NCBI RefSeq assembly: GCF_000332175.1
Contig: NZ_KB235914.1
Location: 4,121,793-4,185,792 of the forward strand
Length of the DNA stretch: 64,000 bases
Source of the DNA: Pseudanabaena sp. PCC 6802
GTDB taxonomy: Bacteria; Cyanobacteriota; Cyanobacteriia; Pseudanabaenales; Pseudanabaenaceae
Reading direction: 5' to 3'
In this document: positions 1 through 64,000 of the stretch, one piece after another
Position numbering within the stretch: position 1 is the first letter of the stretch
How the letters are laid out: the number at the start of each line of letters is the position of its first letter
Position numbers and translations under genes: made by a program
The notes under the pieces: model-generated
What the model was told of the DNA's origin: nothing
The model's input: the letters and a program-made list of their open reading frames with translations, nothing else
Databases searched by the model: none

Positions 1-786
1 TTAAATAACTGTCTAACTTCTATTTTTGAGAAAACCCAATATGATAACTATGAAGTTTTAGTTATTGATAACGGCAGTACAGAAGCTGAAGCTTTAGAAG
101 TTTTAAAATACTGGAAAACTACAGAAGCAAAGAGGTTTGAGTATAAACATTTAGATATTCCTTTTAACTTTTCTAGAATTAATAACTATGCCGTAAATCA
201 TACAACTGGCGATTATTTGCTATTTCTGAATAATGATACTGAAGTAATTACTTTAGATTGGTTAAATGCAATGGTTGAGCAGGTGCAAAGACAAAGTATT
301 GGTGCAGTTGGTGCTTTACTGTTATATCCTGATGATACTATTCAACATGCAGGTGTAACCGCAGGAGTAGGAGGTGTGGCAGGGCATAGCCACAAATACT
401 TTAAGGCTTATGCAGACGGTTATTTCAGCCAAATTCAAACAATAAATAATTACTCTGCTGTAACAGGTGCTTGCCTAATGTGTCGGCGATCTGTCTTTGA
501 AGAAGTTGGTGGGTTTGAAGAGGAACTTTCTGTAGCCTTTAATGATGTCGATTTGTGCTTCAAGATGGTAGAAAAAGGATATAGAAATATTTACTTACCA
601 CATGTTCGATTATATCATTATGAATCAAAAAGTAGGGGGGCTGATAACATAGGAGAAAAGGAAGTACGTTTTCGTAAAGAAAATTTGTACATGCAAAATA
701 GGTGGAAAGACTTGATAGAGAACGATCCTTGTTATAGTCCTCATCTGACTAGAAAATATGAGGACTTTAGTATTAGGTTGGATTAA
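1..786 (+). CDS. Family 2 glycosyltransferase, 5'-partial (reading frame open from window edge)
   Basis: Frame 1 has no stop from nt 1 (LNNCLTSIFEKTQYDNYEVLVIDNGSTEAE...NNDTEV...HAGVTAGVGG): GT-A fold with DXD-type motifs; the track ORF 217..786 is only the TTG-initiated tail. AT-rich. Confidence 0.75.
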   Translation, partial: LNNCLTSIFEKTQYDNYEVLVIDNGSTEAEALEVLKYWKTTEAKRFEYKHLDIPFNFSRINNYAVNHTTGDYLLFLNNDTEVITLDWLNAMVEQVQRQSIGAVGALLLYPDDTIQHAGVTAGVGGVAGHSHKYFKAYADGYFSQIQTINNYSAVTGACLMCRRSVFEEVGGFEEELSVAFNDVDLCFKMVEKGYRNIYLPHVRLYHYESKSRGADNIGEKEVRFRKENLYMQNRWKDLIENDPCYSPHLTRKYEDFSIRLD

Positions 787-807
787 TAGGGGGATGAGCA
801 ATGAAGT

Positions 808-1767
808 TTATCGATCGCATATCTTTAGTAAAATTCCAAATAAGTGACGTAGGGTGAACCATTTAAGAGAAGGTTGTAGCTGTTTTAAAGATTGAAGGTT
901 AAATAAATTCATAATTTGTGATGCTTCTGAAAACTCTCTGACTCGAAGCCTCCGATAAGTACCAGCTAGGATAAATTGGTGAAAGAAGTTTGATTTACTC
1001 TTCTCTAGAAGATTTTGACCTAACATTCTAGTTACATCTGCTTTTGAAAATAGCCGCAATAGGTCTTCTATTACCTCCTTGTTAAACATAGCTGTAGTTA
1101 GGGCATTTGTGTGGACAGTGTATGCACTGGTTGTGAAAGGTACGCATAATATTCCAAATTTACTAACTAATTGAATCCACATATCTAAATCTGCAATGCC
1201 ACCGATCGCTTCGTCGAAATATCCAACATCTTTAAAGACTTGTCGGCTGATGCATATTGCAGGGAATCGAATAAATGATGAATTGGATAGTAGCCTATAT
1301 AGGGCTTGTTGGGGTTCTAAATATTGTTCGCGTGAAAACTTTTGCCTTTTAATTACTTTTTCTTTATCGTTAACAACATCTACACCAAATAAGAGTACTG
1401 GGTAGGAATGTCTATGTTTCTTGATGCTTTGGAGAATTTTTTTAACGGCGCGATCGCGCAGAAAATCATCATCATGTAGGATCAGAACGTATTCCCCAGA
1501 TGCTAACTGAATTGAGCTGTTCCAATTTTTTGCCATTCCCAATCGGGGTTGGTTGAAAACGTATTTCCAGATTCCCGGCCAGCTAGCTAAAGTTTCCTTA
1601 CTAATTTGACGACACTCATCGGTTGTCGAATCATCTGAGATAATTATTTCTATATCTGATGCAGAACTTAAGTTGGTCAATATTATAGATTCTAAAGCTC
1701 GCTCGAACCATTTTGGGCGATTATAGGCAGGGATACAAATACTGAGTATTGGAGCTGTTTGATTCAT
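808..1767 (-). CDS. Family 2 glycosyltransferase
   Basis: N-terminus LSICIPAYNRPKWFERALESI...IEIIISDDSTTDE is the classic GT2 (GT-A) signature; convergent with the upstream GT2; AT-rich. Confidence 0.8.
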   Translation of the reverse strand: MNQTAPILSICIPAYNRPKWFERALESIILTNLSSASDIEIIISDDSTTDECRQISKETLASWPGIWKYVFNQPRLGMAKNWNSSIQLASGEYVLILHDDDFLRDRAVKKILQSIKKHRHSYPVLLFGVDVVNDKEKVIKRQKFSREQYLEPQQALYRLLSNSSFIRFPAICISRQVFKDVGYFDEAIGGIADLDMWIQLVSKFGILCVPFTTSAYTVHTNALTTAMFNKEVIEDLLRLFSKADVTRMLGQNLLEKSKSNFFHQFILAGTYRRLRVREFSEASQIMNLFNLQSLKQLQPSLKWFTLRHLFGILLKICDR

Positions 1768-1871
1768 CTGTATTTAGCCTGAGCATAACCAGCCTTTAAA
1801 CTATATCATCGAAGACTTTGAAGAATGGCAGCTAGAGAGCGATCGCCATTCCTCAAACCTTCATTAGACAG

Positions 1872-2642
1872 TTAAACTTCAGGCTCAACCCCTAGTGCCC
1901 TTAACTGGGCTTTAAGCATTTCTACTTTCTGCTGCTCCTGCTCCGCGCGCTGACGCTCCTGCTCCGTGCGCTGACGCTCCTGTGCAATCTGCTCCTCTTG
2001 GGTGGGCAACCATACATTATTAGCATCGTACCAACGCAACCAGTCGGACTCTATGCCTTGATAAAACCCATGCCAAATGCCCAGCCCCAATTGCAATTCC
2101 TCAACCCAAAACCTGGCTGCTTCCCTATCTTGTTCGGTATATTTGCCGTTCTGCCATCTGAACTTGCGAAACTCGCTATTACGCTCGTCAAACGTGATAT
2201 AGTGTGGCACTTGCAAAATCTGTTCGTAAACCTCCCACTTAGTTGGAGGACTGCCAAGTTTGCGGACATTTCTCCCTAAATCCTCCGCCTCGGTACCTTC
2301 AGAGATCAACTCCACCACTAGTAAAGGACTCTTGCCTTCGTCCCATAGCACGTAGCTTTGGCGCATTTCTCGATCGCGATACAGTCGAGTCCCGTCCACC
2401 ACCACAAACCAATCGGGGCGTTTGTACCAGTTGAGATGGTCGAGGTCATAGTACAGATTGAGATCGCTGGCGATAAAAATGCGATCGCTCGGATAGTTAG
2501 GCGGCTGACAAGTTTGGCTGAGTACTTGTGGCTGATATAGATGGAATTCGTCAGGCAATCCTGAATCCTCTGGATAGTCGCTAGGCAGATCGTACATTGT
2601 TGGTTGTACTTTGCCTACGAGTGGCTTAATGGGTTGATACAT
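1872..2642 (-). CDS. Uma2-family (DUF820) putative restriction-endonuclease-like protein with C-terminal coiled coil
   Basis: Core LLVVELISEGTEAED...KWEVYEQILQVPHYITFD matches the Uma2 E...D...K motif pattern; QERQRTEQERQRAEQEQQK coiled-coil tail common in cyanobacterial copies. Confidence 0.7.
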   Translation of the reverse strand: MYQPIKPLVGKVQPTMYDLPSDYPEDSGLPDEFHLYQPQVLSQTCQPPNYPSDRIFIASDLNLYYDLDHLNWYKRPDWFVVVDGTRLYRDREMRQSYVLWDEGKSPLLVVELISEGTEAEDLGRNVRKLGSPPTKWEVYEQILQVPHYITFDERNSEFRKFRWQNGKYTEQDREAARFWVEELQLGLGIWHGFYQGIESDWLRWYDANNVWLPTQEEQIAQERQRTEQERQRAEQEQQKVEMLKAQLRALGVEPEV

Positions 2643-2723
2643 TATTGCTTTCTCCTAAGGGATTGAGTTAACCTAATGGCGATCTAAATAAGTAAAGGAT
2701 TGTAGCGATCGCTAAGCAATGTT

Positions 2724-3728
2724 ATGGTGGCTGACTTCGCCGGATGGCTGACCATTTTTTCTCTAGATCCAGCCGCTACGACTCTTGTAACTGCTAGTGT
2801 TATCGATTATATCGTAGGCGATCCGTGGGGATGGCCGCATCCGGTGAGGGTGATGGGATGGACGATCGCGATCGGGACAAAAGTAATATTGCACTACTGT
2901 AAAACTCCGCTAGCTCAGCGAATAGCTGGTGTCTTGCTGGCTATTGGCATTATTGGTGGTAGCGGATTTGTCAGTTGGGGATTAGTGTATCTGGCTTTAC
3001 GAGTCAACTACTGGTTGGGATTCTCTCTGCAATGCATTATGCTAGCTTCCTGTTTCGCTGGCAAGAGCCTTAGGGATGCCGCGATCGCCGTACTTTCTCC
3101 TCTGGAAGCAGGAAATCTCCAACGAGCGAGAGACGCTCTCAGTCTTTACGTGGGTAGAGATACTGAAAATCTCAATGAAGCAGAGATTCTACGAGCTGTG
3201 TTGGAAACTGTGGCTGAGAATTCTACCGACGGAGTTATCGCACCATTATTTTATGCCGCGATCGGTGGATTGCCATTAGCAATGGCTTACAAAGCTGCCA
3301 GCACTCTAGATTCCACGATCGGCTACAAGGAAAATCCCTATACTTACCTTGGGTGGTTTAGTGCCAAATTAGAAGATGTTTTAACCTGGCTACCTTGTCG
3401 CTATACCGTATTGTCCGTTGCAATATTTAGCGGTCACCCTTTAAGAGTCTGGCAAATCTGTTCTCGCGATGCCCCCCAAGATCCAAGCCCTAACTCTGGA
3501 TGGAGTGAATGTGCGTTTGCAGCCGCTCTGCAAGTGCAGCTAGGAGGCATAAATACTTACCGAGGTGTAGCTAAGCACAAGCCACTGTTAGGGAACGCGA
3601 TCGCACCCATAAAACCTGAGACGATTAAGCAGGCACTCCGACTAATGCAGCTCTGTATGTTTTTACTGCTGGCGATCGCTGTGGCTTTGATGGGGGTTGG
3701 GGGTTGGGGTTTAGCATCTGTTCGATAG
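2724..3728 (+). CDS. cobD: Adenosylcobinamide-phosphate synthase CobD/CbiB
   Basis: VIDYIVGDPWGWPHPVRVMG...AENSTDGVIAPLFYAAIGG...GYKENPY motifs typical of CobD/CbiB membrane protein. Confidence 0.85.
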   Translation: MVADFAGWLTIFSLDPAATTLVTASVIDYIVGDPWGWPHPVRVMGWTIAIGTKVILHYCKTPLAQRIAGVLLAIGIIGGSGFVSWGLVYLALRVNYWLGFSLQCIMLASCFAGKSLRDAAIAVLSPLEAGNLQRARDALSLYVGRDTENLNEAEILRAVLETVAENSTDGVIAPLFYAAIGGLPLAMAYKAASTLDSTIGYKENPYTYLGWFSAKLEDVLTWLPCRYTVLSVAIFSGHPLRVWQICSRDAPQDPSPNSGWSECAFAAALQVQLGGINTYRGVAKHKPLLGNAIAPIKPETIKQALRLMQLCMFLLLAIAVALMGVGGWGLASVR

Positions 3729-3791
3729 CCTTCGCATCAAACGCAAGCATTCATCGCAAATGCTAAACCCTTACTATCGGTTCCACTCGAT

Positions 3792-4214
3792 CTAGCGACC
3801 TTGAGCCAATGCGGCTTCGACGCGATCTAACTCGACCAGGACGCGATCGCGTACCTTTTCTGGCACGCTACGTCTGGTACTGCCGTTATAATAGGTAGCC
3901 AAAGCATTAAGAGCGGTGCGCATAGTCGTGTATGAATATAAACCAGCACTTTCGGTGTTGAGATGGTAACGCGCTGCAAAAGCACCAATTTTGGCGCGGG
4001 CATCCGCTTGAGCAGCGGTACGATCTGGTGCATCAGCAGGTAGTTGTACTGTATAGCGCAGGCTTTTGACTACAGCTAGCGTATCTTCGGTGTAATTTCC
4101 TGTTAAACCACCTGGATCGGCAGCACATCCTACTAAGCCGATCGTTGCTACAAGTAGTAGAGCAAGAAAGCGTGGCAATAACCGAGACACAAAATTAGCA
4201 ATACTTTTTTTCAT
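3792..4214 (-). CDS. psb27: Photosystem II assembly lipoprotein Psb27
   Basis: Lipoprotein signal plus LVGC lipobox, LTGNYTEDTLAVVKSLR...YTTMRTALNALATYY matches the conserved Psb27 fold signature. Confidence 0.8.
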   Translation of the reverse strand: MKKSIANFVSRLLPRFLALLLVATIGLVGCAADPGGLTGNYTEDTLAVVKSLRYTVQLPADAPDRTAAQADARAKIGAFAARYHLNTESAGLYSYTTMRTALNALATYYNGSTRRSVPEKVRDRVLVELDRVEAALAQGR

Positions 4215-4578
4215 ACTTTTACAGTTAGTTTCTATCCAATCTTAATAGTCTTGCGCAAATTAAAAACCTCAACCAAAGACGCATTTATTTTTGCGGGATC
4301 GAATGTCATGGTTTCATAACATTTAATTTGGATCGATCCCCGTTGCTAAATTGATTGCATAACTGAGTAGGAGAGGATTTTACCTAGGTATTTACTCACG
4401 TTTGCATATGACAGCAGGCTAAAACTGTTTCAGAAACTCGTGATCGGTGATTGACCGTACAATTATTTTCGGTAAAGAATAGGATCGTTAAGCTTAGTTA
4501 ATAAATAACGATCCAATGCGATCTCTAGCAGTGATTAGCTTTTGGATTGTCGTGCCATCCATACGGAGGTAAAAACCA

Positions 4579-6756
4579 ATGGCTAAAATCAGGCCACCAC
4601 TCGAAGAAATGACTTTGCGCCAATTGCGTAGGGTTGCTCAGGAGTACGAAATTTCCCGCTATAGCCGTATGCGCAAGTCTCAATTGCTTGAGGCTATTTT
4701 GGCAGCAAAAGCTCAGAGGAATGAGTTGCACTCTCTTGGGCATCCCTCCCATCACAATATGGATATGCAAGAGATCGTAGAAGCCAAAAAATTTGATTTA
4801 GGAAGTGAGGAGCCAGTGTCCGTATTATTAACGCAGGTAGATGAAGCTTTAGGCGACCTACCAGGAGGTTATGGGGAAAGTCGGATTGTCCTAATGCCAA
4901 GAGATCCGCAATGGGCCTACGCATATTGGGACATTTCCAACTCTGAAAAAGAGAAAAAACGCCAGCAAGGTGGTCAAAAGCTAGCTTTACGTCTTTATGA
5001 CTCCACCGGGCTGAATTTGGATCGTCAAGTTCCTCACAGCGTTCAAGAATATGGCTGTGATGAGTTAGCTAGGGAATATTATCTGCAAATTCCAGTCAGC
5101 GATCGCGACTATATTGTTGAAATTGGCTATCGCTGTGCTGACGGTCGTTGGCTACCCATAGTTAAGTCGGCATCAGTACGCGTCCCTCCCATGTATCCAT
5201 CCGACTGGGTAGAAGATCATTTCATTACGGTTTCTTGGGAAAAGGGACTGAATGGAGAGAACCTGTTTGCACTGGTATCGCCCGATGGAATGGATACCGT
5301 TAACGAACTCGAGCCAGAGTCTGCCAATACCTTGGAAGCGCAGCACCTTGCAGGGTCCCTCCAGGAGCGATCGCAGATGTCTGGTGCGGGCATGATGGAA
5401 GAATCCGTGAGTTCTTACATTTTCCCATCGGGTATGGGGGCATGGGCTAGCGGCAGTGGCATGTCTGGTGTCGGTGCGTCTGGTGTTGGCACGTCCGGTG
5501 TTGCTATGTCTGGCGTTGGCATGTCCGGTGTTGGTATGTCCGGTGTCGGTATGTCTGGCGTTGGCATGTCTGGCGTTGGCATGTCCGGTGTCGGTATTTC
5601 CGGGGTCGGCATGTCTGGCGTTGGAGTTAGCCTATCCGGTATTGGTATGTCTGGGGTCGGCATGTCCGGGGTCGGTATGTCTGGCGTTGGAGTTAGCCTA
5701 TCCGGTATTGGTATGTCTGGCGTTGGCATGTCTGGCGTTGGTATGTCTGGCGTTGGCATGTCTGGCGTTGGCATATCCGGTGTCGGCATGATGTCCGGTG
5801 TCGGCATGATGTCCGGTGTCGGCATGATGTCCGGTGTCGGCATGATGTCCGGTGTCGGCATGATGTCCGGTGTCGGCATGATGTCCGGTGTCGGCATGAT
5901 GTCCGGTGTCGGTATGTCTGGTATTGGTGTTGGCATGTCCGGTATTGGTTTATCCGGTGTCGGTATGTCTGGTGTCGGCATGTCCGGTATTGGCGTTGGT
6001 ATGTCCGGTGTCGGTATGTCCGGTATTGGTGTTGGCATGTCCGGTGTCGGCATGTCTGGTGTCGGCATGTCTGGTATTGGTGTTGGCATGTCCGGTATTG
6101 GTTTATCCGGTGTCGGTATGTCCGGTGTTGGTATGTCCGGTATTGGCGTTGGTATGTCCGGTATTGGCGTTGGTATGTCCGGTGTCGGCATGTCTGGTAT
6201 TGGTTTATCCGGTGTCGGCATGTCCGGTATTGGCGTTGGTATGTCCGGTGTCGGCATGTCTGGTATTGGCGTTGGTATGTCCGGTGTCGGTTTATCCGGT
6301 GTCGGCATGTCTGGTATTGGCGTTGGCATGTCTGGTATTGGTTTATCCGGTGTCGGTATGTCTGGTGTTGGCATGTCTGGTGTCGGTATGTCTGGCGTGG
6401 GTCTGTATGGGCTTGGCATGTCTGGCATCGGCATGTCTGGCATCGGCATATTCTCTGGATCCGGTGTTCCGCAACGTCCTCGGCAGTTCTGGTTAATTGC
6501 CGATGCCGAGTTGATCGTTTATGGAGCCACAGAACCGGATGCCAATGTTACGATCGCCGGTCGTCCCATTGCCCTTAATCCTGATGGCACTTTCCGTTTT
6601 CACATGTCCTTCCAGGATGGTGTTATTGACTTCCCCATCTTTGCCGTAGCAGCCGATGGCGAACAAAATCGCTCTATTCACATGAAGTTTGAGCGTCAAA
6701 CACCTGAGCGTCGCACTAATACCAAAGAGGCAGCAGTGCCAGAGTGGATCGGATAG
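4579..6756 (+). CDS. Rho_N (Rho termination factor N-terminal) + DUF4912-like protein with giant (MSGVG)n low-complexity core
   Basis: LEEMTLRQLRRVAQEYEISRYSRMRKSQLLEAILAAK is a Rho_N motif; PRDPQWAYAYWDIS block recalls DUF4912; residues about 290-630 are tandem MSGVG/MMSGVG/MSGIGVG units; good SD (GGAGG) 8 nt before ATG. Confidence 0.8.
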   Translation: MAKIRPPLEEMTLRQLRRVAQEYEISRYSRMRKSQLLEAILAAKAQRNELHSLGHPSHHNMDMQEIVEAKKFDLGSEEPVSVLLTQVDEALGDLPGGYGESRIVLMPRDPQWAYAYWDISNSEKEKKRQQGGQKLALRLYDSTGLNLDRQVPHSVQEYGCDELAREYYLQIPVSDRDYIVEIGYRCADGRWLPIVKSASVRVPPMYPSDWVEDHFITVSWEKGLNGENLFALVSPDGMDTVNELEPESANTLEAQHLAGSLQERSQMSGAGMMEESVSSYIFPSGMGAWASGSGMSGVGASGVGTSGVAMSGVGMSGVGMSGVGMSGVGMSGVGMSGVGISGVGMSGVGVSLSGIGMSGVGMSGVGMSGVGVSLSGIGMSGVGMSGVGMSGVGMSGVGISGVGMMSGVGMMSGVGMMSGVGMMSGVGMMSGVGMMSGVGMMSGVGMSGIGVGMSGIGLSGVGMSGVGMSGIGVGMSGVGMSGIGVGMSGVGMSGVGMSGIGVGMSGIGLSGVGMSGVGMSGIGVGMSGIGVGMSGVGMSGIGLSGVGMSGIGVGMSGVGMSGIGVGMSGVGLSGVGMSGIGVGMSGIGLSGVGMSGVGMSGVGMSGVGLYGLGMSGIGMSGIGIFSGSGVPQRPRQFWLIADAELIVYGATEPDANVTIAGRPIALNPDGTFRFHMSFQDGVIDFPIFAVAADGEQNRSIHMKFERQTPERRTNTKEAAVPEWIG
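5440..6450. repeat. About 1 kb hierarchical tandem repeat (15-bp atgtcYggtgtYggY units; 7 perfect copies of 18-bp atgatgtccggtgtcggc at about 5780-5905; 36-bp sub-unit duplicated at about 5617-5716)
   Basis: Direct reading of the sequence; coding in-frame for MSGVG repeats on + strand, produces artefactual PDMPTPD ORF on - strand. Confidence 0.95.
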
Positions 6757-6846
6757 GTCACATCAAAACCTCATCTAGCTAAATCAGCTAATAGCAATGC
6801 GTCCCGACTAGAAGGTTCTGGTCGGGACGTTTGTTCTGTCTACAGC

Positions 6847-7003
6847 TATAGCACTTTTCAATTGAGAACGGGTTTTATTGATGGGGTGAAGGGGTTCCAC
6901 ACGGCAGTGGCTCTAGCAGGGAACCCCCAAGACCGCCCTGCCTCCCCTTCTTGGGGGCAATGCCCCCAAACCCCCTTCTCGTTTTCATCTGAAAACCGCT
7001 ATA
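6847..7003. repeat. MITE-like palindromic element, family A (TIR tatagcRN...NYgctata) with an extra inserted module
   Basis: Shares TIRs and ggggtgaaggggttccac / ttgggggcaatgcccccaa core with 30643..30754; carries an additional about 45-bp block (cacggcagtggctctagcagggaaccccc...) also present in element 12752..12909. Confidence 0.75.
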
Positions 7004-7127
7004 CACTTCGCAACAAAAATTAACAAAAAAATCTCGAAAAAATTACTGAAACAGTAGCTTTAGATACAATTTTATATTAGTATGTTCTTACGAATAAAAA
7101 GTTCACTAACTCATAGAGGAAAAAATT

Positions 7128-7280
7128 ATGTCAGTCAAAGAGCAAGCACGCAAAATGGTAGCCCGTAATCGCAACCAAGATAAATTACGTGAAGAAACAG
7201 TTCTAGGTCGCGCTGCTAACGAAGTAGGTTTATCTACTCAAGAAGCTACTAGCCATAACTGGCACCAACACGTTCACTAA
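7128..7280 (+). CDS. Small hypothetical protein (50 aa, MSVKEQARKMVARNRNQDKLREETVLGRAANEVGLSTQEATSHNWHQHVH)
   Basis: ATG preceded by AGAGGA SD at -9; followed about 80 nt later by a clean intrinsic terminator; below the track's 60-aa cutoff so absent from the ORF list. Confidence 0.5.
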   Translation: MSVKEQARKMVARNRNQDKLREETVLGRAANEVGLSTQEATSHNWHQHVH

Positions 7281-7359
7281 ACTCTTTATTAAAAACACCT
7301 TTACAATAAAGGCTTGATGGGGCAATTGATGCTAACCTCAGTGCAGTCCAATTTAAGCT

Positions 7360-7405
7360 AAAACCCCTGTGGTTCGACTTACGAGCCCAGGGGTTTTGGT
7401 TTGTT
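7360..7405. terminator. Intrinsic terminator hairpin (aaaacccctg...caggggtttt + T-run), bidirectional between the small ORF and rfbD
   Basis: 10-bp perfect stem with A-tract upstream and TTTTGGTTTGTTGTT downstream. Confidence 0.65.
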
Positions 7406-7416
7406 GTTAACGCAAG

Positions 7417-8310
7417 CTATGTATGGGCGATCGCCAGTTGCAGAGACTGTTTCCAATCCGGTAGTTTTAGTCCAAACGTATCGTGCAGTTTGGTATTGTC
7501 GAGGAGCGAATAGGCAGGACGTTTAGCTGGGGTGGGATAGTCAGAAGTATTAATGGGTAGAACTGCTGTGACTGTTTGTTCCGAGCGCTGGGGATCTGCT
7601 TCTAAAATAGCCTGGGCGAATCCATGCCAACTCGTTACTCCACAAGCACTAAGGTGGTAGATACCACTACGATCGTGCAGGAACTCATGTAGATTGCGCG
7701 CTCCTTGCGACAGAATTTGAGCCGTGGCCTCTGCGATCGCTCGACTCCATGTCGGCGCGCCGATTTGATCGCTGACAATACGCAGTTCCGAGCGTTCTCT
7801 GGCTAAGCGCAGAATAGTCAACAAAAAGTTTTTCCCCATCCGGCTGTAAACCCAACTCGTACGCAGGATGAGATGAGGTACACCAGAAGATTGGATGGCT
7901 ATTTCTCCTTCAAGTTTGGTTTTACCGTAGATACCGAGAGGAGCTGTGGGATCGGTTTCTCGATACGGGGTATCGCGATCGCCGCTAAAAACATAGTCAG
8001 TTGAGAAGTGGATAATTCCAGCACCAATTTTTAGAGCTTCTTCCGCCATAATTCCAGGTGCAATGCCGTTAATCGCCATTGCCAAATCTAATTCTGATTC
8101 AGCTTTATCAACGGCAGTATATGCCGCTGGATTAACAATCAAATGGGGCTGAAATTGGCGTATGGCACTGCGGATACTATCTGGATCGCTCAGATCGATC
8201 GCTCTACGATCGACGGGAATAATTTCGCCCAGAGGCAACAGCGATCGCTGTAGTTCCCAACCCACCTGTCCGGTTATACCTGTAAGTAATATTTTTAGCT
8301 GCTGCCCCAT
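7417..8310 (-). CDS. rfbD: dTDP-4-dehydrorhamnose reductase RfbD
   Basis: MGQQLKILLTGITGQVGWEL NAD-binding start, ...FSTDYVFSG...YGKTKLEGE; start chosen at ATG 8310 (GGAGAAA SD upstream) rather than the longer track ORF to 8436. Confidence 0.85.
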   Translation of the reverse strand: MGQQLKILLTGITGQVGWELQRSLLPLGEIIPVDRRAIDLSDPDSIRSAIRQFQPHLIVNPAAYTAVDKAESELDLAMAINGIAPGIMAEEALKIGAGIIHFSTDYVFSGDRDTPYRETDPTAPLGIYGKTKLEGEIAIQSSGVPHLILRTSWVYSRMGKNFLLTILRLARERSELRIVSDQIGAPTWSRAIAEATAQILSQGARNLHEFLHDRSGIYHLSACGVTSWHGFAQAILEADPQRSEQTVTAVLPINTSDYPTPAKRPAYSLLDNTKLHDTFGLKLPDWKQSLQLAIAHT

Positions 8311-8329
8311 ATGTAACCGTTTCTCCGTA

Positions 8330-9202
8330 TTAGTTAACTTCCATCCAGGCAATGCATTTTTGCATTTCTTGGCGCATAGTGGCGCGATCGCTATGATAGC
8401 GACGACCGTGCCCTGGCAATACCCACTCAAAATCATAGTTGGCGAGCCTTTTCATTGACTCTGTCGTTGCCGACCAGGAGTACCAATTCGCGGATCTAAA
8501 TGCGATCAATTGATTCAACCTTGCCGACCACGCTAGATGATCGCCAGAGAAGAGGAACTTGTCTTTATACAACAAAACTGTGTGACCTTTCGTGTGCCCC
8601 GGCACTGTAATAATTAATAGATCTGGTGCTAATTGCAGTGGTTCCGTATCCATCAGTGGCATCTCAATATTGCGAGTGCCTGCACCAATCTCGTCTTGAT
8701 GTAAAATGCGATCGCAACCGAAGCGATCGTGAAATTTCTGATGATCCGCCACATCATCGCGATGGGTTAGATACATGTAGCGAATCCCACCCATACTCTC
8801 TAGCCTTTGCACCAGTGGAGGTGCGTAGCGCGGTGAATCCACTAGAATATTACCTTCCGGTCTTTGGATAAAATAGCTGGCCGCACCGTAGGAACTTTCA
8901 GAATGGAATCCACAATGGTAAACATTTTCAGCAATATGAACTGGGAAGCTTTGCTGTACGGTCAGGATATCTAGCGGTTTCTCTACGGTGCCAATGGAAG
9001 AGGTGGGACAAGAGAGGAGAGCTTGCATTGCCTTCAGCCGTTCTGCTTCGCTCTGGGGTTGGTGGAAAACCGCCGATCGATCGCCATCGCGATGAAATAC
9101 CTCTGGAGCCATCCAGCGACAGGTATCGCAGTCGATACAGGTACTATCGACATAGAGATCGCCGCTGACATTTTGCGATCGCCGCTGTTGTAACTTAGCC
9201 AT
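8330..9202 (-). CDS. MBL-fold metallo-hydrolase with N-terminal ferredoxin-like Cys cluster
   Basis: CIDCDTC...CP four-Cys motif then beta-lactamase fold motifs (HTKGHT, SGDHL). Confidence 0.65.
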   Translation of the reverse strand: MAKLQQRRSQNVSGDLYVDSTCIDCDTCRWMAPEVFHRDGDRSAVFHQPQSEAERLKAMQALLSCPTSSIGTVEKPLDILTVQQSFPVHIAENVYHCGFHSESSYGAASYFIQRPEGNILVDSPRYAPPLVQRLESMGGIRYMYLTHRDDVADHQKFHDRFGCDRILHQDEIGAGTRNIEMPLMDTEPLQLAPDLLIITVPGHTKGHTVLLYKDKFLFSGDHLAWSARLNQLIAFRSANWYSWSATTESMKRLANYDFEWVLPGHGRRYHSDRATMRQEMQKCIAWMEVN

Positions 9203-9399
9203 ACGAAATACTCAAGCTAGATCCTGATGCTAGTATAGCCCTGCGTCCTTGAGGAAATTTCTAGCAAATAAACCACTTTACAGAGGGAATCCCCCCACAA
9301 TCGCCCCAATTGGTTGAGGGCAGAAGGCTCTGCCCCTATCCCCCCTAATAATCCTACAATTATTGGTATATTGGTACGTTTTCTCCTGGGGATTGCGCT

Positions 9400-11022
9400 A
9401 TGACCGTAACTGAATCATTGCTGGATCGAATGCCTGCCAATACAATGCAGAATTTGCAGCGCGTCGATCGCTTTTGGCAAGCATATAGATCCCAACAGCA
9501 GACAATTCCAGTGGTGGTACAGCAGAGCGCAGTAGACTTAAACGAGCTTGACTGCGATGTGGTAATTTGTGGCGGCACGCTTGGCGTGTTTATTGGTTGC
9601 GCTCTAGCTGTGCGGGGATGGCGAGTGACGATTGTCGAGCAGGGAATTTTGCGCGGTCGCGAACAGGAATGGAATATCTCGCGCCCGGAATTAGAGGCTT
9701 TTCTAGAACTAGATCTGCTAACCCCAGAGGAATTGCAACGGGCGATCGCCACAGAATACAACCCCGGTCGAGTTAGCTTCCTGGGCGGTGTAGAACTGTG
9801 GGTAAGGGATGTCTTGAATATTGGAGTCGATCCGGTGTTTCTGCTAGAGGCATTGAAACAGAAATTTCTCGCTAGCGGCGGTAAACTCCTGGAAAAAACT
9901 GGGTTTGAGAAAGCAACCGTGCATCCCAATGGCGTAAGTGTTATGACTAACGCGCTGGAACCCGATCGAGAGTCTGGGACTGCAATTAAAGCGCGATTAC
10001 TCCTGGATGTAATGGGGCATTTCAGCGCGATCGCTCGCCAGGCTAGGCAAGGACAAAAAACCGATGGGGTTTGTATGGTCGTGGGCAGTTGCGCCCAAGG
10101 GATGCCACAAAAAGACTTTGGCGATCTAATCGTGACGTTTGCTCCCATAAAGAACAAGTGTCAATATTTCTGGGAAGCTTTCCCTGCCAGAGACGGCAGA
10201 ACCACGTACATGTTTACCTATGCTGACGCTCGTCCCCAGCGCCCTAGCTTTGCAGAATTATGGGAGGAATATCTCTCGCAGTTGCCGCAATATCAGAATG
10301 TCGATCTCCAGCAAGTTAAATTCCTGCGTGCCCTATTCGGATTTTTTCCATCCTATCGCGCTTCTCCTTTGCAAACCGCCTGGGATCGGATTCTGCAAGT
10401 GGGAGATAGTAGCGGCAGTCAGTCGCCCCTGAGCTTTGGGGGGTTTGGTGCCATGTTGCGGCATCTCGTGCGCTTGGCCAATGGGATTGACTCAGCGTTA
10501 AAGAGCGATTGCCTCAGTTGCGAAGCATTGCGCTTATTGCAACCCTATCAACCCAATCTGTCCGTGACGTGGCTGTTCCAAAAAGCGATGAGTGCGGACA
10601 TAGATCGAGATGTCGAACCGGAGCGGATAAATTATATGCTTTCGACCGTATTCCAATGCATGCAAGCACTGGGAGAACCAGTTCTGAAGCCTTTTCTCCA
10701 GGATGTCGTACAGTTTCCGGCTCTATCGCAAACGATGTTGAAGATGGCGATCGCCGATCCCGTGTTAGTAGGCAAAGTCATCCAACAGGTAGGCATAGTC
10801 GCTTTACTAGATTGGACGCGCCATTACCTCAGCTTAGGCGGGTATAGCCTTTGCGATCGCCTTGGAGAAGTACTCAAACCCATTTTGCCGAATCTGATCC
10901 CAGAGCAACAGTATTTTTGGCAATGTCAATTAGATGCTTGGAAATTCGGCTCTGGTGGAGATTATTTGACTGAATTAGCGATCGGCAGTCAGCAGTCAAC
11001 TTTTAGCGAGAAAATCTTATAA
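9400..11022 (+). CDS. FAD-dependent oxidoreductase, CruA/CruP-like (lycopene cyclase family) candidate
   Basis: DVVICGGTLGVFIGCALAVRGWRVTIVEQG Rossmann FAD motif; size and organisation recall cyanobacterial CruP; family assignment from memory only. Confidence 0.5.
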   Translation: MTVTESLLDRMPANTMQNLQRVDRFWQAYRSQQQTIPVVVQQSAVDLNELDCDVVICGGTLGVFIGCALAVRGWRVTIVEQGILRGREQEWNISRPELEAFLELDLLTPEELQRAIATEYNPGRVSFLGGVELWVRDVLNIGVDPVFLLEALKQKFLASGGKLLEKTGFEKATVHPNGVSVMTNALEPDRESGTAIKARLLLDVMGHFSAIARQARQGQKTDGVCMVVGSCAQGMPQKDFGDLIVTFAPIKNKCQYFWEAFPARDGRTTYMFTYADARPQRPSFAELWEEYLSQLPQYQNVDLQQVKFLRALFGFFPSYRASPLQTAWDRILQVGDSSGSQSPLSFGGFGAMLRHLVRLANGIDSALKSDCLSCEALRLLQPYQPNLSVTWLFQKAMSADIDRDVEPERINYMLSTVFQCMQALGEPVLKPFLQDVVQFPALSQTMLKMAIADPVLVGKVIQQVGIVALLDWTRHYLSLGGYSLCDRLGEVLKPILPNLIPEQQYFWQCQLDAWKFGSGGDYLTELAIGSQQSTFSEKIL

Positions 11023-11055
11023 TCAAAACTTAGGATTGCTATATTTAGGGATATT

Positions 11056-11250
11056 TTGGAGGCTAAGCATATGGATCGCACTACATTTATTGCAACATTA
11101 GCGATCGTGGGTGGAATGGTATTGTTTGCTTCATTGCCTAATAGCATGTATAAAGCAGACAAAAAGGTGGCGATCGTCTCTTCCTCTATTTTCTTAGTTC
11201 TGAGCGCGATCGTTCTCGCAATAATCTATCACTTCCTCAAGCTGTCCTAG
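11056..11250 (+). CDS. Small hypothetical membrane protein (64 aa, two hydrophobic helices)
   Basis: ORF only; hydrophobic profile; no homology recognised. Confidence 0.3.
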   Translation: MEAKHMDRTTFIATLAIVGGMVLFASLPNSMYKADKKVAIVSSSIFLVLSAIVLAIIYHFLKLS

Positions 11251-11264
11251 AATTCGCTGATGGG

Positions 11265-12635
11265 TTACTGCTCGAATTGGCAGCGTATTAGAATCGCGGT
11301 GATGTTGTCGTGACCGTTGATCGTGTTGCCAAGATTGATGAGATTTCTCACGCCAGATTTCAGGTCGGCATCGCCAGCCAGGAGCGGTAAAAGATGCGTT
11401 TCCCAATTTTGTTCTACTAAATCGTTATCGCATAGACCATCGGAACATAACAAAAATAAGGTCGGCTCGCTAACTCTTAGGAAGGAGATGCCTGGATCGA
11501 CTTGAGAATTAGCATAGGGGCCGAGTGCTTGTGTAAGTTGATGTGCGTCATGACGAGACATTGCCTCTTGCAGTTCTATACCCTGGTCGATCAGACGATT
11601 GGCAACTTCGTGATCGCGGGTAATTTGTTTCAACTCTGTGGCGGTGACTTGATAGATGCGACTGTCGCCAACATGGGCGATCGCCACTTCATTTTCATAA
11701 TTTGCTAGAAGTACCAGGGTCGTACCCATGCGTCCGGCATCGCGACGCAATTCGATCTCGTTGCGATCGTAAATTGCCTGATTCGCGACGTGAATAATCT
11801 CTCTGAGTGTCTTAATCCCTGGCAATTTATTGATCCAAAAGGGACGAAACATTTCCATAATTGTCTGGATCGCCATGGAGCTTGCTACTTCACCGCCAGC
11901 ATGGCCTCCCATACCATCGCACAGAATGAATAACCCTCGTGATGTTACCTGAGCTTTGCGATCGGGCATTTCCGTTGTTGCAATCTGCGTACCGATCGCA
12001 AAGTTATCCTCGTTATGGTCTCGTTGCTGACCGACATCGGTTAATCCAGCATAACTAATGCTGAAAATTTCTGACTTTTGAGTCTTAGCTTCTGATATTT
12101 CAAGATCTAATGGTAGGGTTGGGTTATCTGGTTCTGTTGCTGCTCGATCTGTTAGTTGTTCTGAGGGGCTAGCAGTACGTGCTTCAAGATCGTTCGCATC
12201 GGCGCGATCGCCAGGATTGCTAATATTCTTAACATCATCAGTATTTACGCTGCCAGTATCTTCATCAGTTGTGGCAGGTGGTATAGCCGGATCGCTAGGC
12301 GCGATCGTACTCTCCGTTTCAGTAGTAACGCCATCTACTACATCAACCGCAATAGGCCCGTGCCCAATCTCGGCCTGATTCGCAGGATTAATAGTTTCTG
12401 TAGTTGCTGCTGCACTAGTTGTACTTGTAATGGGGAGATCGAGGGACATGGCAGCAATGTCGCGATCGGATATATTTTCCCAGGCAGAGCTTTCACTTTC
12501 GGTTTTAGGGATTTGTATGGTAGTGTTTACACCAGCATTGGCACTGGCATTGGCAAAGTTAAAGCCACAGTTTTGACAGAACTTATTGCGATCGGGATTC
12601 TCAAAACCGCATTTAGTACAAACGATCGTAGGCAT
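11265..12635 (-). CDS. PP2C-family Ser/Thr protein phosphatase with N-terminal zinc ribbon
   Basis: CTKCGFEN...CQNCGF zinc ribbon; C-terminal LFILCDGMGGHAGGEVAS...VAHVGDSRIY...LCSDGL PP2C motifs; S/T/A/D-rich linker. Confidence 0.85.
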   Translation of the reverse strand: MPTIVCTKCGFENPDRNKFCQNCGFNFANASANAGVNTTIQIPKTESESSAWENISDRDIAAMSLDLPITSTTSAAATTETINPANQAEIGHGPIAVDVVDGVTTETESTIAPSDPAIPPATTDEDTGSVNTDDVKNISNPGDRADANDLEARTASPSEQLTDRAATEPDNPTLPLDLEISEAKTQKSEIFSISYAGLTDVGQQRDHNEDNFAIGTQIATTEMPDRKAQVTSRGLFILCDGMGGHAGGEVASSMAIQTIMEMFRPFWINKLPGIKTLREIIHVANQAIYDRNEIELRRDAGRMGTTLVLLANYENEVAIAHVGDSRIYQVTATELKQITRDHEVANRLIDQGIELQEAMSRHDAHQLTQALGPYANSQVDPGISFLRVSEPTLFLLCSDGLCDNDLVEQNWETHLLPLLAGDADLKSGVRNLINLGNTINGHDNITAILIRCQFEQ

Positions 12636-12751
12636 CTTGAGGGAAAGTTAAAGGACAGAAATTCTTGGCTCTCTTTAACCCTAAGCCAGAAATTCTAAGT
12701 TTGGTGGAACGATCCACAATTTTTCAGCAATAAGCATTTTGTTAGATTTGT

Positions 12752-12909
12752 TATACCAATTTAAATTGTTGTGGTTACGGATGGGGGGTGGAGGCAACGC
12801 CCCCACGAAGGGGAGGCAGGGCGGTCTTGGGGGTTCCCCGCTAGAGCCACTGCCGTGTGGAACCCCTTCACCCCGTTCGATCTGTCGTGTGTACTGTTCA
12901 AATTGGTAT
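12752..12909. repeat. MITE-like element, family A2 (TIR ataccaatttaaattgttgtgg / ctgttcaaattggtat) with inserted module
   Basis: Same TIRs and core as 46044..46156; contains the extra about 45-bp block shared with 6847..7003 in opposite orientation. Confidence 0.75.
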
Positions 12910-13096
12910 TAGAAAAAACTCCATGTTCAAGCCATCACAGCCCTACCGCCATTACCGTAAAGCTTTTTGCTGGCATGGGTTAGCCTGGATATTTAAATGG
13001 TTTTGTCTGCTTGAAACTTATGCCACCAATCTCGGTAAAATAAAGGTTAAGATAAGTTAAAAAATATGACGCTAAAATAGTGTTTAAGGGTGTTTT

Positions 13097-13798
13097 ATGA
13101 TAACGAAAACCCACCCAAACCTTAATTCCTTGACAGTGCAGCACCTGCGGCAGGTGTTTGCATCAGTTGATGCCGCAAGTTGCCCCCATTCGCTCAATTT
13201 TCACCTGCATACCGTTTACTCCGATGGCAAGATGCAGCCTGAGGAATCGATCGATCAGGCGATCGCCCTGGGTATGTCCCATCTGGCGATTACCGACCAC
13301 CACACAACACGCGGATATTTCGTCGCGATCGAACACCTGGAGCATCGTGCTAGGCAAGCTTCAGAGCGAGATGTTCCTAAACTACCGCAGTTATGGGCTG
13401 GGGTAGAGATCAATGCTAGCTTGCTGTTTACAGAAGTACATATTTTAGGCTACGCCTTCGATCCGCACCACAAGGCAATATCCCCCTACGTACAGGGTAG
13501 AAACACTGCTGGGCTAGAATATCAGGCTGTCAGTGTAATTAATGCCATTCATAGCGCTGGCGGTATTGCTGTTTTGGCACACCCGATGCGCTACCGCCGC
13601 AGTCCGCAGGAGCTGATCCCAGCGGCGGCGGCTTTGCAAATTGACGGAGTTGAAACCTACTACGGCTATGACAATAGCGATCCGTGGCAACCCAGTCCCA
13701 AACAAACCAAATTAGTGCGTCAGCTTGCCGAAACTCATGGTTTGCTATGCACCTGCGGAACCGACTCCCACGGTAGTAAAATCACCCGAAGGTTGTAG
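13097..13798 (+). CDS. PHP-domain (polymerase/histidinol phosphatase-like) metal-dependent phosphoesterase
   Basis: HLHTVYSDGKM...ITDHHT...GVEI PHP motifs. Confidence 0.75.
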   Translation: MITKTHPNLNSLTVQHLRQVFASVDAASCPHSLNFHLHTVYSDGKMQPEESIDQAIALGMSHLAITDHHTTRGYFVAIEHLEHRARQASERDVPKLPQLWAGVEINASLLFTEVHILGYAFDPHHKAISPYVQGRNTAGLEYQAVSVINAIHSAGGIAVLAHPMRYRRSPQELIPAAAALQIDGVETYYGYDNSDPWQPSPKQTKLVRQLAETHGLLCTCGTDSHGSKITRRL

Positions 13799-13892
13799 TA
13801 GCGTGCAGTGAGCTATCAGCGGTTAGCTTTTCTTAGACTTGCAAGGCGTACTCCCGGACTTAGGGACTATATCAGGAATGGATAGCATAAGA

Positions 13893-13977
13893 CGGAGAGG
13901 GGGGGATTCGAACCCCCGATGGCTTGCACCATAGCGGTTTTCGAGACCGCCGCATTCAACCACTCTGCCACCTCTCC
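13893..13977 (-). tRNA. tRNA-Ser (anticodon CGA)
   Basis: Minus-strand GGAGAGGTGGCAGAGTGGTTGAATGC...GGTCTCGAAAACCGC...long variable arm...GGTTCGAATCCCCCCTCTCCG; 7-bp acceptor stem, anticodon loop CT-CGA-AA, 85 nt, no encoded CCA. Confidence 0.9.
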
Positions 13978-14146
13978 AATTGTTATGCAGGTAGCATTCT
14001 AGTCGAGTTTAGCATCAGTCTGCTCGATCGTCGCTCAAAATATATTTCGATCGCAGGCGAAACCGATCGCAATGTTTGATTAATATTAAAAGATTGCCAA
14101 TTTTATGATTGCCAATTTATTCGTTCAAACCTAACTGCTAATTACC

Positions 14147-14653
14147 ATGAAACACACCCTCTCTGTTGTAGTTGAGGATGAGGCGGGGGTACTCACTCGT
14201 ATAGCAAGCTTGTTTGCTCGCCGTGGATTTAATATTGAAAGCCTTGCTGTTGGAGCAGCAGAAGAAGGCGGCTGCTCTCGTATTACTATGGTCGTACCAG
14301 GAGACGATCTCGTCATCGAGCAACTGACAAAACAGCTTAACAAGTTGATTAACGTCATTAAGGTAAACGACGTAACTGAGATCCCCTGCGTTGAGCGGGA
14401 GTTAATGCTGATCAAAGTTAATGCCGTTCCTGAAAAGCGATCGGAAATAATTGAGATCGCTCAGATCTTCCGCGCTCGTGTCGTAGATGTTTCGGATGAC
14501 TCGCTGACACTTGAAGTAGTGGGCGATCCGGGCAAAATGGTAGCGATCGTGAAGATGCTACAAAAATTCGGTATTCGTGAAATTGCCCGAACGGGCAAAA
14601 TCTCCCTGACCAGAGAGTCAGGCGTTAACACCGAATATCTCAAAGCTTCTTGA
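14147..14653 (+). CDS. ilvH: Acetolactate synthase small (regulatory) subunit
   Basis: [39 protein letters not shown]-domain signature of IlvH/IlvN. Confidence 0.9.
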
Positions 14654-14671
14654 GAGAACAAGCCAATTTGC

Positions 14672-14692
14672 AGGGTGGGCAATGCCCACCCT
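14672..14692. terminator. Perfect palindrome hairpin (agggtgggcaatgcccaccct) between convergent ilvH and thiC
   Basis: 9-bp stem; position between convergent genes; U-tract weak so confidence is moderate. Confidence 0.45.
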
Positions 14693-14714
14693 AACGTTTG
14701 CTGGGAAGTAATAC

Positions 14715-16230
<1,516 letters not shown>

Positions 16231-16456
16231 AAGTTAGCAGCAACTTTTAAATACATCTTTATGTTTTATGTTCTAGGCATAATAACGCGATCGCCACTAA
16301 ACCAAAACGTAACGATCGCTTTGCGATCGCTTCGGCAATATTCCGACACAAATTTCAGGGCGATCGCACGGCGGAGCTATCTTGAGAACGGCTTGCTTTG
16401 CCGATTGTTCGCCTTGATTCATTTATACTGAATCGCTGCGGCGGAATTGAGTCTAG

Positions 16457-19400
16457 TCAACTTATCAGATCCCGAAATCTCGGATCGGTGCGAATGCGAT
16501 CGAAATCTGCATCTGTCTTTGCCATCTCTCGATACTGATCGGGATTGAGTTGAATCGCTCGTTGCAGATTCTCAAGAGCCAGATCGATGTCACCCAGCAA
16601 AGCATAAGCACAAGCTTTGTTGTAAGAGGGGTTAGGAGCGTCAGCTTTAATCTCAATGGCTTTGTCATAGGATGCGATCGCTTCTTCATAGCGTCCCAAA
16701 TAAGCGAGAGTAACACCTCGGCTGTCCCATGCTTCCTGTTTATCGGGTTTAATTTCAAGGGCTTTGTCATAGGATGCGATCGCATCCTCGTAGCGGCCCA
16801 AGCTAAATAGAGCATTACCTCTGAGGAAACATGCATCCTTGTGGTTGGGATTAATGGCAATTACTTTATCGTAGGAAGCAATTGCCTCTTCATAGCGTCC
16901 TAATTTCCCCAGAGTATTGCCTCGGTTGAACCATACGTCGGGGTTGTCGGGTTTAATCTCAAGGGCTTTGTCATAGGATGCGATCGCCTCTTCATAGCGT
17001 CCTAAGTCATTTAGAGCATTACCTCGGTTACCCCATGCTTCGTACTTATCGGGCTTGATTTCCAAGGCTTTATCATAGGAGGCAATCGCCTCTTCATTCC
17101 GTCCTAACTTTCTTAAGACAACACCTCGGTTATTCCAAGAATCATGGTTGTCAGTTTTGGTCTCTAAAGCCTTGCCATAAGAAGCTATCGCCTCTTCATA
17201 GTGACCCAAGTTATATAGAGCAAGGCCTAGGTTCTTCCATGCTTCGTGAGAGTCGGGTTTGATCTCAATAGCTTTTTCATAGGAAGCAAGCGCCTCCTCA
17301 TAGCGTTCCAAGTTAGCGAGAGCAAGACCTCGATTGTTCCATGCTTCATATTTGTCAGGTTTAATCTCTAGAGCTTTGTTGTAGGAAGCTATCGCCTCTT
17401 CGTAGCGTTCTAAGTTAACAAGAGCACTAGCTCGGTTGCTCCATACTTCGTGAGAATCCAGCTTTATCTCCAGTGTTTTGTCATAGGAAACGATCGCTTC
17501 TTCATCTCGTTCTAAGTCTTTTAGAGAATTTCCTCGGTTTTCCCATGCAGCGTTGTTAAATGGGTTTATCTCTAAAGCTTTATCATAGGAAGCGATCGCG
17601 TCTTCATTGCGCCCTAACCTTCTCAGAACAACGCCTCGATCGTTCCATGCAACGCTGTCATCGGGTTTTATCTCTAGAGCCTTGTCATAGGAAGCAAGTG
17701 CCTCTTCGTAGCGTTCCAAGTTAATAAGAATATTACCTCGGTTAATCCACGCGACTTGGTAATCGCTGTTAATTTCAACGACTTTATTATAGGAAGCTAT
17801 CGCCTCTTTATTGCGCCCTAACCTTCTCAGAACAACGCCTCGATTTTCCCATGCAATGTCGTCATCAGGTTTTATCTCTACAGCTTTGTCATAGGAAGCA
17901 AGTGCCTCTTCATAGCGTTCCAGGTCAACAAGAATATTGCCTCGGCAAACCCATGCATTCTGGTAATCGCAGTTAATTTCAACAGCCTTATTGTAGGAGG
18001 CAAGTGCCTCTTCATTCCGTCCTAAGTCTTTTAGAACATTGCCTCGGTTTTTCCATGCACCGTCGTAATTAGGTTTTATCTCTAATGCTTTATCGTAGGA
18101 AGCTACCGCCCCTTCATTCCGTCCTAGTTTTCTTAGGACAATACCTCGGTTGCTCCATGTATTGCAATCCTCAGGTTTTATCTCTAGGGCTTTATCGTAG
18201 GAAGCAAGTGCCTCTTCATAGCGTTCTAGGTCAGCAAGAATATTGCCTCGGCAAACCCATACATCCTGGTAATCGCTGTTAATTTCAACAGCTTTACTGT
18301 AGGAAGCAAGCGCCTCTTCATTCCGTCCTAAGTCTTTTAGAACATTGCCTCGGTTACCCCACGCTTCATACTTATCCGGTTTAATCTCTAAAGCTTTGTC
18401 ATGACAAGCAATTGCCTCTTCGTAGAATCTCATGTTTCTCAGAGTGCAACCTTTGTTATTCCAATCTTCGTGTGAATCCGGCTTAATCTCTAAAGCTTTT
18501 TCATAGGATGCGATCGCCTCTTCATGACGCGCCAAATTGTATAGTGCAAGGCCTCGGTTGCTCCATGCTTCGTGAAAGTCGGACTTAATCTCTACAACTT
18601 TGTCCCAAGAATCAAGTGCCTCTTCATCGCGTTCCAAACTATATAGAACATGACCTCGGCTGTACCATGCTTCATGGAAGTCAGGTTTTATCTCTAGAGC
18701 TTTATCAAAAGAAGCGATCGCATCCTCATAGCGTTCCAATTTATTGAGAGCAAAACCTCGACCGTACCATGCTTCATGGAAGTCAGGTTTTATCTCTATG
18801 ACTTTGTCCCAAGACGCGATCGCTTCCTCATAGCGTTCTAATTTATTGAGAGCAAGACCTTGGCCATACCATACCTCATAGAAGTCAGGTTTTATCTCTA
18901 TGACTTTGTCCCAAGACGCGATCGCCTCTTTATAACGTTTCAAACTATTATATAGAACACCACCTCTAATGTTCCATGCTTCATAGAAGTCGGGTTTTAT
19001 CTCAAGAGCTTTACCCAAAGACGAGATCGCATCCTCATAGCGTCCCAATTTATTGAGAGCAAGACCTCGACCGTGCCATGCTTCATGGAAGTCGGATTTT
19101 ATCTCGAGAGCTTTGTCCAAAGACGAGATCGCATCCTCATAGCGTCCCAAATTATATAGAATACTCCCTCGATCATGCCATGCTTCATGGAAGTCGGATT
19201 TTATCTCGAGAGCTTTGTCCAAAGAAGAGATTGCCTCGTCATAGCCTCGCAAGTCATGTAGAGCAAGACCTCGTCTATACCATGTCATGTATAAGTCAGG
19301 CTCGTTGTTTAAAGCTCTTTCCCACAAAGAGAGTGCCTCTTCGTAGAACCTTAATTCGTAAAATGAATTGCCTAAGTCCGCTAAAAGCATACCATTGGCG

Positions 19401-21316
19401 ATGAGCTGTTCTGCCTGTTCCTTAGCTAGGGAAAGTATTTCCTGACGCTTCACTTTTGTGCTCCGCTTGGCTTTATACAATAAGGCAGCAAACTTTGCTA
19501 TACCGTCCAGCCGATCTATTTGTTCAAAACAAACCTGTAGGGATCTCTCGATTTGCTGTTTGGACAGCCCAGCTTCTTTCTTAAGCTCATCCCATGGAAT
19601 CTCTTCTGAAGTAAAAATTACTCGCCCACGGAAAGTAACGGGCATGATATCTCTTAAGAATTTACTTGTTTCGTTGTCTATGATAGGGGAGCCTTGTGAA
19701 GACAGTCTTTCTCTCTGTAACGACAGGCCAATTTCTGAGTCAATTACAATGAGTACACTCGCTATTATATCATTGTGACCAAAATAACAAGTAGTGAATA
19801 AGTGAGAAAGAAATTGAAGCTGAAAATCTGCTTGATGTGCAAAAGCACTATGATAGAGAGAGCCTGTTACATATCCTCGCCAGCGATCGCTTCGATATTT
19901 CATGCTTGGTGGGCGATCCACTGCCACTTCTAAACTAGCCTCCCCATCGTAGAATTCTGCCAACGAATGATGGATTTGACAGAATTGCCTGCGATCGTCT
20001 ACATACATTTGCCTGCGAAATACATCCCTTGCCACATCATCGAAGCGGTACTTCCCCTGTACAAATTCCACAAAATATAGCTGCGTCAGCCACTCAAAGC
20101 AATCCTGGTTTTGGTCGGCAGCGGTCAAAAAATCTAATTGCTGCGATTCTGTCAAGTGTTTTACTAGCGATCGATCGAAGGAACGACAAAAAGATGCTAA
20201 TTGGATAATGGTTCTTTGCGTTCTACTGAAACCTTCCAACAGCAATTCTGCAATTTCCTTCTCCCCATGCGAAAAGTCGATCGCTTCTCCCCTATCAAGC
20301 TTTTGGCGAATCCAGTCCAAATATTTGGGTAACCCCTTTGTGACGCGAAATATAGTCTCCGAGTCAGTTGAGATATGACTCCGCTCGCGATAATCTTCTG
20401 TCTGCCCTGGATTAAATTTCTCAATCTTACATTTGTAGACTTGCCTCGATAGCTTATTCCAGCCCTCATTCTGTAGGTCATACCTCCCAGCCACTACAAT
20501 GCGGATTAGATGTTTTTGAATATCCGTATTACTGAGTAGCGATCTCCACAGCCAGACATCTATGTTCGGACATTCTGCCTCCGCCTTTTCGTAGGTATCC
20601 AGAATCAAGACGATCGCTTTGTTTAGTACCCTAGACCTCTGCTCCAAGCTGCTTACAAAAGCCGCCGTTAGTTGCGGTAGAGGATTTTGCATCAAGTCAA
20701 TGAGATTGTTTTTACCCTTAGTAGCGGAATGCTGCAACAATAAGTCTTTAGCAGTCAGAGTGGCAGCAGCTAATTGTACAATTCCTTCTCCTGCCTTTTC
20801 ACTTGTTGTCTTGTCCACTATTCCATGCGTGACTTTGGGCAAAACAAACCCCATCGCATTTTTTGCCAATTCGCGAACAGCCTTCATCTGGTCGGACTCG
20901 ACCGATTTTTTGCCTTCGATTGGTGAGGTTTGGAGTTGCTTTAAGGTGCTGTTGTACTGCTCGTAAAGCTTTAAAAATGGATCGCGAACCGCTGCGGGTA
21001 AATTTTTTATGTCTTGCGTTAGTAAATTCCCAGGTTGAGGTAGCCTTTGATATAGGTAATGCATCAAGGCAATCAGCGCTGGCATTTCTCCCCCTTTGCG
21101 CCATTCTGTCTCCCCAAACGAGACCGCTGCAAAGCTAGCTCTATCCTCAAAATTGCTTTGAAGTTTCTGTACGAGAGTTGATTTCCCTACGCCGCCAATG
21201 CCCCAAATGTGAAATAGTATTGGCTGGTTTTTTTGTGTTTGCAAAGCGCGGTCAAAGGCAGCTTGTAAATCTTCGTCCTCTTGCCGCAAGATGTAAAGGG
21301 GAGATGGCTCTGGCAA
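16457..21316 (-). CDS. STAND (NB-ARC/NACHT-like) P-loop NTPase fused to about 28 TPR repeats
   Basis: Walker A HIWGIGGVGKSTLVQKL at residue about 38; about 600-aa helical NTPase region; then 34-aa units (YEEAIASYDKALEIKPDxxEAWxNRG) to the C-terminus. Confidence 0.85.
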   Translation of the reverse strand: MPEPSPLYILRQEDEDLQAAFDRALQTQKNQPILFHIWGIGGVGKSTLVQKLQSNFEDRASFAAVSFGETEWRKGGEMPALIALMHYLYQRLPQPGNLLTQDIKNLPAAVRDPFLKLYEQYNSTLKQLQTSPIEGKKSVESDQMKAVRELAKNAMGFVLPKVTHGIVDKTTSEKAGEGIVQLAAATLTAKDLLLQHSATKGKNNLIDLMQNPLPQLTAAFVSSLEQRSRVLNKAIVLILDTYEKAEAECPNIDVWLWRSLLSNTDIQKHLIRIVVAGRYDLQNEGWNKLSRQVYKCKIEKFNPGQTEDYRERSHISTDSETIFRVTKGLPKYLDWIRQKLDRGEAIDFSHGEKEIAELLLEGFSRTQRTIIQLASFCRSFDRSLVKHLTESQQLDFLTAADQNQDCFEWLTQLYFVEFVQGKYRFDDVARDVFRRQMYVDDRRQFCQIHHSLAEFYDGEASLEVAVDRPPSMKYRSDRWRGYVTGSLYHSAFAHQADFQLQFLSHLFTTCYFGHNDIIASVLIVIDSEIGLSLQRERLSSQGSPIIDNETSKFLRDIMPVTFRGRVIFTSEEIPWDELKKEAGLSKQQIERSLQVCFEQIDRLDGIAKFAALLYKAKRSTKVKRQEILSLAKEQAEQLIANGMLLADLGNSFYELRFYEEALSLWERALNNEPDLYMTWYRRGLALHDLRGYDEAISSLDKALEIKSDFHEAWHDRGSILYNLGRYEDAISSLDKALEIKSDFHEAWHGRGLALNKLGRYEDAISSLGKALEIKPDFYEAWNIRGGVLYNSLKRYKEAIASWDKVIEIKPDFYEVWYGQGLALNKLERYEEAIASWDKVIEIKPDFHEAWYGRGFALNKLERYEDAIASFDKALEIKPDFHEAWYSRGHVLYSLERDEEALDSWDKVVEIKSDFHEAWSNRGLALYNLARHEEAIASYEKALEIKPDSHEDWNNKGCTLRNMRFYEEAIACHDKALEIKPDKYEAWGNRGNVLKDLGRNEEALASYSKAVEINSDYQDVWVCRGNILADLERYEEALASYDKALEIKPEDCNTWSNRGIVLRKLGRNEGAVASYDKALEIKPNYDGAWKNRGNVLKDLGRNEEALASYNKAVEINCDYQNAWVCRGNILVDLERYEEALASYDKAVEIKPDDDIAWENRGVVLRRLGRNKEAIASYNKVVEINSDYQVAWINRGNILINLERYEEALASYDKALEIKPDDSVAWNDRGVVLRRLGRNEDAIASYDKALEINPFNNAAWENRGNSLKDLERDEEAIVSYDKTLEIKLDSHEVWSNRASALVNLERYEEAIASYNKALEIKPDKYEAWNNRGLALANLERYEEALASYEKAIEIKPDSHEAWKNLGLALYNLGHYEEAIASYGKALETKTDNHDSWNNRGVVLRKLGRNEEAIASYDKALEIKPDKYEAWGNRGNALNDLGRYEEAIASYDKALEIKPDNPDVWFNRGNTLGKLGRYEEAIASYDKVIAINPNHKDACFLRGNALFSLGRYEDAIASYDKALEIKPDKQEAWDSRGVTLAYLGRYEEAIASYDKAIEIKADAPNPSYNKACAYALLGDIDLALENLQRAIQLNPDQYREMAKTDADFDRIRTDPRFRDLIS

Positions 21317-21378
21317 ATGTAGACCCTCCAGATTGGCATTACATCACATTTTAATCGATTCAAATCCCCATAAACTGT

Positions 21379-21978
21379 CTAAAGGTTATCGAGCGGGAAA
21401 TTAAGTAGCGATCGCGCCTCGAAGTGAAAGTCGGTTTTCGGTTTGATAATTGCGTATAGTTTCACATCTACGTATTGCTCCCTAATAAAGGCGTATTCCC
21501 GCAATATACCCTCATATTGCATCCCTACTTTTTCCATAACGCGAGCCGAGGCAGCATTATCTACCATGCAGGTAGCTTGAATGCGGTTGAGCAGCATGGC
21601 ATGAAATCCGAACGAAATAACCGCCCGCACTGCCTCTGTCATATATCCCTGTCCCCAATACGGGCGAGCCAGCACGTAACCGATCTCGGCACGAGCATGG
21701 TTTGGTTCCCAATTAATCAGCCCACAGGTGCCGATCAGTTTACTATTGCCCCTGTGCACGATGCCCCAATCCATTGGCCTTTCTGTATAGTACTTGTGCA
21801 TTACAGACTCCAGAAACTGCTGGCTGTCCGCGATTGTTTGATGGGTCGACCAACTCGTATACCTGGTAACTTCCGGATCGCTGGCATATTCAAACACCTC
21901 CGTTGCATCGCTCATCTGCAATTGCCGCAACAGCAGGCGATCGGTTGTTAAGGTTAGTAGTAAATCTGGAACATCCAA
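21379..21978 (-). CDS. GNAT family N-acetyltransferase (RimJ/RimL-like)
   Basis: LLLRQLQMSDA...IGTCGL...RPYWGQGYMTEAVRAV motifs. Confidence 0.8.
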   Translation of the reverse strand: MDVPDLLLTLTTDRLLLRQLQMSDATEVFEYASDPEVTRYTSWSTHQTIADSQQFLESVMHKYYTERPMDWGIVHRGNSKLIGTCGLINWEPNHARAEIGYVLARPYWGQGYMTEAVRAVISFGFHAMLLNRIQATCMVDNAASARVMEKVGMQYEGILREYAFIREQYVDVKLYAIIKPKTDFHFEARSLLNFPLDNL

Positions 21979-21982
21979 AACT

Positions 21983-22705
21983 CTAGCCTCCCATTTCCCG
22001 CTGAATCCGCTCTAAGTCCCGCTTCACCTCAAAGCAAAGCTCGCGGTTGCCTGGATCGGTATTCATAGCTTTGGTGAGGTAAGCTTCAGCTTCCTTCAAC
22101 TTGCCAGCCACAAGTAACTCGCTACCGCGACGTTGGTAGGTAACGGCTTGCCAATGAACCACCTCAGGCGCATTTTTATAGCGCTCTCGCAAACCCTCAG
22201 CAATGGCGATCGCCACCACATATTTCTTTTGCTTTAATAACTCCATCAGCCGCCCCAACATATCGACTTTTAGCCTTACTTCTGGATCTGTGGCGATCGG
22301 GTCTTGCTTTTGCCGAACTTCTTTGGTTTCGATCTTGATTTTAGGTTGGGGGTTGGAAGTTTTAGTTTTTTGGGGTTGGGGGTTGGGTTTAGGTTGAGGG
22401 TTAGGGGTTGGGGGTTGGGGGTTGGGAGTTTTAGTTTTTTGGGGTTGGGGGTTGGGTTTGGGTTGGGGAGATGAAGTAGGTGTGCGGGATGCACGGGATT
22501 GTGGTTGTGGCATCACGCCAGCGGCTGCATCTTTTAAAATTTGATATGCCTCCTGCACGAGACGAAACTTGTCGGCGGCGGCGGGGTCGCCCTGGTTGAC
22601 ATCGGGATGGTACTTGCGTGCCATGCGACGATAGGCAACCTTGACATCTTCAGGCGAAGCATTACGGGGTAACCCCAGCAATCTATAGCATTCCGAAAGT
22701 TGCAT
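21983..22705 (-). CDS. J-domain (DnaJ-like) protein with PNPQP-rich linker
   Basis: YRLLGLPRNASPEDVKVAYRRMARKYHPDVN J-domain with HPD; (PNPQP/QKTKT) repeats encoded by ggttgggg tandem DNA repeats. Confidence 0.8.
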   Translation of the reverse strand: MQLSECYRLLGLPRNASPEDVKVAYRRMARKYHPDVNQGDPAAADKFRLVQEAYQILKDAAAGVMPQPQSRASRTPTSSPQPKPNPQPQKTKTPNPQPPTPNPQPKPNPQPQKTKTSNPQPKIKIETKEVRQKQDPIATDPEVRLKVDMLGRLMELLKQKKYVVAIAIAEGLRERYKNAPEVVHWQAVTYQRRGSELLVAGKLKEAEAYLTKAMNTDPGNRELCFEVKRDLERIQREMGG

Positions 22706-22914
22706 CCAGGTTAGGCAGTGGTAAGGAAGGTACAGCTAGCAAAGTATAACTCAGCATCAAAGCTTAGAAACAAGTTTGGTAAACAAACAAGCAGTTACTA
22801 GGTAACCTAGCACTGAAGTTATTGAGATCGCCTTCGACTACCTACTATCAGCCCCATCCCGCCTATAACTTATAGTTTTGGAAGGATCGACTTGCGGTAA
22901 ATTATTTTGAGGCT

Positions 22915-23514
22915 TTGACTGAGGTGAAGCTTGATTCTTACCCTGACTATTCTTTTGCGATTCGTTTGCCATCTCTAAAAATTCTTGCAATGACTAACAT
23001 TAGACTTACCTATGAGTATACTTTAAACTCAATTAAGGTTGTAGATGAAAGTATTGATAAAATAAACACAAAGCTTGCCATAGTTATTACTCTCAGTGGA
23101 GTTCTAGTTAACTTTGGGAAGGACTTACCCGGCTATTCTACAACCATATGTGAAAAAGTTAATTACCCTTGCCCAGCTTGCTATTTCATGAAGCTGGCAG
23201 CATATGTCTGCATTATCATTGCTATTGGACTAGGTTTATGGGGATTATCGCCTGCTAGCGCTGGTAAGATAGTCTTGCCAGAACAGCTACTTATGGATGA
23301 GTGGAATCTAGCAAGTGAAGAAGATTACATGACTGCGCTAATTCAATATTTAGAGAAAGAAACACTGCTAGTACTCAACAAAATTCGAGATAAAAAAGCT
23401 AGCACGCTAGATTGCGCTGTTCGCTTCATAGCAGCTTCTGTCGTACTGTTAATCTTAGATGAAATCTTAGTAACTTCTATCCCGATACTTGGGAAGCTTT
23501 GCCTGAACCTGTAA
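22915..23514 (+). CDS. Hypothetical membrane protein in AT-rich island
   Basis: ORF with 2-3 hydrophobic segments; markedly AT-rich relative to flanks; no recognised domain. Confidence 0.4.
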   Translation: MTEVKLDSYPDYSFAIRLPSLKILAMTNIRLTYEYTLNSIKVVDESIDKINTKLAIVITLSGVLVNFGKDLPGYSTTICEKVNYPCPACYFMKLAAYVCIIIAIGLGLWGLSPASAGKIVLPEQLLMDEWNLASEEDYMTALIQYLEKETLLVLNKIRDKKASTLDCAVRFIAASVVLLILDEILVTSIPILGKLCLNL

Positions 23515-23623
23515 TTGCGACTTTGAATTAGGGCAAATTGCTCTAAGAATTAATTTAACAAAGTATAAATACTTAGTGCTTTTACTGCTTCTGAATTTAA
23601 CCGCAAGCTCCTTAGCTCTCATT

Positions 23624-24625
23624 CTAAATTTGGCACTTTGATTCAAGAAGGCAAGGACGATCGGAGTCGCCGACTTCGATTTGAACAGTGGCATGGTGAA
23701 TGCCGAAGCGATCGCGTAACTCTTGAGCAATCTGAGTCAGAAACATATCGCCTGGATGTCCTGTAGGGATAACTAGATGGGCTGTCAAAGCAGTTTCCAC
23801 CGTACTCATGCTCCAAATGTGTAAGTCATGTACCTGAGCTACGCCCGAGTGCTCGGAGAGATAGGTACGAACCGCACGTTCGTCAATGTTATGCGGGACT
23901 CCATCAATTGCCAGGTGAAACGAATCTTTTAATAGTCCCCAAGTGCCGAACACGATCGCAAAACTGATAATCAAGCTAACTGCTGGATCTAGCCATAACC
24001 AGTGGGTAAACAAAATGGCAATGCCTGCTATAACTACGCCCAGCGATACCATTGCATCTGCCATCATGTGTTGAAATGCAGCTCGAATATTCAGGTCTCC
24101 TTTACGACCTGACAAAAACATCAAGGCCGTGCCAGTATTAATTGCAATGCCAACAATCGCAACTCCGATTACGATCGCACCATTCACCTCACCAGGATGA
24201 ACTAGTCGCTGAATGGCCTCCCAAATAATTCCACCTGTTGCAACCAGCAGAAAGACAGCATTGAGAAAAGCAGCGAGAACCGATGACTTGCGCCATCCAT
24301 AGGTGTATCGAGCAGAGGGCTGACGACGAGCCAACAAACTTGCAATCCATGCCAGCAATAACCCTAAAACATCGCTGAGGTTATGTCCTGCATCTGCAAT
24401 AAGCGCCACCGAGTTAGCCAGAACTCCAAAGATAAGCTCTGTGACGACAAATCCTCCGTTCAGTAGCAGCCCCAAAACAAAAGCCCGATTGTAATTGGTA
24501 GAGTGATGCCCGCGATCGCCATGGGAATGTTCGTGGTGATTATGTGCATGTTTATGACCATGTCGATGTGTCATAAATTCAAGATCCCAAATGTTGCCAG
24601 AGAATCGATAAAGTTCCCCTAGCAT
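23624..24625 (-). CDS. Cation diffusion facilitator (CzcD-type) metal efflux transporter with His-rich N-terminus
   Basis: HGHKHAHNHHEHSHGDRGHH tract then CDF TM motifs (LIADAGHNLSDV...); alternative ATG at 24574. Confidence 0.85.
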   Translation of the reverse strand: MLGELYRFSGNIWDLEFMTHRHGHKHAHNHHEHSHGDRGHHSTNYNRAFVLGLLLNGGFVVTELIFGVLANSVALIADAGHNLSDVLGLLLAWIASLLARRQPSARYTYGWRKSSVLAAFLNAVFLLVATGGIIWEAIQRLVHPGEVNGAIVIGVAIVGIAINTGTALMFLSGRKGDLNIRAAFQHMMADAMVSLGVVIAGIAILFTHWLWLDPAVSLIISFAIVFGTWGLLKDSFHLAIDGVPHNIDERAVRTYLSEHSGVAQVHDLHIWSMSTVETALTAHLVIPTGHPGDMFLTQIAQELRDRFGIHHATVQIEVGDSDRPCLLESKCQI

Positions 24626-24767
24626 TCTAGTCCAGAATCCTTACGAGTTTGGGTATTCTTTCGTATATAAAATGGTTCTCATTCTCAAGTTCTAGCCTCA
24701 GAACCCATCAATGACCTATCGCTTGTTTCTCTATAAAGAGCCAAGCGGCATACTAATTCGTTCAGGT

Positions 24768-25058
24768 TTATTCAGGCTTTTTGCGAACCGAATACTTACC
24801 TTTCGCTGTTACGGGCGATCCCTTATTCTCTGCTAAAAGTTTCATGTATTGGTCTATTGCCTTTTCCTTGGAGGGATATTCTGCAATCACGTGAATTTTA
24901 CGGCTATGGGCCATTTCCATTACTACTTGGGTCAACGTAGAAGTCATAGGTGTTACCGTACCCTTTTTATACAAGAAATAATAGCGACAGAAACTTATAT
25001 GCAAAAAGATTCCCAAATTTTGCCGATTTCGATCGCATAAACAGCAAAAAATCAGCAA
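24768..25058 (-). CDS. Small hypothetical protein (true start possibly ATG at 24947, MTSTLTQVV...)
   Basis: ORF co-oriented 24 bp downstream of the nitrate-reductase-associated gene; no domain recognised. Confidence 0.35.
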   Translation of the reverse strand: MLIFCCLCDRNRQNLGIFLHISFCRYYFLYKKGTVTPMTSTLTQVVMEMAHSRKIHVIAEYPSKEKAIDQYMKLLAENKGSPVTAKGKYSVRKKPE

Positions 25059-25082
25059 ACTAAGTTGGAAAATTTGAGAAGA

Positions 25083-25538
25083 CTACAACAAAAGCTGAAA
25101 TTCCTTAAGGGCAGGCACGAAGTTACTATTCTCGTGGCTGGAACGACTGAGCTTAATCAAGACAAACCGTTGTAAAGGCAGCAGACCTGCCCACTGTGCT
25201 GGGGAAAGTACTGCCCCTACTTCTTGTAATTTTGCCTGCACTTCCGCAGGGATATTTTGCGCGTCTTCCCAGGCAGGCTCAGGATCGATGGTTAGCGGGG
25301 TGGCGCGATCGCCAGTACATTCCCGTATCAAATCCTGGAGGAACTGATGGTAGTTTTGCACCTCTGGTTGAGTCTTGCAGGGCATGTCTACTAAAAGTTG
25401 GCGCTGGGCGCGGCTAAATTTATGCCATTCTGCTAGTTTGAGCTTGATGCCGCAGGTATCTAACTTAAACCGCACTTGCATTGGAATGCAACGCAGCGAT
25501 TCCACAAAGTCAGCTTCAAAGTTAAATAGATCGTTCAT
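25083..25538 (-). CDS. Nitrate reductase-associated protein family (TIGR02664-like), tentative
   Basis: MNDLFNFEADFVESLRCIPMQVRFKLDTCGIKLKLAEW resembles the conserved N-terminus I recall for this family; start at ATG 25538 (track start 25559 is TTG). Confidence 0.5.
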   Translation of the reverse strand: MNDLFNFEADFVESLRCIPMQVRFKLDTCGIKLKLAEWHKFSRAQRQLLVDMPCKTQPEVQNYHQFLQDLIRECTGDRATPLTIDPEPAWEDAQNIPAEVQAKLQEVGAVLSPAQWAGLLPLQRFVLIKLSRSSHENSNFVPALKEFQLLL

Positions 25539-25710
25539 GTGGTGTGCTGCCAGACCCAACCTGTTAATAACCCTACAACTTTTAAACTAATTTGGGTAGA
25601 TTTCCCTACTCTAACAAACCTGAGATTCGGGGTTATGATGAGGTCAGATTGTAGGTGTGTTTGCGCATACACTTAGAGTCAACAGTTTTGAACGGTAAGG
25701 GCAACTAGTT

Positions 25711-26082
25711 ATGAGATTCTATACGTTTGGCAACGGCGGCGGCAATGAAGATCGATTTGCAGGTCTGCGATTCTGGCTTACCGTATTTTTAGTAATTTGG
25801 GGCTTGAGCGCCCTCGGTCTTGGCTGGCTGGTTGATTCGTTGTTTATTTTGATCGCGATCGCTACAGTCGCTCCCATAGTTGCATTCTTTGGCCTCCAGT
25901 GGTGGGTGAAGCGCAGCATTATCACTTCAGAATGCCCGGTATGCGGTCATGTTTCCATGGCATCTCGCAACAGCCAGTTTAACTGCCCCAGTTGTGGCGA
26001 ACTTTTGCAGGTGGAGAAGCAAAAGTTCGTACGATTTACGCCACCAGGGACGATTGACGTAGAGGTACAGGCAGTTGATTAG
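25711..26082 (+). CDS. Hypothetical membrane protein with C-terminal zinc-ribbon (CPVCGH...CPSCGE)
   Basis: Two TM segments followed by CxxC...CxxC. Confidence 0.45.
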   Translation: MRFYTFGNGGGNEDRFAGLRFWLTVFLVIWGLSALGLGWLVDSLFILIAIATVAPIVAFFGLQWWVKRSIITSECPVCGHVSMASRNSQFNCPSCGELLQVEKQKFVRFTPPGTIDVEVQAVD

Positions 26083-26083
26083 T

Positions 26084-26181
26084 TGGGTGATGGGTGATGG
26101 GCGATGGGTAATGGGCGATGGGCGATGGGCGATGGGTGATGGGTGATGGGTAATGGGCGATGGGTGATGGGTGATGGGCGA
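26084..26181. repeat. Heptanucleotide tandem repeat (GGGTGAT/GGGCGAT/GGGTAAT) x14, STRR-like
   Basis: Direct reading; starts 1 nt after stop of preceding ORF. Confidence 0.95.
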
Positions 26182-26213
26182 TAACGCAGGGGTTTCGCAT
26201 TTGTCCGACCATC

Positions 26214-26258
26214 TTTGCATCAAACCCAAGCATTAGTGACAAATGCTAAACCCTTACT
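26214..26258. repeat. Dispersed about 45-bp hairpin repeat (tYYgcatcaaacNcaagcatt..caaatgctaaacccttact); second copy at 3731..3775
   Basis: Two near-identical copies each immediately downstream of an ORF stop; internal palindrome agcatt/aatgct. Confidence 0.8.
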
Positions 26259-26380
26259 TACCGTTCGTTCCATACCGTTTGCCATCCCCATACCGTTCGT
26301 TCCATACTGTTTGCCATCCCCATACCGTTCGTTTCATACCATTTGCCATCCCCATACCGTTCGTTCCATACCAGCCGATC
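26259..26380. repeat. 32-bp tandem repeat x about 3.6 (cataccgttcgttccataccgtttgccatccc)
   Basis: Direct reading; contains internal 11-bp sub-repeat ccataccgttY. Confidence 0.9.
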
Positions 26381-26415
26381 GCTGACAGCTATTTATTCCC
26401 TACCGTAAAAGAAGC

Positions 26416-27894
26416 GTGGATATCTATTGCACCCGTCCTGGCTGCCCTAAGCCGCTTAACTCGTTTGCCGATCTCGATACTAGCGGCACGATTAAAACTA
26501 TTACGCAAAAGTTTTGTACTAGCTGTGGTATGCCACTCATCCTCGGCGGTCGGTATATTACAGAGAAACCTCTAGCCAGGGGTGGGTTTGGCGCAACTTT
26601 TACCGCAGTCGATCGCTACACGCCTTCGATGCGGCGCTGCGTGGTGAAGCAACTGTTGCCGATCGGGTTAAATCCCAAGCAAATGCAATTTGCCAAAGAA
26701 TTATTCGAGCGTGAAGGTACAGTACTGGATCGGTTGGGCGGGCACCCCCAAATTCCTGACTTACTAGCTTTTTTTGAGGTGCAAGCACCATCGCGCAGTC
26801 CCGCCAATCCCGATCAGTTTTTTTATCTGGTACAGGAATTTATTGACGGGCTGACATTAGAGCAGGTAGTAGAGCAGCACGGCGCACTGAAAGAAGACGA
26901 AGTATTGGAGATTATGACTAGCCTGCTTCCTGTTTTGCAGTTCGTCCATGAAAGCAACTCTATTCACCGCGATATCAAACCCTCGAATATTATGGTGCGC
27001 CCGCAGGATGGCAGATATTTCCTGCTTGATTTTGGAGCGGTGAAGTTGGTGACCGCAGCAGCGGCAGGGCAGAAATCTACAGGTATCTTTACCCCAGGGT
27101 TCGCGGCACCGGAACAAATGCGGAGCGATGCAGTTTTTCCTTCTACCGACTTGTATGCATTTGCAGTCACCTGCATTTATCTGCTCACGGCCATGCAACC
27201 TGAGGATCTATTCGATCCGGCCACGAATAGCTGGAACTGGCGATCGCATGTAGTTGTAAGTTCGCAACTTGCCAATATCTTAAATAAGATGTTAGCCAAT
27301 GCCCCCAGCGATCGCTTCAGTTCGGCAGCGGAAGTATTAGCTGTCCTAACTGGCTCTCAGCAAGCAGTTTCACCTACTCCATCTAAACCAATTGCCCCCA
27401 CAGCCCCCTCTACTCCTCCAATTTCCATCATCCCCTCTAACCCCCAACCAACCCCCAACCCCCAACCCCCAGCCCCCGTCGCTCGCCAGGTACCGCATCC
27501 TCGCCCAGTTCGGCCTCCATCGCCACCCTTGGTTTTACCACCTCTGGGCAATCAGCTATTCGCTGCTTTTCTGATGGGATTTGAGGGAATGGCATTGGGG
27601 ATTATTGCCCATAGCGTCGGCTTAGCTTTAATCGGCCCATTTAGCTATGCCATCCTGGCTGGAGTAATGCTGGCATTTCTGTGGCTGCGCTCCAGTCAGA
27701 TTATGGATAACAAGGATTTGCTATTTCTAGTTGGGATCACCGCACTTTTGTTGTGGCTGAGTAAGATATTTCTCAACTGGGCAACCCCACCTTTACCAGA
27801 TATGTTTCTATTAGCTGCGATCGCGGGGTTTGCTACAGTAGCGATTATTACTTTATTCCGTCTGGTCTACCAGACCATCTACAGTCTGCTGTGA
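26416..27894 (+). CDS. Ser/Thr protein kinase with N-terminal zinc ribbon and C-terminal transmembrane region
   Basis: CTRPGC...CTSCG zinc ribbon; GGFGATF, VVKQL, HRDIKPSNIMV, DFG, APE all intact; Pro-rich (PNPQP) linker; 3-4 hydrophobic helices at C-terminus; GTG start. Confidence 0.85.
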   Translation: MDIYCTRPGCPKPLNSFADLDTSGTIKTITQKFCTSCGMPLILGGRYITEKPLARGGFGATFTAVDRYTPSMRRCVVKQLLPIGLNPKQMQFAKELFEREGTVLDRLGGHPQIPDLLAFFEVQAPSRSPANPDQFFYLVQEFIDGLTLEQVVEQHGALKEDEVLEIMTSLLPVLQFVHESNSIHRDIKPSNIMVRPQDGRYFLLDFGAVKLVTAAAAGQKSTGIFTPGFAAPEQMRSDAVFPSTDLYAFAVTCIYLLTAMQPEDLFDPATNSWNWRSHVVVSSQLANILNKMLANAPSDRFSSAAEVLAVLTGSQQAVSPTPSKPIAPTAPSTPPISIIPSNPQPTPNPQPPAPVARQVPHPRPVRPPSPPLVLPPLGNQLFAAFLMGFEGMALGIIAHSVGLALIGPFSYAILAGVMLAFLWLRSSQIMDNKDLLFLVGITALLLWLSKIFLNWATPPLPDMFLLAAIAGFATVAIITLFRLVYQTIYSLL

Positions 27895-27916
27895 GCATGT
27901 CGAAGCGAGTTAATAG

Positions 27917-29800
27917 TTACAGGCTTAATCTTCTACCTATCTCCCAAATGCCGATTGTTTTATCTTTACTGGTAGTTGCGAGAGAGAAACCCCGATCGGG
28001 GGCGATCGCCCTAACTGCTAGATCGAAAATAGAATCCTGGTGACCTTCTAATACAGCCAATTCCTCGCCAGTTTCAATATCCCAAAGTTTTATTTTTTTA
28101 TCCCAACTCGCACTTAATAGTAGGGTTTTGGAATTGGGTAAAAAAGCAATGCAGGAAACCGACCAACTATGCCCGGATAGATTGCGTAGCAATTGATGGG
28201 TTTTTAAGTCCCAAATCTTAATATCTTTGCCATCGCCAGCACTGGCTAGAATGCTGGCATCGGCATTAAAAGCCACGGATTTAATCGCCCAATTGTGCCC
28301 CTTTAAACTATGCTTTAACTCCCAATTATCAGTTTGCCAAATCTTCACTATGCGGTCTTGAGATGCACTTGCCAATAGAGGCGATCCGATCGCAAATTGC
28401 ACGTCAGTTACGGCTAAGCTATGTGCTGCTAAAGTGGTAATTAGCTCTTTAGTTTGGCGATCCCAAATTCTTATTTTTTTATCAATATGAGCGCTGGCTA
28501 GCATGGGAAGACCAGGATGAAGGGCGATCACAGCTACTCCACTGCCCGTGTCTAATTCGTGGACGATATCGCTATCTGCATTGCGACCGCCGTTCCAACG
28601 CCAGAAATAGATCTTACCTTTACGATCGCCACTAATTAAGATATTGGTATTTGGAACGAATTTAATATCTGCGATCTGCCCCTGATGCCCGTATAGATTT
28701 ACAATCCTGTCCCCTGTTTCTACTTCCGAGATCGAGATCTTTTTGTCCTCACCACCACTGGCGATAAACTTGCCATCGTCGCTATAATCAATGCAATTCA
28801 GTCCTGCGAAAAGTTCCTCGTCAGCGCGCAGAAACTTCTGACAGGTCCAGGTATATTCGAGTGCGTCCTGGTGCCTTTTCTTGCGAGCGATCGCGCTTTC
28901 CCAATCTGTGACGCTACATCCCATCATGCGTAAAACATCTGACGGAGAGCGCAGCCTTCGATCGAGATCTGGGACAATTAACTTATCGATTAACTCGCCT
29001 AATCTCTCGCGGCGATCGCTATTTACTTCTGCTTTGCTAATTTGCCAATTATCCCGCCATACCCAGCTACGATCGATCGTATTGAAGACATCGAAGGGGC
29101 GCAATCCTGTCAACAGATATACACAAACTAAACCCAAACTATAAAGATCGCTCGCAAAACACACTGTCCCTTCCAAACTTTCTGGCGCTGAAAATTCAGC
29201 AGAACCAGAGTATATATCCAGAGAAGTATCAGACTGAATATTGCGATCGCCTTTAACTTTGGTTAAGCTCATCCAATCCACTAAAATAAACTTATTTAGC
29301 TTATCTGAATAAATAATATTTTGCGGTTCGATTTCTCGATGAATTAACTTGTAACTGTGCAGATGATGTAGAACGGGCAGGATATTGAGGAGAACTTGCC
29401 AAACGCGATCGACCGCAAAAGTGCCAGAGCGATTTACCAATGTTTCCAGATTATTACCTTCGATAAATCCTCTTACCAAATAGCAATAACTATCTGTCTC
29501 AAAGCTATCGATATAATCGGGAATATCAGGATGCGGTTCGATCTCTTTTAGATAAGTAACGAGGCGGTTGAAATAGTTATTGTAGGGGTTATCTTTGTGA
29601 ATTTGTCTTAGAATACAAGAATTGGTATTGAGGCGATCGCTGACTCGAAAAACCTGACTGCGATTATTTTTATGTAAAATCGCGATCGCTTGATAGCGAT
29701 CTTTCAGACTTAAAGCAGCTCCGCAGTTGTGGCAAAACTGAGAGTCATTATCTCGATTAATTTGCAAACAATTGGGATTGAAACAGTATACCCTTGGCAT
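27917..29800 (-). CDS. Predicted pseudokinase (degenerate STK domain) with N-terminal zinc ribbon and C-terminal WD40 beta-propeller
   Basis: CFNPNC...CHNCG zinc ribbon; kinase-like fold but HRD replaced by HREIEPQN, no beta3 Lys (CILRQI), DFG replaced by DWM; about 7 WD40 units (GHxxxV...WD). Confidence 0.8.
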   Translation of the reverse strand: MPRVYCFNPNCLQINRDNDSQFCHNCGAALSLKDRYQAIAILHKNNRSQVFRVSDRLNTNSCILRQIHKDNPYNNYFNRLVTYLKEIEPHPDIPDYIDSFETDSYCYLVRGFIEGNNLETLVNRSGTFAVDRVWQVLLNILPVLHHLHSYKLIHREIEPQNIIYSDKLNKFILVDWMSLTKVKGDRNIQSDTSLDIYSGSAEFSAPESLEGTVCFASDLYSLGLVCVYLLTGLRPFDVFNTIDRSWVWRDNWQISKAEVNSDRRERLGELIDKLIVPDLDRRLRSPSDVLRMMGCSVTDWESAIARKKRHQDALEYTWTCQKFLRADEELFAGLNCIDYSDDGKFIASGGEDKKISISEVETGDRIVNLYGHQGQIADIKFVPNTNILISGDRKGKIYFWRWNGGRNADSDIVHELDTGSGVAVIALHPGLPMLASAHIDKKIRIWDRQTKELITTLAAHSLAVTDVQFAIGSPLLASASQDRIVKIWQTDNWELKHSLKGHNWAIKSVAFNADASILASAGDGKDIKIWDLKTHQLLRNLSGHSWSVSCIAFLPNSKTLLLSASWDKKIKLWDIETGEELAVLEGHQDSIFDLAVRAIAPDRGFSLATTSKDKTIGIWEIGRRLSL

Positions 29801-29838
29801 GATTATATTGAAAATTATTCTGAGAAAAAAGGAATCTG

Positions 29839-49077: not shown

Positions 49078-49563
49078 ATGTTGTTACAGGCACGTAGACT
49101 AGCGATACCTACAATACTGACGAGGGCGATCGCACCCGTAACTTTGCTAGGTGCGATCTTCAGCATGACTTCAGGAGTTGAAGCCAGAAATTGCCGCCCG
49201 CTAGAAGTAGTTGGTGGTGCTGGTACAGTCGTTGAGAAAAAGATTACTCCGGGCGGTACTCTACTCACCAACGATAACTGGAACACTGATTTTGCAGTAC
49301 CGAGCGGGACTAACTTTAACCTGTATACTGCAACGATTACTCCCAAAGATAATGCCAACTACGCCATCAAGCTATTTCTCAAGTACAGTAACAATACGCT
49401 CGATAAGTTCTACGACCAAACTACCCCCCTTAAAAAAGGCAAGCCTTTAGTAATTACCGGGGAACCGAGGGCAAGAGAATCTCCCTATCAAATCAACGTA
49501 TTGGTGGGCGGACTCGAAGCGATCGGTACGGAATACTTGCTTACCGTATCTGGATGTTATTAG
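49078..49563 (+). CDS. Hypothetical secreted protein (signal peptide, beta-rich)
   Basis: N-terminal signal-like segment ending AIFSMTSGVEA; no recognised domain. Confidence 0.4.
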   Translation: MLLQARRLAIPTILTRAIAPVTLLGAIFSMTSGVEARNCRPLEVVGGAGTVVEKKITPGGTLLTNDNWNTDFAVPSGTNFNLYTATITPKDNANYAIKLFLKYSNNTLDKFYDQTTPLKKGKPLVITGEPRARESPYQINVLVGGLEAIGTEYLLTVSGCY

Positions 49564-49593
49564 CCGATCGCCGAGTGCTGAAAGCTCTACCCT

Positions 49594-50826
49594 CTAACGG
49601 ACTGTGGGTCTTTGATTGTTAATCCGATTTTTTACAAACGTATACAGGCGATCGCAACCGCGCTCGATCGTATTGAGATCGGTGGCGTAGGAAAGGCGAA
49701 TATTCGTATCCATGCCAAAGGGAATGCCTGGTATGACTGCCACCTGTGCTTCTTCTAGTAGCATCTCCGCAAATTGGAGCGAACTCAAACCTAGTTCCTT
49801 AATATTAGGGAAGAGGTAGAATGCCCCATCGGGTTTGAGGCAACTAATACCTGGAATTGCATTCAAGCGCTGGAACATGACTTCGCGCCGCTGGGCAAAA
49901 GCCTGCCGCATTGACTCCACGCAATCCTGGGACTCTGTCAAAGCAGCTAATGCACCGTATTGAGCGAAAGTACAGACATTTGACGTACTATGACCTTGAA
50001 TCTTGGTGGCAGCTTTAATTAAATCCAAGGGCCCCGCTAGATAGCCAATTCGCCATCCGGTCATAGCGTAGGCCTTAGCAAAGCCACTGCTGATAATCGT
50101 GCGCGATCGCATCTCCGCACTCACAGCCCCAATACTTAAATGCTGCGCCCCATCATAGAGAATCTTTTTATAGATTTCGTCAGCGGCAATCGCAACTTGT
50201 TCGTGGTGGCTCAGGACTTCTGCGATCGCGCGAATCTCCTCGGGCGTATATACCATCCCTGTGGGATTAGAGGGCGAATTGAGGATAAACAGCTTAGTAC
50301 GCGGTGTAATGGCTGCTTCTAGTTGCTCTGGTGTAATTTTGTAGCCATTAGCTGCATCGGTGATGACAAATACTGGCTCGCCATCTGCTAGCTTGACCAT
50401 TTCGGGATAGCTCACCCAGTAAGGCACGGGAATAATTACCTCATCACCCGGATCGAGCAACGCCATCATCAAGTTATACAAAGAATGCTTGCCACCATTC
50501 GTGACAATTATCTGGTCTGCGGTATATTCAAGCCGATCTTCTGAGGCGAGTTTATCGGCGATCGCCTGCTTGAGTTCTGGCATTCCCGCAGCAGGGCCAT
50601 ATTTGGTTTTACCCCGATCCAGAGCTTGTTTCGCCGCCGCTTTAATATGTTCTGGCGTATCGAAATCTGGCTCGCCAGCACTAAAACTGCAAATGTCCAT
50701 CCCGCTTGCCTTGAGAGCTTTAGCCTTGGCATCGATCGCCAAAGTCATAGATGGAGTGACTTTACTAACGCGGTGGGCTAATTGCATAAGCTGTATTCGA
50801 TCTGCTGATTTATACCAATTATTCAA
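49594..50826 (-). CDS. Class I/II PLP-dependent aminotransferase (aspartate aminotransferase-like)
   Basis: NGGKHSL...SPSNPTG...[16 protein letters not shown] (Lys in SxxK) motifs. Confidence 0.8.
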
Positions 50827-50919
50827 TGTATTGTCGATCCCGCGATCGGTTTTTAACGATCGCTTAATCTAGTCTACGTTTGGTATTCTTGAAAACAACA
50901 GTAACTAGACTTTGAGACC

Positions 50920-52146
50920 ATGACACAGACTCCCCTCGCATCTATTCCCTCCCTTCAGGCCAACAGTCGCCCAGATGCACTGGGGCGATTTGGTATTTTT
51001 GGGGGTAAATACGTTCCAGAAACCCTCATGAGCGCTTTGAGCGAGTTGGAAGTGGCGGCAAAGTATTATCAAAACGATCCCGAATTCCAAGCAGAACTGG
51101 ATGGGCTACTGCGCGATTATGTGGGCAGACCCAGCCCCCTCTACTTTGCGGAGCGCTTGACCGATCGCTACGGCACCGCCCAGATTTACCTCAAGCGCGA
51201 AGATCTCAACCATACGGGCGCGCATAAGATCAACAACGCGATCGCTCAGGCTCTCCTCGCCAAACGCATGGGCAAAAAACGGATTATTGCCGAAACTGGT
51301 GCGGGACAGCACGGCGTTGCCACTGCCACCGCCTGCGCGCGGTTTGGCTTGGAATGCGCGATCTACATGGGCGACCAGGATATGAAGCGCCAGGAATTAA
51401 ATGTATTTCGCATGAGGTTAATGGGGGCAGAAGTCAGACCTGTATTTGCGGGAACGGCAACCCTCAAAGATGCCACCTCCGAGGCGATTCGCGATTGGGT
51501 TACCAATGTCGAGACTACCCATTATATTTTGGGATCGGTGGCGGGGCCGCATCCCTACCCCATGCTGGTGCGCGACTTCCATGCTGTCATCGGGCGGGAA
51601 ACGCGATCGCAATGCCAGGAAAAATGGGGCGGCTTGCCGGATATCTTGCTTGCCTGCGTTGGTGGTGGTTCCAATGCGATGGGCTTGTTCCACGAATTTG
51701 TCGAAGAGCCAACAGTGCGCCTGATCGGGGTTGAGGCTGCTGGCGAAGGTGTAGATACCGACAAACATGCTGCCACCTTAACTAAGGGCAGAGTAGGCGT
51801 TCTGCATGGAGCCATGAGCTACCTATTGCAAGATGCGGAGGGACAAGTACAGGAAGCCCACTCCATCAGTGCCGGACTCGACTATCCCGGCGTGGGGCCA
51901 GAACACAGCTACCTGAAAGATTCTGGCAGAGCCGAATACTACAGCGTCACCGATCGAGAAGCCCTGGATGCCTTCCAGCGCTTATCTCGACTAGAGGGGA
52001 TTATTCCGGCGCTGGAAACTGCCCATGCGATCGCCTACCTGGAAACCCTGATGCCACAGTTAACTTCAGACAAACGCATTGTGATCAACTGCTCTGGGCG
52101 CGGCGATAAAGACGTACAAACCGCGATCGCTCGGTTAACCATTTAA
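50920..52146 (+). CDS. trpB: Tryptophan synthase beta subunit
   Basis: [18 protein letters not shown]...[10 protein letters not shown]... full-length TrpB. Confidence 0.92.
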
Positions 52147-52156
52147 TATTCTGGGA

Positions 52157-52741
52157 TTGCAACCTATGACCGCTCTAACCCTGGATCTACATCTTGCCCT
52201 GGAACTGACAGACGAGCAGTTCGAGCAGATCTGCCGCACAAATCGGGATTTGAGATTAGAACGTACTGCAAAAGGAGATTTAATTATTATGCCCCCGACC
52301 GGAGGCGAAACTGGCAATCGTAATATCAAGCTCAGCACCCGTGTTGAGATTTGGAATAGCCAGACAAATTTGGGAATTGCCTTTGATTCGTCTACTGGGT
52401 TCAAACTGCCAAATGGTGCGATTCGCTCCCCAGATGCATCCTGGGTGCAATTGGAGCGATGGCAGGCGCTCACACCTCTGCAACGGCGAAAATTCATACC
52501 GCTTTGTCCGGATTTTGCGATCGAGCTAATGTCTCCTACCGACGAGCTCGGGGATACTCAAGCCAAAATGCAAGAATATCTGGCAAACGGACTGCAACTG
52601 GGATGGCTGCTCGATCCCGACTCCAAACAGGTAGAAATTTACCGACCCGCACAGCCAGTAGAAATTCTGCAAAACCCTGCTAGTCTGTCGGGTGAAACCG
52701 TATTGCCAGGGTTTGTCTTGCACTTACAAGAAATCCTGTAA
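52157..52741 (+). CDS. Uma2-family (DUF820) endonuclease-like protein
   Basis: DLIIMPPTGGETGNRNIKL...PDASWV motif pattern; 10 bp after trpB. Confidence 0.7.
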   Translation: MQPMTALTLDLHLALELTDEQFEQICRTNRDLRLERTAKGDLIIMPPTGGETGNRNIKLSTRVEIWNSQTNLGIAFDSSTGFKLPNGAIRSPDASWVQLERWQALTPLQRRKFIPLCPDFAIELMSPTDELGDTQAKMQEYLANGLQLGWLLDPDSKQVEIYRPAQPVEILQNPASLSGETVLPGFVLHLQEIL

Positions 52742-52776
52742 AGAAATCCTGTGCTTAAATCTTTTTAGGGCTGTCA

Positions 52777-53673
52777 ATGCTTGAATACATCACTACTTTA
52801 GTCATTCTTGGTTCCATATTTGCCCTCTTTAGTCTGGGTTTAAATCTGCAATGGGGGTTCGCCGGGCTGGTCAATTTTGGGCACGTGGCATTTATGACCA
52901 TTGGAGCCTATACCACCATCCTGCTTAGCTTAAGAGGCGTACCCTGGTATTTTGCCTTTCTCATCGCTTCTGCTCTAGCTGGCTGCCTTGGCCTGGCGAT
53001 CGGCAGCACCACACTACGTCTGCGCGAAGACTACCTGGCGATCGTGACGATCGGTGTATCGGAAATGGTCAGATTGGTCGTGAATAACGAGGAATGGCTC
53101 ACCAGGGGCACCAGAGGCGTATATGGCTACGAGCGTCCCTTATTTGGGCTGGTACCGCCAACCTCCTACCCTTTCCTATTTGCAGCGATCCTTTTAGTCG
53201 TGCTCGGTCTGGTCTACTGGCGGTTGGAGTGGTTGGTGCGATCGCCCTGGGGGCGCGTCCTCAAAGCAATTCGCGAAGATGAGGAAGTCGTAAAAGCATT
53301 GGGAAAAAATGTATTCTGGTACAAATTGCAGGCATTTGTCATTGGTGGCGCGATCGCCGGTATGGCAGGCAGCTTTTTCGCCTGGCAACTGACTACGGTT
53401 TATCCAGATTCATTCATACCGCTAATTACTTTCCAAGCCTGGACGATCGTGACGATCGGTGGGGCGGGTAGTAATTTAGGCGTACTGATAGGAGCTGCGA
53501 TTTTCCAGATTTACAACGTACTGCCCAGGTTTTTACCAGCTCAAATCCGCGCTGACGGCGGCAAGTTTGAGGCAATTCAGCTAATGTTAATCGGTCTTAC
53601 GCTGATCTTGTTAATGCTGTGGCGACCGCAAGGCATTCTTGGCAATAAGGACGAACTGACCCTAAATCGGTAA
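52777..53673 (+). CDS. Branched-chain/neutral amino acid ABC transporter permease (LivM/NatC-type), orphan
   Basis: LNLQWGFAGLVNFGHVAFMTIGAY...REDYLAIVTIGVSEMVR LivM signature; no adjacent ATPase or binding protein. Confidence 0.75.
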   Translation: MLEYITTLVILGSIFALFSLGLNLQWGFAGLVNFGHVAFMTIGAYTTILLSLRGVPWYFAFLIASALAGCLGLAIGSTTLRLREDYLAIVTIGVSEMVRLVVNNEEWLTRGTRGVYGYERPLFGLVPPTSYPFLFAAILLVVLGLVYWRLEWLVRSPWGRVLKAIREDEEVVKALGKNVFWYKLQAFVIGGAIAGMAGSFFAWQLTTVYPDSFIPLITFQAWTIVTIGGAGSNLGVLIGAAIFQIYNVLPRFLPAQIRADGGKFEAIQLMLIGLTLILLMLWRPQGILGNKDELTLNR

Positions 53674-53690
53674 ATACACGATATATAACA

Positions 53691-53791
53691 ACTATAGCCA
53701 ATAGGCTTAGGACGGGGTGCAGGGGTGGAACCCCTGCGTGGGGGCGCAGCCCCCACACCCCCTGTCCTAACAGATTCTGTCTACGGCTATA
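53691..53791. repeat. MITE-like element, family B
   Basis: ctatagccaataggcttaggacggggtgcaggggtggaacccctgcgtgggggcgcagcccccacaccccctgtcctaa...ctacggctata. Confidence 0.8.
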
Positions 53792-54002
53792 TTTGCCAGA
53801 ATTCTCCTTTTTCTTAGTCCGCGCCAGTGGACTTTGTTTGTTTAGCTGCGACTTCCAGTCGCCAGACAAGATCGCGCAATGGTTAAGAGAGTCGATAGAT
53901 ATTGAATTCTTGACGATCGCTAACCGATAATGGCCAACTGATATAAACTAGATATTTGCCAATATCTGGCGCAACTGCAATCTTAAAACTTTGAGCAAAT
54001 CC

Positions 54003-55547
54003 ATGAAGGTTACCCTAGAAAAACTCCCTAAAAGCCAAGTCTGCTTTGATATCGAAGTCGAGGGAGAAAAATCGCAAGCAATTTACGATCGCACGGTGCA
54101 AAAATTGACGCGATCGGTTCAGGTACCGGGATTTCGTAAGGGTAAAGCACCTAAGCAGCTCGTGATGCGGCAAATAGGTACTGAGCAAATCAAGGCAGGC
54201 GTACTGGAAGATCTCCTGGAAGAAACCCTAACCCAAGCCCTCAAAGAACAAAAAGATATCGATGCCATTGGTAGCTTTGAGCTAGTTACGCCCATTGAAG
54301 AATTACTGGCGAATTTTGCCTACGGACAAACATTTAATTTTCGCGCCGCGATCGACGTGCAGCCAGAGGTAACGCTCAAGAATTACAAAGGTCTGAGCGT
54401 TAAAGTCGAAAAGATCGAGCCAGACCTCACACAGGCAGACAAGACATTACGCGAGTTTCAAATTAAGCATTCTACCCTTGTCCCCGTTGAGGATCGGGGC
54501 GCGCAAATAGGCGATGTCGTCACCATCAATCTGATCGTAATCGATCGAACTACTGGAGAGGAGATGCCAGATGCTGGTGCTGAAGATCTCCAGCTCGATA
54601 TGGAGGTGGATGACTTCATCCCCGAACTAATTGAGGGGATTGCGGGCATGACCGTGGAGGAAACCAAGGAGATTGATGCTGATTTTCCAACAGACTTCAT
54701 CAGCCGCGATCTGGCGGGTAAATCGGTTAAATTCGTAACTACGCTCAAAGATCTCAAAGCCAGAGAGCTACCTGCCCTCGACGATGATTTTGCCAAGACG
54801 ATCAGCGAAAAGGAGACGATGGCAGAACTGCGCGAGTATCTGGAGACCCGCGCTGTAGAAGAGGCTGAGGATAAAACCAGGGAAAATACTGAAAAAGCCA
54901 TTTTAGAGGCTCTCGTACAGGAGATAGAGGCAGATCTACCTACTAGCCTGGTTAACAAGGAAGCAACTATCATGCTCCAACAACAGGCAATGTACCTGCA
55001 ACGCAGTGCTGAGGGGGCAAGGCTGGCCAAACAACTATTTACCAAGGAGTTAATTGGCGAAATGCGGCGGATTAACGAGCCGGAAGCGATCGCCCGCCTC
55101 AAGCGCACGCTAGCCCTAGCAGAAGTCGCCAAGCTAGAAAAACTAGAAAATACTAAGGAAGAAGAAGACAAACGGGCAGCGGAAATTTTGCAGGCTTTGC
55201 AGGGCGAGGTTGTCGATCCTCAAAAACTGGCTGAAGTAGTGGCAGACGAACTGCTGACTGAAAAGGCAATGGAGTTCCTGAAGCAGAACGCCCAGATCGA
55301 GTACGTGGCAGAGGGAGAACTAAAACCAGAACCAGCGGCGATTGCAGAAACAGTCGCCGAGCCAGAAGCGATCGCCGAGACAGCCGCTGCCTCAGAAGAA
55401 GTAACCGTAGAAGTAGTCACCGAGCCAGCCCCAGAAACACCAGCCCCAGAAGCACCAGCTTCAGAGGCGCTCGCCTCTGAAGCAGAGGTTGCAGACAAGA
55501 AACCACCTGCCAAAACAACCAAAAAGACGAAAAAGGTTAAGGCCTAG
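54003..55547 (+). CDS. tig: Trigger factor
   Basis: MKVTLEKLPKSQV...GFRKGKAP ribosome-binding motif; Glu/Ala-rich C-terminal extension; ATG 54003 preferred over TTG 53991. Confidence 0.9.
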   Translation: MKVTLEKLPKSQVCFDIEVEGEKSQAIYDRTVQKLTRSVQVPGFRKGKAPKQLVMRQIGTEQIKAGVLEDLLEETLTQALKEQKDIDAIGSFELVTPIEELLANFAYGQTFNFRAAIDVQPEVTLKNYKGLSVKVEKIEPDLTQADKTLREFQIKHSTLVPVEDRGAQIGDVVTINLIVIDRTTGEEMPDAGAEDLQLDMEVDDFIPELIEGIAGMTVEETKEIDADFPTDFISRDLAGKSVKFVTTLKDLKARELPALDDDFAKTISEKETMAELREYLETRAVEEAEDKTRENTEKAILEALVQEIEADLPTSLVNKEATIMLQQQAMYLQRSAEGARLAKQLFTKELIGEMRRINEPEAIARLKRTLALAEVAKLEKLENTKEEEDKRAAEILQALQGEVVDPQKLAEVVADELLTEKAMEFLKQNAQIEYVAEGELKPEPAAIAETVAEPEAIAETAAASEEVTVEVVTEPAPETPAPEAPASEALASEAEVADKKPPAKTTKKTKKVKA

Positions 55548-55697
55548 CCGCTACTTTAACAACATTTGAGGCATAATAGCTCTCAGTGGAGTAATACTGC
55601 AAATAGTAAAGTTGGTGAAACCATGTTGAACGCTCTATATTCAGACCAACCCAGCCAGGTGTTCGCTGAAGGTACCCCAGTTAATGAGGTAGTACCG

Positions 55698-56309
55698 ATG
55701 GTAATCGAACAATCAGGTAGGGGAGAGAGGGCTTTCGACATATTTTCGCGTCTCTTGCGCGAGCGGATTATTTTTTTGGGTACACAGGTTGACGACTCTC
55801 TGGCTAACGTGATCATGTCCCAGCTTTTGTTTCTAGAAGCTGAAGATCCGGAAAAAGACATTTACATATATATCAATTCGCCCGGTGGCTCTGTCACCGC
55901 TGGTATGGCGATCTATGACACGATCAAGCATGTTAGACCTGATGTATTTACAATCTGCATGGGTTTAGCAGCTAGCATGGGAGCCTTCCTATTGTCAGCC
56001 GGAACCAAAGGCAAGCGCTTGTCTTTGCCCAACTCGCGCATTATGATTCATCAGCCCTTGGGTGGAGCTAGGGGGCAAGCGATCGATATTGAAATTCAGG
56101 CAAAGGAAATTTTGCATCATAAAAATACTTTGAATCGCTTGTTAGCCGAACATACAGGTCAACCCCTAGAAAGAATTGAGCGCGATACCGAAAGGGATTT
56201 TTTTATGTCCCCAGAGGAAGCAAAGCAGTATGGGCTGATCGATCAAGTTGTCACTCAAAAGAAATCATTGACACACCCAACTCCGGTTCTCGCTAGCGTA
56301 GCCAATTGA
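55698..56309 (+). CDS. clpP: ATP-dependent Clp protease proteolytic subunit (active triad present)
   Basis: [14 protein letters not shown] (Ser), IMIHQPLGG (His), [11 protein letters not shown] (Asp); GAGGT SD 10 nt before ATG 55698; track TTG start 55566 probably too long. Confidence 0.9.
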
Positions 56310-56316
56310 GAAGAAT

Positions 56317-57672
56317 ATGCCAAGTAAATATGACTCCCACCTCAAATGTTCATTTTGCGGCAAATCCCAAGAGCAGGTTCGCAAGCTAATTGCTGGCCCG
56401 GGGGTTTACATTTGCGATGAATGCGTCGATCTGTGCAACGAAATCCTGGATGAGGAACTATTTAGCAGTTCTTCATCGCACCCACCCCAGCGCAAAGAGC
56501 CACAACCAGAAAAGCGCAAGAATAAGTCTGGTGGAAGCTTTAACCTCAATCAGATCCCCAAGCCGCGCGATATCAAGCGCTACCTTGACGAAAACGTGAT
56601 CGGTCAGGATGAAGCTAAAAAAGTACTGTCGGTTGCCGTCTACAACCATTACAAGCGCCTCAGCTTCCTGCAATCTTCTTCGGGTAATGCTAATGGCAAA
56701 AACAATCCCTATGAAGATGGCGTAGAGCTACAAAAATCGAATATTCTGCTCATCGGGCCTACAGGTTGCGGTAAAACCCTGCTGGCTCAAACCCTCGCAG
56801 AAATGCTGGACGTGCCATTTGCCGTTGCCGATGCCACAACCCTAACGGAGGCGGGCTATGTGGGCGAGGATGTTGAGAATATTCTTCTGCGTCTTTTACA
56901 AGTTGCCGATCTGGATGTAGAAGAGGCGCAACGGGGCATTATTTACATCGACGAAATTGATAAGATTGCCCGTAAGAGTGAAAATACATCGATCACTCGC
57001 GATGTATCCGGCGAAGGCGTGCAGCAGGCGTTGCTGAAGATGTTGGAGGGCACGATCGCCAACGTCCCCCCCCAAGGCGGACGCAAGCACCCATACCAGG
57101 ACTGCATTCAAATCGATACTAAGAATATTTTGTTTATTTGCGGCGGTGCATTTGTCGGCTTAGAGAAGACGATTGAGCAGCGCATTGGCAAGAAGTCGAT
57201 GGGCTTTATTCAACAAGGTGATGGCATACCTAAGGAAAAACGCACCGCCGACGTTTTAAAGCATCTACAGCCCGACGACCTGGTTAAGTTTGGCATGATT
57301 CCCGAGTTTATCGGTCGCGTTCCCGTTACTGCTGTCGTCGATCCACTCGATGAAAGCACGCTGATGTCAATTCTGACCGAGCCGCGTAGCGCGTTAGTCA
57401 AGCAATATCAAAAGCTGCTGAAGATGGACAACGTGCAGCTAGAGTTTCACCCAGCCGCGATTAAGGCGATCGCTAAGGAAGCTTATCGACGCAAAACTGG
57501 AGCCAGAGCATTGCGCGGCATAGTCGAACAACTCATGCTCGATGTTATGTACGAGCTACCTTCGCGTAAGGATGTGACCCGTTGCACGATTACCGCTGAA
57601 ATGGTGGAGCAGTTGTCTACCGCAGAGATCCTACACCATCCGTCCTCTCTTCCAAAGCCGGAGTCAGCCTAG
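56317..57672 (+). CDS. clpX: ATP-dependent Clp protease ATP-binding subunit ClpX
   Basis: CSFCGK...CDEC zinc-binding N-domain; Walker [16 protein letters not shown]. Confidence 0.92.
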
Positions 57673-57713
57673 CTCTTGCCTAGTTTTGTTCGGGGTGTAG
57701 ATGGTTTACCGAC

Positions 57714-58262
57714 ATGTCGCAATCTCACCCACCAGTCATGTTAGTCGATGGCTACAACGTTCTTGGAGCTTGGTACAGGCTAATGACACTTCGCGAAGTG
57801 GAGGGTTTTGATGCCGCACGGCAAGAGTTAGTGGAGGTAATGACTAACTTTAGCGCCTATCATGGTTATCAGACGACGCTCGTGTTTGATGCTTACAATC
57901 TAGCTACTCCCGGCGTAACTGAGAAAGTAACCAAAAATCTCAAGCTGTATTTTACCGAACACAAGCAAACCGCCGACACCTACATTGAAAAAATCTGCGC
58001 CCAGCTATATCGCCATCCTCTGCGTCACCTTAAGCGTGTAATCGTTGTCACCTCAGACCGCGCCCAGCAGATGACAGCGGTGGGCTTCGGTGCGGAGTGG
58101 ATGTCAGCCCAGGCATTAGAGTTTGAGGTAGAATCGACATTTAGTAGTGTAAAACATCGACAGAAGCCGCGAAAAGAGTCCCCCAAACGCATGTTAGGAC
58201 ACGTAATTGATGCGGAGACCAGCAAGCGACTCAAGAAAATGCGTAAAGATCTGGAGTTTTGA
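57714..58262 (+). CDS. NYN-domain (YacP/Rae1-like) putative ribonuclease
   Basis: VMLVDGYNVLGAW...LVFDAY NYN/PIN-like acidic motifs. Confidence 0.7.
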   Translation: MSQSHPPVMLVDGYNVLGAWYRLMTLREVEGFDAARQELVEVMTNFSAYHGYQTTLVFDAYNLATPGVTEKVTKNLKLYFTEHKQTADTYIEKICAQLYRHPLRHLKRVIVVTSDRAQQMTAVGFGAEWMSAQALEFEVESTFSSVKHRQKPRKESPKRMLGHVIDAETSKRLKKMRKDLEF

Positions 58263-58265
58263 ATC

Positions 58266-59192
58266 ATGAACGAATTTTCACCTGCGATCGCCGAATCACC
58301 CACACCAAAATCTAAAGATGCCAAGAAGAAGAAAAAGAAGAAGAAAGAAGACAAGCTCGTTGACAGCAATAATGGCATGTCGACCTACATAACTATGTCC
58401 GAGCGCGAGAGCCAATCTAAGCTCTCCAGTCGAGAATATGAGAAAGAACTAGTCCGACTGCAAGTAGAGTTAGTGAAATTGCAATACTGGGTCAAACATG
58501 TAGGCGCTCGAATCGTGATTATATTTGAGGGGCGCGATGCTGCGGGTAAAGGCGGTACGATTAAGCGCATTACCGAACCGCTAAATCCGCGCGGCTGTCG
58601 AGTTGTGGCACTGGGTACGCCGAGCGATCGCGAAAAAACGGAATGGTACTTTCAACGCTATGTGGCTCATCTGCCATCAGCGGGCGAGATCGTTTGCTTC
58701 GATCGCAGTTGGTATAACCGCGCTGGTGTCGAGCACGTAATGGGTTTTTGCACCGACGAACAGTATCAGGAATTTCTGCAAACCTGTCCCGAATTCGAGC
58801 GGATGCTGGTCAGGTCGGGCATTATTTTGATCAAGTACTGGTTTTCGGTCAGCGATGAAGAACAGGAGCGTCGGTTTCAGTCACGCACGCTCGATCCAGC
58901 TCGTCGCTGGAAACTGAGTCCGATGGATTTGGAATCGCGCGATCGCTGGGTGGAATATTCTCAAGCCAAAGACCGAATGTTTGCCCACACTAACATCCCC
59001 GAAGCACCCTGGTTTACAGTCGAAGCCGACGACAAAAAACGCGCCCGTCTCAACTGCATCGTTCACTTCCTGAGCAAGATTCCCTACGTTGACATGACCC
59101 CAGAAGCCCTGGAACTACCCCCGCGTAAATCTGCTCCTAACTACGTGCGACCGCCACGCAACGAGCAATTCTTCGTGCCACATGTCTATTGA
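58266..59192 (+). CDS. Polyphosphate kinase 2 family protein with N-terminal poly-Lys tract
   Basis: IFEGRDAAGKGGTIKRITE Walker A, FDRSWYNRAGVE; KKKKKKKKEDK encoded by (AAG)n at 58319-58352; 3 bp after NYN gene. Confidence 0.85.
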   Translation: MNEFSPAIAESPTPKSKDAKKKKKKKKEDKLVDSNNGMSTYITMSERESQSKLSSREYEKELVRLQVELVKLQYWVKHVGARIVIIFEGRDAAGKGGTIKRITEPLNPRGCRVVALGTPSDREKTEWYFQRYVAHLPSAGEIVCFDRSWYNRAGVEHVMGFCTDEQYQEFLQTCPEFERMLVRSGIILIKYWFSVSDEEQERRFQSRTLDPARRWKLSPMDLESRDRWVEYSQAKDRMFAHTNIPEAPWFTVEADDKKRARLNCIVHFLSKIPYVDMTPEALELPPRKSAPNYVRPPRNEQFFVPHVY

Positions 59193-59254
59193 GCTAACCG
59201 CTAAAGGCTATAACATGTTGTAATGGTCGGGAGAGTGTTTGAATACATACTGGT

Positions 59255-59644
59255 ATGGTTTATCAGCCTGCTAAATACCTTAATTTGAAAAGTCAGTTTA
59301 AAGCGATCGAGGAACGGCTAGCTCAAGACTTAACTTCTAGCAGTACCAATAGTACAAAAAAGCTGCTTGCTCTGCACGCTCAAGTACAGGATTTCTTTCA
59401 GACGCAAATTCTCGACAATCCCGATCCCCACGAAGCCGGGGAAACTCAAGTTGACGAAGAGCTAATTCTGTCGCACTACGTAGAAATTAATAAGCAATTA
59501 CGCTTGTTGGGTGCAGACCTTACCATGTTACACGCAGCGCGCAACCCCGACACATTTGTCCAGCGACAACAGCAAGCTAGCGATCGCTTGAATATGCTAA
59601 TTAGTTACTGTAGTGCTTTGCTCCAAATCGACAGTCAAAGCTAG
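59255..59644 (+). CDS. Hypothetical protein (129 aa)
   Basis: ORF; convergent overlap with rsmI 3' end; no domain recognised. Confidence 0.4.
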   Translation: MVYQPAKYLNLKSQFKAIEERLAQDLTSSSTNSTKKLLALHAQVQDFFQTQILDNPDPHEAGETQVDEELILSHYVEINKQLRLLGADLTMLHAARNPDTFVQRQQQASDRLNMLISYCSALLQIDSQS

Positions 59645-60481
59645 CTGGTAAAGGTAACGGCGGGGCAACTTAGAAACTGCCGCCAGTTGGCGGCTAGCCT
59701 GCGATCGCGATACCCCATCCCCAGACAGCATGATCGCCTTTAGTTCTGCCAGTAACTGCGCCTCCGTCCAGACTATCTGCGTGGCAGTCGCCCCATCGAC
59801 GACAAGGGTAAATTCTCCTTTGGGGTGGCGATCGCTGTAGTAGGCGATCGCGCCGCCCAGGTTGCCGCGCCAAAATTCCTCGTGTAACTTGGTTAGCTCG
59901 CGGGCGATCGCTACTTGTCTACTCGATCCCAAATGCTCGGCTAGATCCTGCAAAGTTTCTAGCAAGCGATGCGGTGCTTCATAGAATACAATCGTGCGAG
60001 TTTCTGAGGCTAATGCTTCTAAGCGCGATCGCCGTTCCTGATTGTCCGTCGGCAAAAAGCCCTCAAACGCAAATCTGTGCGTTGATAAGCCGGATGCGGT
60101 TAGGGCAGTAATTACTGCCGTCACGCCCGGTATCGGCACCACCGCGATCGCAGCCTCAACGCAAGCCTTCACCAATTCGCAGCCAGGATCGGAGATACCA
60201 GGCATTCCGGCATCGGTGACGATGGCGATCGCTTTACCCGAACGCAGGAGATCGATCAGTTCTGGAATGCGCTCTTGACAGTTATGCTCGTGGTAACTAA
60301 GTTGGGGAGTCTCAATTTGCCAATGTTTCAGGAGCTTACCCGTATGGCGCGTATCTTCAGCGGCAATTAAATCCACAGTTTGTAGGGTTTTGACGGCTCT
60401 CACCGTCATATCGTCTAGATTGCCAATGGGAGTACCGACTAAGTAAAGTATGCCTGGTGACTCAGATGCGGTTAGCGCCAA
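59597..60481 (-). CDS. rsmI: 16S rRNA (cytidine1402-2'-O)-methyltransferase
   Basis: LYLVGTPIGNLDDMTVRAVKTL...DAGMPGISDPG tetrapyrrole-methylase-fold motifs. Confidence 0.85.
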   Translation of the reverse strand: MALTASESPGILYLVGTPIGNLDDMTVRAVKTLQTVDLIAAEDTRHTGKLLKHWQIETPQLSYHEHNCQERIPELIDLLRSGKAIAIVTDAGMPGISDPGCELVKACVEAAIAVVPIPGVTAVITALTASGLSTHRFAFEGFLPTDNQERRSRLEALASETRTIVFYEAPHRLLETLQDLAEHLGSSRQVAIARELTKLHEEFWRGNLGGAIAYYSDRHPKGEFTLVVDGATATQIVWTEAQLLAELKAIMLSGDGVSRSQASRQLAAVSKLPRRYLYQLALTVDLEQSTTVTN

Positions 60482-60795
60482 TTTTTATCCTCCATATCCC
60501 TCAGTTGCCGCTCCAGGCGATCGATACGCCCGCGCAACTCGTCAATTTCATTCTGACGGGGTACGCCCAGATCCTGCATAACGTTGCGAATTTGACGCTG
60601 GATCAAGGACTCCAGATTCACCTGATCGCTTTTAAACCGTTCGGTCATCTCGTTGATAAAGTCCGTCGCCTGTTTGGGGTCGATTTTGCCTTCCTTGACC
60701 CATTCATCGGTGACTTCCTTCAGGCGCTCTGCCATAAGCGAGGTCGTGCCTACCCCGATCATCAGTAGCTGTTTTAGTAAATTAGCACTATCCAT
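60472..60795 (-). CDS. Phasin-family-like small coiled-coil protein
   Basis: About 107 aa helical (…VTDEWVKEGKIDPKQATDFINEMTERFK…IDRLERQLRDME) resembling proteins annotated phasin family in cyanobacteria; 10-bp overlap with rsmI start. Confidence 0.45.
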   Translation of the reverse strand: MDSANLLKQLLMIGVGTTSLMAERLKEVTDEWVKEGKIDPKQATDFINEMTERFKSDQVNLESLIQRQIRNVMQDLGVPRQNEIDELRGRIDRLERQLRDMEDKNWR

Positions 60796-61068
60796 AACTG
60801 TCTGGCTTTTGTTTTTATCATTTAGCTTCTACTACATTCTGACTCAGAAACTATCGACTTAGCCACTCTTCAGCCATCCTGTACGTATGGGGGGCAAGCT
60901 AATAGCTGGTAGCCAATTGCTACTCGGTAAATCTGCATACCACATCCTCTAACGCATATCGCTTATGCTATCTATTACCTATGAGTAAATAGCTTTGCTT
61001 GCTATATAGGCGCGATCGCAGGCAATATAGCAATATAAATTCAAGGTTCATTTAACAGGAGTAACATT

Positions 61069-61488
61069 ATGACTCGCGCCATTATGGAAACGGAAAAAGG
61101 CACTATTAACTTAGAATTGTTCGATCTCGACGCTCCTAATACCGTCAAAAATTTTACCGATCTGGCTCAAAAGGGGTTCTACGATGGGCTAACCTTTCAT
61201 CGCGTGATCCCCAATTTTATGATTCAGGGTGGTTGCCCCAAGGGTGATGGTACTGGAGGGCCTGGCTACAGAATTAAATGCGAGATCAATAGCAACAAAC
61301 ACCTTGCTGGAACTCTCTCCATGGCTCATGCGGGGCCTAATACCGGAGGCAGCCAGTTCTTTATCTGCCACTCGCCCCAACCGCACCTGGACGGCGTACA
61401 TACTACATTTGGGCAAACCAAGGATATGGATGTGGTGAATGCCATCCGTAAGGGCGATAAAATTCTCTCAGTTAAGATCGAAGCGTAG
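61069..61488 (+). CDS. ppiB: Cyclophilin-type peptidyl-prolyl cis-trans isomerase
   Basis: [25 protein letters not shown]...[19 protein letters not shown]. Confidence 0.9.
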
Positions 61489-61559
61489 AAAATATAAAAA
61501 CAACACATAACCCTTCTCCTCGCAGATCGGGAGGAGAAAGCGTTATCCTCTATTCCCTT

Positions 61560-61710
61560 TAGAAATCCCTTTAAAAACTTTAGAACCTGCACACTTGAAT
61601 GCTGAAATCCCGATCCCCCCTAGCCCCCCTTATCAAGGGGGGGATTCTAAAAGCTAACTTTCCCCAGGCTTTGCATTCCCCTAAGTGTGGGGGGGTGGGG
61701 GGCTCGGTTT
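61560..61710. repeat. GC-rich palindromic repeat cluster (atcccccc...ggggggat; tgtgggggggtggggggctcgg)
   Basis: Poly-G/C palindromes resembling a further small-repeat family; not matched to other copies in window. Confidence 0.4.
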
Positions 61711-61772
61711 TATATAAGTCATGCACTTTTAAAACGACTAAAAGCCAGATTGTAATTCTGGAGGCATCCCTA

Positions 61773-64000
61773 TGAGAGCAGTGTTGATGGCTGGCGGATC
61801 GGGAACGAGGCTGCGCCCGCTCACTTGCGATCTACCCAAACCCATGGTTCCTATCCTGAACCGCCCCATCACCGAGCATATTTTACATCTGCTCAAGCAG
61901 CATGGGATTAATGAAGTAATTGCAACTCTGCACTATTTGCCCGATGTAATTCGAGACTATTTCGGAGATGGGCACGATTTCGACGTTAACATGCACTACG
62001 TAGTGGAGGAAGATCGACCGCTCGGCACGGCAGGGTGCGTTAAAAATGTGGAAAGCCTGCTCGATAGTACGTTTTTGGTCATGAGCGGCGACAGTATTAC
62101 CGACTTCGATCTCAGCGCCGCCATTCGCTTTCACAAGCAAAACAGGTCGCAAGCCACTTTACTCCTCAGGCGCGTTAACGAACCCATGGCGTTTGGGGTT
62201 GTGATTACCGACGACCAACACCGCATCCAACGGTTTTTAGAAAAGCCATCCACTAGCGAGGTGTTTTCCGATACGGTAAATACAGGAATTTACATTCTAG
62301 AGCCAGAAGTACTGCGCTATCTCCCACCGAATACTCCCAGCGATTTCTCAGAGGATTTGTTTCCAGTATTGCTAAGTAACAATGTGCCGATGTTCGGCTA
62401 TGTGGCAGACGGTTATTGGTGCGATATTGGTTCGCTCGATGCCTATCGCCAGGCGCAGTACGACGCAATTAGAGGCAGGGTAAATCTGAATTTGGGCTAT
62501 CTACAGCAGCGCACGGGCGTGTGGGTGGGCCAGCATACAGAAATCGATCCTACAGCCCGCATCGAAGCGCCAGTCCTGATTGGAGCTAATTGTTCGATCG
62601 GTCCCAGAGTCAGTATTTCCGCTGGCACCATCATTGGCGATCACGTTACGATTGGCTCTGATGCGGACTTGCAAAGGCCAATTATCAGTAATGGAGTAGT
62701 TGTAGGTGAAGAAAGCCACCTTTGGGCGTGTACGGTGGCGCGTAATGCGCGGATCGATCGCCGCAGTCACGTGATGGAAGGTGCGGTGATTGGCACTAGC
62801 TCGATCGTGGGCGAGGAAGCGCATATTTGCCCTAACGTGCGGATCTGGCCGAGCAAAAAGGTAGAGGCAGGTGCAACGCTGAATAACAATCTGATTTGGG
62901 GTTCGATGGCTACCCGCAATCTGTTTGGACAGAGGGGAGTTTCAGGTTTAGCTAACGTCGATATTACGCCCGAATTTGCCGTGAAGTTGGGAGCTGCCTA
63001 TGGGGCGACTCTAGGCCCTGGAGCGCAGGTGATGGTATCTCGCGATCAGCGCCCGATTTGTCGAATGGTGACGCGATCGCTAATCTCTGGGTTAATGTCC
63101 GTTGGCGCTAATATCCAGAACTTAGAAGATAAAGCCATACCGATCGCCCGCTTTACCGCACCGGGTTTGGGCGTAGCAGGTGGCGTGCACGTTCGGATTC
63201 ATCCAGATAAGAACGATCACGTCCTGATTGAATTTCTCGACAGTAACGGTATCAATTTGGACAAAACCCAGGAAAAGAAAATTGAGAATGCCTACTTTAA
63301 AGAAGATTTTCGCCGCGCTCGCATGGAAGAGATTGGTGAAATCTCTTATCCATCCCGCGTATTCGACTATTACAACAGCGGCTTTGCCCGCAACTTAAAT
63401 ATAGAAGCAATCCGCAATAGTAGTTTTAAACGGGTGATTATTGATTATGTCTACGCAGTTTCTGGGGCAGTTTTGCCGCGCATTCTGGGCAAGTTTAACT
63501 GTGACGTGATCGTGCTGAACGCCAGTCTCAATCAAGTTGCACCTCCCATCTGCGAACGCGAAAAAATGCTGGAGCAACTGAGCGATGTGGTAGTGGCACT
63601 CAAAGCGAGTTTCGGCGTACAGGTATTCGCTAATGGCGAGAAAATGATTCTAATTGATGAAACTGGAGCAATAATCCGAGATGAGATTCTCACTGGTACG
63701 ATCGTGGATATGGCGCTAACAGCACAGCCAGGCAGTACAGTAGTCGTACCAGTTTCAATTTCGGGCTTGGTCGAGCAAGTGGCAACTCAGCATCATGGTA
63801 AGGTAGTTCGGACTAAATCCAGTCCTACAGCGTTAATGCTGGCGTGCCAAAAGACTGAGGGAGCTATTCTGGGAGGCTCGGCGGAGATGGGATTTATCTT
63901 CCCCAAACTGCATCCTGGTTTTGATGCCATGTTTTGTGTCGCCAAGATTATTGAGTGGCTGACCATTCAAGAGCGAACTCTATCGCAAGTGCGGCAGGGG
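61773..64000 (+). CDS. Large NDP-sugar pyrophosphorylase with C-terminal phosphohexomutase-like region, 3'-partial (runs off window)
   Basis: MRAVLMAGGSGTRLRPLTCDLPKPMVPI nucleotidyltransferase; hexapeptide beta-helix; frame remains open to nt 64000 (checked codon by codon); paralogue of 47888..49039. Confidence 0.8.

What the first reader, a model, noticed from the sequence alone, without database searches (positions are those of the whole stretch)
4579..6756. Rho_N/DUF4912 protein with about 1 kb of near-perfect (MSGVG)n coding tandem repeats
About 340 residues are built from MSGVG, MMSGVG and MSGIGVG units. These are encoded by 15- and 18-bp DNA repeats, including seven identical 18-bp copies in a row and a duplicated 36-bp sub-block. 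That degree of DNA-level perfection implies very recent expansion or contraction by slippage or recombination. The Gly/Met/Ser/Val composition predicts an intrinsically disordered, possibly phase-separating or fibre-like core. It is sandwiched between a Rho_N nucleic-acid-binding-like N-terminus and a conserved C-terminal domain. A Met-rich Gly repeat of this kind is not something I recognise from described proteins.
Basis: seen in the sequence. Interest (0 to 1): 0.7.

Follow-up and report, generated by a model that had tools for sequence, protein, structure and literature searches.

The report
Hyper-expanded MSGVG linker in cyanobacterial Sll0185-family protein
This gene encodes a core cyanobacterial protein of unknown function whose short conserved 'MSGVG' linker motif has been copied in frame from the usual 1-3 times to 58 times, one case of a recurrent habit of this protein family that nobody appears to have described.

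Summary
ORF 4579-6756 (+) encodes 725 aa. Its parts are Rho_N (aa 8-49), DUF4912 (aa 98-212, FN3-like fold), a 340-aa uncharged repeat (aa 290-629, 58 PhiSGPhiG units, 55 Met) and a conserved about 70-aa C-terminal beta-sandwich.

It is the ortholog of a pan-cyanobacterial family, Sll0185 in Synechocystis, that is usually about 410 aa long and has no reported function. MSGVG is not a new sequence. It is an ancestral linker motif present in 1-3 copies in almost every member.

Amplification of linker motifs recurs independently in the family:
- MSGVG in at least five lineages
- (VSSYA)n, up to a 1001-aa protein
- (MVTGSGQ)n, in a 1174-aa protein
- (GSVQHVA)n
- (IGASEKY)n

Copy number differs between genomes whose flanks are 95-96% identical.

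Only a 137-bp block is perfect at the DNA level. Elsewhere the units differ almost only at third codon positions. A syntenic ortholog at about 71% nucleotide identity carries the same kind of array. The array is therefore old, selected at peptide level and locally homogenised.

AlphaFold gives pLDDT of about 32 across the repeat. My best reading, which is inferred, is a multivalent cohesive 'sticker-spacer' linker, possibly sensitive to methionine oxidation. I rate it a new variant of a known, uncharacterised kind, with moderate interest.

The parts
4579..6756 (+). Complete CDS, 725 aa plus stop; ortholog of the pan-cyanobacterial Rho_N-DUF4912 family (Sll0185 type)
   Evidence: ORF list; Pfam; 60-69% identity to about 410-aa cyanobacterial homologs; alignment A1 has many invariant columns on both sides of the repeat.
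4600..4725 (+). Rho_N (helix-extended-helix) domain, aa 8-49
   Evidence: Pfam PF07498, E 1.5e-14; the only PDB sequence match is the N-terminus of Rho; AF2 helices 13-52 with pLDDT above 90.
4870..5214 (+). DUF4912 domain, aa 98-212, FN3-like beta-sandwich
5215..5445 (+). Non-repeated part of the disordered linker, aa 213-289, carrying the family's conserved short motifs (AGSL..., SSYIFPSGxGxW)
   Evidence: Consensus and nearly invariant columns in A1 and A2; low pLDDT.
5446..6465 (+). In-frame tandem array, aa 290-629: 58 PhiSGPhiG units (MSGVG, MSGIGVG, MMSGVG, LSGVG...), uncharged, 16% Met, 39% Gly
   Evidence: pLDDT about 32.
5611..5720 (+). Two 44-bp exact copies (5611-5654 and 5677-5720), 66 bp apart, within a 66-bp higher-order repeat
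   Evidence: TRF period 66 at 5516-5756, 85% matches.
5776..5912 (+). Perfect 18-bp periodicity (7.6 copies, MMSGVG units); the only truly recent-looking block
6466..6753 (+). Conserved C-terminal region, aa 630-725: RPRQFW motif, small Ig-like beta-sandwich (aa 644-703, window 6508-6687) and conserved tail (...TNTKE.A..EW)
   Evidence: Invariant columns P634 to E722 in A1; AF2 strands 644-703 with pLDDT 63-83 and about 80 in the ortholog; only weak Pfam similarity to Glucodextran_B and Big_6.
6799..6830 (+). Terminator-like hairpin (14 pairs, 8 G-C) followed by a T-rich tail, 43 nt after the stop codon
   Evidence: consensus scan only.

Best explanation
The gene is the ortholog of a core cyanobacterial protein, Sll0185 in Synechocystis PCC 6803, usually annotated 'DUF4912 domain-containing protein'.

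The family architecture is:
- a Rho_N helix-extended-helix head
- a short disordered stretch
- an FN3-like DUF4912 domain
- a disordered linker of about 120 aa that carries three conserved short motifs (GSxQ, SSY.FPSG, and 1-3 copies of MSGVG)
- a small Ig-like C-terminal domain

In this lineage the native MSGVG motif has been amplified in frame to 58 copies (340 aa). The likely mechanism is replication slippage or unequal recombination between 15-, 18-, 21- and 66-bp units.

Shown:
- The amplification arose on the branch shared with one known relative (L001).
- It has since been kept and turned over.
- The peptide (hydrophobic-Ser-Gly-hydrophobic-Gly) is under purifying selection while the DNA drifts at synonymous sites.
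- One block (MMSGVG x7.6) was homogenised very recently.

Inferred:
- The array is an uncharged, disordered 'sticker-and-spacer' polymer, with Met/Val/Ile every 5-7 residues in a Gly/Ser matrix.
- It raises the valency of a motif that normally mediates weak self- or partner-association. This would tune the cohesion, reach or material state of whatever assembly the protein forms.
- The Rho_N head probably attaches that assembly to nucleic acid. A paralogous branch of the family attaches the same DUF4912-linker-C-terminal module to the membrane through a PstS-like domain and a transmembrane helix.
- Because the stickers here are methionines, cohesion could be weakened by methionine oxidation, as in yeast Pbp1.
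For: Identity:
- Pfam domains.
- 3000 or more homologs, 60-69% identical, about 410 aa.
- Invariant columns on both sides of the repeat.
- Sll0185 is a family member.

Ancestral motif:
- The consensus reads ...SSYVFPSGVGMWAVPTxSGLTMSGVGMSGVGFSAS...RPRQFW.

Age and maintenance:
- L001 is syntenic (CobD-Psb27-gene-RmlD) at about 71% nucleotide identity, and carries a 656-aa ortholog with MSGVG/MSGIGIG units and the same array edges.
- In the N-terminal tree, window and L001 are sisters inside a Pseudanabaena/Tumidithrix clade whose other members have 121-133-aa linkers.

Selection:
- Nucleotide diversity is 0.41-0.53 at third codon positions and 0 at first and second positions of the Ser, Gly and Gly codons. 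Only conservative M/L/I and V/I changes occur.
- 12 DNA versions encode MSGVG.

Recent homogenisation:
- 137 bp of perfect 18-bp periodicity.

Recurrence and turnover in the family:
- Independent arrays of MSGVG, SSY, MVTGSGQ, GSVQHVA and IGASEKY.
- Microseira L039 versus L057: 96% nucleotide identity in flanks, 685 versus 801 aa.
- L005 versus L019: 95% identity, 802 versus 1001 aa.

Disorder:
- pLDDT about 32 over aa 241-643. The linker is also of low confidence in the compact ortholog.

Membrane-anchored paralogs:
- PBP_like_2 + TM + 1-10 DUF4912 + SGxG array + the same C-terminal domain.

Met-rich low-complexity precedent:
- Review PMC9534829, citing Kato et al. 2019.
Against: - No experiment or paper assigns any function to the family.
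- Nucleic-acid binding by the Rho_N head is inferred from the domain name and fold only.
- AF2 shows no docking of the motif onto either folded domain.
- Most family members work with only 1-3 motifs, so high valency is not required for the core function.
- Different lineages amplify chemically different motifs (Tyr-, Gln- or Met-based). This fits a generic spacer as well as a specific binding motif.
- Concerted evolution could produce part of the 'synonymous-only' pattern if a few founder variants were amplified.
- Methionine is not conserved at the first unit position in other expanded members (LYSESGVG, YTTSGIG). A redox role would therefore be lineage-specific at best.
Confidence: 0.6

Rival explanations
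1. Passive entropic spacer or molecular ruler. Only the length and flexibility of the uncharged linker matter. The array sets the distance between the Rho_N/DUF4912 head and the C-terminal domain, and the sequence is whatever was easiest to amplify.
For: Different lineages amplify different motifs (MSGVG, VSSYA, MVTGSGQ, GSVQHVA, IGASEKY) within the same linker. Total length is highly variable, even between close relatives. The array is predicted disordered.
Against: The unit peptide is conserved strictly, with variation confined to synonymous sites. Only pre-existing conserved motifs are amplified, never the variable parts of the linker. All amplified units share regularly spaced hydrophobic or aromatic residues in a Ser/Gly background.
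Confidence: 0.22
2. Functionally neutral slippage by-product. The disordered linker tolerates insertions, and repetitive DNA, once seeded, grows and shrinks by slippage without benefit.
For: Most family members have a linker of about 122 aa (median), and only 6 of 71 metagenome loci are expanded. Copy number turns over rapidly. There is a perfect 137-bp block.
Against: There are no frameshifts or stops across 1 kb. No non-conservative replacement occurs in 58 units, while third positions are nearly saturated between two alleles. The expanded state is retained in two lineages that have diverged to about 71% nucleotide identity. The same phenomenon recurs in at least five lineages for this motif alone.
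Confidence: 0.12
3. Methionine-based metal (Cu(I)) binding tract or sacrificial antioxidant sink. The 55 regularly spaced methionines (mostly M-x4-M) would bind soft metals or scavenge reactive oxygen species.
For: 16% Met, with a dominant Met-Met spacing of 5 residues (27 of 55 intervals). The host is an oxygenic phototroph, judged from Psb27 next door. Met-rich copper-binding motifs are established knowledge from other proteins (recalled, not tested here).
Against: Expanded orthologs replace Met with Tyr, Thr or Leu units. There is no His, Cys, Asp or Glu in the array. The protein has no signal peptide, whereas Met-rich copper proteins are mostly periplasmic (recalled knowledge). The conserved core of the motif is SGxG, not Met.
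Confidence: 0.04
4. Assembly artefact: a collapsed, expanded or chimeric repeat.
For: Short-read assemblies clearly struggle here. Many database hits are fragments that start inside the array. Several draft genomes have N-runs inside their arrays (L020, L035, L046).
Against: The reading frame is intact across 1020 bp, and both flanks match the family in the same frame. Units are heterogeneous and organised in higher-order blocks. Independent assemblies, including complete chromosomes (L019, CP143273.1), carry comparable arrays. The exact copy number in the window remains unverified.
Confidence: 0.03
5. A divergent Rho transcription termination factor.
For: The Rho_N domain is present. A 2026 paper discusses this family as 'Rho-like' in cyanobacteria, which lack Rho.
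Against: Neither a Rho RNA-binding (cold-shock-like) domain nor an ATPase domain is detected by Pfam, NCBIfam or fold. [quoted passage not shown]
Confidence: 0.02

Closest known systems
Cyanobacterial Rho_N-DUF4912 family (Sll0185 of Synechocystis PCC 6803; 'DUF4912 domain-containing protein' / 'Rho termination factor domain protein')
   Same: Same domain order. 60-69% identity in the N-terminal 266 aa. Invariant C-terminal domain and tail. The same conserved linker motifs. True orthology is supported by synteny with the nearest relative.
   Different: Usual length is about 410 aa with 1-3 MSGVG motifs. Here the protein is 725 aa with 58 units, the largest SGxG count I saw, equal to P0151. The family itself has no known function.
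PBP_like_2-TM-(DUF4912)n-SGxG array-C-terminal domain paralogs (e.g. P0121, P0122, P0127, P0151)
   Same: They share the DUF4912 domain, the SGxG-type repeat linker and the same C-terminal beta-sandwich. Many are also expanded, with 18-58 SGxG units.
   Different: Their N-terminus is a signal peptide, a PstS-like periplasmic binding domain and a transmembrane helix instead of Rho_N, often with 2-10 DUF4912 copies. No such paralog lies in this window.
Transcription termination factor Rho (and plant RHON1)
   Same: They share the about 43-aa N-terminal helix-extended-helix domain (Pfam Rho_N; PDB 3l0o_A, E 0.0016).
   Different: This protein has no RNA-binding cold-shock-like domain, no RecA-type ATPase and no hexamer-forming part.
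Methionine-rich low-complexity domains of yeast Pbp1/ataxin-2 and TDP-43 (an analogy, not homology)
   Same: Uncharged, Met-rich, Ser/Gly-rich low-complexity sequence attached to a nucleic-acid-binding protein. In Pbp1, methionines drive phase separation and their oxidation melts the droplets (PMC9534829).
   Different: Here the sequence is a strict tandem array of one pentapeptide rather than a degenerate low-complexity region. It is bacterial. No phase behaviour has been tested.
Tyr-based [G/S]Y[G/S] low-complexity domains (FUS type), FG-nucleoporin repeats, and Gly-rich elastomeric pentapeptide proteins (elastin VPGVG; abductin, Gly/Met-rich). All recalled from general knowledge
   Same: Regularly spaced hydrophobic or aromatic 'stickers' in a Gly/Ser spacer. 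Sister lineages of this family use Tyr-based units ((VSSYA)n, (LYSESGVG)n, (YTTSGIG)n) in the same position.
   Different: There is no sequence relationship. The array contains no proline, unlike elastin. It is cytoplasmic and bacterial. Material properties are untested.

Membership tests
Cyanobacterial Rho_N-DUF4912 (Sll0185) family | N-terminal Rho_N domain | tested here: met
   PF07498, E 1.5e-14, aa 8-49.
Cyanobacterial Rho_N-DUF4912 (Sll0185) family | DUF4912 domain following Rho_N | tested here: met
   PF16258, E 3.2e-44, aa 98-212, full profile coverage 1-117 of 118.
Cyanobacterial Rho_N-DUF4912 (Sll0185) family | Conserved C-terminal beta-sandwich preceded by RPRxFW and followed by the TNTKE..A..EW tail | tested here: met
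   Invariant columns P634, R635, F637, W638, A641 to A655 and onward to E722 in a 50-sequence alignment; AF2 strands 644-703.
Cyanobacterial Rho_N-DUF4912 (Sll0185) family | Linker motifs AGSL, SSY.FPSG.G.W and MSGVG | tested here: met
   All are present. MSGVG is amplified.
Cyanobacterial Rho_N-DUF4912 (Sll0185) family | Orthology (position in the family tree, synteny with the nearest relative) | tested here: met
   Sister to L001 within the Pseudanabaena/Tumidithrix clade. Shared CobD-Psb27-gene-RmlD order. There is no wider conserved synteny in the phylum.
Transcription termination factor Rho | Rho RNA-binding (cold-shock/OB) domain | tested here: not met
   No Pfam or NCBIfam match beyond aa 8-50. 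TIGR00767 scores 16.5 bits against a cut-off of 509.
Transcription termination factor Rho | RecA-type ATPase domain / hexameric ring | tested here: not met
   No ATPase domain by Pfam. The AF2 model contains only a helical head and two beta-sandwiches.
Phase-variable contingency locus (simple sequence repeat that switches a gene on and off) | Repeat unit not a multiple of 3, so that slippage shifts the frame | tested here: not met
   All periods (15, 18, 21, 36, 51, 66, 87 bp) are multiples of 3. Slippage changes length, not frame.
Redox-sensitive Met-rich low-complexity condensate domains (Pbp1/TDP-43 type) | Met-rich, uncharged low-complexity sequence | tested here: met
   55 Met in 340 aa (16%), with no charged residue.
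Redox-sensitive Met-rich low-complexity condensate domains (Pbp1/TDP-43 type) | Self-association or phase separation that is reversed by methionine oxidation | not testable with these tools
   This needs purified protein. Only the literature precedent was read.
Elastomeric Gly-rich pentapeptide proteins (elastin-like, abductin) | Extracellular cross-linked elastic matrix; high Pro+Gly content | tested here: not met
   There is no signal peptide in the sequence and a nucleic-acid-type head domain. The array has 0 Pro and 39% Gly. Mechanical properties are not testable here.

The most novel reading that the evidence does not exclude
The Sll0185 family is a bacterial counterpart of eukaryotic low-complexity-domain scaffolds. 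A nucleic-acid-bound form (Rho_N) and a membrane-anchored form (PstS-like + TM) would associate through the same sticker-spacer linker and C-terminal domain. Evolution would then tune valency directly, by amplifying one of three native stickers (Met-, Tyr- or Gln-based). In this organism the 58-unit methionine version would make the assembly responsive to oxidative or light stress through reversible Met oxidation. If so, nature has already supplied a 'valency series' from 1 to about 60 motifs across species for a core cyanobacterial protein.
Probability: 0.15. Interest if true: 0.8.

Novelty: new variant of a known kind. Interest (0 to 1): 0.5.

Why it matters
The protein is part of the cyanobacterial core genome. 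It has been raised as the only 'Rho-like' candidate in a phylum without Rho, yet it has no known role.

Its linker motifs are repeatedly and independently amplified. The amplification stays in frame and under peptide-level selection, with copy number changing between near-identical genomes. This singles out those motifs as the functional elements of the linker.

It also offers a natural allelic series for testing how motif valency controls assembly in a bacterial cell. The methionine-based version here is a concrete, cheap test case for redox-sensitive cohesion in an oxygenic phototroph.

On the practical side, these arrays break short-read assemblies and gene calls. Many database entries are fragments that start at an internal Met.

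Tried and rejected
1. Minus-strand ORF 5415-6449 (344 aa, PTPDMPTPDI repeats) and two plus-strand off-frame ORFs. Rejected as mirror products of the repeat, because only the main frame continues into the conserved flanks.
2. Literature. 'DUF4912' gave one relevant paper, which says the function is unknown. 'sll0185' gave only an intergenic mention. Searches for Rho_N with cyanobacteria and for Met-rich/Gly-rich repeats gave nothing useful. One search failed on phrase length.
3. Conserved gene neighbourhood as a clue to function. None was found across Thermosynechococcus, Scytonema and this window.
5. The C-terminal domain against Pfam at a permissive threshold gave only sub-threshold Glucodextran_B and Big_6 hints.
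6. Same-species contigs for a strain-level copy-number comparison. The exact protein is absent from the 15-billion-protein collection and the gene-position index. The best metagenome relative is 65% identical. The best genome relative is L001 at 82%. Close pairs in other lineages were used instead.
7. Search for (MSGVG)n outside the family. Almost all hits are fragments of this family. The exceptions are MarR proteins with an ASGAG-type low-complexity N-terminus and a pentapeptide-repeat giant, neither of which is comparable.
8. Phage origin. There is no relative in viral contigs.
9. A second DUF4912 gene in the window. None was found.
Full report
**1. What is in the sequence**

ORF 4579-6756 on the plus strand encodes 725 aa. 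Pfam finds Rho_N at aa 8-49 (E 1.5e-14) and DUF4912 at aa 98-212 (E 3.2e-44). NCBIfam matches Rho models only over aa 8-50 and far below their cut-offs.

Residues 290-629 (window 5446-6465) form a 340-aa tract made of G132, S65, M55, V53, I20 and L9. It has no charged residue and no proline. The tract parses into 58 units of the form [MLIVAT]-S-G-[VIL]-G. The main types are MSGVG, MSGIGVG, MMSGVG and LSGVG.

TRF reports a period-15 array of 60.8 copies at only 70% matches. It also reports higher-order periods of 51, 66 and 87 bp, and one nearly perfect period-18 block.
- Perfect 18-bp periodicity runs from 5776 to 5912 (137 bp, 7.6 copies).
- Every period is a multiple of three.

A 14-pair hairpin with a T-rich tail follows the stop codon at 6799-6830. 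One correction is needed: only a small part of the array is near-perfect at the DNA level.

**2. What protein it is**

The N-terminal 266 aa find more than 3000 homologs. All of the best ones are cyanobacterial, 60-69% identical, about 404-446 aa long, and annotated 'DUF4912 domain-containing protein' or 'Rho termination factor domain protein'. The Synechocystis PCC 6803 member is Sll0185.

Alignments show dense invariant columns on both sides of the repeat. These include a C-terminal block, RPRxFWLxADAELIVYGATEPDA...DGTFRF...DGEQ.R...F.R.T..R.TNTKE.A..EW.

AlphaFold models of the window protein and of a compact Thermosynechococcus ortholog agree on four elements:
- a helical Rho_N head
- a confident beta-sandwich for DUF4912
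- a long low-confidence linker (pLDDT about 32 across aa 241-643 here)
- a small C-terminal beta-sandwich

The gene sits alone between divergently and convergently oriented neighbours: CobD and Psb27 upstream, RmlD downstream. Neighbourhoods are not conserved across the phylum.

**3. The repeat is an amplified native motif**

In ordinary family members the linker reads ...AGSLFGSMQxVPGS...SSYVFPSGVGMWAVPTxSGLTMSGVGMSGVGFSASxxPxRPRQFW. It has 1-3 copies of MSGVG and nearly invariant S-G...S-G-x-G columns. The window protein keeps the flanking motifs (AGSL, SSYIFPSGMGAW, RPRQFW). It simply has 58 units where its relatives have one to three.

A search with the repeat alone recovers almost exclusively fragments of this same family.

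**4. Age, selection and turnover**

The nearest genome hit, L001, is a cyanobacterial contig binned into a 'Rhizobium' MAG. It is syntenic with the window at about 71% nucleotide identity. It encodes a 656-aa ortholog with MSGVG/MSGIGIG units and the same array edges (...YGLGMSGIGMSGIG...).

In a tree of the N-terminal region, window and L001 are sisters. They sit inside a Pseudanabaena/Tumidithrix clade whose other members have 121-133-aa linkers. The expansion therefore predates the split of these two lineages.

Within the window array:
- Nucleotide diversity is 0.41-0.53 at third codon positions.
- Diversity is zero at the first and second positions of the Ser, Gly and Gly codons.
- Only M/L/I and V/I replacements occur.
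- The 33 MSGVG occurrences use 12 DNA versions.

This is the signature of peptide-level constraint on an old array. The perfect MMSGVG block is a recent local homogenisation.

Direct strain comparison was impossible because the exact protein and species are absent from the collections. Close pairs elsewhere in the family show fast turnover:

| Pair | Flank nucleotide identity | Protein lengths |
|---|---|---|
| Microseira L039 vs L057 | 96% | 685 vs 801 aa |
| L005 vs L019 | 95% | 802 vs 1001 aa |
| L104 vs L116 | 83% | 750 vs 684 aa |

**5. A family-wide habit**

Independent lineages have amplified different native linker motifs:
- MSGVG: window/L001; L074/L075; L077; L017; the metagenome clade L104/L116/L120 with 25-41 SGxG units; and P0133 (42 SGxG units).
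- SSY, as (VSSYA/VSSYG/SSYEQA)n: Floridaenema, Phormidium, Argonema, Aerosakkonema and Microseira, up to a 1001-aa protein.
- GSxQ, as (MVTGSGQ)n: Oscillatoria princeps (1174 aa).
- GSxQ, as (GSVQHVA)n: Snowella.
- (IGASEKY)n: two Oscillatoriaceae genomes.

In an independent metagenome sample the median linker is 122 aa, and 6 of 71 complete loci are expanded.

A second architecture carries the same DUF4912-linker-C-terminal module behind a signal peptide, a PstS-like PBP_like_2 domain and a transmembrane helix. It often has several DUF4912 copies and 18-58 SGxG units. In the examples read (P0121, P0123, P0127), the basic residues that follow the transmembrane helix suggest the module is cytoplasmic there too. 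This is inferred from the sequences.

**6. How it probably works**

Shown:
- In-frame amplification of a conserved motif, by a slippage- or recombination-type process.
- Long-term retention.
- Peptide-level selection.
- Predicted disorder.

Inferred:
- The array is an uncharged sticker-and-spacer polymer that multiplies the valency of a motif normally used for weak association. The partner may be itself, one of the two beta-sandwich domains, or an unknown protein.
- The Rho_N head probably provides attachment to nucleic acid. The paralog provides attachment to the membrane.
- Methionine stickers suggest sensitivity to oxidation. The precedent is yeast Pbp1 and TDP-43, where Met oxidation melts low-complexity-domain droplets and Msr enzymes restore them (PMC9534829).

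Against a specific role:
- Most orthologs manage with 1-3 motifs.
- Other lineages use Tyr- or Gln-based units.
- AlphaFold docks nothing.

A passive length-setting spacer and a tolerated neutral expansion remain live rivals. A copper or antioxidant role, an assembly artefact and a true Rho function are unlikely, for the reasons given under rival explanations.

**7. Comparison with what is known**

Membership in the Sll0185/DUF4912 family is met on every feature tested. Membership in Rho fails on the RNA-binding and ATPase domains.

The only paper found that discusses the family (Microbiome 2026, PMC13613805) calls it 'Rho-like'. It notes that the family is conserved across cyanobacteria, and states that the protein cannot terminate transcription alone and needs investigation. 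No paper found describes the linker arrays.

Functional analogies to Met-rich and Tyr-rich low-complexity domains, FG repeats and Gly-rich elastomers are analogies only.

**8. Verdict**

This is a real, well-supported feature and a new variant of a known but uncharacterised family.

It is more interesting at the family level. The same linker in a core cyanobacterial protein shows recurrent, selected motif amplification. Interest 0.5.

Noticed in passing
window 16646-19273: Long array with a 102-bp period (25.7 copies, about 70% matches; also seen at 204 and 306 bp). 102 bp equals 34 codons, which suggests a large TPR-type repeat protein. The strand and ORF were not examined.
   Followed up: no
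window 26084-26182 and 26259-26372: A heptanucleotide tandem repeat (TGGGTGA x14, 88% matches) is followed by a 32-bp repeat x3.6 (93% matches). The context was not examined.
   Followed up: no
window 9400-11022 (+): A 540-aa ORF with no Pfam match at E <= 1e-5. It overlaps a 265-aa ORF on the minus strand (9360-10157).
   Followed up: no
window 13891-13978 (-): The only RNA gene detected in the 64 kb is tRNA-Ser (anticodon CGA).
   Followed up: yes
L001 (CALRKB020000095.1): The closest relative of this locus lies on a contig assigned to a 'Rhizobium sp. Q54' MAG. It carries CobD-Psb27-DUF4912-RmlD in cyanobacterial order, which points to a mis-binned cyanobacterial contig. Family members labelled Chloroflexaceae (P0361) and Vampirovibrionales (P0043) may be similar cases.
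   Followed up: partly
Proteins P0121, P0122, P0123, P0127, P0151 (representative library): A second, apparently undescribed architecture. It has a signal peptide, a PstS-like PBP_like_2 domain, a TM helix, 1-10 DUF4912 domains, an SGxG repeat linker and the same C-terminal domain, reaching 1000-1970 aa.
   Followed up: partly
L020, L035, L046 (linker arrays): Runs of N (translated as X) lie inside the repeat arrays of draft genomes. Many database proteins are fragments that start at an internal Met of the array. These arrays systematically break assemblies and gene calls.
   Followed up: partly
window 1872-2642 (-) and 1934-1982: A Uma2-family putative endonuclease gene lies next to the CobD gene, and it contains a 21-bp x2.3 tandem repeat.
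   Followed up: no

Follow-up and report, generated by a model that had tools for sequence, protein, structure and literature searches.

Three closely spaced minus-strand genes in Pseudanabaena sp. PCC 6802 raise the question of whether a giant STAND-type NTPase works together with the products of its two upstream neighbours, a J-domain protein and a GNAT acetyltransferase. Within the window, i.e. the whole stretch of 64,000 nucleotides that was analysed, the genes are located at 21983..22705 (J-domain protein, 240 aa), 21379..21978 (GNAT, 199 aa, TTG start) and 16457..21316 (STAND-TPR protein, 1619 aa, TTG start), with intergenic gaps of 4 nt and 62 nt, respectively. A first-pass annotation had described this series as a J-domain protein with a Pro-rich linker, a GNAT and a 1619-aa NTPase fused to a TPR array, and both the ORF coordinates (21316-16457 on the minus strand for the latter) and the domain scans detailed below agree with this description. 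The same annotation had suggested that the J protein or the GNAT may serve the NTPase as partners in trans. Same-strand gene triplets with short gaps are commonplace in bacteria and unremarkable per se. Our analysis indicates that two unrelated units probably abut at this position: an older J-GNAT pair, which in a sub-clade of the Pseudanabaenales normally leads into the thiC leader and thiC, and an inserted block that carries an effector-less STAND-TPR gene.

The STAND-TPR reading frame spans 1619 uninterrupted codons and retains all residues that are invariant in its family. Its TTG start lies 62 nt past the GNAT stop codon and 7 nt downstream of a GGAGG sequence. Since the P-loop already occupies residues 39-47 and the frame opens 62 nt past the GNAT stop, there is no space for an N-terminal domain, and the first helix of the NTPase domain begins after only some 10 residues; the earlier statement that an N-terminal effector domain is absent therefore holds. 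The protein begins with a nucleotide-binding domain and a helical domain that bears a GxP-type motif; these are followed by a winged helix, then by a helical arm and lastly by about 28 TPRs. Residues 1-642 (19391..21316) constitute the NTPase module. In an alignment of this module from 11 family sequences, G39, G41, G42, V43, G44 and K45 of the Walker A motif GIGGVGKST (residues 39-47; 21176..21202) are invariant, as are L237, L239, D240, T241, Y242, E243 and K244 of the Walker B motif LILDTYEK (residues 237-244; 20585..20608). Between the two motifs, the nucleotide-binding domain contains a conserved non-membrane insert of 170 aa. The alignment further revealed a VVAGR motif with an invariant G277, the invariant or nearly invariant TKGLP (326-330), which corresponds to the GxP-type motif of the helical domain, and an invariant DDVARD (426-431) as part of an MHD-like LDDVARD, in which Asp stands in place of the MHD histidine. 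In the structure model, three-layer strands (E34-38, E234-240) are followed by a helical bundle (303-360) and then by a winged helix (helices and a beta-hairpin, 365-425). The Foldseek list was headed by SAMD9, Avs4, Apaf-1 and RPP1, and the best structural match of the protein was the transcription regulator MalT (PDB 8bob) at a sequence identity of 11%.

Several of the features by which STAND proteins are defined were found, namely Walker A and B, a GxP-type helical domain together with a winged-helix motif, and C-terminal repeats that are combined with varied effectors within the family. None of the Pfam NTPase models reached its threshold on the module. NB-ARC (PF00931) scored 15.8 bits against a gathering score of 23.5 and covered residues 29-57 only, that is, the P-loop, and its best E-value among the 11 family members was 0.002; the designation 'NB-ARC-like' given before was thus overstated. 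NACHT (PF05729; 16.8 versus 26.7 bits), AAA_16 (PF13191; 23.9 versus 32.6 bits) and nSTAND6 (PF25201; 16.5 versus 27.7 bits) likewise stayed below gathering, with all matches confined to the P-loop region. A profile search against PDB sequences returned P-loop-level matches only (FtsY, kinases) and was uninformative. Taken together, the module appears to be STAND-like at the superfamily level only. The KAP NTPase model (PF07693) was considered separately and rejected, with 16.4 versus 20 bits and no membrane insert in the module; a membrane segment is absent because the highest 19-residue Kyte-Doolittle mean is 0.96 within residues 1-260 and at most 1.39 in the relatives.

The remainder of the protein (16457..19390) is a TPR array, made up of some 27-28 units with 34 aa each, and a C-terminal capping segment. 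Consistent with the roughly 28 units counted before, Pfam returned 27 TPR_1 stretches, and a pattern search found 26 units at a spacing of 34 aa (one of 35 aa) after some 50 aa that resemble degenerate TPRs. Tandem Repeats Finder (TRF) reported a period of 102 nt (25.7 copies, 69% matches) as well as 306-nt sub-arrays with about 80% matches, and the array shows signs of past tandem duplication of three-TPR blocks. That the units are near-identical at the DNA level, as had been stated, goes too far: their pairwise identity averages 66% with a maximum of 91%, and the longest exact repeat measures 50 nt. An entropy of at least 2 bits occurs only at TPR positions 34, 1, 2, 5, 9, 10, 12 and 13. Variation is confined to groove-facing positions of helix A, while helix B is nearly invariant. 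This distribution suggests that the TPRs are sensor-like, and the array is presumed to form a ligand-binding superhelix.

The two upstream genes encode proteins of a different kind. The J protein, which is identical (100%) to WP_019502777.1 of Pseudanabaena sp. PCC 6802, carries a J domain (PF00226, E 1.3e-20) with the HPD motif, followed by a Pro-rich linker with a duplicated segment, PQPKPNPQPQKTKT(P/S)NPQP, and a TPR-like helical C-terminus that gave weak TPR matches. Its canonical J domain with HPD resembles that of type-III J-domain co-chaperones; it differs from DnaJ proper by lacking the Gly/Phe and zinc-finger regions. Orthologues occur in Pseudanabaena, Tumidithrix and Synechococcus PCC 7502. 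The second protein, whose TTG start lies 4 nt past the J stop codon, is a GNAT (Acetyltransf_3, E 1.3e-40) with a tail of about 20 aa beyond the domain, and this tail is kept in relatives that lack the STAND gene. With its Acetyltransf_3 match it resembles the RimJ/RimL N-acetyltransferases, which are its best NCBIfam matches, but its scores are far under the equivalog cut-offs (58.2 versus 184 bits for the RimL type, 47.3 versus 190 bits for the RimJ type).

At all seven testable loci with a GNAT identity of at least 57% (L029-L031, L033, L034, L038, L039), the J gene is located directly upstream of the GNAT gene despite differing outer genes, and these loci include Tumidithrix. No GNAT gene adjoins the J orthologues in Pseudanabaena CP112874 and Synechococcus PCC 7502, the Microcoleus GNAT gene has no adjoining J gene, and the pair occurred at none of 47 metagenome GNAT loci. 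From these arrangements, the J gene and the gene for the RimJ/RimL-like GNAT appear to form an older two-gene unit that is separate from the STAND gene; a literature search returned no paper on this pair. A small ORF upstream of the J gene likewise shows conserved adjacency.

What the STAND-TPR gene is normally associated with was addressed at the level of its family, which comprises 2613 representatives (50% clustering) at E<=1e-3 and 225 at E<=1e-30. Members are annotated only as 'tetratricopeptide repeat protein', and a literature search returned no paper on this NTPase-module family. From the homologues recovered, the family appears to be mainly cyanobacterial and to be captured by no Pfam NTPase model. 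Among the 91 representatives that contain the N-terminus of the module, 13 bear N-terminal extensions of at least 80 aa, which scan as Pkinase, TIR, PNP_UDP_1, Peptidase_C14 and AbiEii; about 86% are effector-less. Relatives with N-terminal TIR, caspase, PNP, kinase and AbiEii-like domains bear out the resemblance to STAND signalling or defence sensors noted at the outset. Clustering of flanking ORFs at 28 loci of NTPase-module homologues, which are only 29-46% identical to the module, gave no family that recurs at more than 5 of the 28. By tblastn at the same loci, a GNAT was found only at L008, at a distance of 5.5 kb, and a weak J match only at L013. Correspondingly, a Pfam census of 64 upstream ORFs from 24 loci contained no family more than three times, with DnaJ and GNAT each at most once. 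A scan of the three proteins against PADLOC-DB 2.0 gave generic TPR models and spurious matches within the array, and nothing on the NTPase module, the GNAT or the J protein.

The relatives of PCC 6802 suggest how the three genes came to lie next to each other. In all five relatives with a contig that spans the junction (L029, L032, L033, L034, L035), the order is J-GNAT-thiC and the STAND-TPR gene is absent; these sequences are 73-93% identical to the window at the nucleotide level and collinear on both flanks. Their GNAT-thiC spacers measure 0-199 bp (0, 46, 71 and 199 bp) as opposed to 5.1 kb in the window. The closest relative, L035, is collinear by blastn with window positions 22378..21388 (89%) and 16265..15091 (93%), with 199 bp in between. 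L029, which like L034 and L033 is more distant, matches 23016..21389 (83%) and 16268..13892 (89%) with 71 bp in between, and L032 has the same collinearity break. The breaks delimit a block of 5.1 kb (16269..21388) that contains, besides the STAND-TPR gene with its Shine-Dalgarno sequence, nothing but a terminator-like hairpin (16311..16331, minus strand; AGCGATCGCAAAGCGATCGTT followed by a T-rich tail, from a consensus scan only), 126 nt past the STAND-TPR stop codon. Outside the block, the conserved flank holds a probable TPP riboswitch aptamer (RF00059; 16096..16210, minus strand), a full-length match (1-105) with 54.1 bits and E 7.7e-10 that a scan at the gathering score of 54.3 misses by 0.2 bits and that lies in a region conserved in L029. 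It immediately precedes thiC (14715..16088, minus strand, ATG at 16088; 457 aa; ThiC_Rad_SAM E 4.8e-191), which in the relatives directly follows the GNAT gene. The more distant loci L038 (Tumidithrix) and L039 have the J-GNAT pair, no STAND gene, and different genes after the GNAT gene.

By parsimony across these five relatives, which are represented by short contigs, the block is best read as a lineage-specific insertion between the GNAT stop codon and the thiC leader. Apart from HIP1 copies and the TPR repeats themselves, no direct repeats, target-site duplications or terminal repeats flank the block, and no mobile-element gene marks it. There is no evidence for carriage by a mobile element, as the NTPase module had no tblastn match among plasmids and phages. 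A foreign origin of the gene by composition was considered and rejected, since its GC3 of 0.424 is no outlier to the window mean of 0.485 (sd 0.062). The NTPase part contains one HIP1 site in 1.9 kb compared to 1.72 per kb, a difference that is not significant by a Poisson estimate (P ~0.16). Because the NTPase-TPR gene would be a lineage-specific insertion between J/GNAT and thiC, its 'unusual partner set' looks like a positional accident. Within the 62-nt gap between the GNAT and STAND genes, consensus scans gave neither a terminator-like hairpin nor a promoter, so that co-transcription by read-through from the GNAT into the STAND-TPR gene is physically possible; such co-transcription would result from where the gene was inserted and would not indicate a shared function.

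Conversely, the STAND-TPR gene could be ancestral at this site and have been deleted in the relatives, which would make the trio the original arrangement. Its composition does not look foreign, and the spacers of 0, 46, 71 and 199 bp differ from genome to genome and are mutually unalignable, so that the site is evidently prone to indels. This reading would nevertheless require several independent clean deletions (in L035, L029, L034 and L033) instead of a single insertion; no spacer contains a remnant of the gene (blastn, E 1e-5), the distant J-GNAT genomes L038 and L039 lack it as well, and the nearest database homologue of the NTPase module is only 46% identical. We regard it as distinctly improbable. 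Still less probable is that the three genes form one operon and one system, in which the sensor signals via Hsp70 recruitment or acetylation. The shared strand with the 4-nt and 62-nt gaps, the lack of a terminator-like hairpin between the GNAT and STAND genes, the missing fused effector and the TPR-like C-terminus of the J protein would all fit such a system. The J-GNAT-thiC order persists, however, in five relatives without the STAND gene, and the STAND homologues at 28 loci are without syntenic GNAT or J neighbours, so that neither the proposed roles in trans nor the expected conservation of a GNAT/STAND-TPR neighbourhood found support. Such a lack of synteny elsewhere is what the first-pass annotation had itself named as counting against its proposal. 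The effectors fused within the family are TIR, caspase, PNP, kinase or AbiEii-like domains and never a GNAT or J domain. No motif is common to the N-terminus of the STAND protein and either the C-terminus of the GNAT (no local alignment in BLASTP at E<=100) or the J protein, and the GNAT tail is not specific to genomes with the STAND gene.

The same observations bear on amyloid-type signalling, in which an N-terminal motif of an NLR-like protein templates a C-terminal motif of the protein encoded upstream. This Bell/BASS gene-pair logic occurs in filamentous cyanobacteria and actinobacteria, where the NB-ARC/TPR proteins involved have short N-termini (Dyrka et al., bioRxiv 10.1101/2020.01.06.895854), and the GNAT encoded upstream does have a tail of some 20 aa past its domain. 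With barely 10 residues ahead of the first NTPase-domain helix, no alignment between the two termini, a tail that is present also in relatives without the STAND gene and no Bell domain, this mode of signalling is almost certainly not at work here. A housekeeping role of the STAND-TPR protein as an ATP-dependent scaffold or regulator, either a switch of the MalT type that has no DNA-binding domain or a platform of TPRs on which a cellular complex is assembled, is somewhat easier to envisage, yet rather unlikely. MalT as the best structural match, the effector-less state of about 86% of the family representatives, the missing PADLOC match for the NTPase module, the lack of plasmid or phage matches and the ordinary chromosomal context among housekeeping genes would be in line with it. 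On the other hand, the closest relatives can do without the gene, it has no conserved genomic partner, TPR variation is concentrated at binding-face positions, and relatives carry TIR, caspase, PNP and AbiEii-like fusions that are typical of death or defence systems.

Our preferred explanation thus remains that an effector-less STAND-TPR sensor was inserted next to an unrelated J-GNAT pair, and the adjoining J protein and GNAT do not appear to be its partners. By analogy with other STAND proteins, the protein would be held off in an ADP-bound closed state until a ligand binds on the concave side of its extended TPR superhelix; an exchange of the nucleotide would then drive its oligomerisation. 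As no effector is fused to the protein, the output may be the oligomerisation itself or may come from partners that are encoded elsewhere, for example effector-bearing paralogues. Two further alternatives are conceivable, both of them quite unlikely. The effector-less majority of the family may act as sensors that hetero-oligomerise with the minority of TIR, caspase, PNP and kinase paralogues, amounting to a bacterial sensor/helper NLR network. In PCC 6802, the insertion may also have created a read-through transcript that brings the sensor into contact with an Hsp70 co-chaperone or under its control. A functional link of the J protein or the GNAT to the STAND protein that arose recently in PCC 6802 alone may lie outside the reach of comparative genomics.

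If true, the partner set would have represented a new route of NLR-like signalling via a chaperone or an acetyltransferase, a significance that falls away, as the evidence points to a positional coincidence. The value of the locus lies elsewhere. The 640-aa NTPase module merits a model of its own and inclusion in STAND phylogenies. Its family ties proteins that lack an effector to fusions with TIR, caspase and PNP domains. A natural with/without pair for the function of an effector-less sensor is available in PCC 6802 and its relatives from metagenomes, and the J-GNAT pair together with the small ORF upstream of it offers conserved adjacencies in their own right.

Compared to known systems, the locus shares with the Bell/BASS pairs a short-N-terminus, NLR-like TPR protein whose gene directly follows another one, in a filamentous cyanobacterium. 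It differs in that a common terminal motif (of at least 15 aa) and a Bell domain are lacking and in that the upstream gene is a conserved GNAT gene that predates the insertion. MalT, the STAND prototype, is only 11% identical to the window protein, which has no LuxR-type DNA-binding domain. The sensor repeats of MalT are of the SUPR type, whereas the sensor encoded in the window consists of 28 canonical TPRs. Avs4 (PDB 8dgf) and Avs5 (PDB 9nc9, 9jap) have a weakly similar fold of the NTPase core and likewise a repeat or helical sensor joined to the NTPase. Unlike Avs and other antiviral STANDs, the protein matches no PADLOC NTPase model but only generic TPR models and has no nuclease, SIR2 or protease effector. 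NLR-like STAND NTPases with TPR or WD40 repeats were reportedly described by Leipe and colleagues in 2004. The domain order and repeat array are the same as in such proteins from filamentous and multicellular bacteria (see Kaur et al. 2020, PMC7159879, and Kaur et al. 2021, PMC8195603), with which the family also shares its mainly cyanobacterial distribution and its fusions to TIR, caspase, PNP-phosphorylase and kinase domains. The module differs from them in staying under the NB-ARC, NACHT, AAA_16 and nSTAND thresholds, in its conserved 170-aa insert between Walker A and B and in an LDD in place of MHD, and the window member, like most of its family, has neither an effector domain nor a conserved neighbour. 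Judged by these likenesses, the STAND-TPR protein appears to be an effector-less member of the NLR-like STAND-TPR sensors, a kind that is already known.

Three minus-strand genes follow one another with gaps of 4 nt and 62 nt, just as the first-pass annotation had placed them, and its domain assignments for the first two held. The first (22705-21983) encodes a 240-aa J-domain protein (WP_019502777.1 of Pseudanabaena sp. PCC 6802; PF00226, E 1.3e-20) with an HPD motif and a linker rich in proline; at its C-terminus a Pfam scan gives weak TPR-like matches. The second (21978-21379) encodes a GNAT protein of 199 aa (Acetyltransf_3, E 1.3e-40), whose top NCBIfam matches, RimL and RimJ, both lie far under the equivalog cut-offs. 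The third, the STAND-TPR gene (21316-16457), encodes 1619 aa from a TTG start with GGAGG 7 nt upstream and ends in a normal TPR cap. The absence of an N-terminal effector domain was also borne out: the open reading frame opens right past the GNAT gene and the P-loop occupies residues 39-47, which leaves no space for one. No database record matches the 1619-aa sequence exactly, and a homologue search with the NTPase module returned nothing above 50% identity, although the collection includes the PCC 6802 J protein; public annotation may have missed the gene or given it another form.

The NTPase part had been described as NB-ARC-like. When scanned alone, the module (residues 1-642) stayed under every Pfam NTPase threshold (NB-ARC 15.8 vs 23.5 bits, AAA_16 23.9 vs 32.6, NACHT 16.8 vs 26.7, nSTAND6 16.5 vs 27.7), with these four models aligning around the P-loop only, and ten relatives likewise reached no Pfam NTPase model at threshold. 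An 11-sequence alignment of the module displays an N-terminal PYISR, Walker A GIGGVGK[ST], a conserved insert of ~170 aa, Walker B LDTYEK, VVAGR (G277 invariant) at the place where STAND NTPases have the sensor-1 arginine, TKGLPYYL (GxP-type) and, after a predicted winged helix, LDDVARD. Judged by its motifs, this series follows the STAND order. An NB-ARC identity was not demonstrable from a sub-threshold score confined to the P-loop, and we file the protein as a putative divergent STAND NTPase of a clade without a Pfam model.

In the TPR DNA, Tandem Repeats Finder detected a 102-nt period (25.7 copies, 69% matches) and two sub-arrays with a period of 306-309 nt (three TPRs each) and ~80% matches, which indicate past duplication of blocks. 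The units are not near-identical in DNA, as had been claimed: pairs share 66% on average and 91% at most, and exact repeats reach 50 nt at most. With such low identity and short exact repeats, the array is at present only a modest substrate for recombination. Across the window's array, an entropy of at least 2 bits occurs at canonical TPR positions 34, 1, 2, 5, 9, 10, 12 and 13 only, that is, in helix A and its groove-facing side, while helix B and the structural positions show almost no variation. A consensus scaffold whose binding face has diversified would be expected to look like this. In the units (window 16668-18929), the cyanobacterial HIP1 octamer GCGATCGC is repeated in phase, coding Ala-Ile-Ala of the EEAIASY motif; the 2.9 kb of TPR DNA has 8 copies, the NTPase part, 1.9 kb long, has 1, and the window-wide density is 1.72 per kb.

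Close relatives of the GNAT were taken from metagenomes and their contigs compared with the window. The order DnaJ-like gene, GNAT gene, thiC was found in L029 (GNAT 86% identical), L034 (73%) and L033 (71%). Both flanks are collinear with L029 by blastn (window 23016..21389 at 83% and 16268..13892 at 89% nucleotide identity), where 71 bp separates the collinear blocks. The closest relative, L035 (89-93% nucleotide identity), carries 199 unrelated bp at the junction, and in L032 collinearity is broken at the same place. In their place the window has a block of 5.12 kb (16269-21388, minus strand), which holds the STAND-TPR gene, its ribosome-binding site, a terminator-like hairpin (16331-16311, minus strand) and nothing else. 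A single insertion in the PCC 6802 lineage is more parsimonious than several clean deletions, and the gene appears to have landed in a spacer prone to indels, with an older J-GNAT pair on one side and the probable thiC riboswitch on the other. The block bears neither a scar nor a target-site duplication, and no gene for mobility; its composition is unremarkable within the window. HIP1 copies lie within ~100 bp of either edge. Elsewhere, window 1-2000 has a G+C of 0.378, markedly under the rest (0.42-0.52), and GC3 is 0.31 in the ORF at 808-1767. Just downstream of the block, in the conserved flank ahead of thiC, lies a probable TPP riboswitch aptamer, matched over its full length (16210-16096, minus strand; 54.1 bits, E 7.7e-10), which a default Rfam scan misses because it scores 0.2 bits under the gathering score of 54.3; for thiC, the ATG at 16088 is a likelier start than the TTG at 16103. 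A tRNA gene (13893-13977, minus strand; Rfam 61.4 bits) lies between a PHP-domain ORF and the acetolactate synthase small-subunit gene.

The conserved unit is J-GNAT adjacency, which is smaller than the trio and not universal. It occurs in all seven testable loci with a GNAT identity of at least 57%, among them that of Tumidithrix helvetica, where the genes on both sides differ. Neither Pseudanabaena CP112874 nor Synechococcus PCC 7502 has a GNAT adjoining its J orthologue, the Microcoleus GNAT has no adjoining J gene, and among 47 metagenomic GNAT loci that are more distant, no upstream J gene was seen. In the J gene, the Pro-rich stretch (window 22370-22468) is built of a degenerate 6-7-nt repeat, with a ~20-aa segment duplicated; J orthologues measure 206-325 aa, which suggests a linker of variable length. 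Immediately upstream of the J gene, relatives (Pseudanabaena, Tumidithrix, Synechococcus PCC 7502 and two from metagenomes) encode a small conserved protein, 55-62 aa long, …QVVLE…RKVHVIAE…KGSP.T.KGKYSIRKKP (L033 9004-9192, L038 4073-4246, L039 3552-3728, L121 4777-4944, L122 4825-4992). The window copy (24771-24935, minus strand) lies 2 kb from the J gene; between them, a cation-efflux gene (23624-24625, minus strand) and a 199-aa ORF without Pfam matches (22915-23514, plus strand) look like a second, older insertion. A second J-domain protein of 465 aa with genuine TPRs (44564-45961, plus strand; DnaJ E 3.4e-24, TPR_1 E 6.8e-20) is unrelated in position to the STAND-TPR locus. Eukaryote-like signalling genes also cluster in the window, namely a Ser/Thr kinase (26416-27894, plus strand), a kinase fused to WD40 repeats (27917-29800, minus strand) and a PP2C-like phosphatase (11265-12635, minus strand).

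A collection-wide genome scan with the TPR-free module alignment yielded 28 loci, almost all cyanobacterial. By tblastn with the window's proteins, a GNAT occurred in one of them, 5.5 kb off, and a weak J-domain match in one other. All-against-all clustering found no flanking-ORF family common to more than five of the 28 loci, and in a Pfam census of 64 ORFs up to 3 kb upstream in 24 loci, no family turned up more than three times, and DnaJ or GNAT families no more than once. Going by these results, members of the module family are solo genes whose surroundings vary. The anatomy is largely as first described. Reading it as a system of three genes, with unusual partners, finds no support, the STAND gene being absent from the relatives' J-GNAT-thiC order.

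The proposal that the J protein or the GNAT acts as effector in trans fared no better. Beyond adjacency, nothing ties either to the STAND protein, and relatives without the STAND gene still have the GNAT's C-terminal tail. BLASTP found no motif common to the STAND N-terminus and either neighbour, which excludes adjacent-gene signalling of the known Bell/BASS type (bioRxiv 10.1101/2020.01.06.895854). A consensus scan detected no terminator-like hairpin in the 62-nt gap, so that read-through transcription from the GNAT into the STAND-TPR gene may be possible; a functional link of recent origin, confined to PCC 6802, is conceivable, but no positive evidence speaks for it.

Homologues of the 642-aa module share 34-50% identity over the covered parts, nearly full length in most, and are named solely 'tetratricopeptide repeat protein' or 'hypothetical protein'. 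An exhaustive profile search returned 2613 cluster representatives at E<=1e-3 and 225 at E<=1e-30. By manual count, 13 of the 91 representatives covering the N-terminus of the module bear an N-terminal extension of at least 80 aa; the eight scanned comprise protein kinase, TIR, PNP_UDP phosphorylase, caspase (Peptidase_C14) and AbiEii-like domains and one coiled-coil leader. About 86% lack such an effector domain, the STAND-TPR protein among them. In a few of the 28 loci, Peptidase_C14 or PNP_UDP_1 domains (two loci each; e.g. L008 4060-7848) occur in the ORF that immediately precedes the STAND homologue; these could be effectors, either encoded separately or fused upstream. Based on the family's effectors and the variable groove-facing TPR positions, the most likely mechanism is an ATP-dependent switch, in which the long TPR superhelix would take up a ligand and, once bound, would free the NTPase to oligomerise. 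That partners encoded elsewhere, such as effector-bearing paralogues, give the output of the effector-less member is the most attractive guess. The locus retains value in defining a large STAND clade missed by the Pfam models, and as a natural presence/absence pair for probing the role of such proteins. It encodes an effector-less NLR-like STAND-TPR protein, a known kind in filamentous cyanobacteria, and the effectors fused to its relatives are of the kinds typical of NLR-like conflict systems in multicellular bacteria (PMC7159879, PMC8195603).

Follow-up and report, generated by a model that had tools for sequence, protein, structure and literature searches.

A REP/MITE-like palindrome with flanking tandem repeats in the spacer between a zinc-ribbon gene and a Ser/Thr kinase gene of a Pseudanabaena-like cyanobacterium

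The DNA analysed here (the window, 64 kb in all) carries on its + strand a gene for a small membrane protein followed by a gene for a Ser/Thr protein kinase, with a spacer of 333 nt between the stop codon of the first and the GTG start codon of the second. An earlier reading of the window from its letters alone (the sequence-only reading) had described three repeat types in this spacer, and all three proved to be real by TRF and blastn. The spacer and its flanking genes comprise the following features, to which a second copy of the central element elsewhere in the window, with its own short array, is added at the end of the list.

25711-26082, + strand: upstream gene (open reading frame) for a membrane protein of 123 aa whose C-terminal part is a zinc ribbon, assigned to no Pfam family
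26084-26182, + strand: heptanucleotide tandem array of 14 TGGGYGA units, including two TGGGTAA; G-rich sense strand; STRR-like
26186-26257, + strand: REP/MITE-like palindromic element, recognized by its fold, a paralogue, orthologues, and copies in cyanobacteria and metagenomes
26186-26189 and 26190-26205, + strand: degenerate tag GCAG and 5' arm (GGGTTTCGCATTTGTC) of the element
26206-26237, 26238-26253 and 26254-26257, + strand: loop, 3' arm (GACAAATGCTAAACCC) and TTAC (reverse complement GTAA) of the element
26259-26372, + strand: C-rich tandem array, 3.6 copies of the 32-nt unit TACCGTTCGTTCCATACCGTTTGCCATCCCCA
26373-26415, + strand: start-proximal segment conserved in the clade, CCGATCGC..ATTCCCTAC.GT.AAA.AAGC
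26416-27894, + strand: gene for a Ser/Thr protein kinase (Pfam Pkinase, 1.1e-30), starting at GTG and encoding a Cys-rich N-terminus
3703-3774, + strand: second copy of the palindrome (copy A), between convergent cbiB-like and psb27-like genes
3691-3709, + strand: short heptamer array (TGGGGGT / GTTGGGG, 2.7 copies) directly 5' of copy A, from TRF and the sequence itself

The Pkinase match confirms the earlier placement of the spacer upstream of a Ser/Thr kinase gene. The two flanking genes are conserved partners: the upstream protein has 151 homologues in Pseudanabaenaceae and other cyanobacteria, those with names including Pseudanabaena and Thalassoporum PCC 7367, and its gene is followed by a Pkinase gene in loci L012, L014, L022, L025 and L028 and in PCC 7367. 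The kinase motif GTGGATATCTATTGCAC is kept in all relatives. An alignment of the last 70 nt before the GTG in the window, L012 and L014 defines the conserved start-proximal segment, which probably carries the ribosome-binding region of the kinase gene and possibly holds its promoter. A second Ser/Thr kinase gene, fused to WD40 and located at 27917-29800 on the - strand, converges on the first, their stop codons being 22 nt apart.

Two open reading frames that cross the repeats, 25927-26229 (-) and 26243-26575, had been called spurious, and very likely they are. Neither has a Pfam match; the first is antisense to the conserved upstream gene, the second overlaps the kinase start in a different frame, and both span arrays whose length differences among relatives are not multiples of 3. 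An annotation of the region should omit both, start the kinase gene at the GTG of 26416, and mark the spacer as a REP/MITE-like palindrome that has simple repeats on its flanks.

The heptamer array was reported by TRF with a period of 7, 14.1 copies, 88% matches and a score of 142; the maximum reached in 20 shuffles of the window that preserved dinucleotides was 77. The earlier description of fourteen GGGYGAT heptamers starting 1 nt past the preceding stop is right in its count and in its starting point (the array begins 1-2 nt after the TAG at 26080-26082), but that consensus fits only 12 of the 14 units, which comprise six TGGGTGA, six TGGGCGA and two TGGGTAA. By TRF and by its intergenic position, the array consists of head-to-tail 7-nt units in non-coding DNA of a cyanobacterium, as STRRs do. 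The heptanucleotide repeats of cyanobacteria known as STRRs were reportedly described by Mazel in 1990. The array resembles them, and long simple heptamer repeats generally, in being a tandem of 7-nt units that is non-coding, lies near a gene end and varies in number among lineages. Its unit TGGGYGA (reverse complement TCRCCCA) appears to differ from the consensus units of the classical STRR1-3 (CCCCAGT, TTGGTCA and CAACAGT). Unlike the classical STRRs, it belongs to a Pseudanabaena-like host without heterocysts and abuts a REP-like hairpin. Heptanucleotide repeats are reported to be the commonest class of long simple repeats in most surveyed bacterial genomes (Mrazek 2007, summarised in PMC4679880).

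G-rich and C-rich heptamer arrays (GGGGTTG and CCAACCC) also occur within coding sequence of the window, at 22370-22468 and 27439-27477. The first lies inside a 240-aa open reading frame that matches the DnaJ gene of L012 by size and position only; the second lies in the sequence for the Pro-rich linker of the kinase, PNPQPTPNPQPP.

The C-rich array on the other side of the palindrome had been described as a 32-bp unit repeated about 3.6 times in tandem, and TRF returns the same figure (26259-26372, 3.6 copies, 93% matches), with a score of 207 against the same shuffle maximum of 77. Each 32-nt unit is made of a 14-nt and an 18-nt sub-unit, and TRF gives periods of 14 and 18 nt as well. The hexamer TTGCCA is present in every unit, and one unit scores as a 9/12 promoter-like match.

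Between the two arrays lies a hairpin with a stem of 16 bp (GGGTTTAGCATTTG.. / ..CAAATGCTAAACCC) and a loop of about 32 nt. The sequence-only reading had noticed it as a dispersed hairpin repeat of 45 bp with another copy at 3731-3775. The dispersed repeat is real, but 45 bp is too short: the interval sits inside a match of 78 nt between 26189-26266 and 3706-3783 (79% identity; blastn E=4e-15). The two hairpins of the window fold at -22.6 and -25.8 kcal/mol, with z scores of -4.3 and -4.1 against shuffles. No third copy was found in the 64-kb window by nhmmer or by a search for the arms; the interval 56401-56424, considered as a third copy, was set aside as coding sequence with only a partial loop and 3' arm (nhmmer E=0.05). 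Searches of the whole window against Rfam at gathering score gave no match in the spacer, and at E<=10 only chance-level matches were obtained over 25900-26600. No terminator-like site was identified in 25500-26700; the stem is followed by CUUACUUACC, with no U-tract. The possibility that the whole spacer forms one long palindrome, the G-rich heptamers pairing with the C-rich array, was also considered and discarded: the RNA fold reaches -132.9 kcal/mol at a z score of only -2.4, and the left and right flanks are no more complementary than their base composition gives (z 1.2-2.7; between 14 and 68 of 500 shuffles did as well).

Both copies of the hairpin in the window are intergenic, and a G-rich heptamer array is found on the same side of each. 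At copy A, the last unit of the array overlaps the start of the element (GTTGGGG GTTGGGG TTTAGC). The cbiB-like open reading frame (2724-3728, +) runs through these heptamers, which encode ..GVGGWG.., and its stop at 3728 lies within copy A, so that the insertion of copy A seems to have supplied the final codons and the stop of the cbiB-like gene.

The arms of the hairpin are widespread in cyanobacteria. When genomes were scanned for the 3' arm, the same arms, joined by unrelated loops, came up in Scytolyngbya, Leptolyngbya and an Oscillatoriophycideae MAG; an exact 18-mer has one match apiece in three cyanobacterial genomes. With both arms, 72 loci were found in metagenomes. Among 63 distinct members of this family, stem positions 1-16 are paired in 90-100%, and the 16-bp stem is nearly invariant, covariation being confined to positions 15-16. 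GTAG or GTGG stands directly 5' of the stem (at 0 nt, on one strand) in 71 hairpin copies, from nearly all of the 72 loci. In the metagenome elements, conservation starts exactly at this tag and extends for 180-245 nt, and the full unit of 185-245 nt consists of GTAG, the first hairpin, a linker, a second hairpin (GGGCGAAGCATTCCC...GGGAATGCTTCGCCC) and CTAC.

A Y1 (RAYT-type) transposase gene adjoins the hairpin in two of the 72 metagenome loci. One of these (L098) encodes a 178-aa Y1_Tnp protein at 651-1187 on the - strand (27.6 bits; cut-off 23) and has hairpin copies at 458-522 and 1208-1273, within about 20 nt. The other (L051) contains a frameshifted Y1_Tnp homologue at 2563-3097, 73-80% identical, about 130 nt from the hairpin copy at 3230-3295. 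There is no RAYT gene within the 64-kb window.

The GTAG tag of the metagenome loci, together with the Y1 gene beside the hairpin in two of them, identifies the hairpin as REP/MITE-like. Long REPs tagged with GT[AG]G, and subclasses of TnpA_REP, have been described in cyanobacteria (PMC3733652, PMC6006769). The present family resembles the REP/REPIN and RAYT systems (PMC3733652, PMC6006769, PMC3116915) in being an extragenic palindrome with a GT[AG]G tag on its 5' side and conserved arms, and in having two copies that flank a Y1_Tnp gene, as seen in L098 and not in the window. Its basal stem of 16 paired positions falls within the 7-20 nt given for REPs, but its loop of about 32 nt exceeds the published 2-5 nt (PMC6006769), published REPs having either such a short loop or a bulged long hairpin. 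Unlike REPs, the hairpin is in other organisms often one half of the 185-245-nt two-hairpin unit, which is MITE-like; the window copies are without the second hairpin. A GTAG or GTGG tag 0-2 nt 5' of the stem, expected of a REP, is present in the family and absent from both window copies, whose tags are GCAG (26186-26189) and GTTG (3703-3706), with GTAA on the opposite strand. To judge from these features, the window hairpin is best classed as a tag-degenerate member of a REP/MITE-like family.

The arms GGGTTTAGCATTTG / CAAATGCTAAACCC look like the mark of a widespread cyanobacterial REP family, which could coincide with one of the published families GTAG-12, GTAG-15 or GTAG-16. A literature search for the arm sequences found no relevant paper. 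The interest of the family lies in its arms, which are near-invariant across distant cyanobacteria, tagged with GTAG and found beside Y1 transposase genes.

Homologues of the upstream gene were looked up by exact protein sequence, which led to the same gene pair in several lineages, and each spacer was measured from the stop codon to the conserved GTG. The lengths, with the amino acid identity of the upstream protein to that of the window, are as follows.

Window: 333 nt
L012, L013: 435 nt; 99%
L014-L021: 169 nt; 91%
L022: 80 nt; 78%
L028: 92 nt; 81%
L026: 179 nt; 83%; a different hairpin inside
PCC 7367: 460 nt; 64%; AT-rich and repeat-free

Among these spacers, the hairpin and the heptamers are limited to the clade of the window, L012 and L014; neither the arrays nor the hairpin are present in the next clade of relatives, with spacers of 80-92 nt, or in PCC 7367. 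The sequence-only reading had expected the copy number of the repeats to vary. Between lineages it does: there are 14 heptamers in the window, about six in L012 and about three in L014. The 32-nt array belongs to the window alone (3.6 units, against none in the orthologues), its position being taken in L012 by a degenerate C-rich tract with a 17-nt repeat of 2.9 copies and in L014 by nothing. Within a lineage no variation was seen: the spacers of the eight contigs L014-L021 are identical, as are those of the two contigs L012 and L013, all from different samples, in consensus assemblies that would hide minor length variants. In DNA identity to the flanking genes of the window, L012 stands at 89-93.5% and L014 at 85.5-86.5%; the lineages that differ in their arrays thus count, by a DNA divergence of 7-15%, as species-level relatives rather than isolates.

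When the hairpins of the window, L012 and L014 are compared, 0-1 of the 33 arm positions differ, against 6-9 of the 32 loop positions. Synonymous differences in the flanking genes of the same three lineages amount to a proportion of 0.25-0.50, and the comparison indicates that the loop drifts at an approximately neutral rate and that the arms are held constant. Another heptamer, TAGCTTT, is repeated three times in L028 (782-810) and in L029, which are without the hairpin, and starts at the stop codon of the upstream gene. This independent array at the same position suggests that the site is prone to slippage.

Other differences among the relatives lie upstream of the spacer. The window has genes for a PycTM-domain protein (22915-23514) and for cation efflux (23624-24625) that are absent at the matching position of L012. 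The L014 lineage has instead an IS605 tnpB, with the Nitr_red_assoc gene on one side of it and the zinc-ribbon gene on the other. This stretch (22915-24625) is an indel hotspot. A link of the spacer element to the IS605 TnpB was rejected, the tnpB of L014-L017 being beyond the far side of the upstream gene and pointing away. An IS200 element that adjoins the kinase gene of PCC 7367 likewise gave no link, its hairpins being unrelated.

Membership of the hairpin in a pan-cyanobacterial REP/MITE-like family explains most of the anatomy of the spacer, which is an ordinary type of feature, a combination of a REP/MITE-like palindrome, a cyanobacterial heptamer microsatellite and a minisatellite, all of known kinds. 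Probably, it is a fast-evolving composite built around one such palindrome, with arrays that were later expanded by slippage at its flanks. In the sequence of events that we infer, an element with a 16-bp stem and a loop of about 32 nt was inserted, in the ancestor of the window's clade, between the zinc-ribbon and kinase genes, in a spacer that was then only about 80-90 nt long. The low-complexity flanks would then have grown and shrunk by replication slippage or unequal recombination, the 5' flank giving rise to G-rich heptamers and the 3' flank to C-rich sequence of the CCGTT type; the outcome would be 14 heptamers and a 32-nt minisatellite in the window, and other arrays in each of the other lineages. 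The hairpin family itself is recognised by sequence, and a Y1 (RAYT-type) transposase that acts on the single-stranded hairpin probably mobilises or maintains it. No dedicated function of the spacer would be called for, and any effect on the kinase gene would be a by-product: perhaps a block to read-through or a stable hairpin in a read-through transcript, stabilisation of the 3' end of the upstream mRNA, an effect of the quadruplex-pattern matches in the heptamers, or displacement of upstream sequence from the start-proximal 43 nt.

A comparable association is known from Porphyromonas gingivalis, in which a MITE contains a minisatellite (PMC4596501); this is likewise a small non-coding element of a mobile type joined to a variable tandem array. 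Unlike in that MITE, the arrays of the window lie on either side of the palindrome, with no terminal inverted repeats around them. Each lineage has arrays of its own, and they therefore do not give the impression of having been transposed with the element.

Three points stand against the composite reading. The arms could be so strongly conserved because the hairpin serves some function of the host. The heptamers on the same side of both copies are not predicted by independent slippage, and suggest that arrays are linked to the element end. The copies in the window are without an exact GTAG, and the 64 kb contain only the two copies and no RAYT.

The first of these points leads to an explanation that we consider rather unlikely, although several observations agree with it: the hairpin may be an RNA or DNA structure selected by the host, either a 3'-end stabiliser for the upstream gene or a terminator-like barrier that insulates the kinase gene from read-through, with the arrays as passengers. 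Both window copies lie just past a + strand gene, copy A between convergent genes, and the copies in L005 and L007 are likewise situated just after gene ends; the stem is stable and conserved far above the loop or synonymous sites. REPs and MITEs have been reported to stabilise or destabilise mRNAs (PMC3733652), and roles of this kind have been described for enterobacterial REPs. The empty terminator scan and the missing U-tract argue against a terminator-like barrier, the hairpin belongs to no Rfam family, and close relatives are without the element in the same spacer. Arms that are conserved in sequence, with almost no covariation (a single covarying pair in one analysis, positions 15-16 in another), are more readily explained by a protein that recognises them than by a role in structure alone.

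The second point would be accounted for if the tandem arrays were generated by the element itself and not by independent slippage, which is improbable. The 7-nt end of the element, comprising the tag and the first three bases of the stem (GTAGGGG; here GTTGGGG and GATGGGY), would have been tandemly re-duplicated, either through stalling at the hairpin or through nicking and rejoining by the Y1 transposase, and the 3' flank of the element, TACCGTTCGTTCCA, could have seeded the 32-nt minisatellite. This explanation draws on the G-rich heptamers found on the same side of both window copies, on the array of copy A that runs into the stem, and on an unrelated metagenome copy (L035) in which three GGGATGA units abut the GTAG tag. 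As a general rule the association of heptamers with the hairpin was rejected: L035 is the only case in 72 metagenome loci, so that the association is lineage-specific at most. If arrays do arise in this way, REP-type hairpins would be local generators of micro- and minisatellites, and hence of variation in expression, in the intergenic regions of cyanobacteria.

The composite reading is also preferred to regulatory tuning by the repeats, which is not favoured. The sequence-only reading had suggested that the arrays could tune promoter spacing or leader structure through their copy number; as a contingency-type rheostat for kinase expression they are decidedly improbable. The differences in copy number across lineages are of the kind expected of a rheostat, the arrays immediately precede the conserved start-proximal segment, and the 32-nt units offer their TTGCCA hexamers and one promoter-like match. 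There is precedent for expression levels that are set by repeats in a 5' untranslated region, such as the AGAT repeats of uspA2 (cited in PMC4679880). Known contingency repeats, such as TAACTGA heptamers upstream of start codons (PMC4679880), are similar in that short tandem repeats precede a gene, here a kinase (regulatory) gene. They are dissimilar in several respects: the arrays of the window begin at the preceding stop codon and are separated from the kinase start by at least 43 nt of conserved sequence, the identical spacers of eight contigs from eight samples of one lineage and of two contigs of another show no variation within a lineage, and most relatives with the same gene pair are without arrays. 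The lineages that do differ are 7-15% diverged in DNA, and a promoter scan found four sites, which is at background (2.0 +/- 1.5 expected). With arrays that are not conserved (the 32-nt array as well as the quadruplex potential of the heptamers), no variation within lineages, a promoter scan at background and no quadruplex in the orthologues, this explanation is poorly supported.

The same G-rich heptamers could be imagined to form a G-quadruplex, at the DNA or the RNA level, through which transcription or translation across the spacer would be controlled. The array has 15 GGG tracts separated by 4-nt loops, and the quadruplex pattern G3N1-7 was matched at 11 overlapping starts on the sense strand, but the motif follows directly from the repeat unit, and a scan of the orthologous spacers of L012 and L014 gave zero matches, which makes such control very improbable.

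Looked up by its exact protein sequence, the kinase was found in no other assembly. The upstream gene had as its sole exact match an independent short-read Logan contig (L001), which is identical to the window across the stretch common to both, and so offers no comparison of strains, and which ends inside the 32-nt array. That the counts of heptamers and 32-nt units are artefacts of repeats collapsed or expanded in the source assembly is hardly credible, for although the break in L001 leaves the count of 3.6 without a second confirmation, the contig agrees base for base with the window over the 14 heptamers, the hairpin and 1.5 units at the start of the 32-nt array, and the arrays are shorter than a typical read.

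The same gene pair, separated by spacers of 80-460 nt with and without the element and the arrays, constitutes a natural series for the effects of insertions on a downstream signalling gene.

The window contains several other repeats. A second dispersed family has at least eight copies in the 64 kb, on both strands (6843-7003, 12742-12874, 30642-30769, 38636-38708, 39380-39452, 46033-46123, 47650-47736 and 53692-53775). Its members are built of two G/C hairpins (GGGGGC-NNNN-GCCCCC and GGGGTGGAACCCC) and a flank of about 40 nt with CTATAGC, and the family looks like another MITE family, commoner in the window than the hairpin element. Two long tandem arrays are located in coding sequence. Within an open reading frame at 4579-6756 (+), about 60 copies of a 15-nt unit (5457-6449) encode a long low-complexity (G-M/V-S-G-V/I)n tract of a 725-aa protein. 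Within another at 16457-21316 (-), which encodes 1619 aa, about 25 tandem units of 102 nt (16646-19273) each correspond to 34 aa, the length of a TPR repeat.
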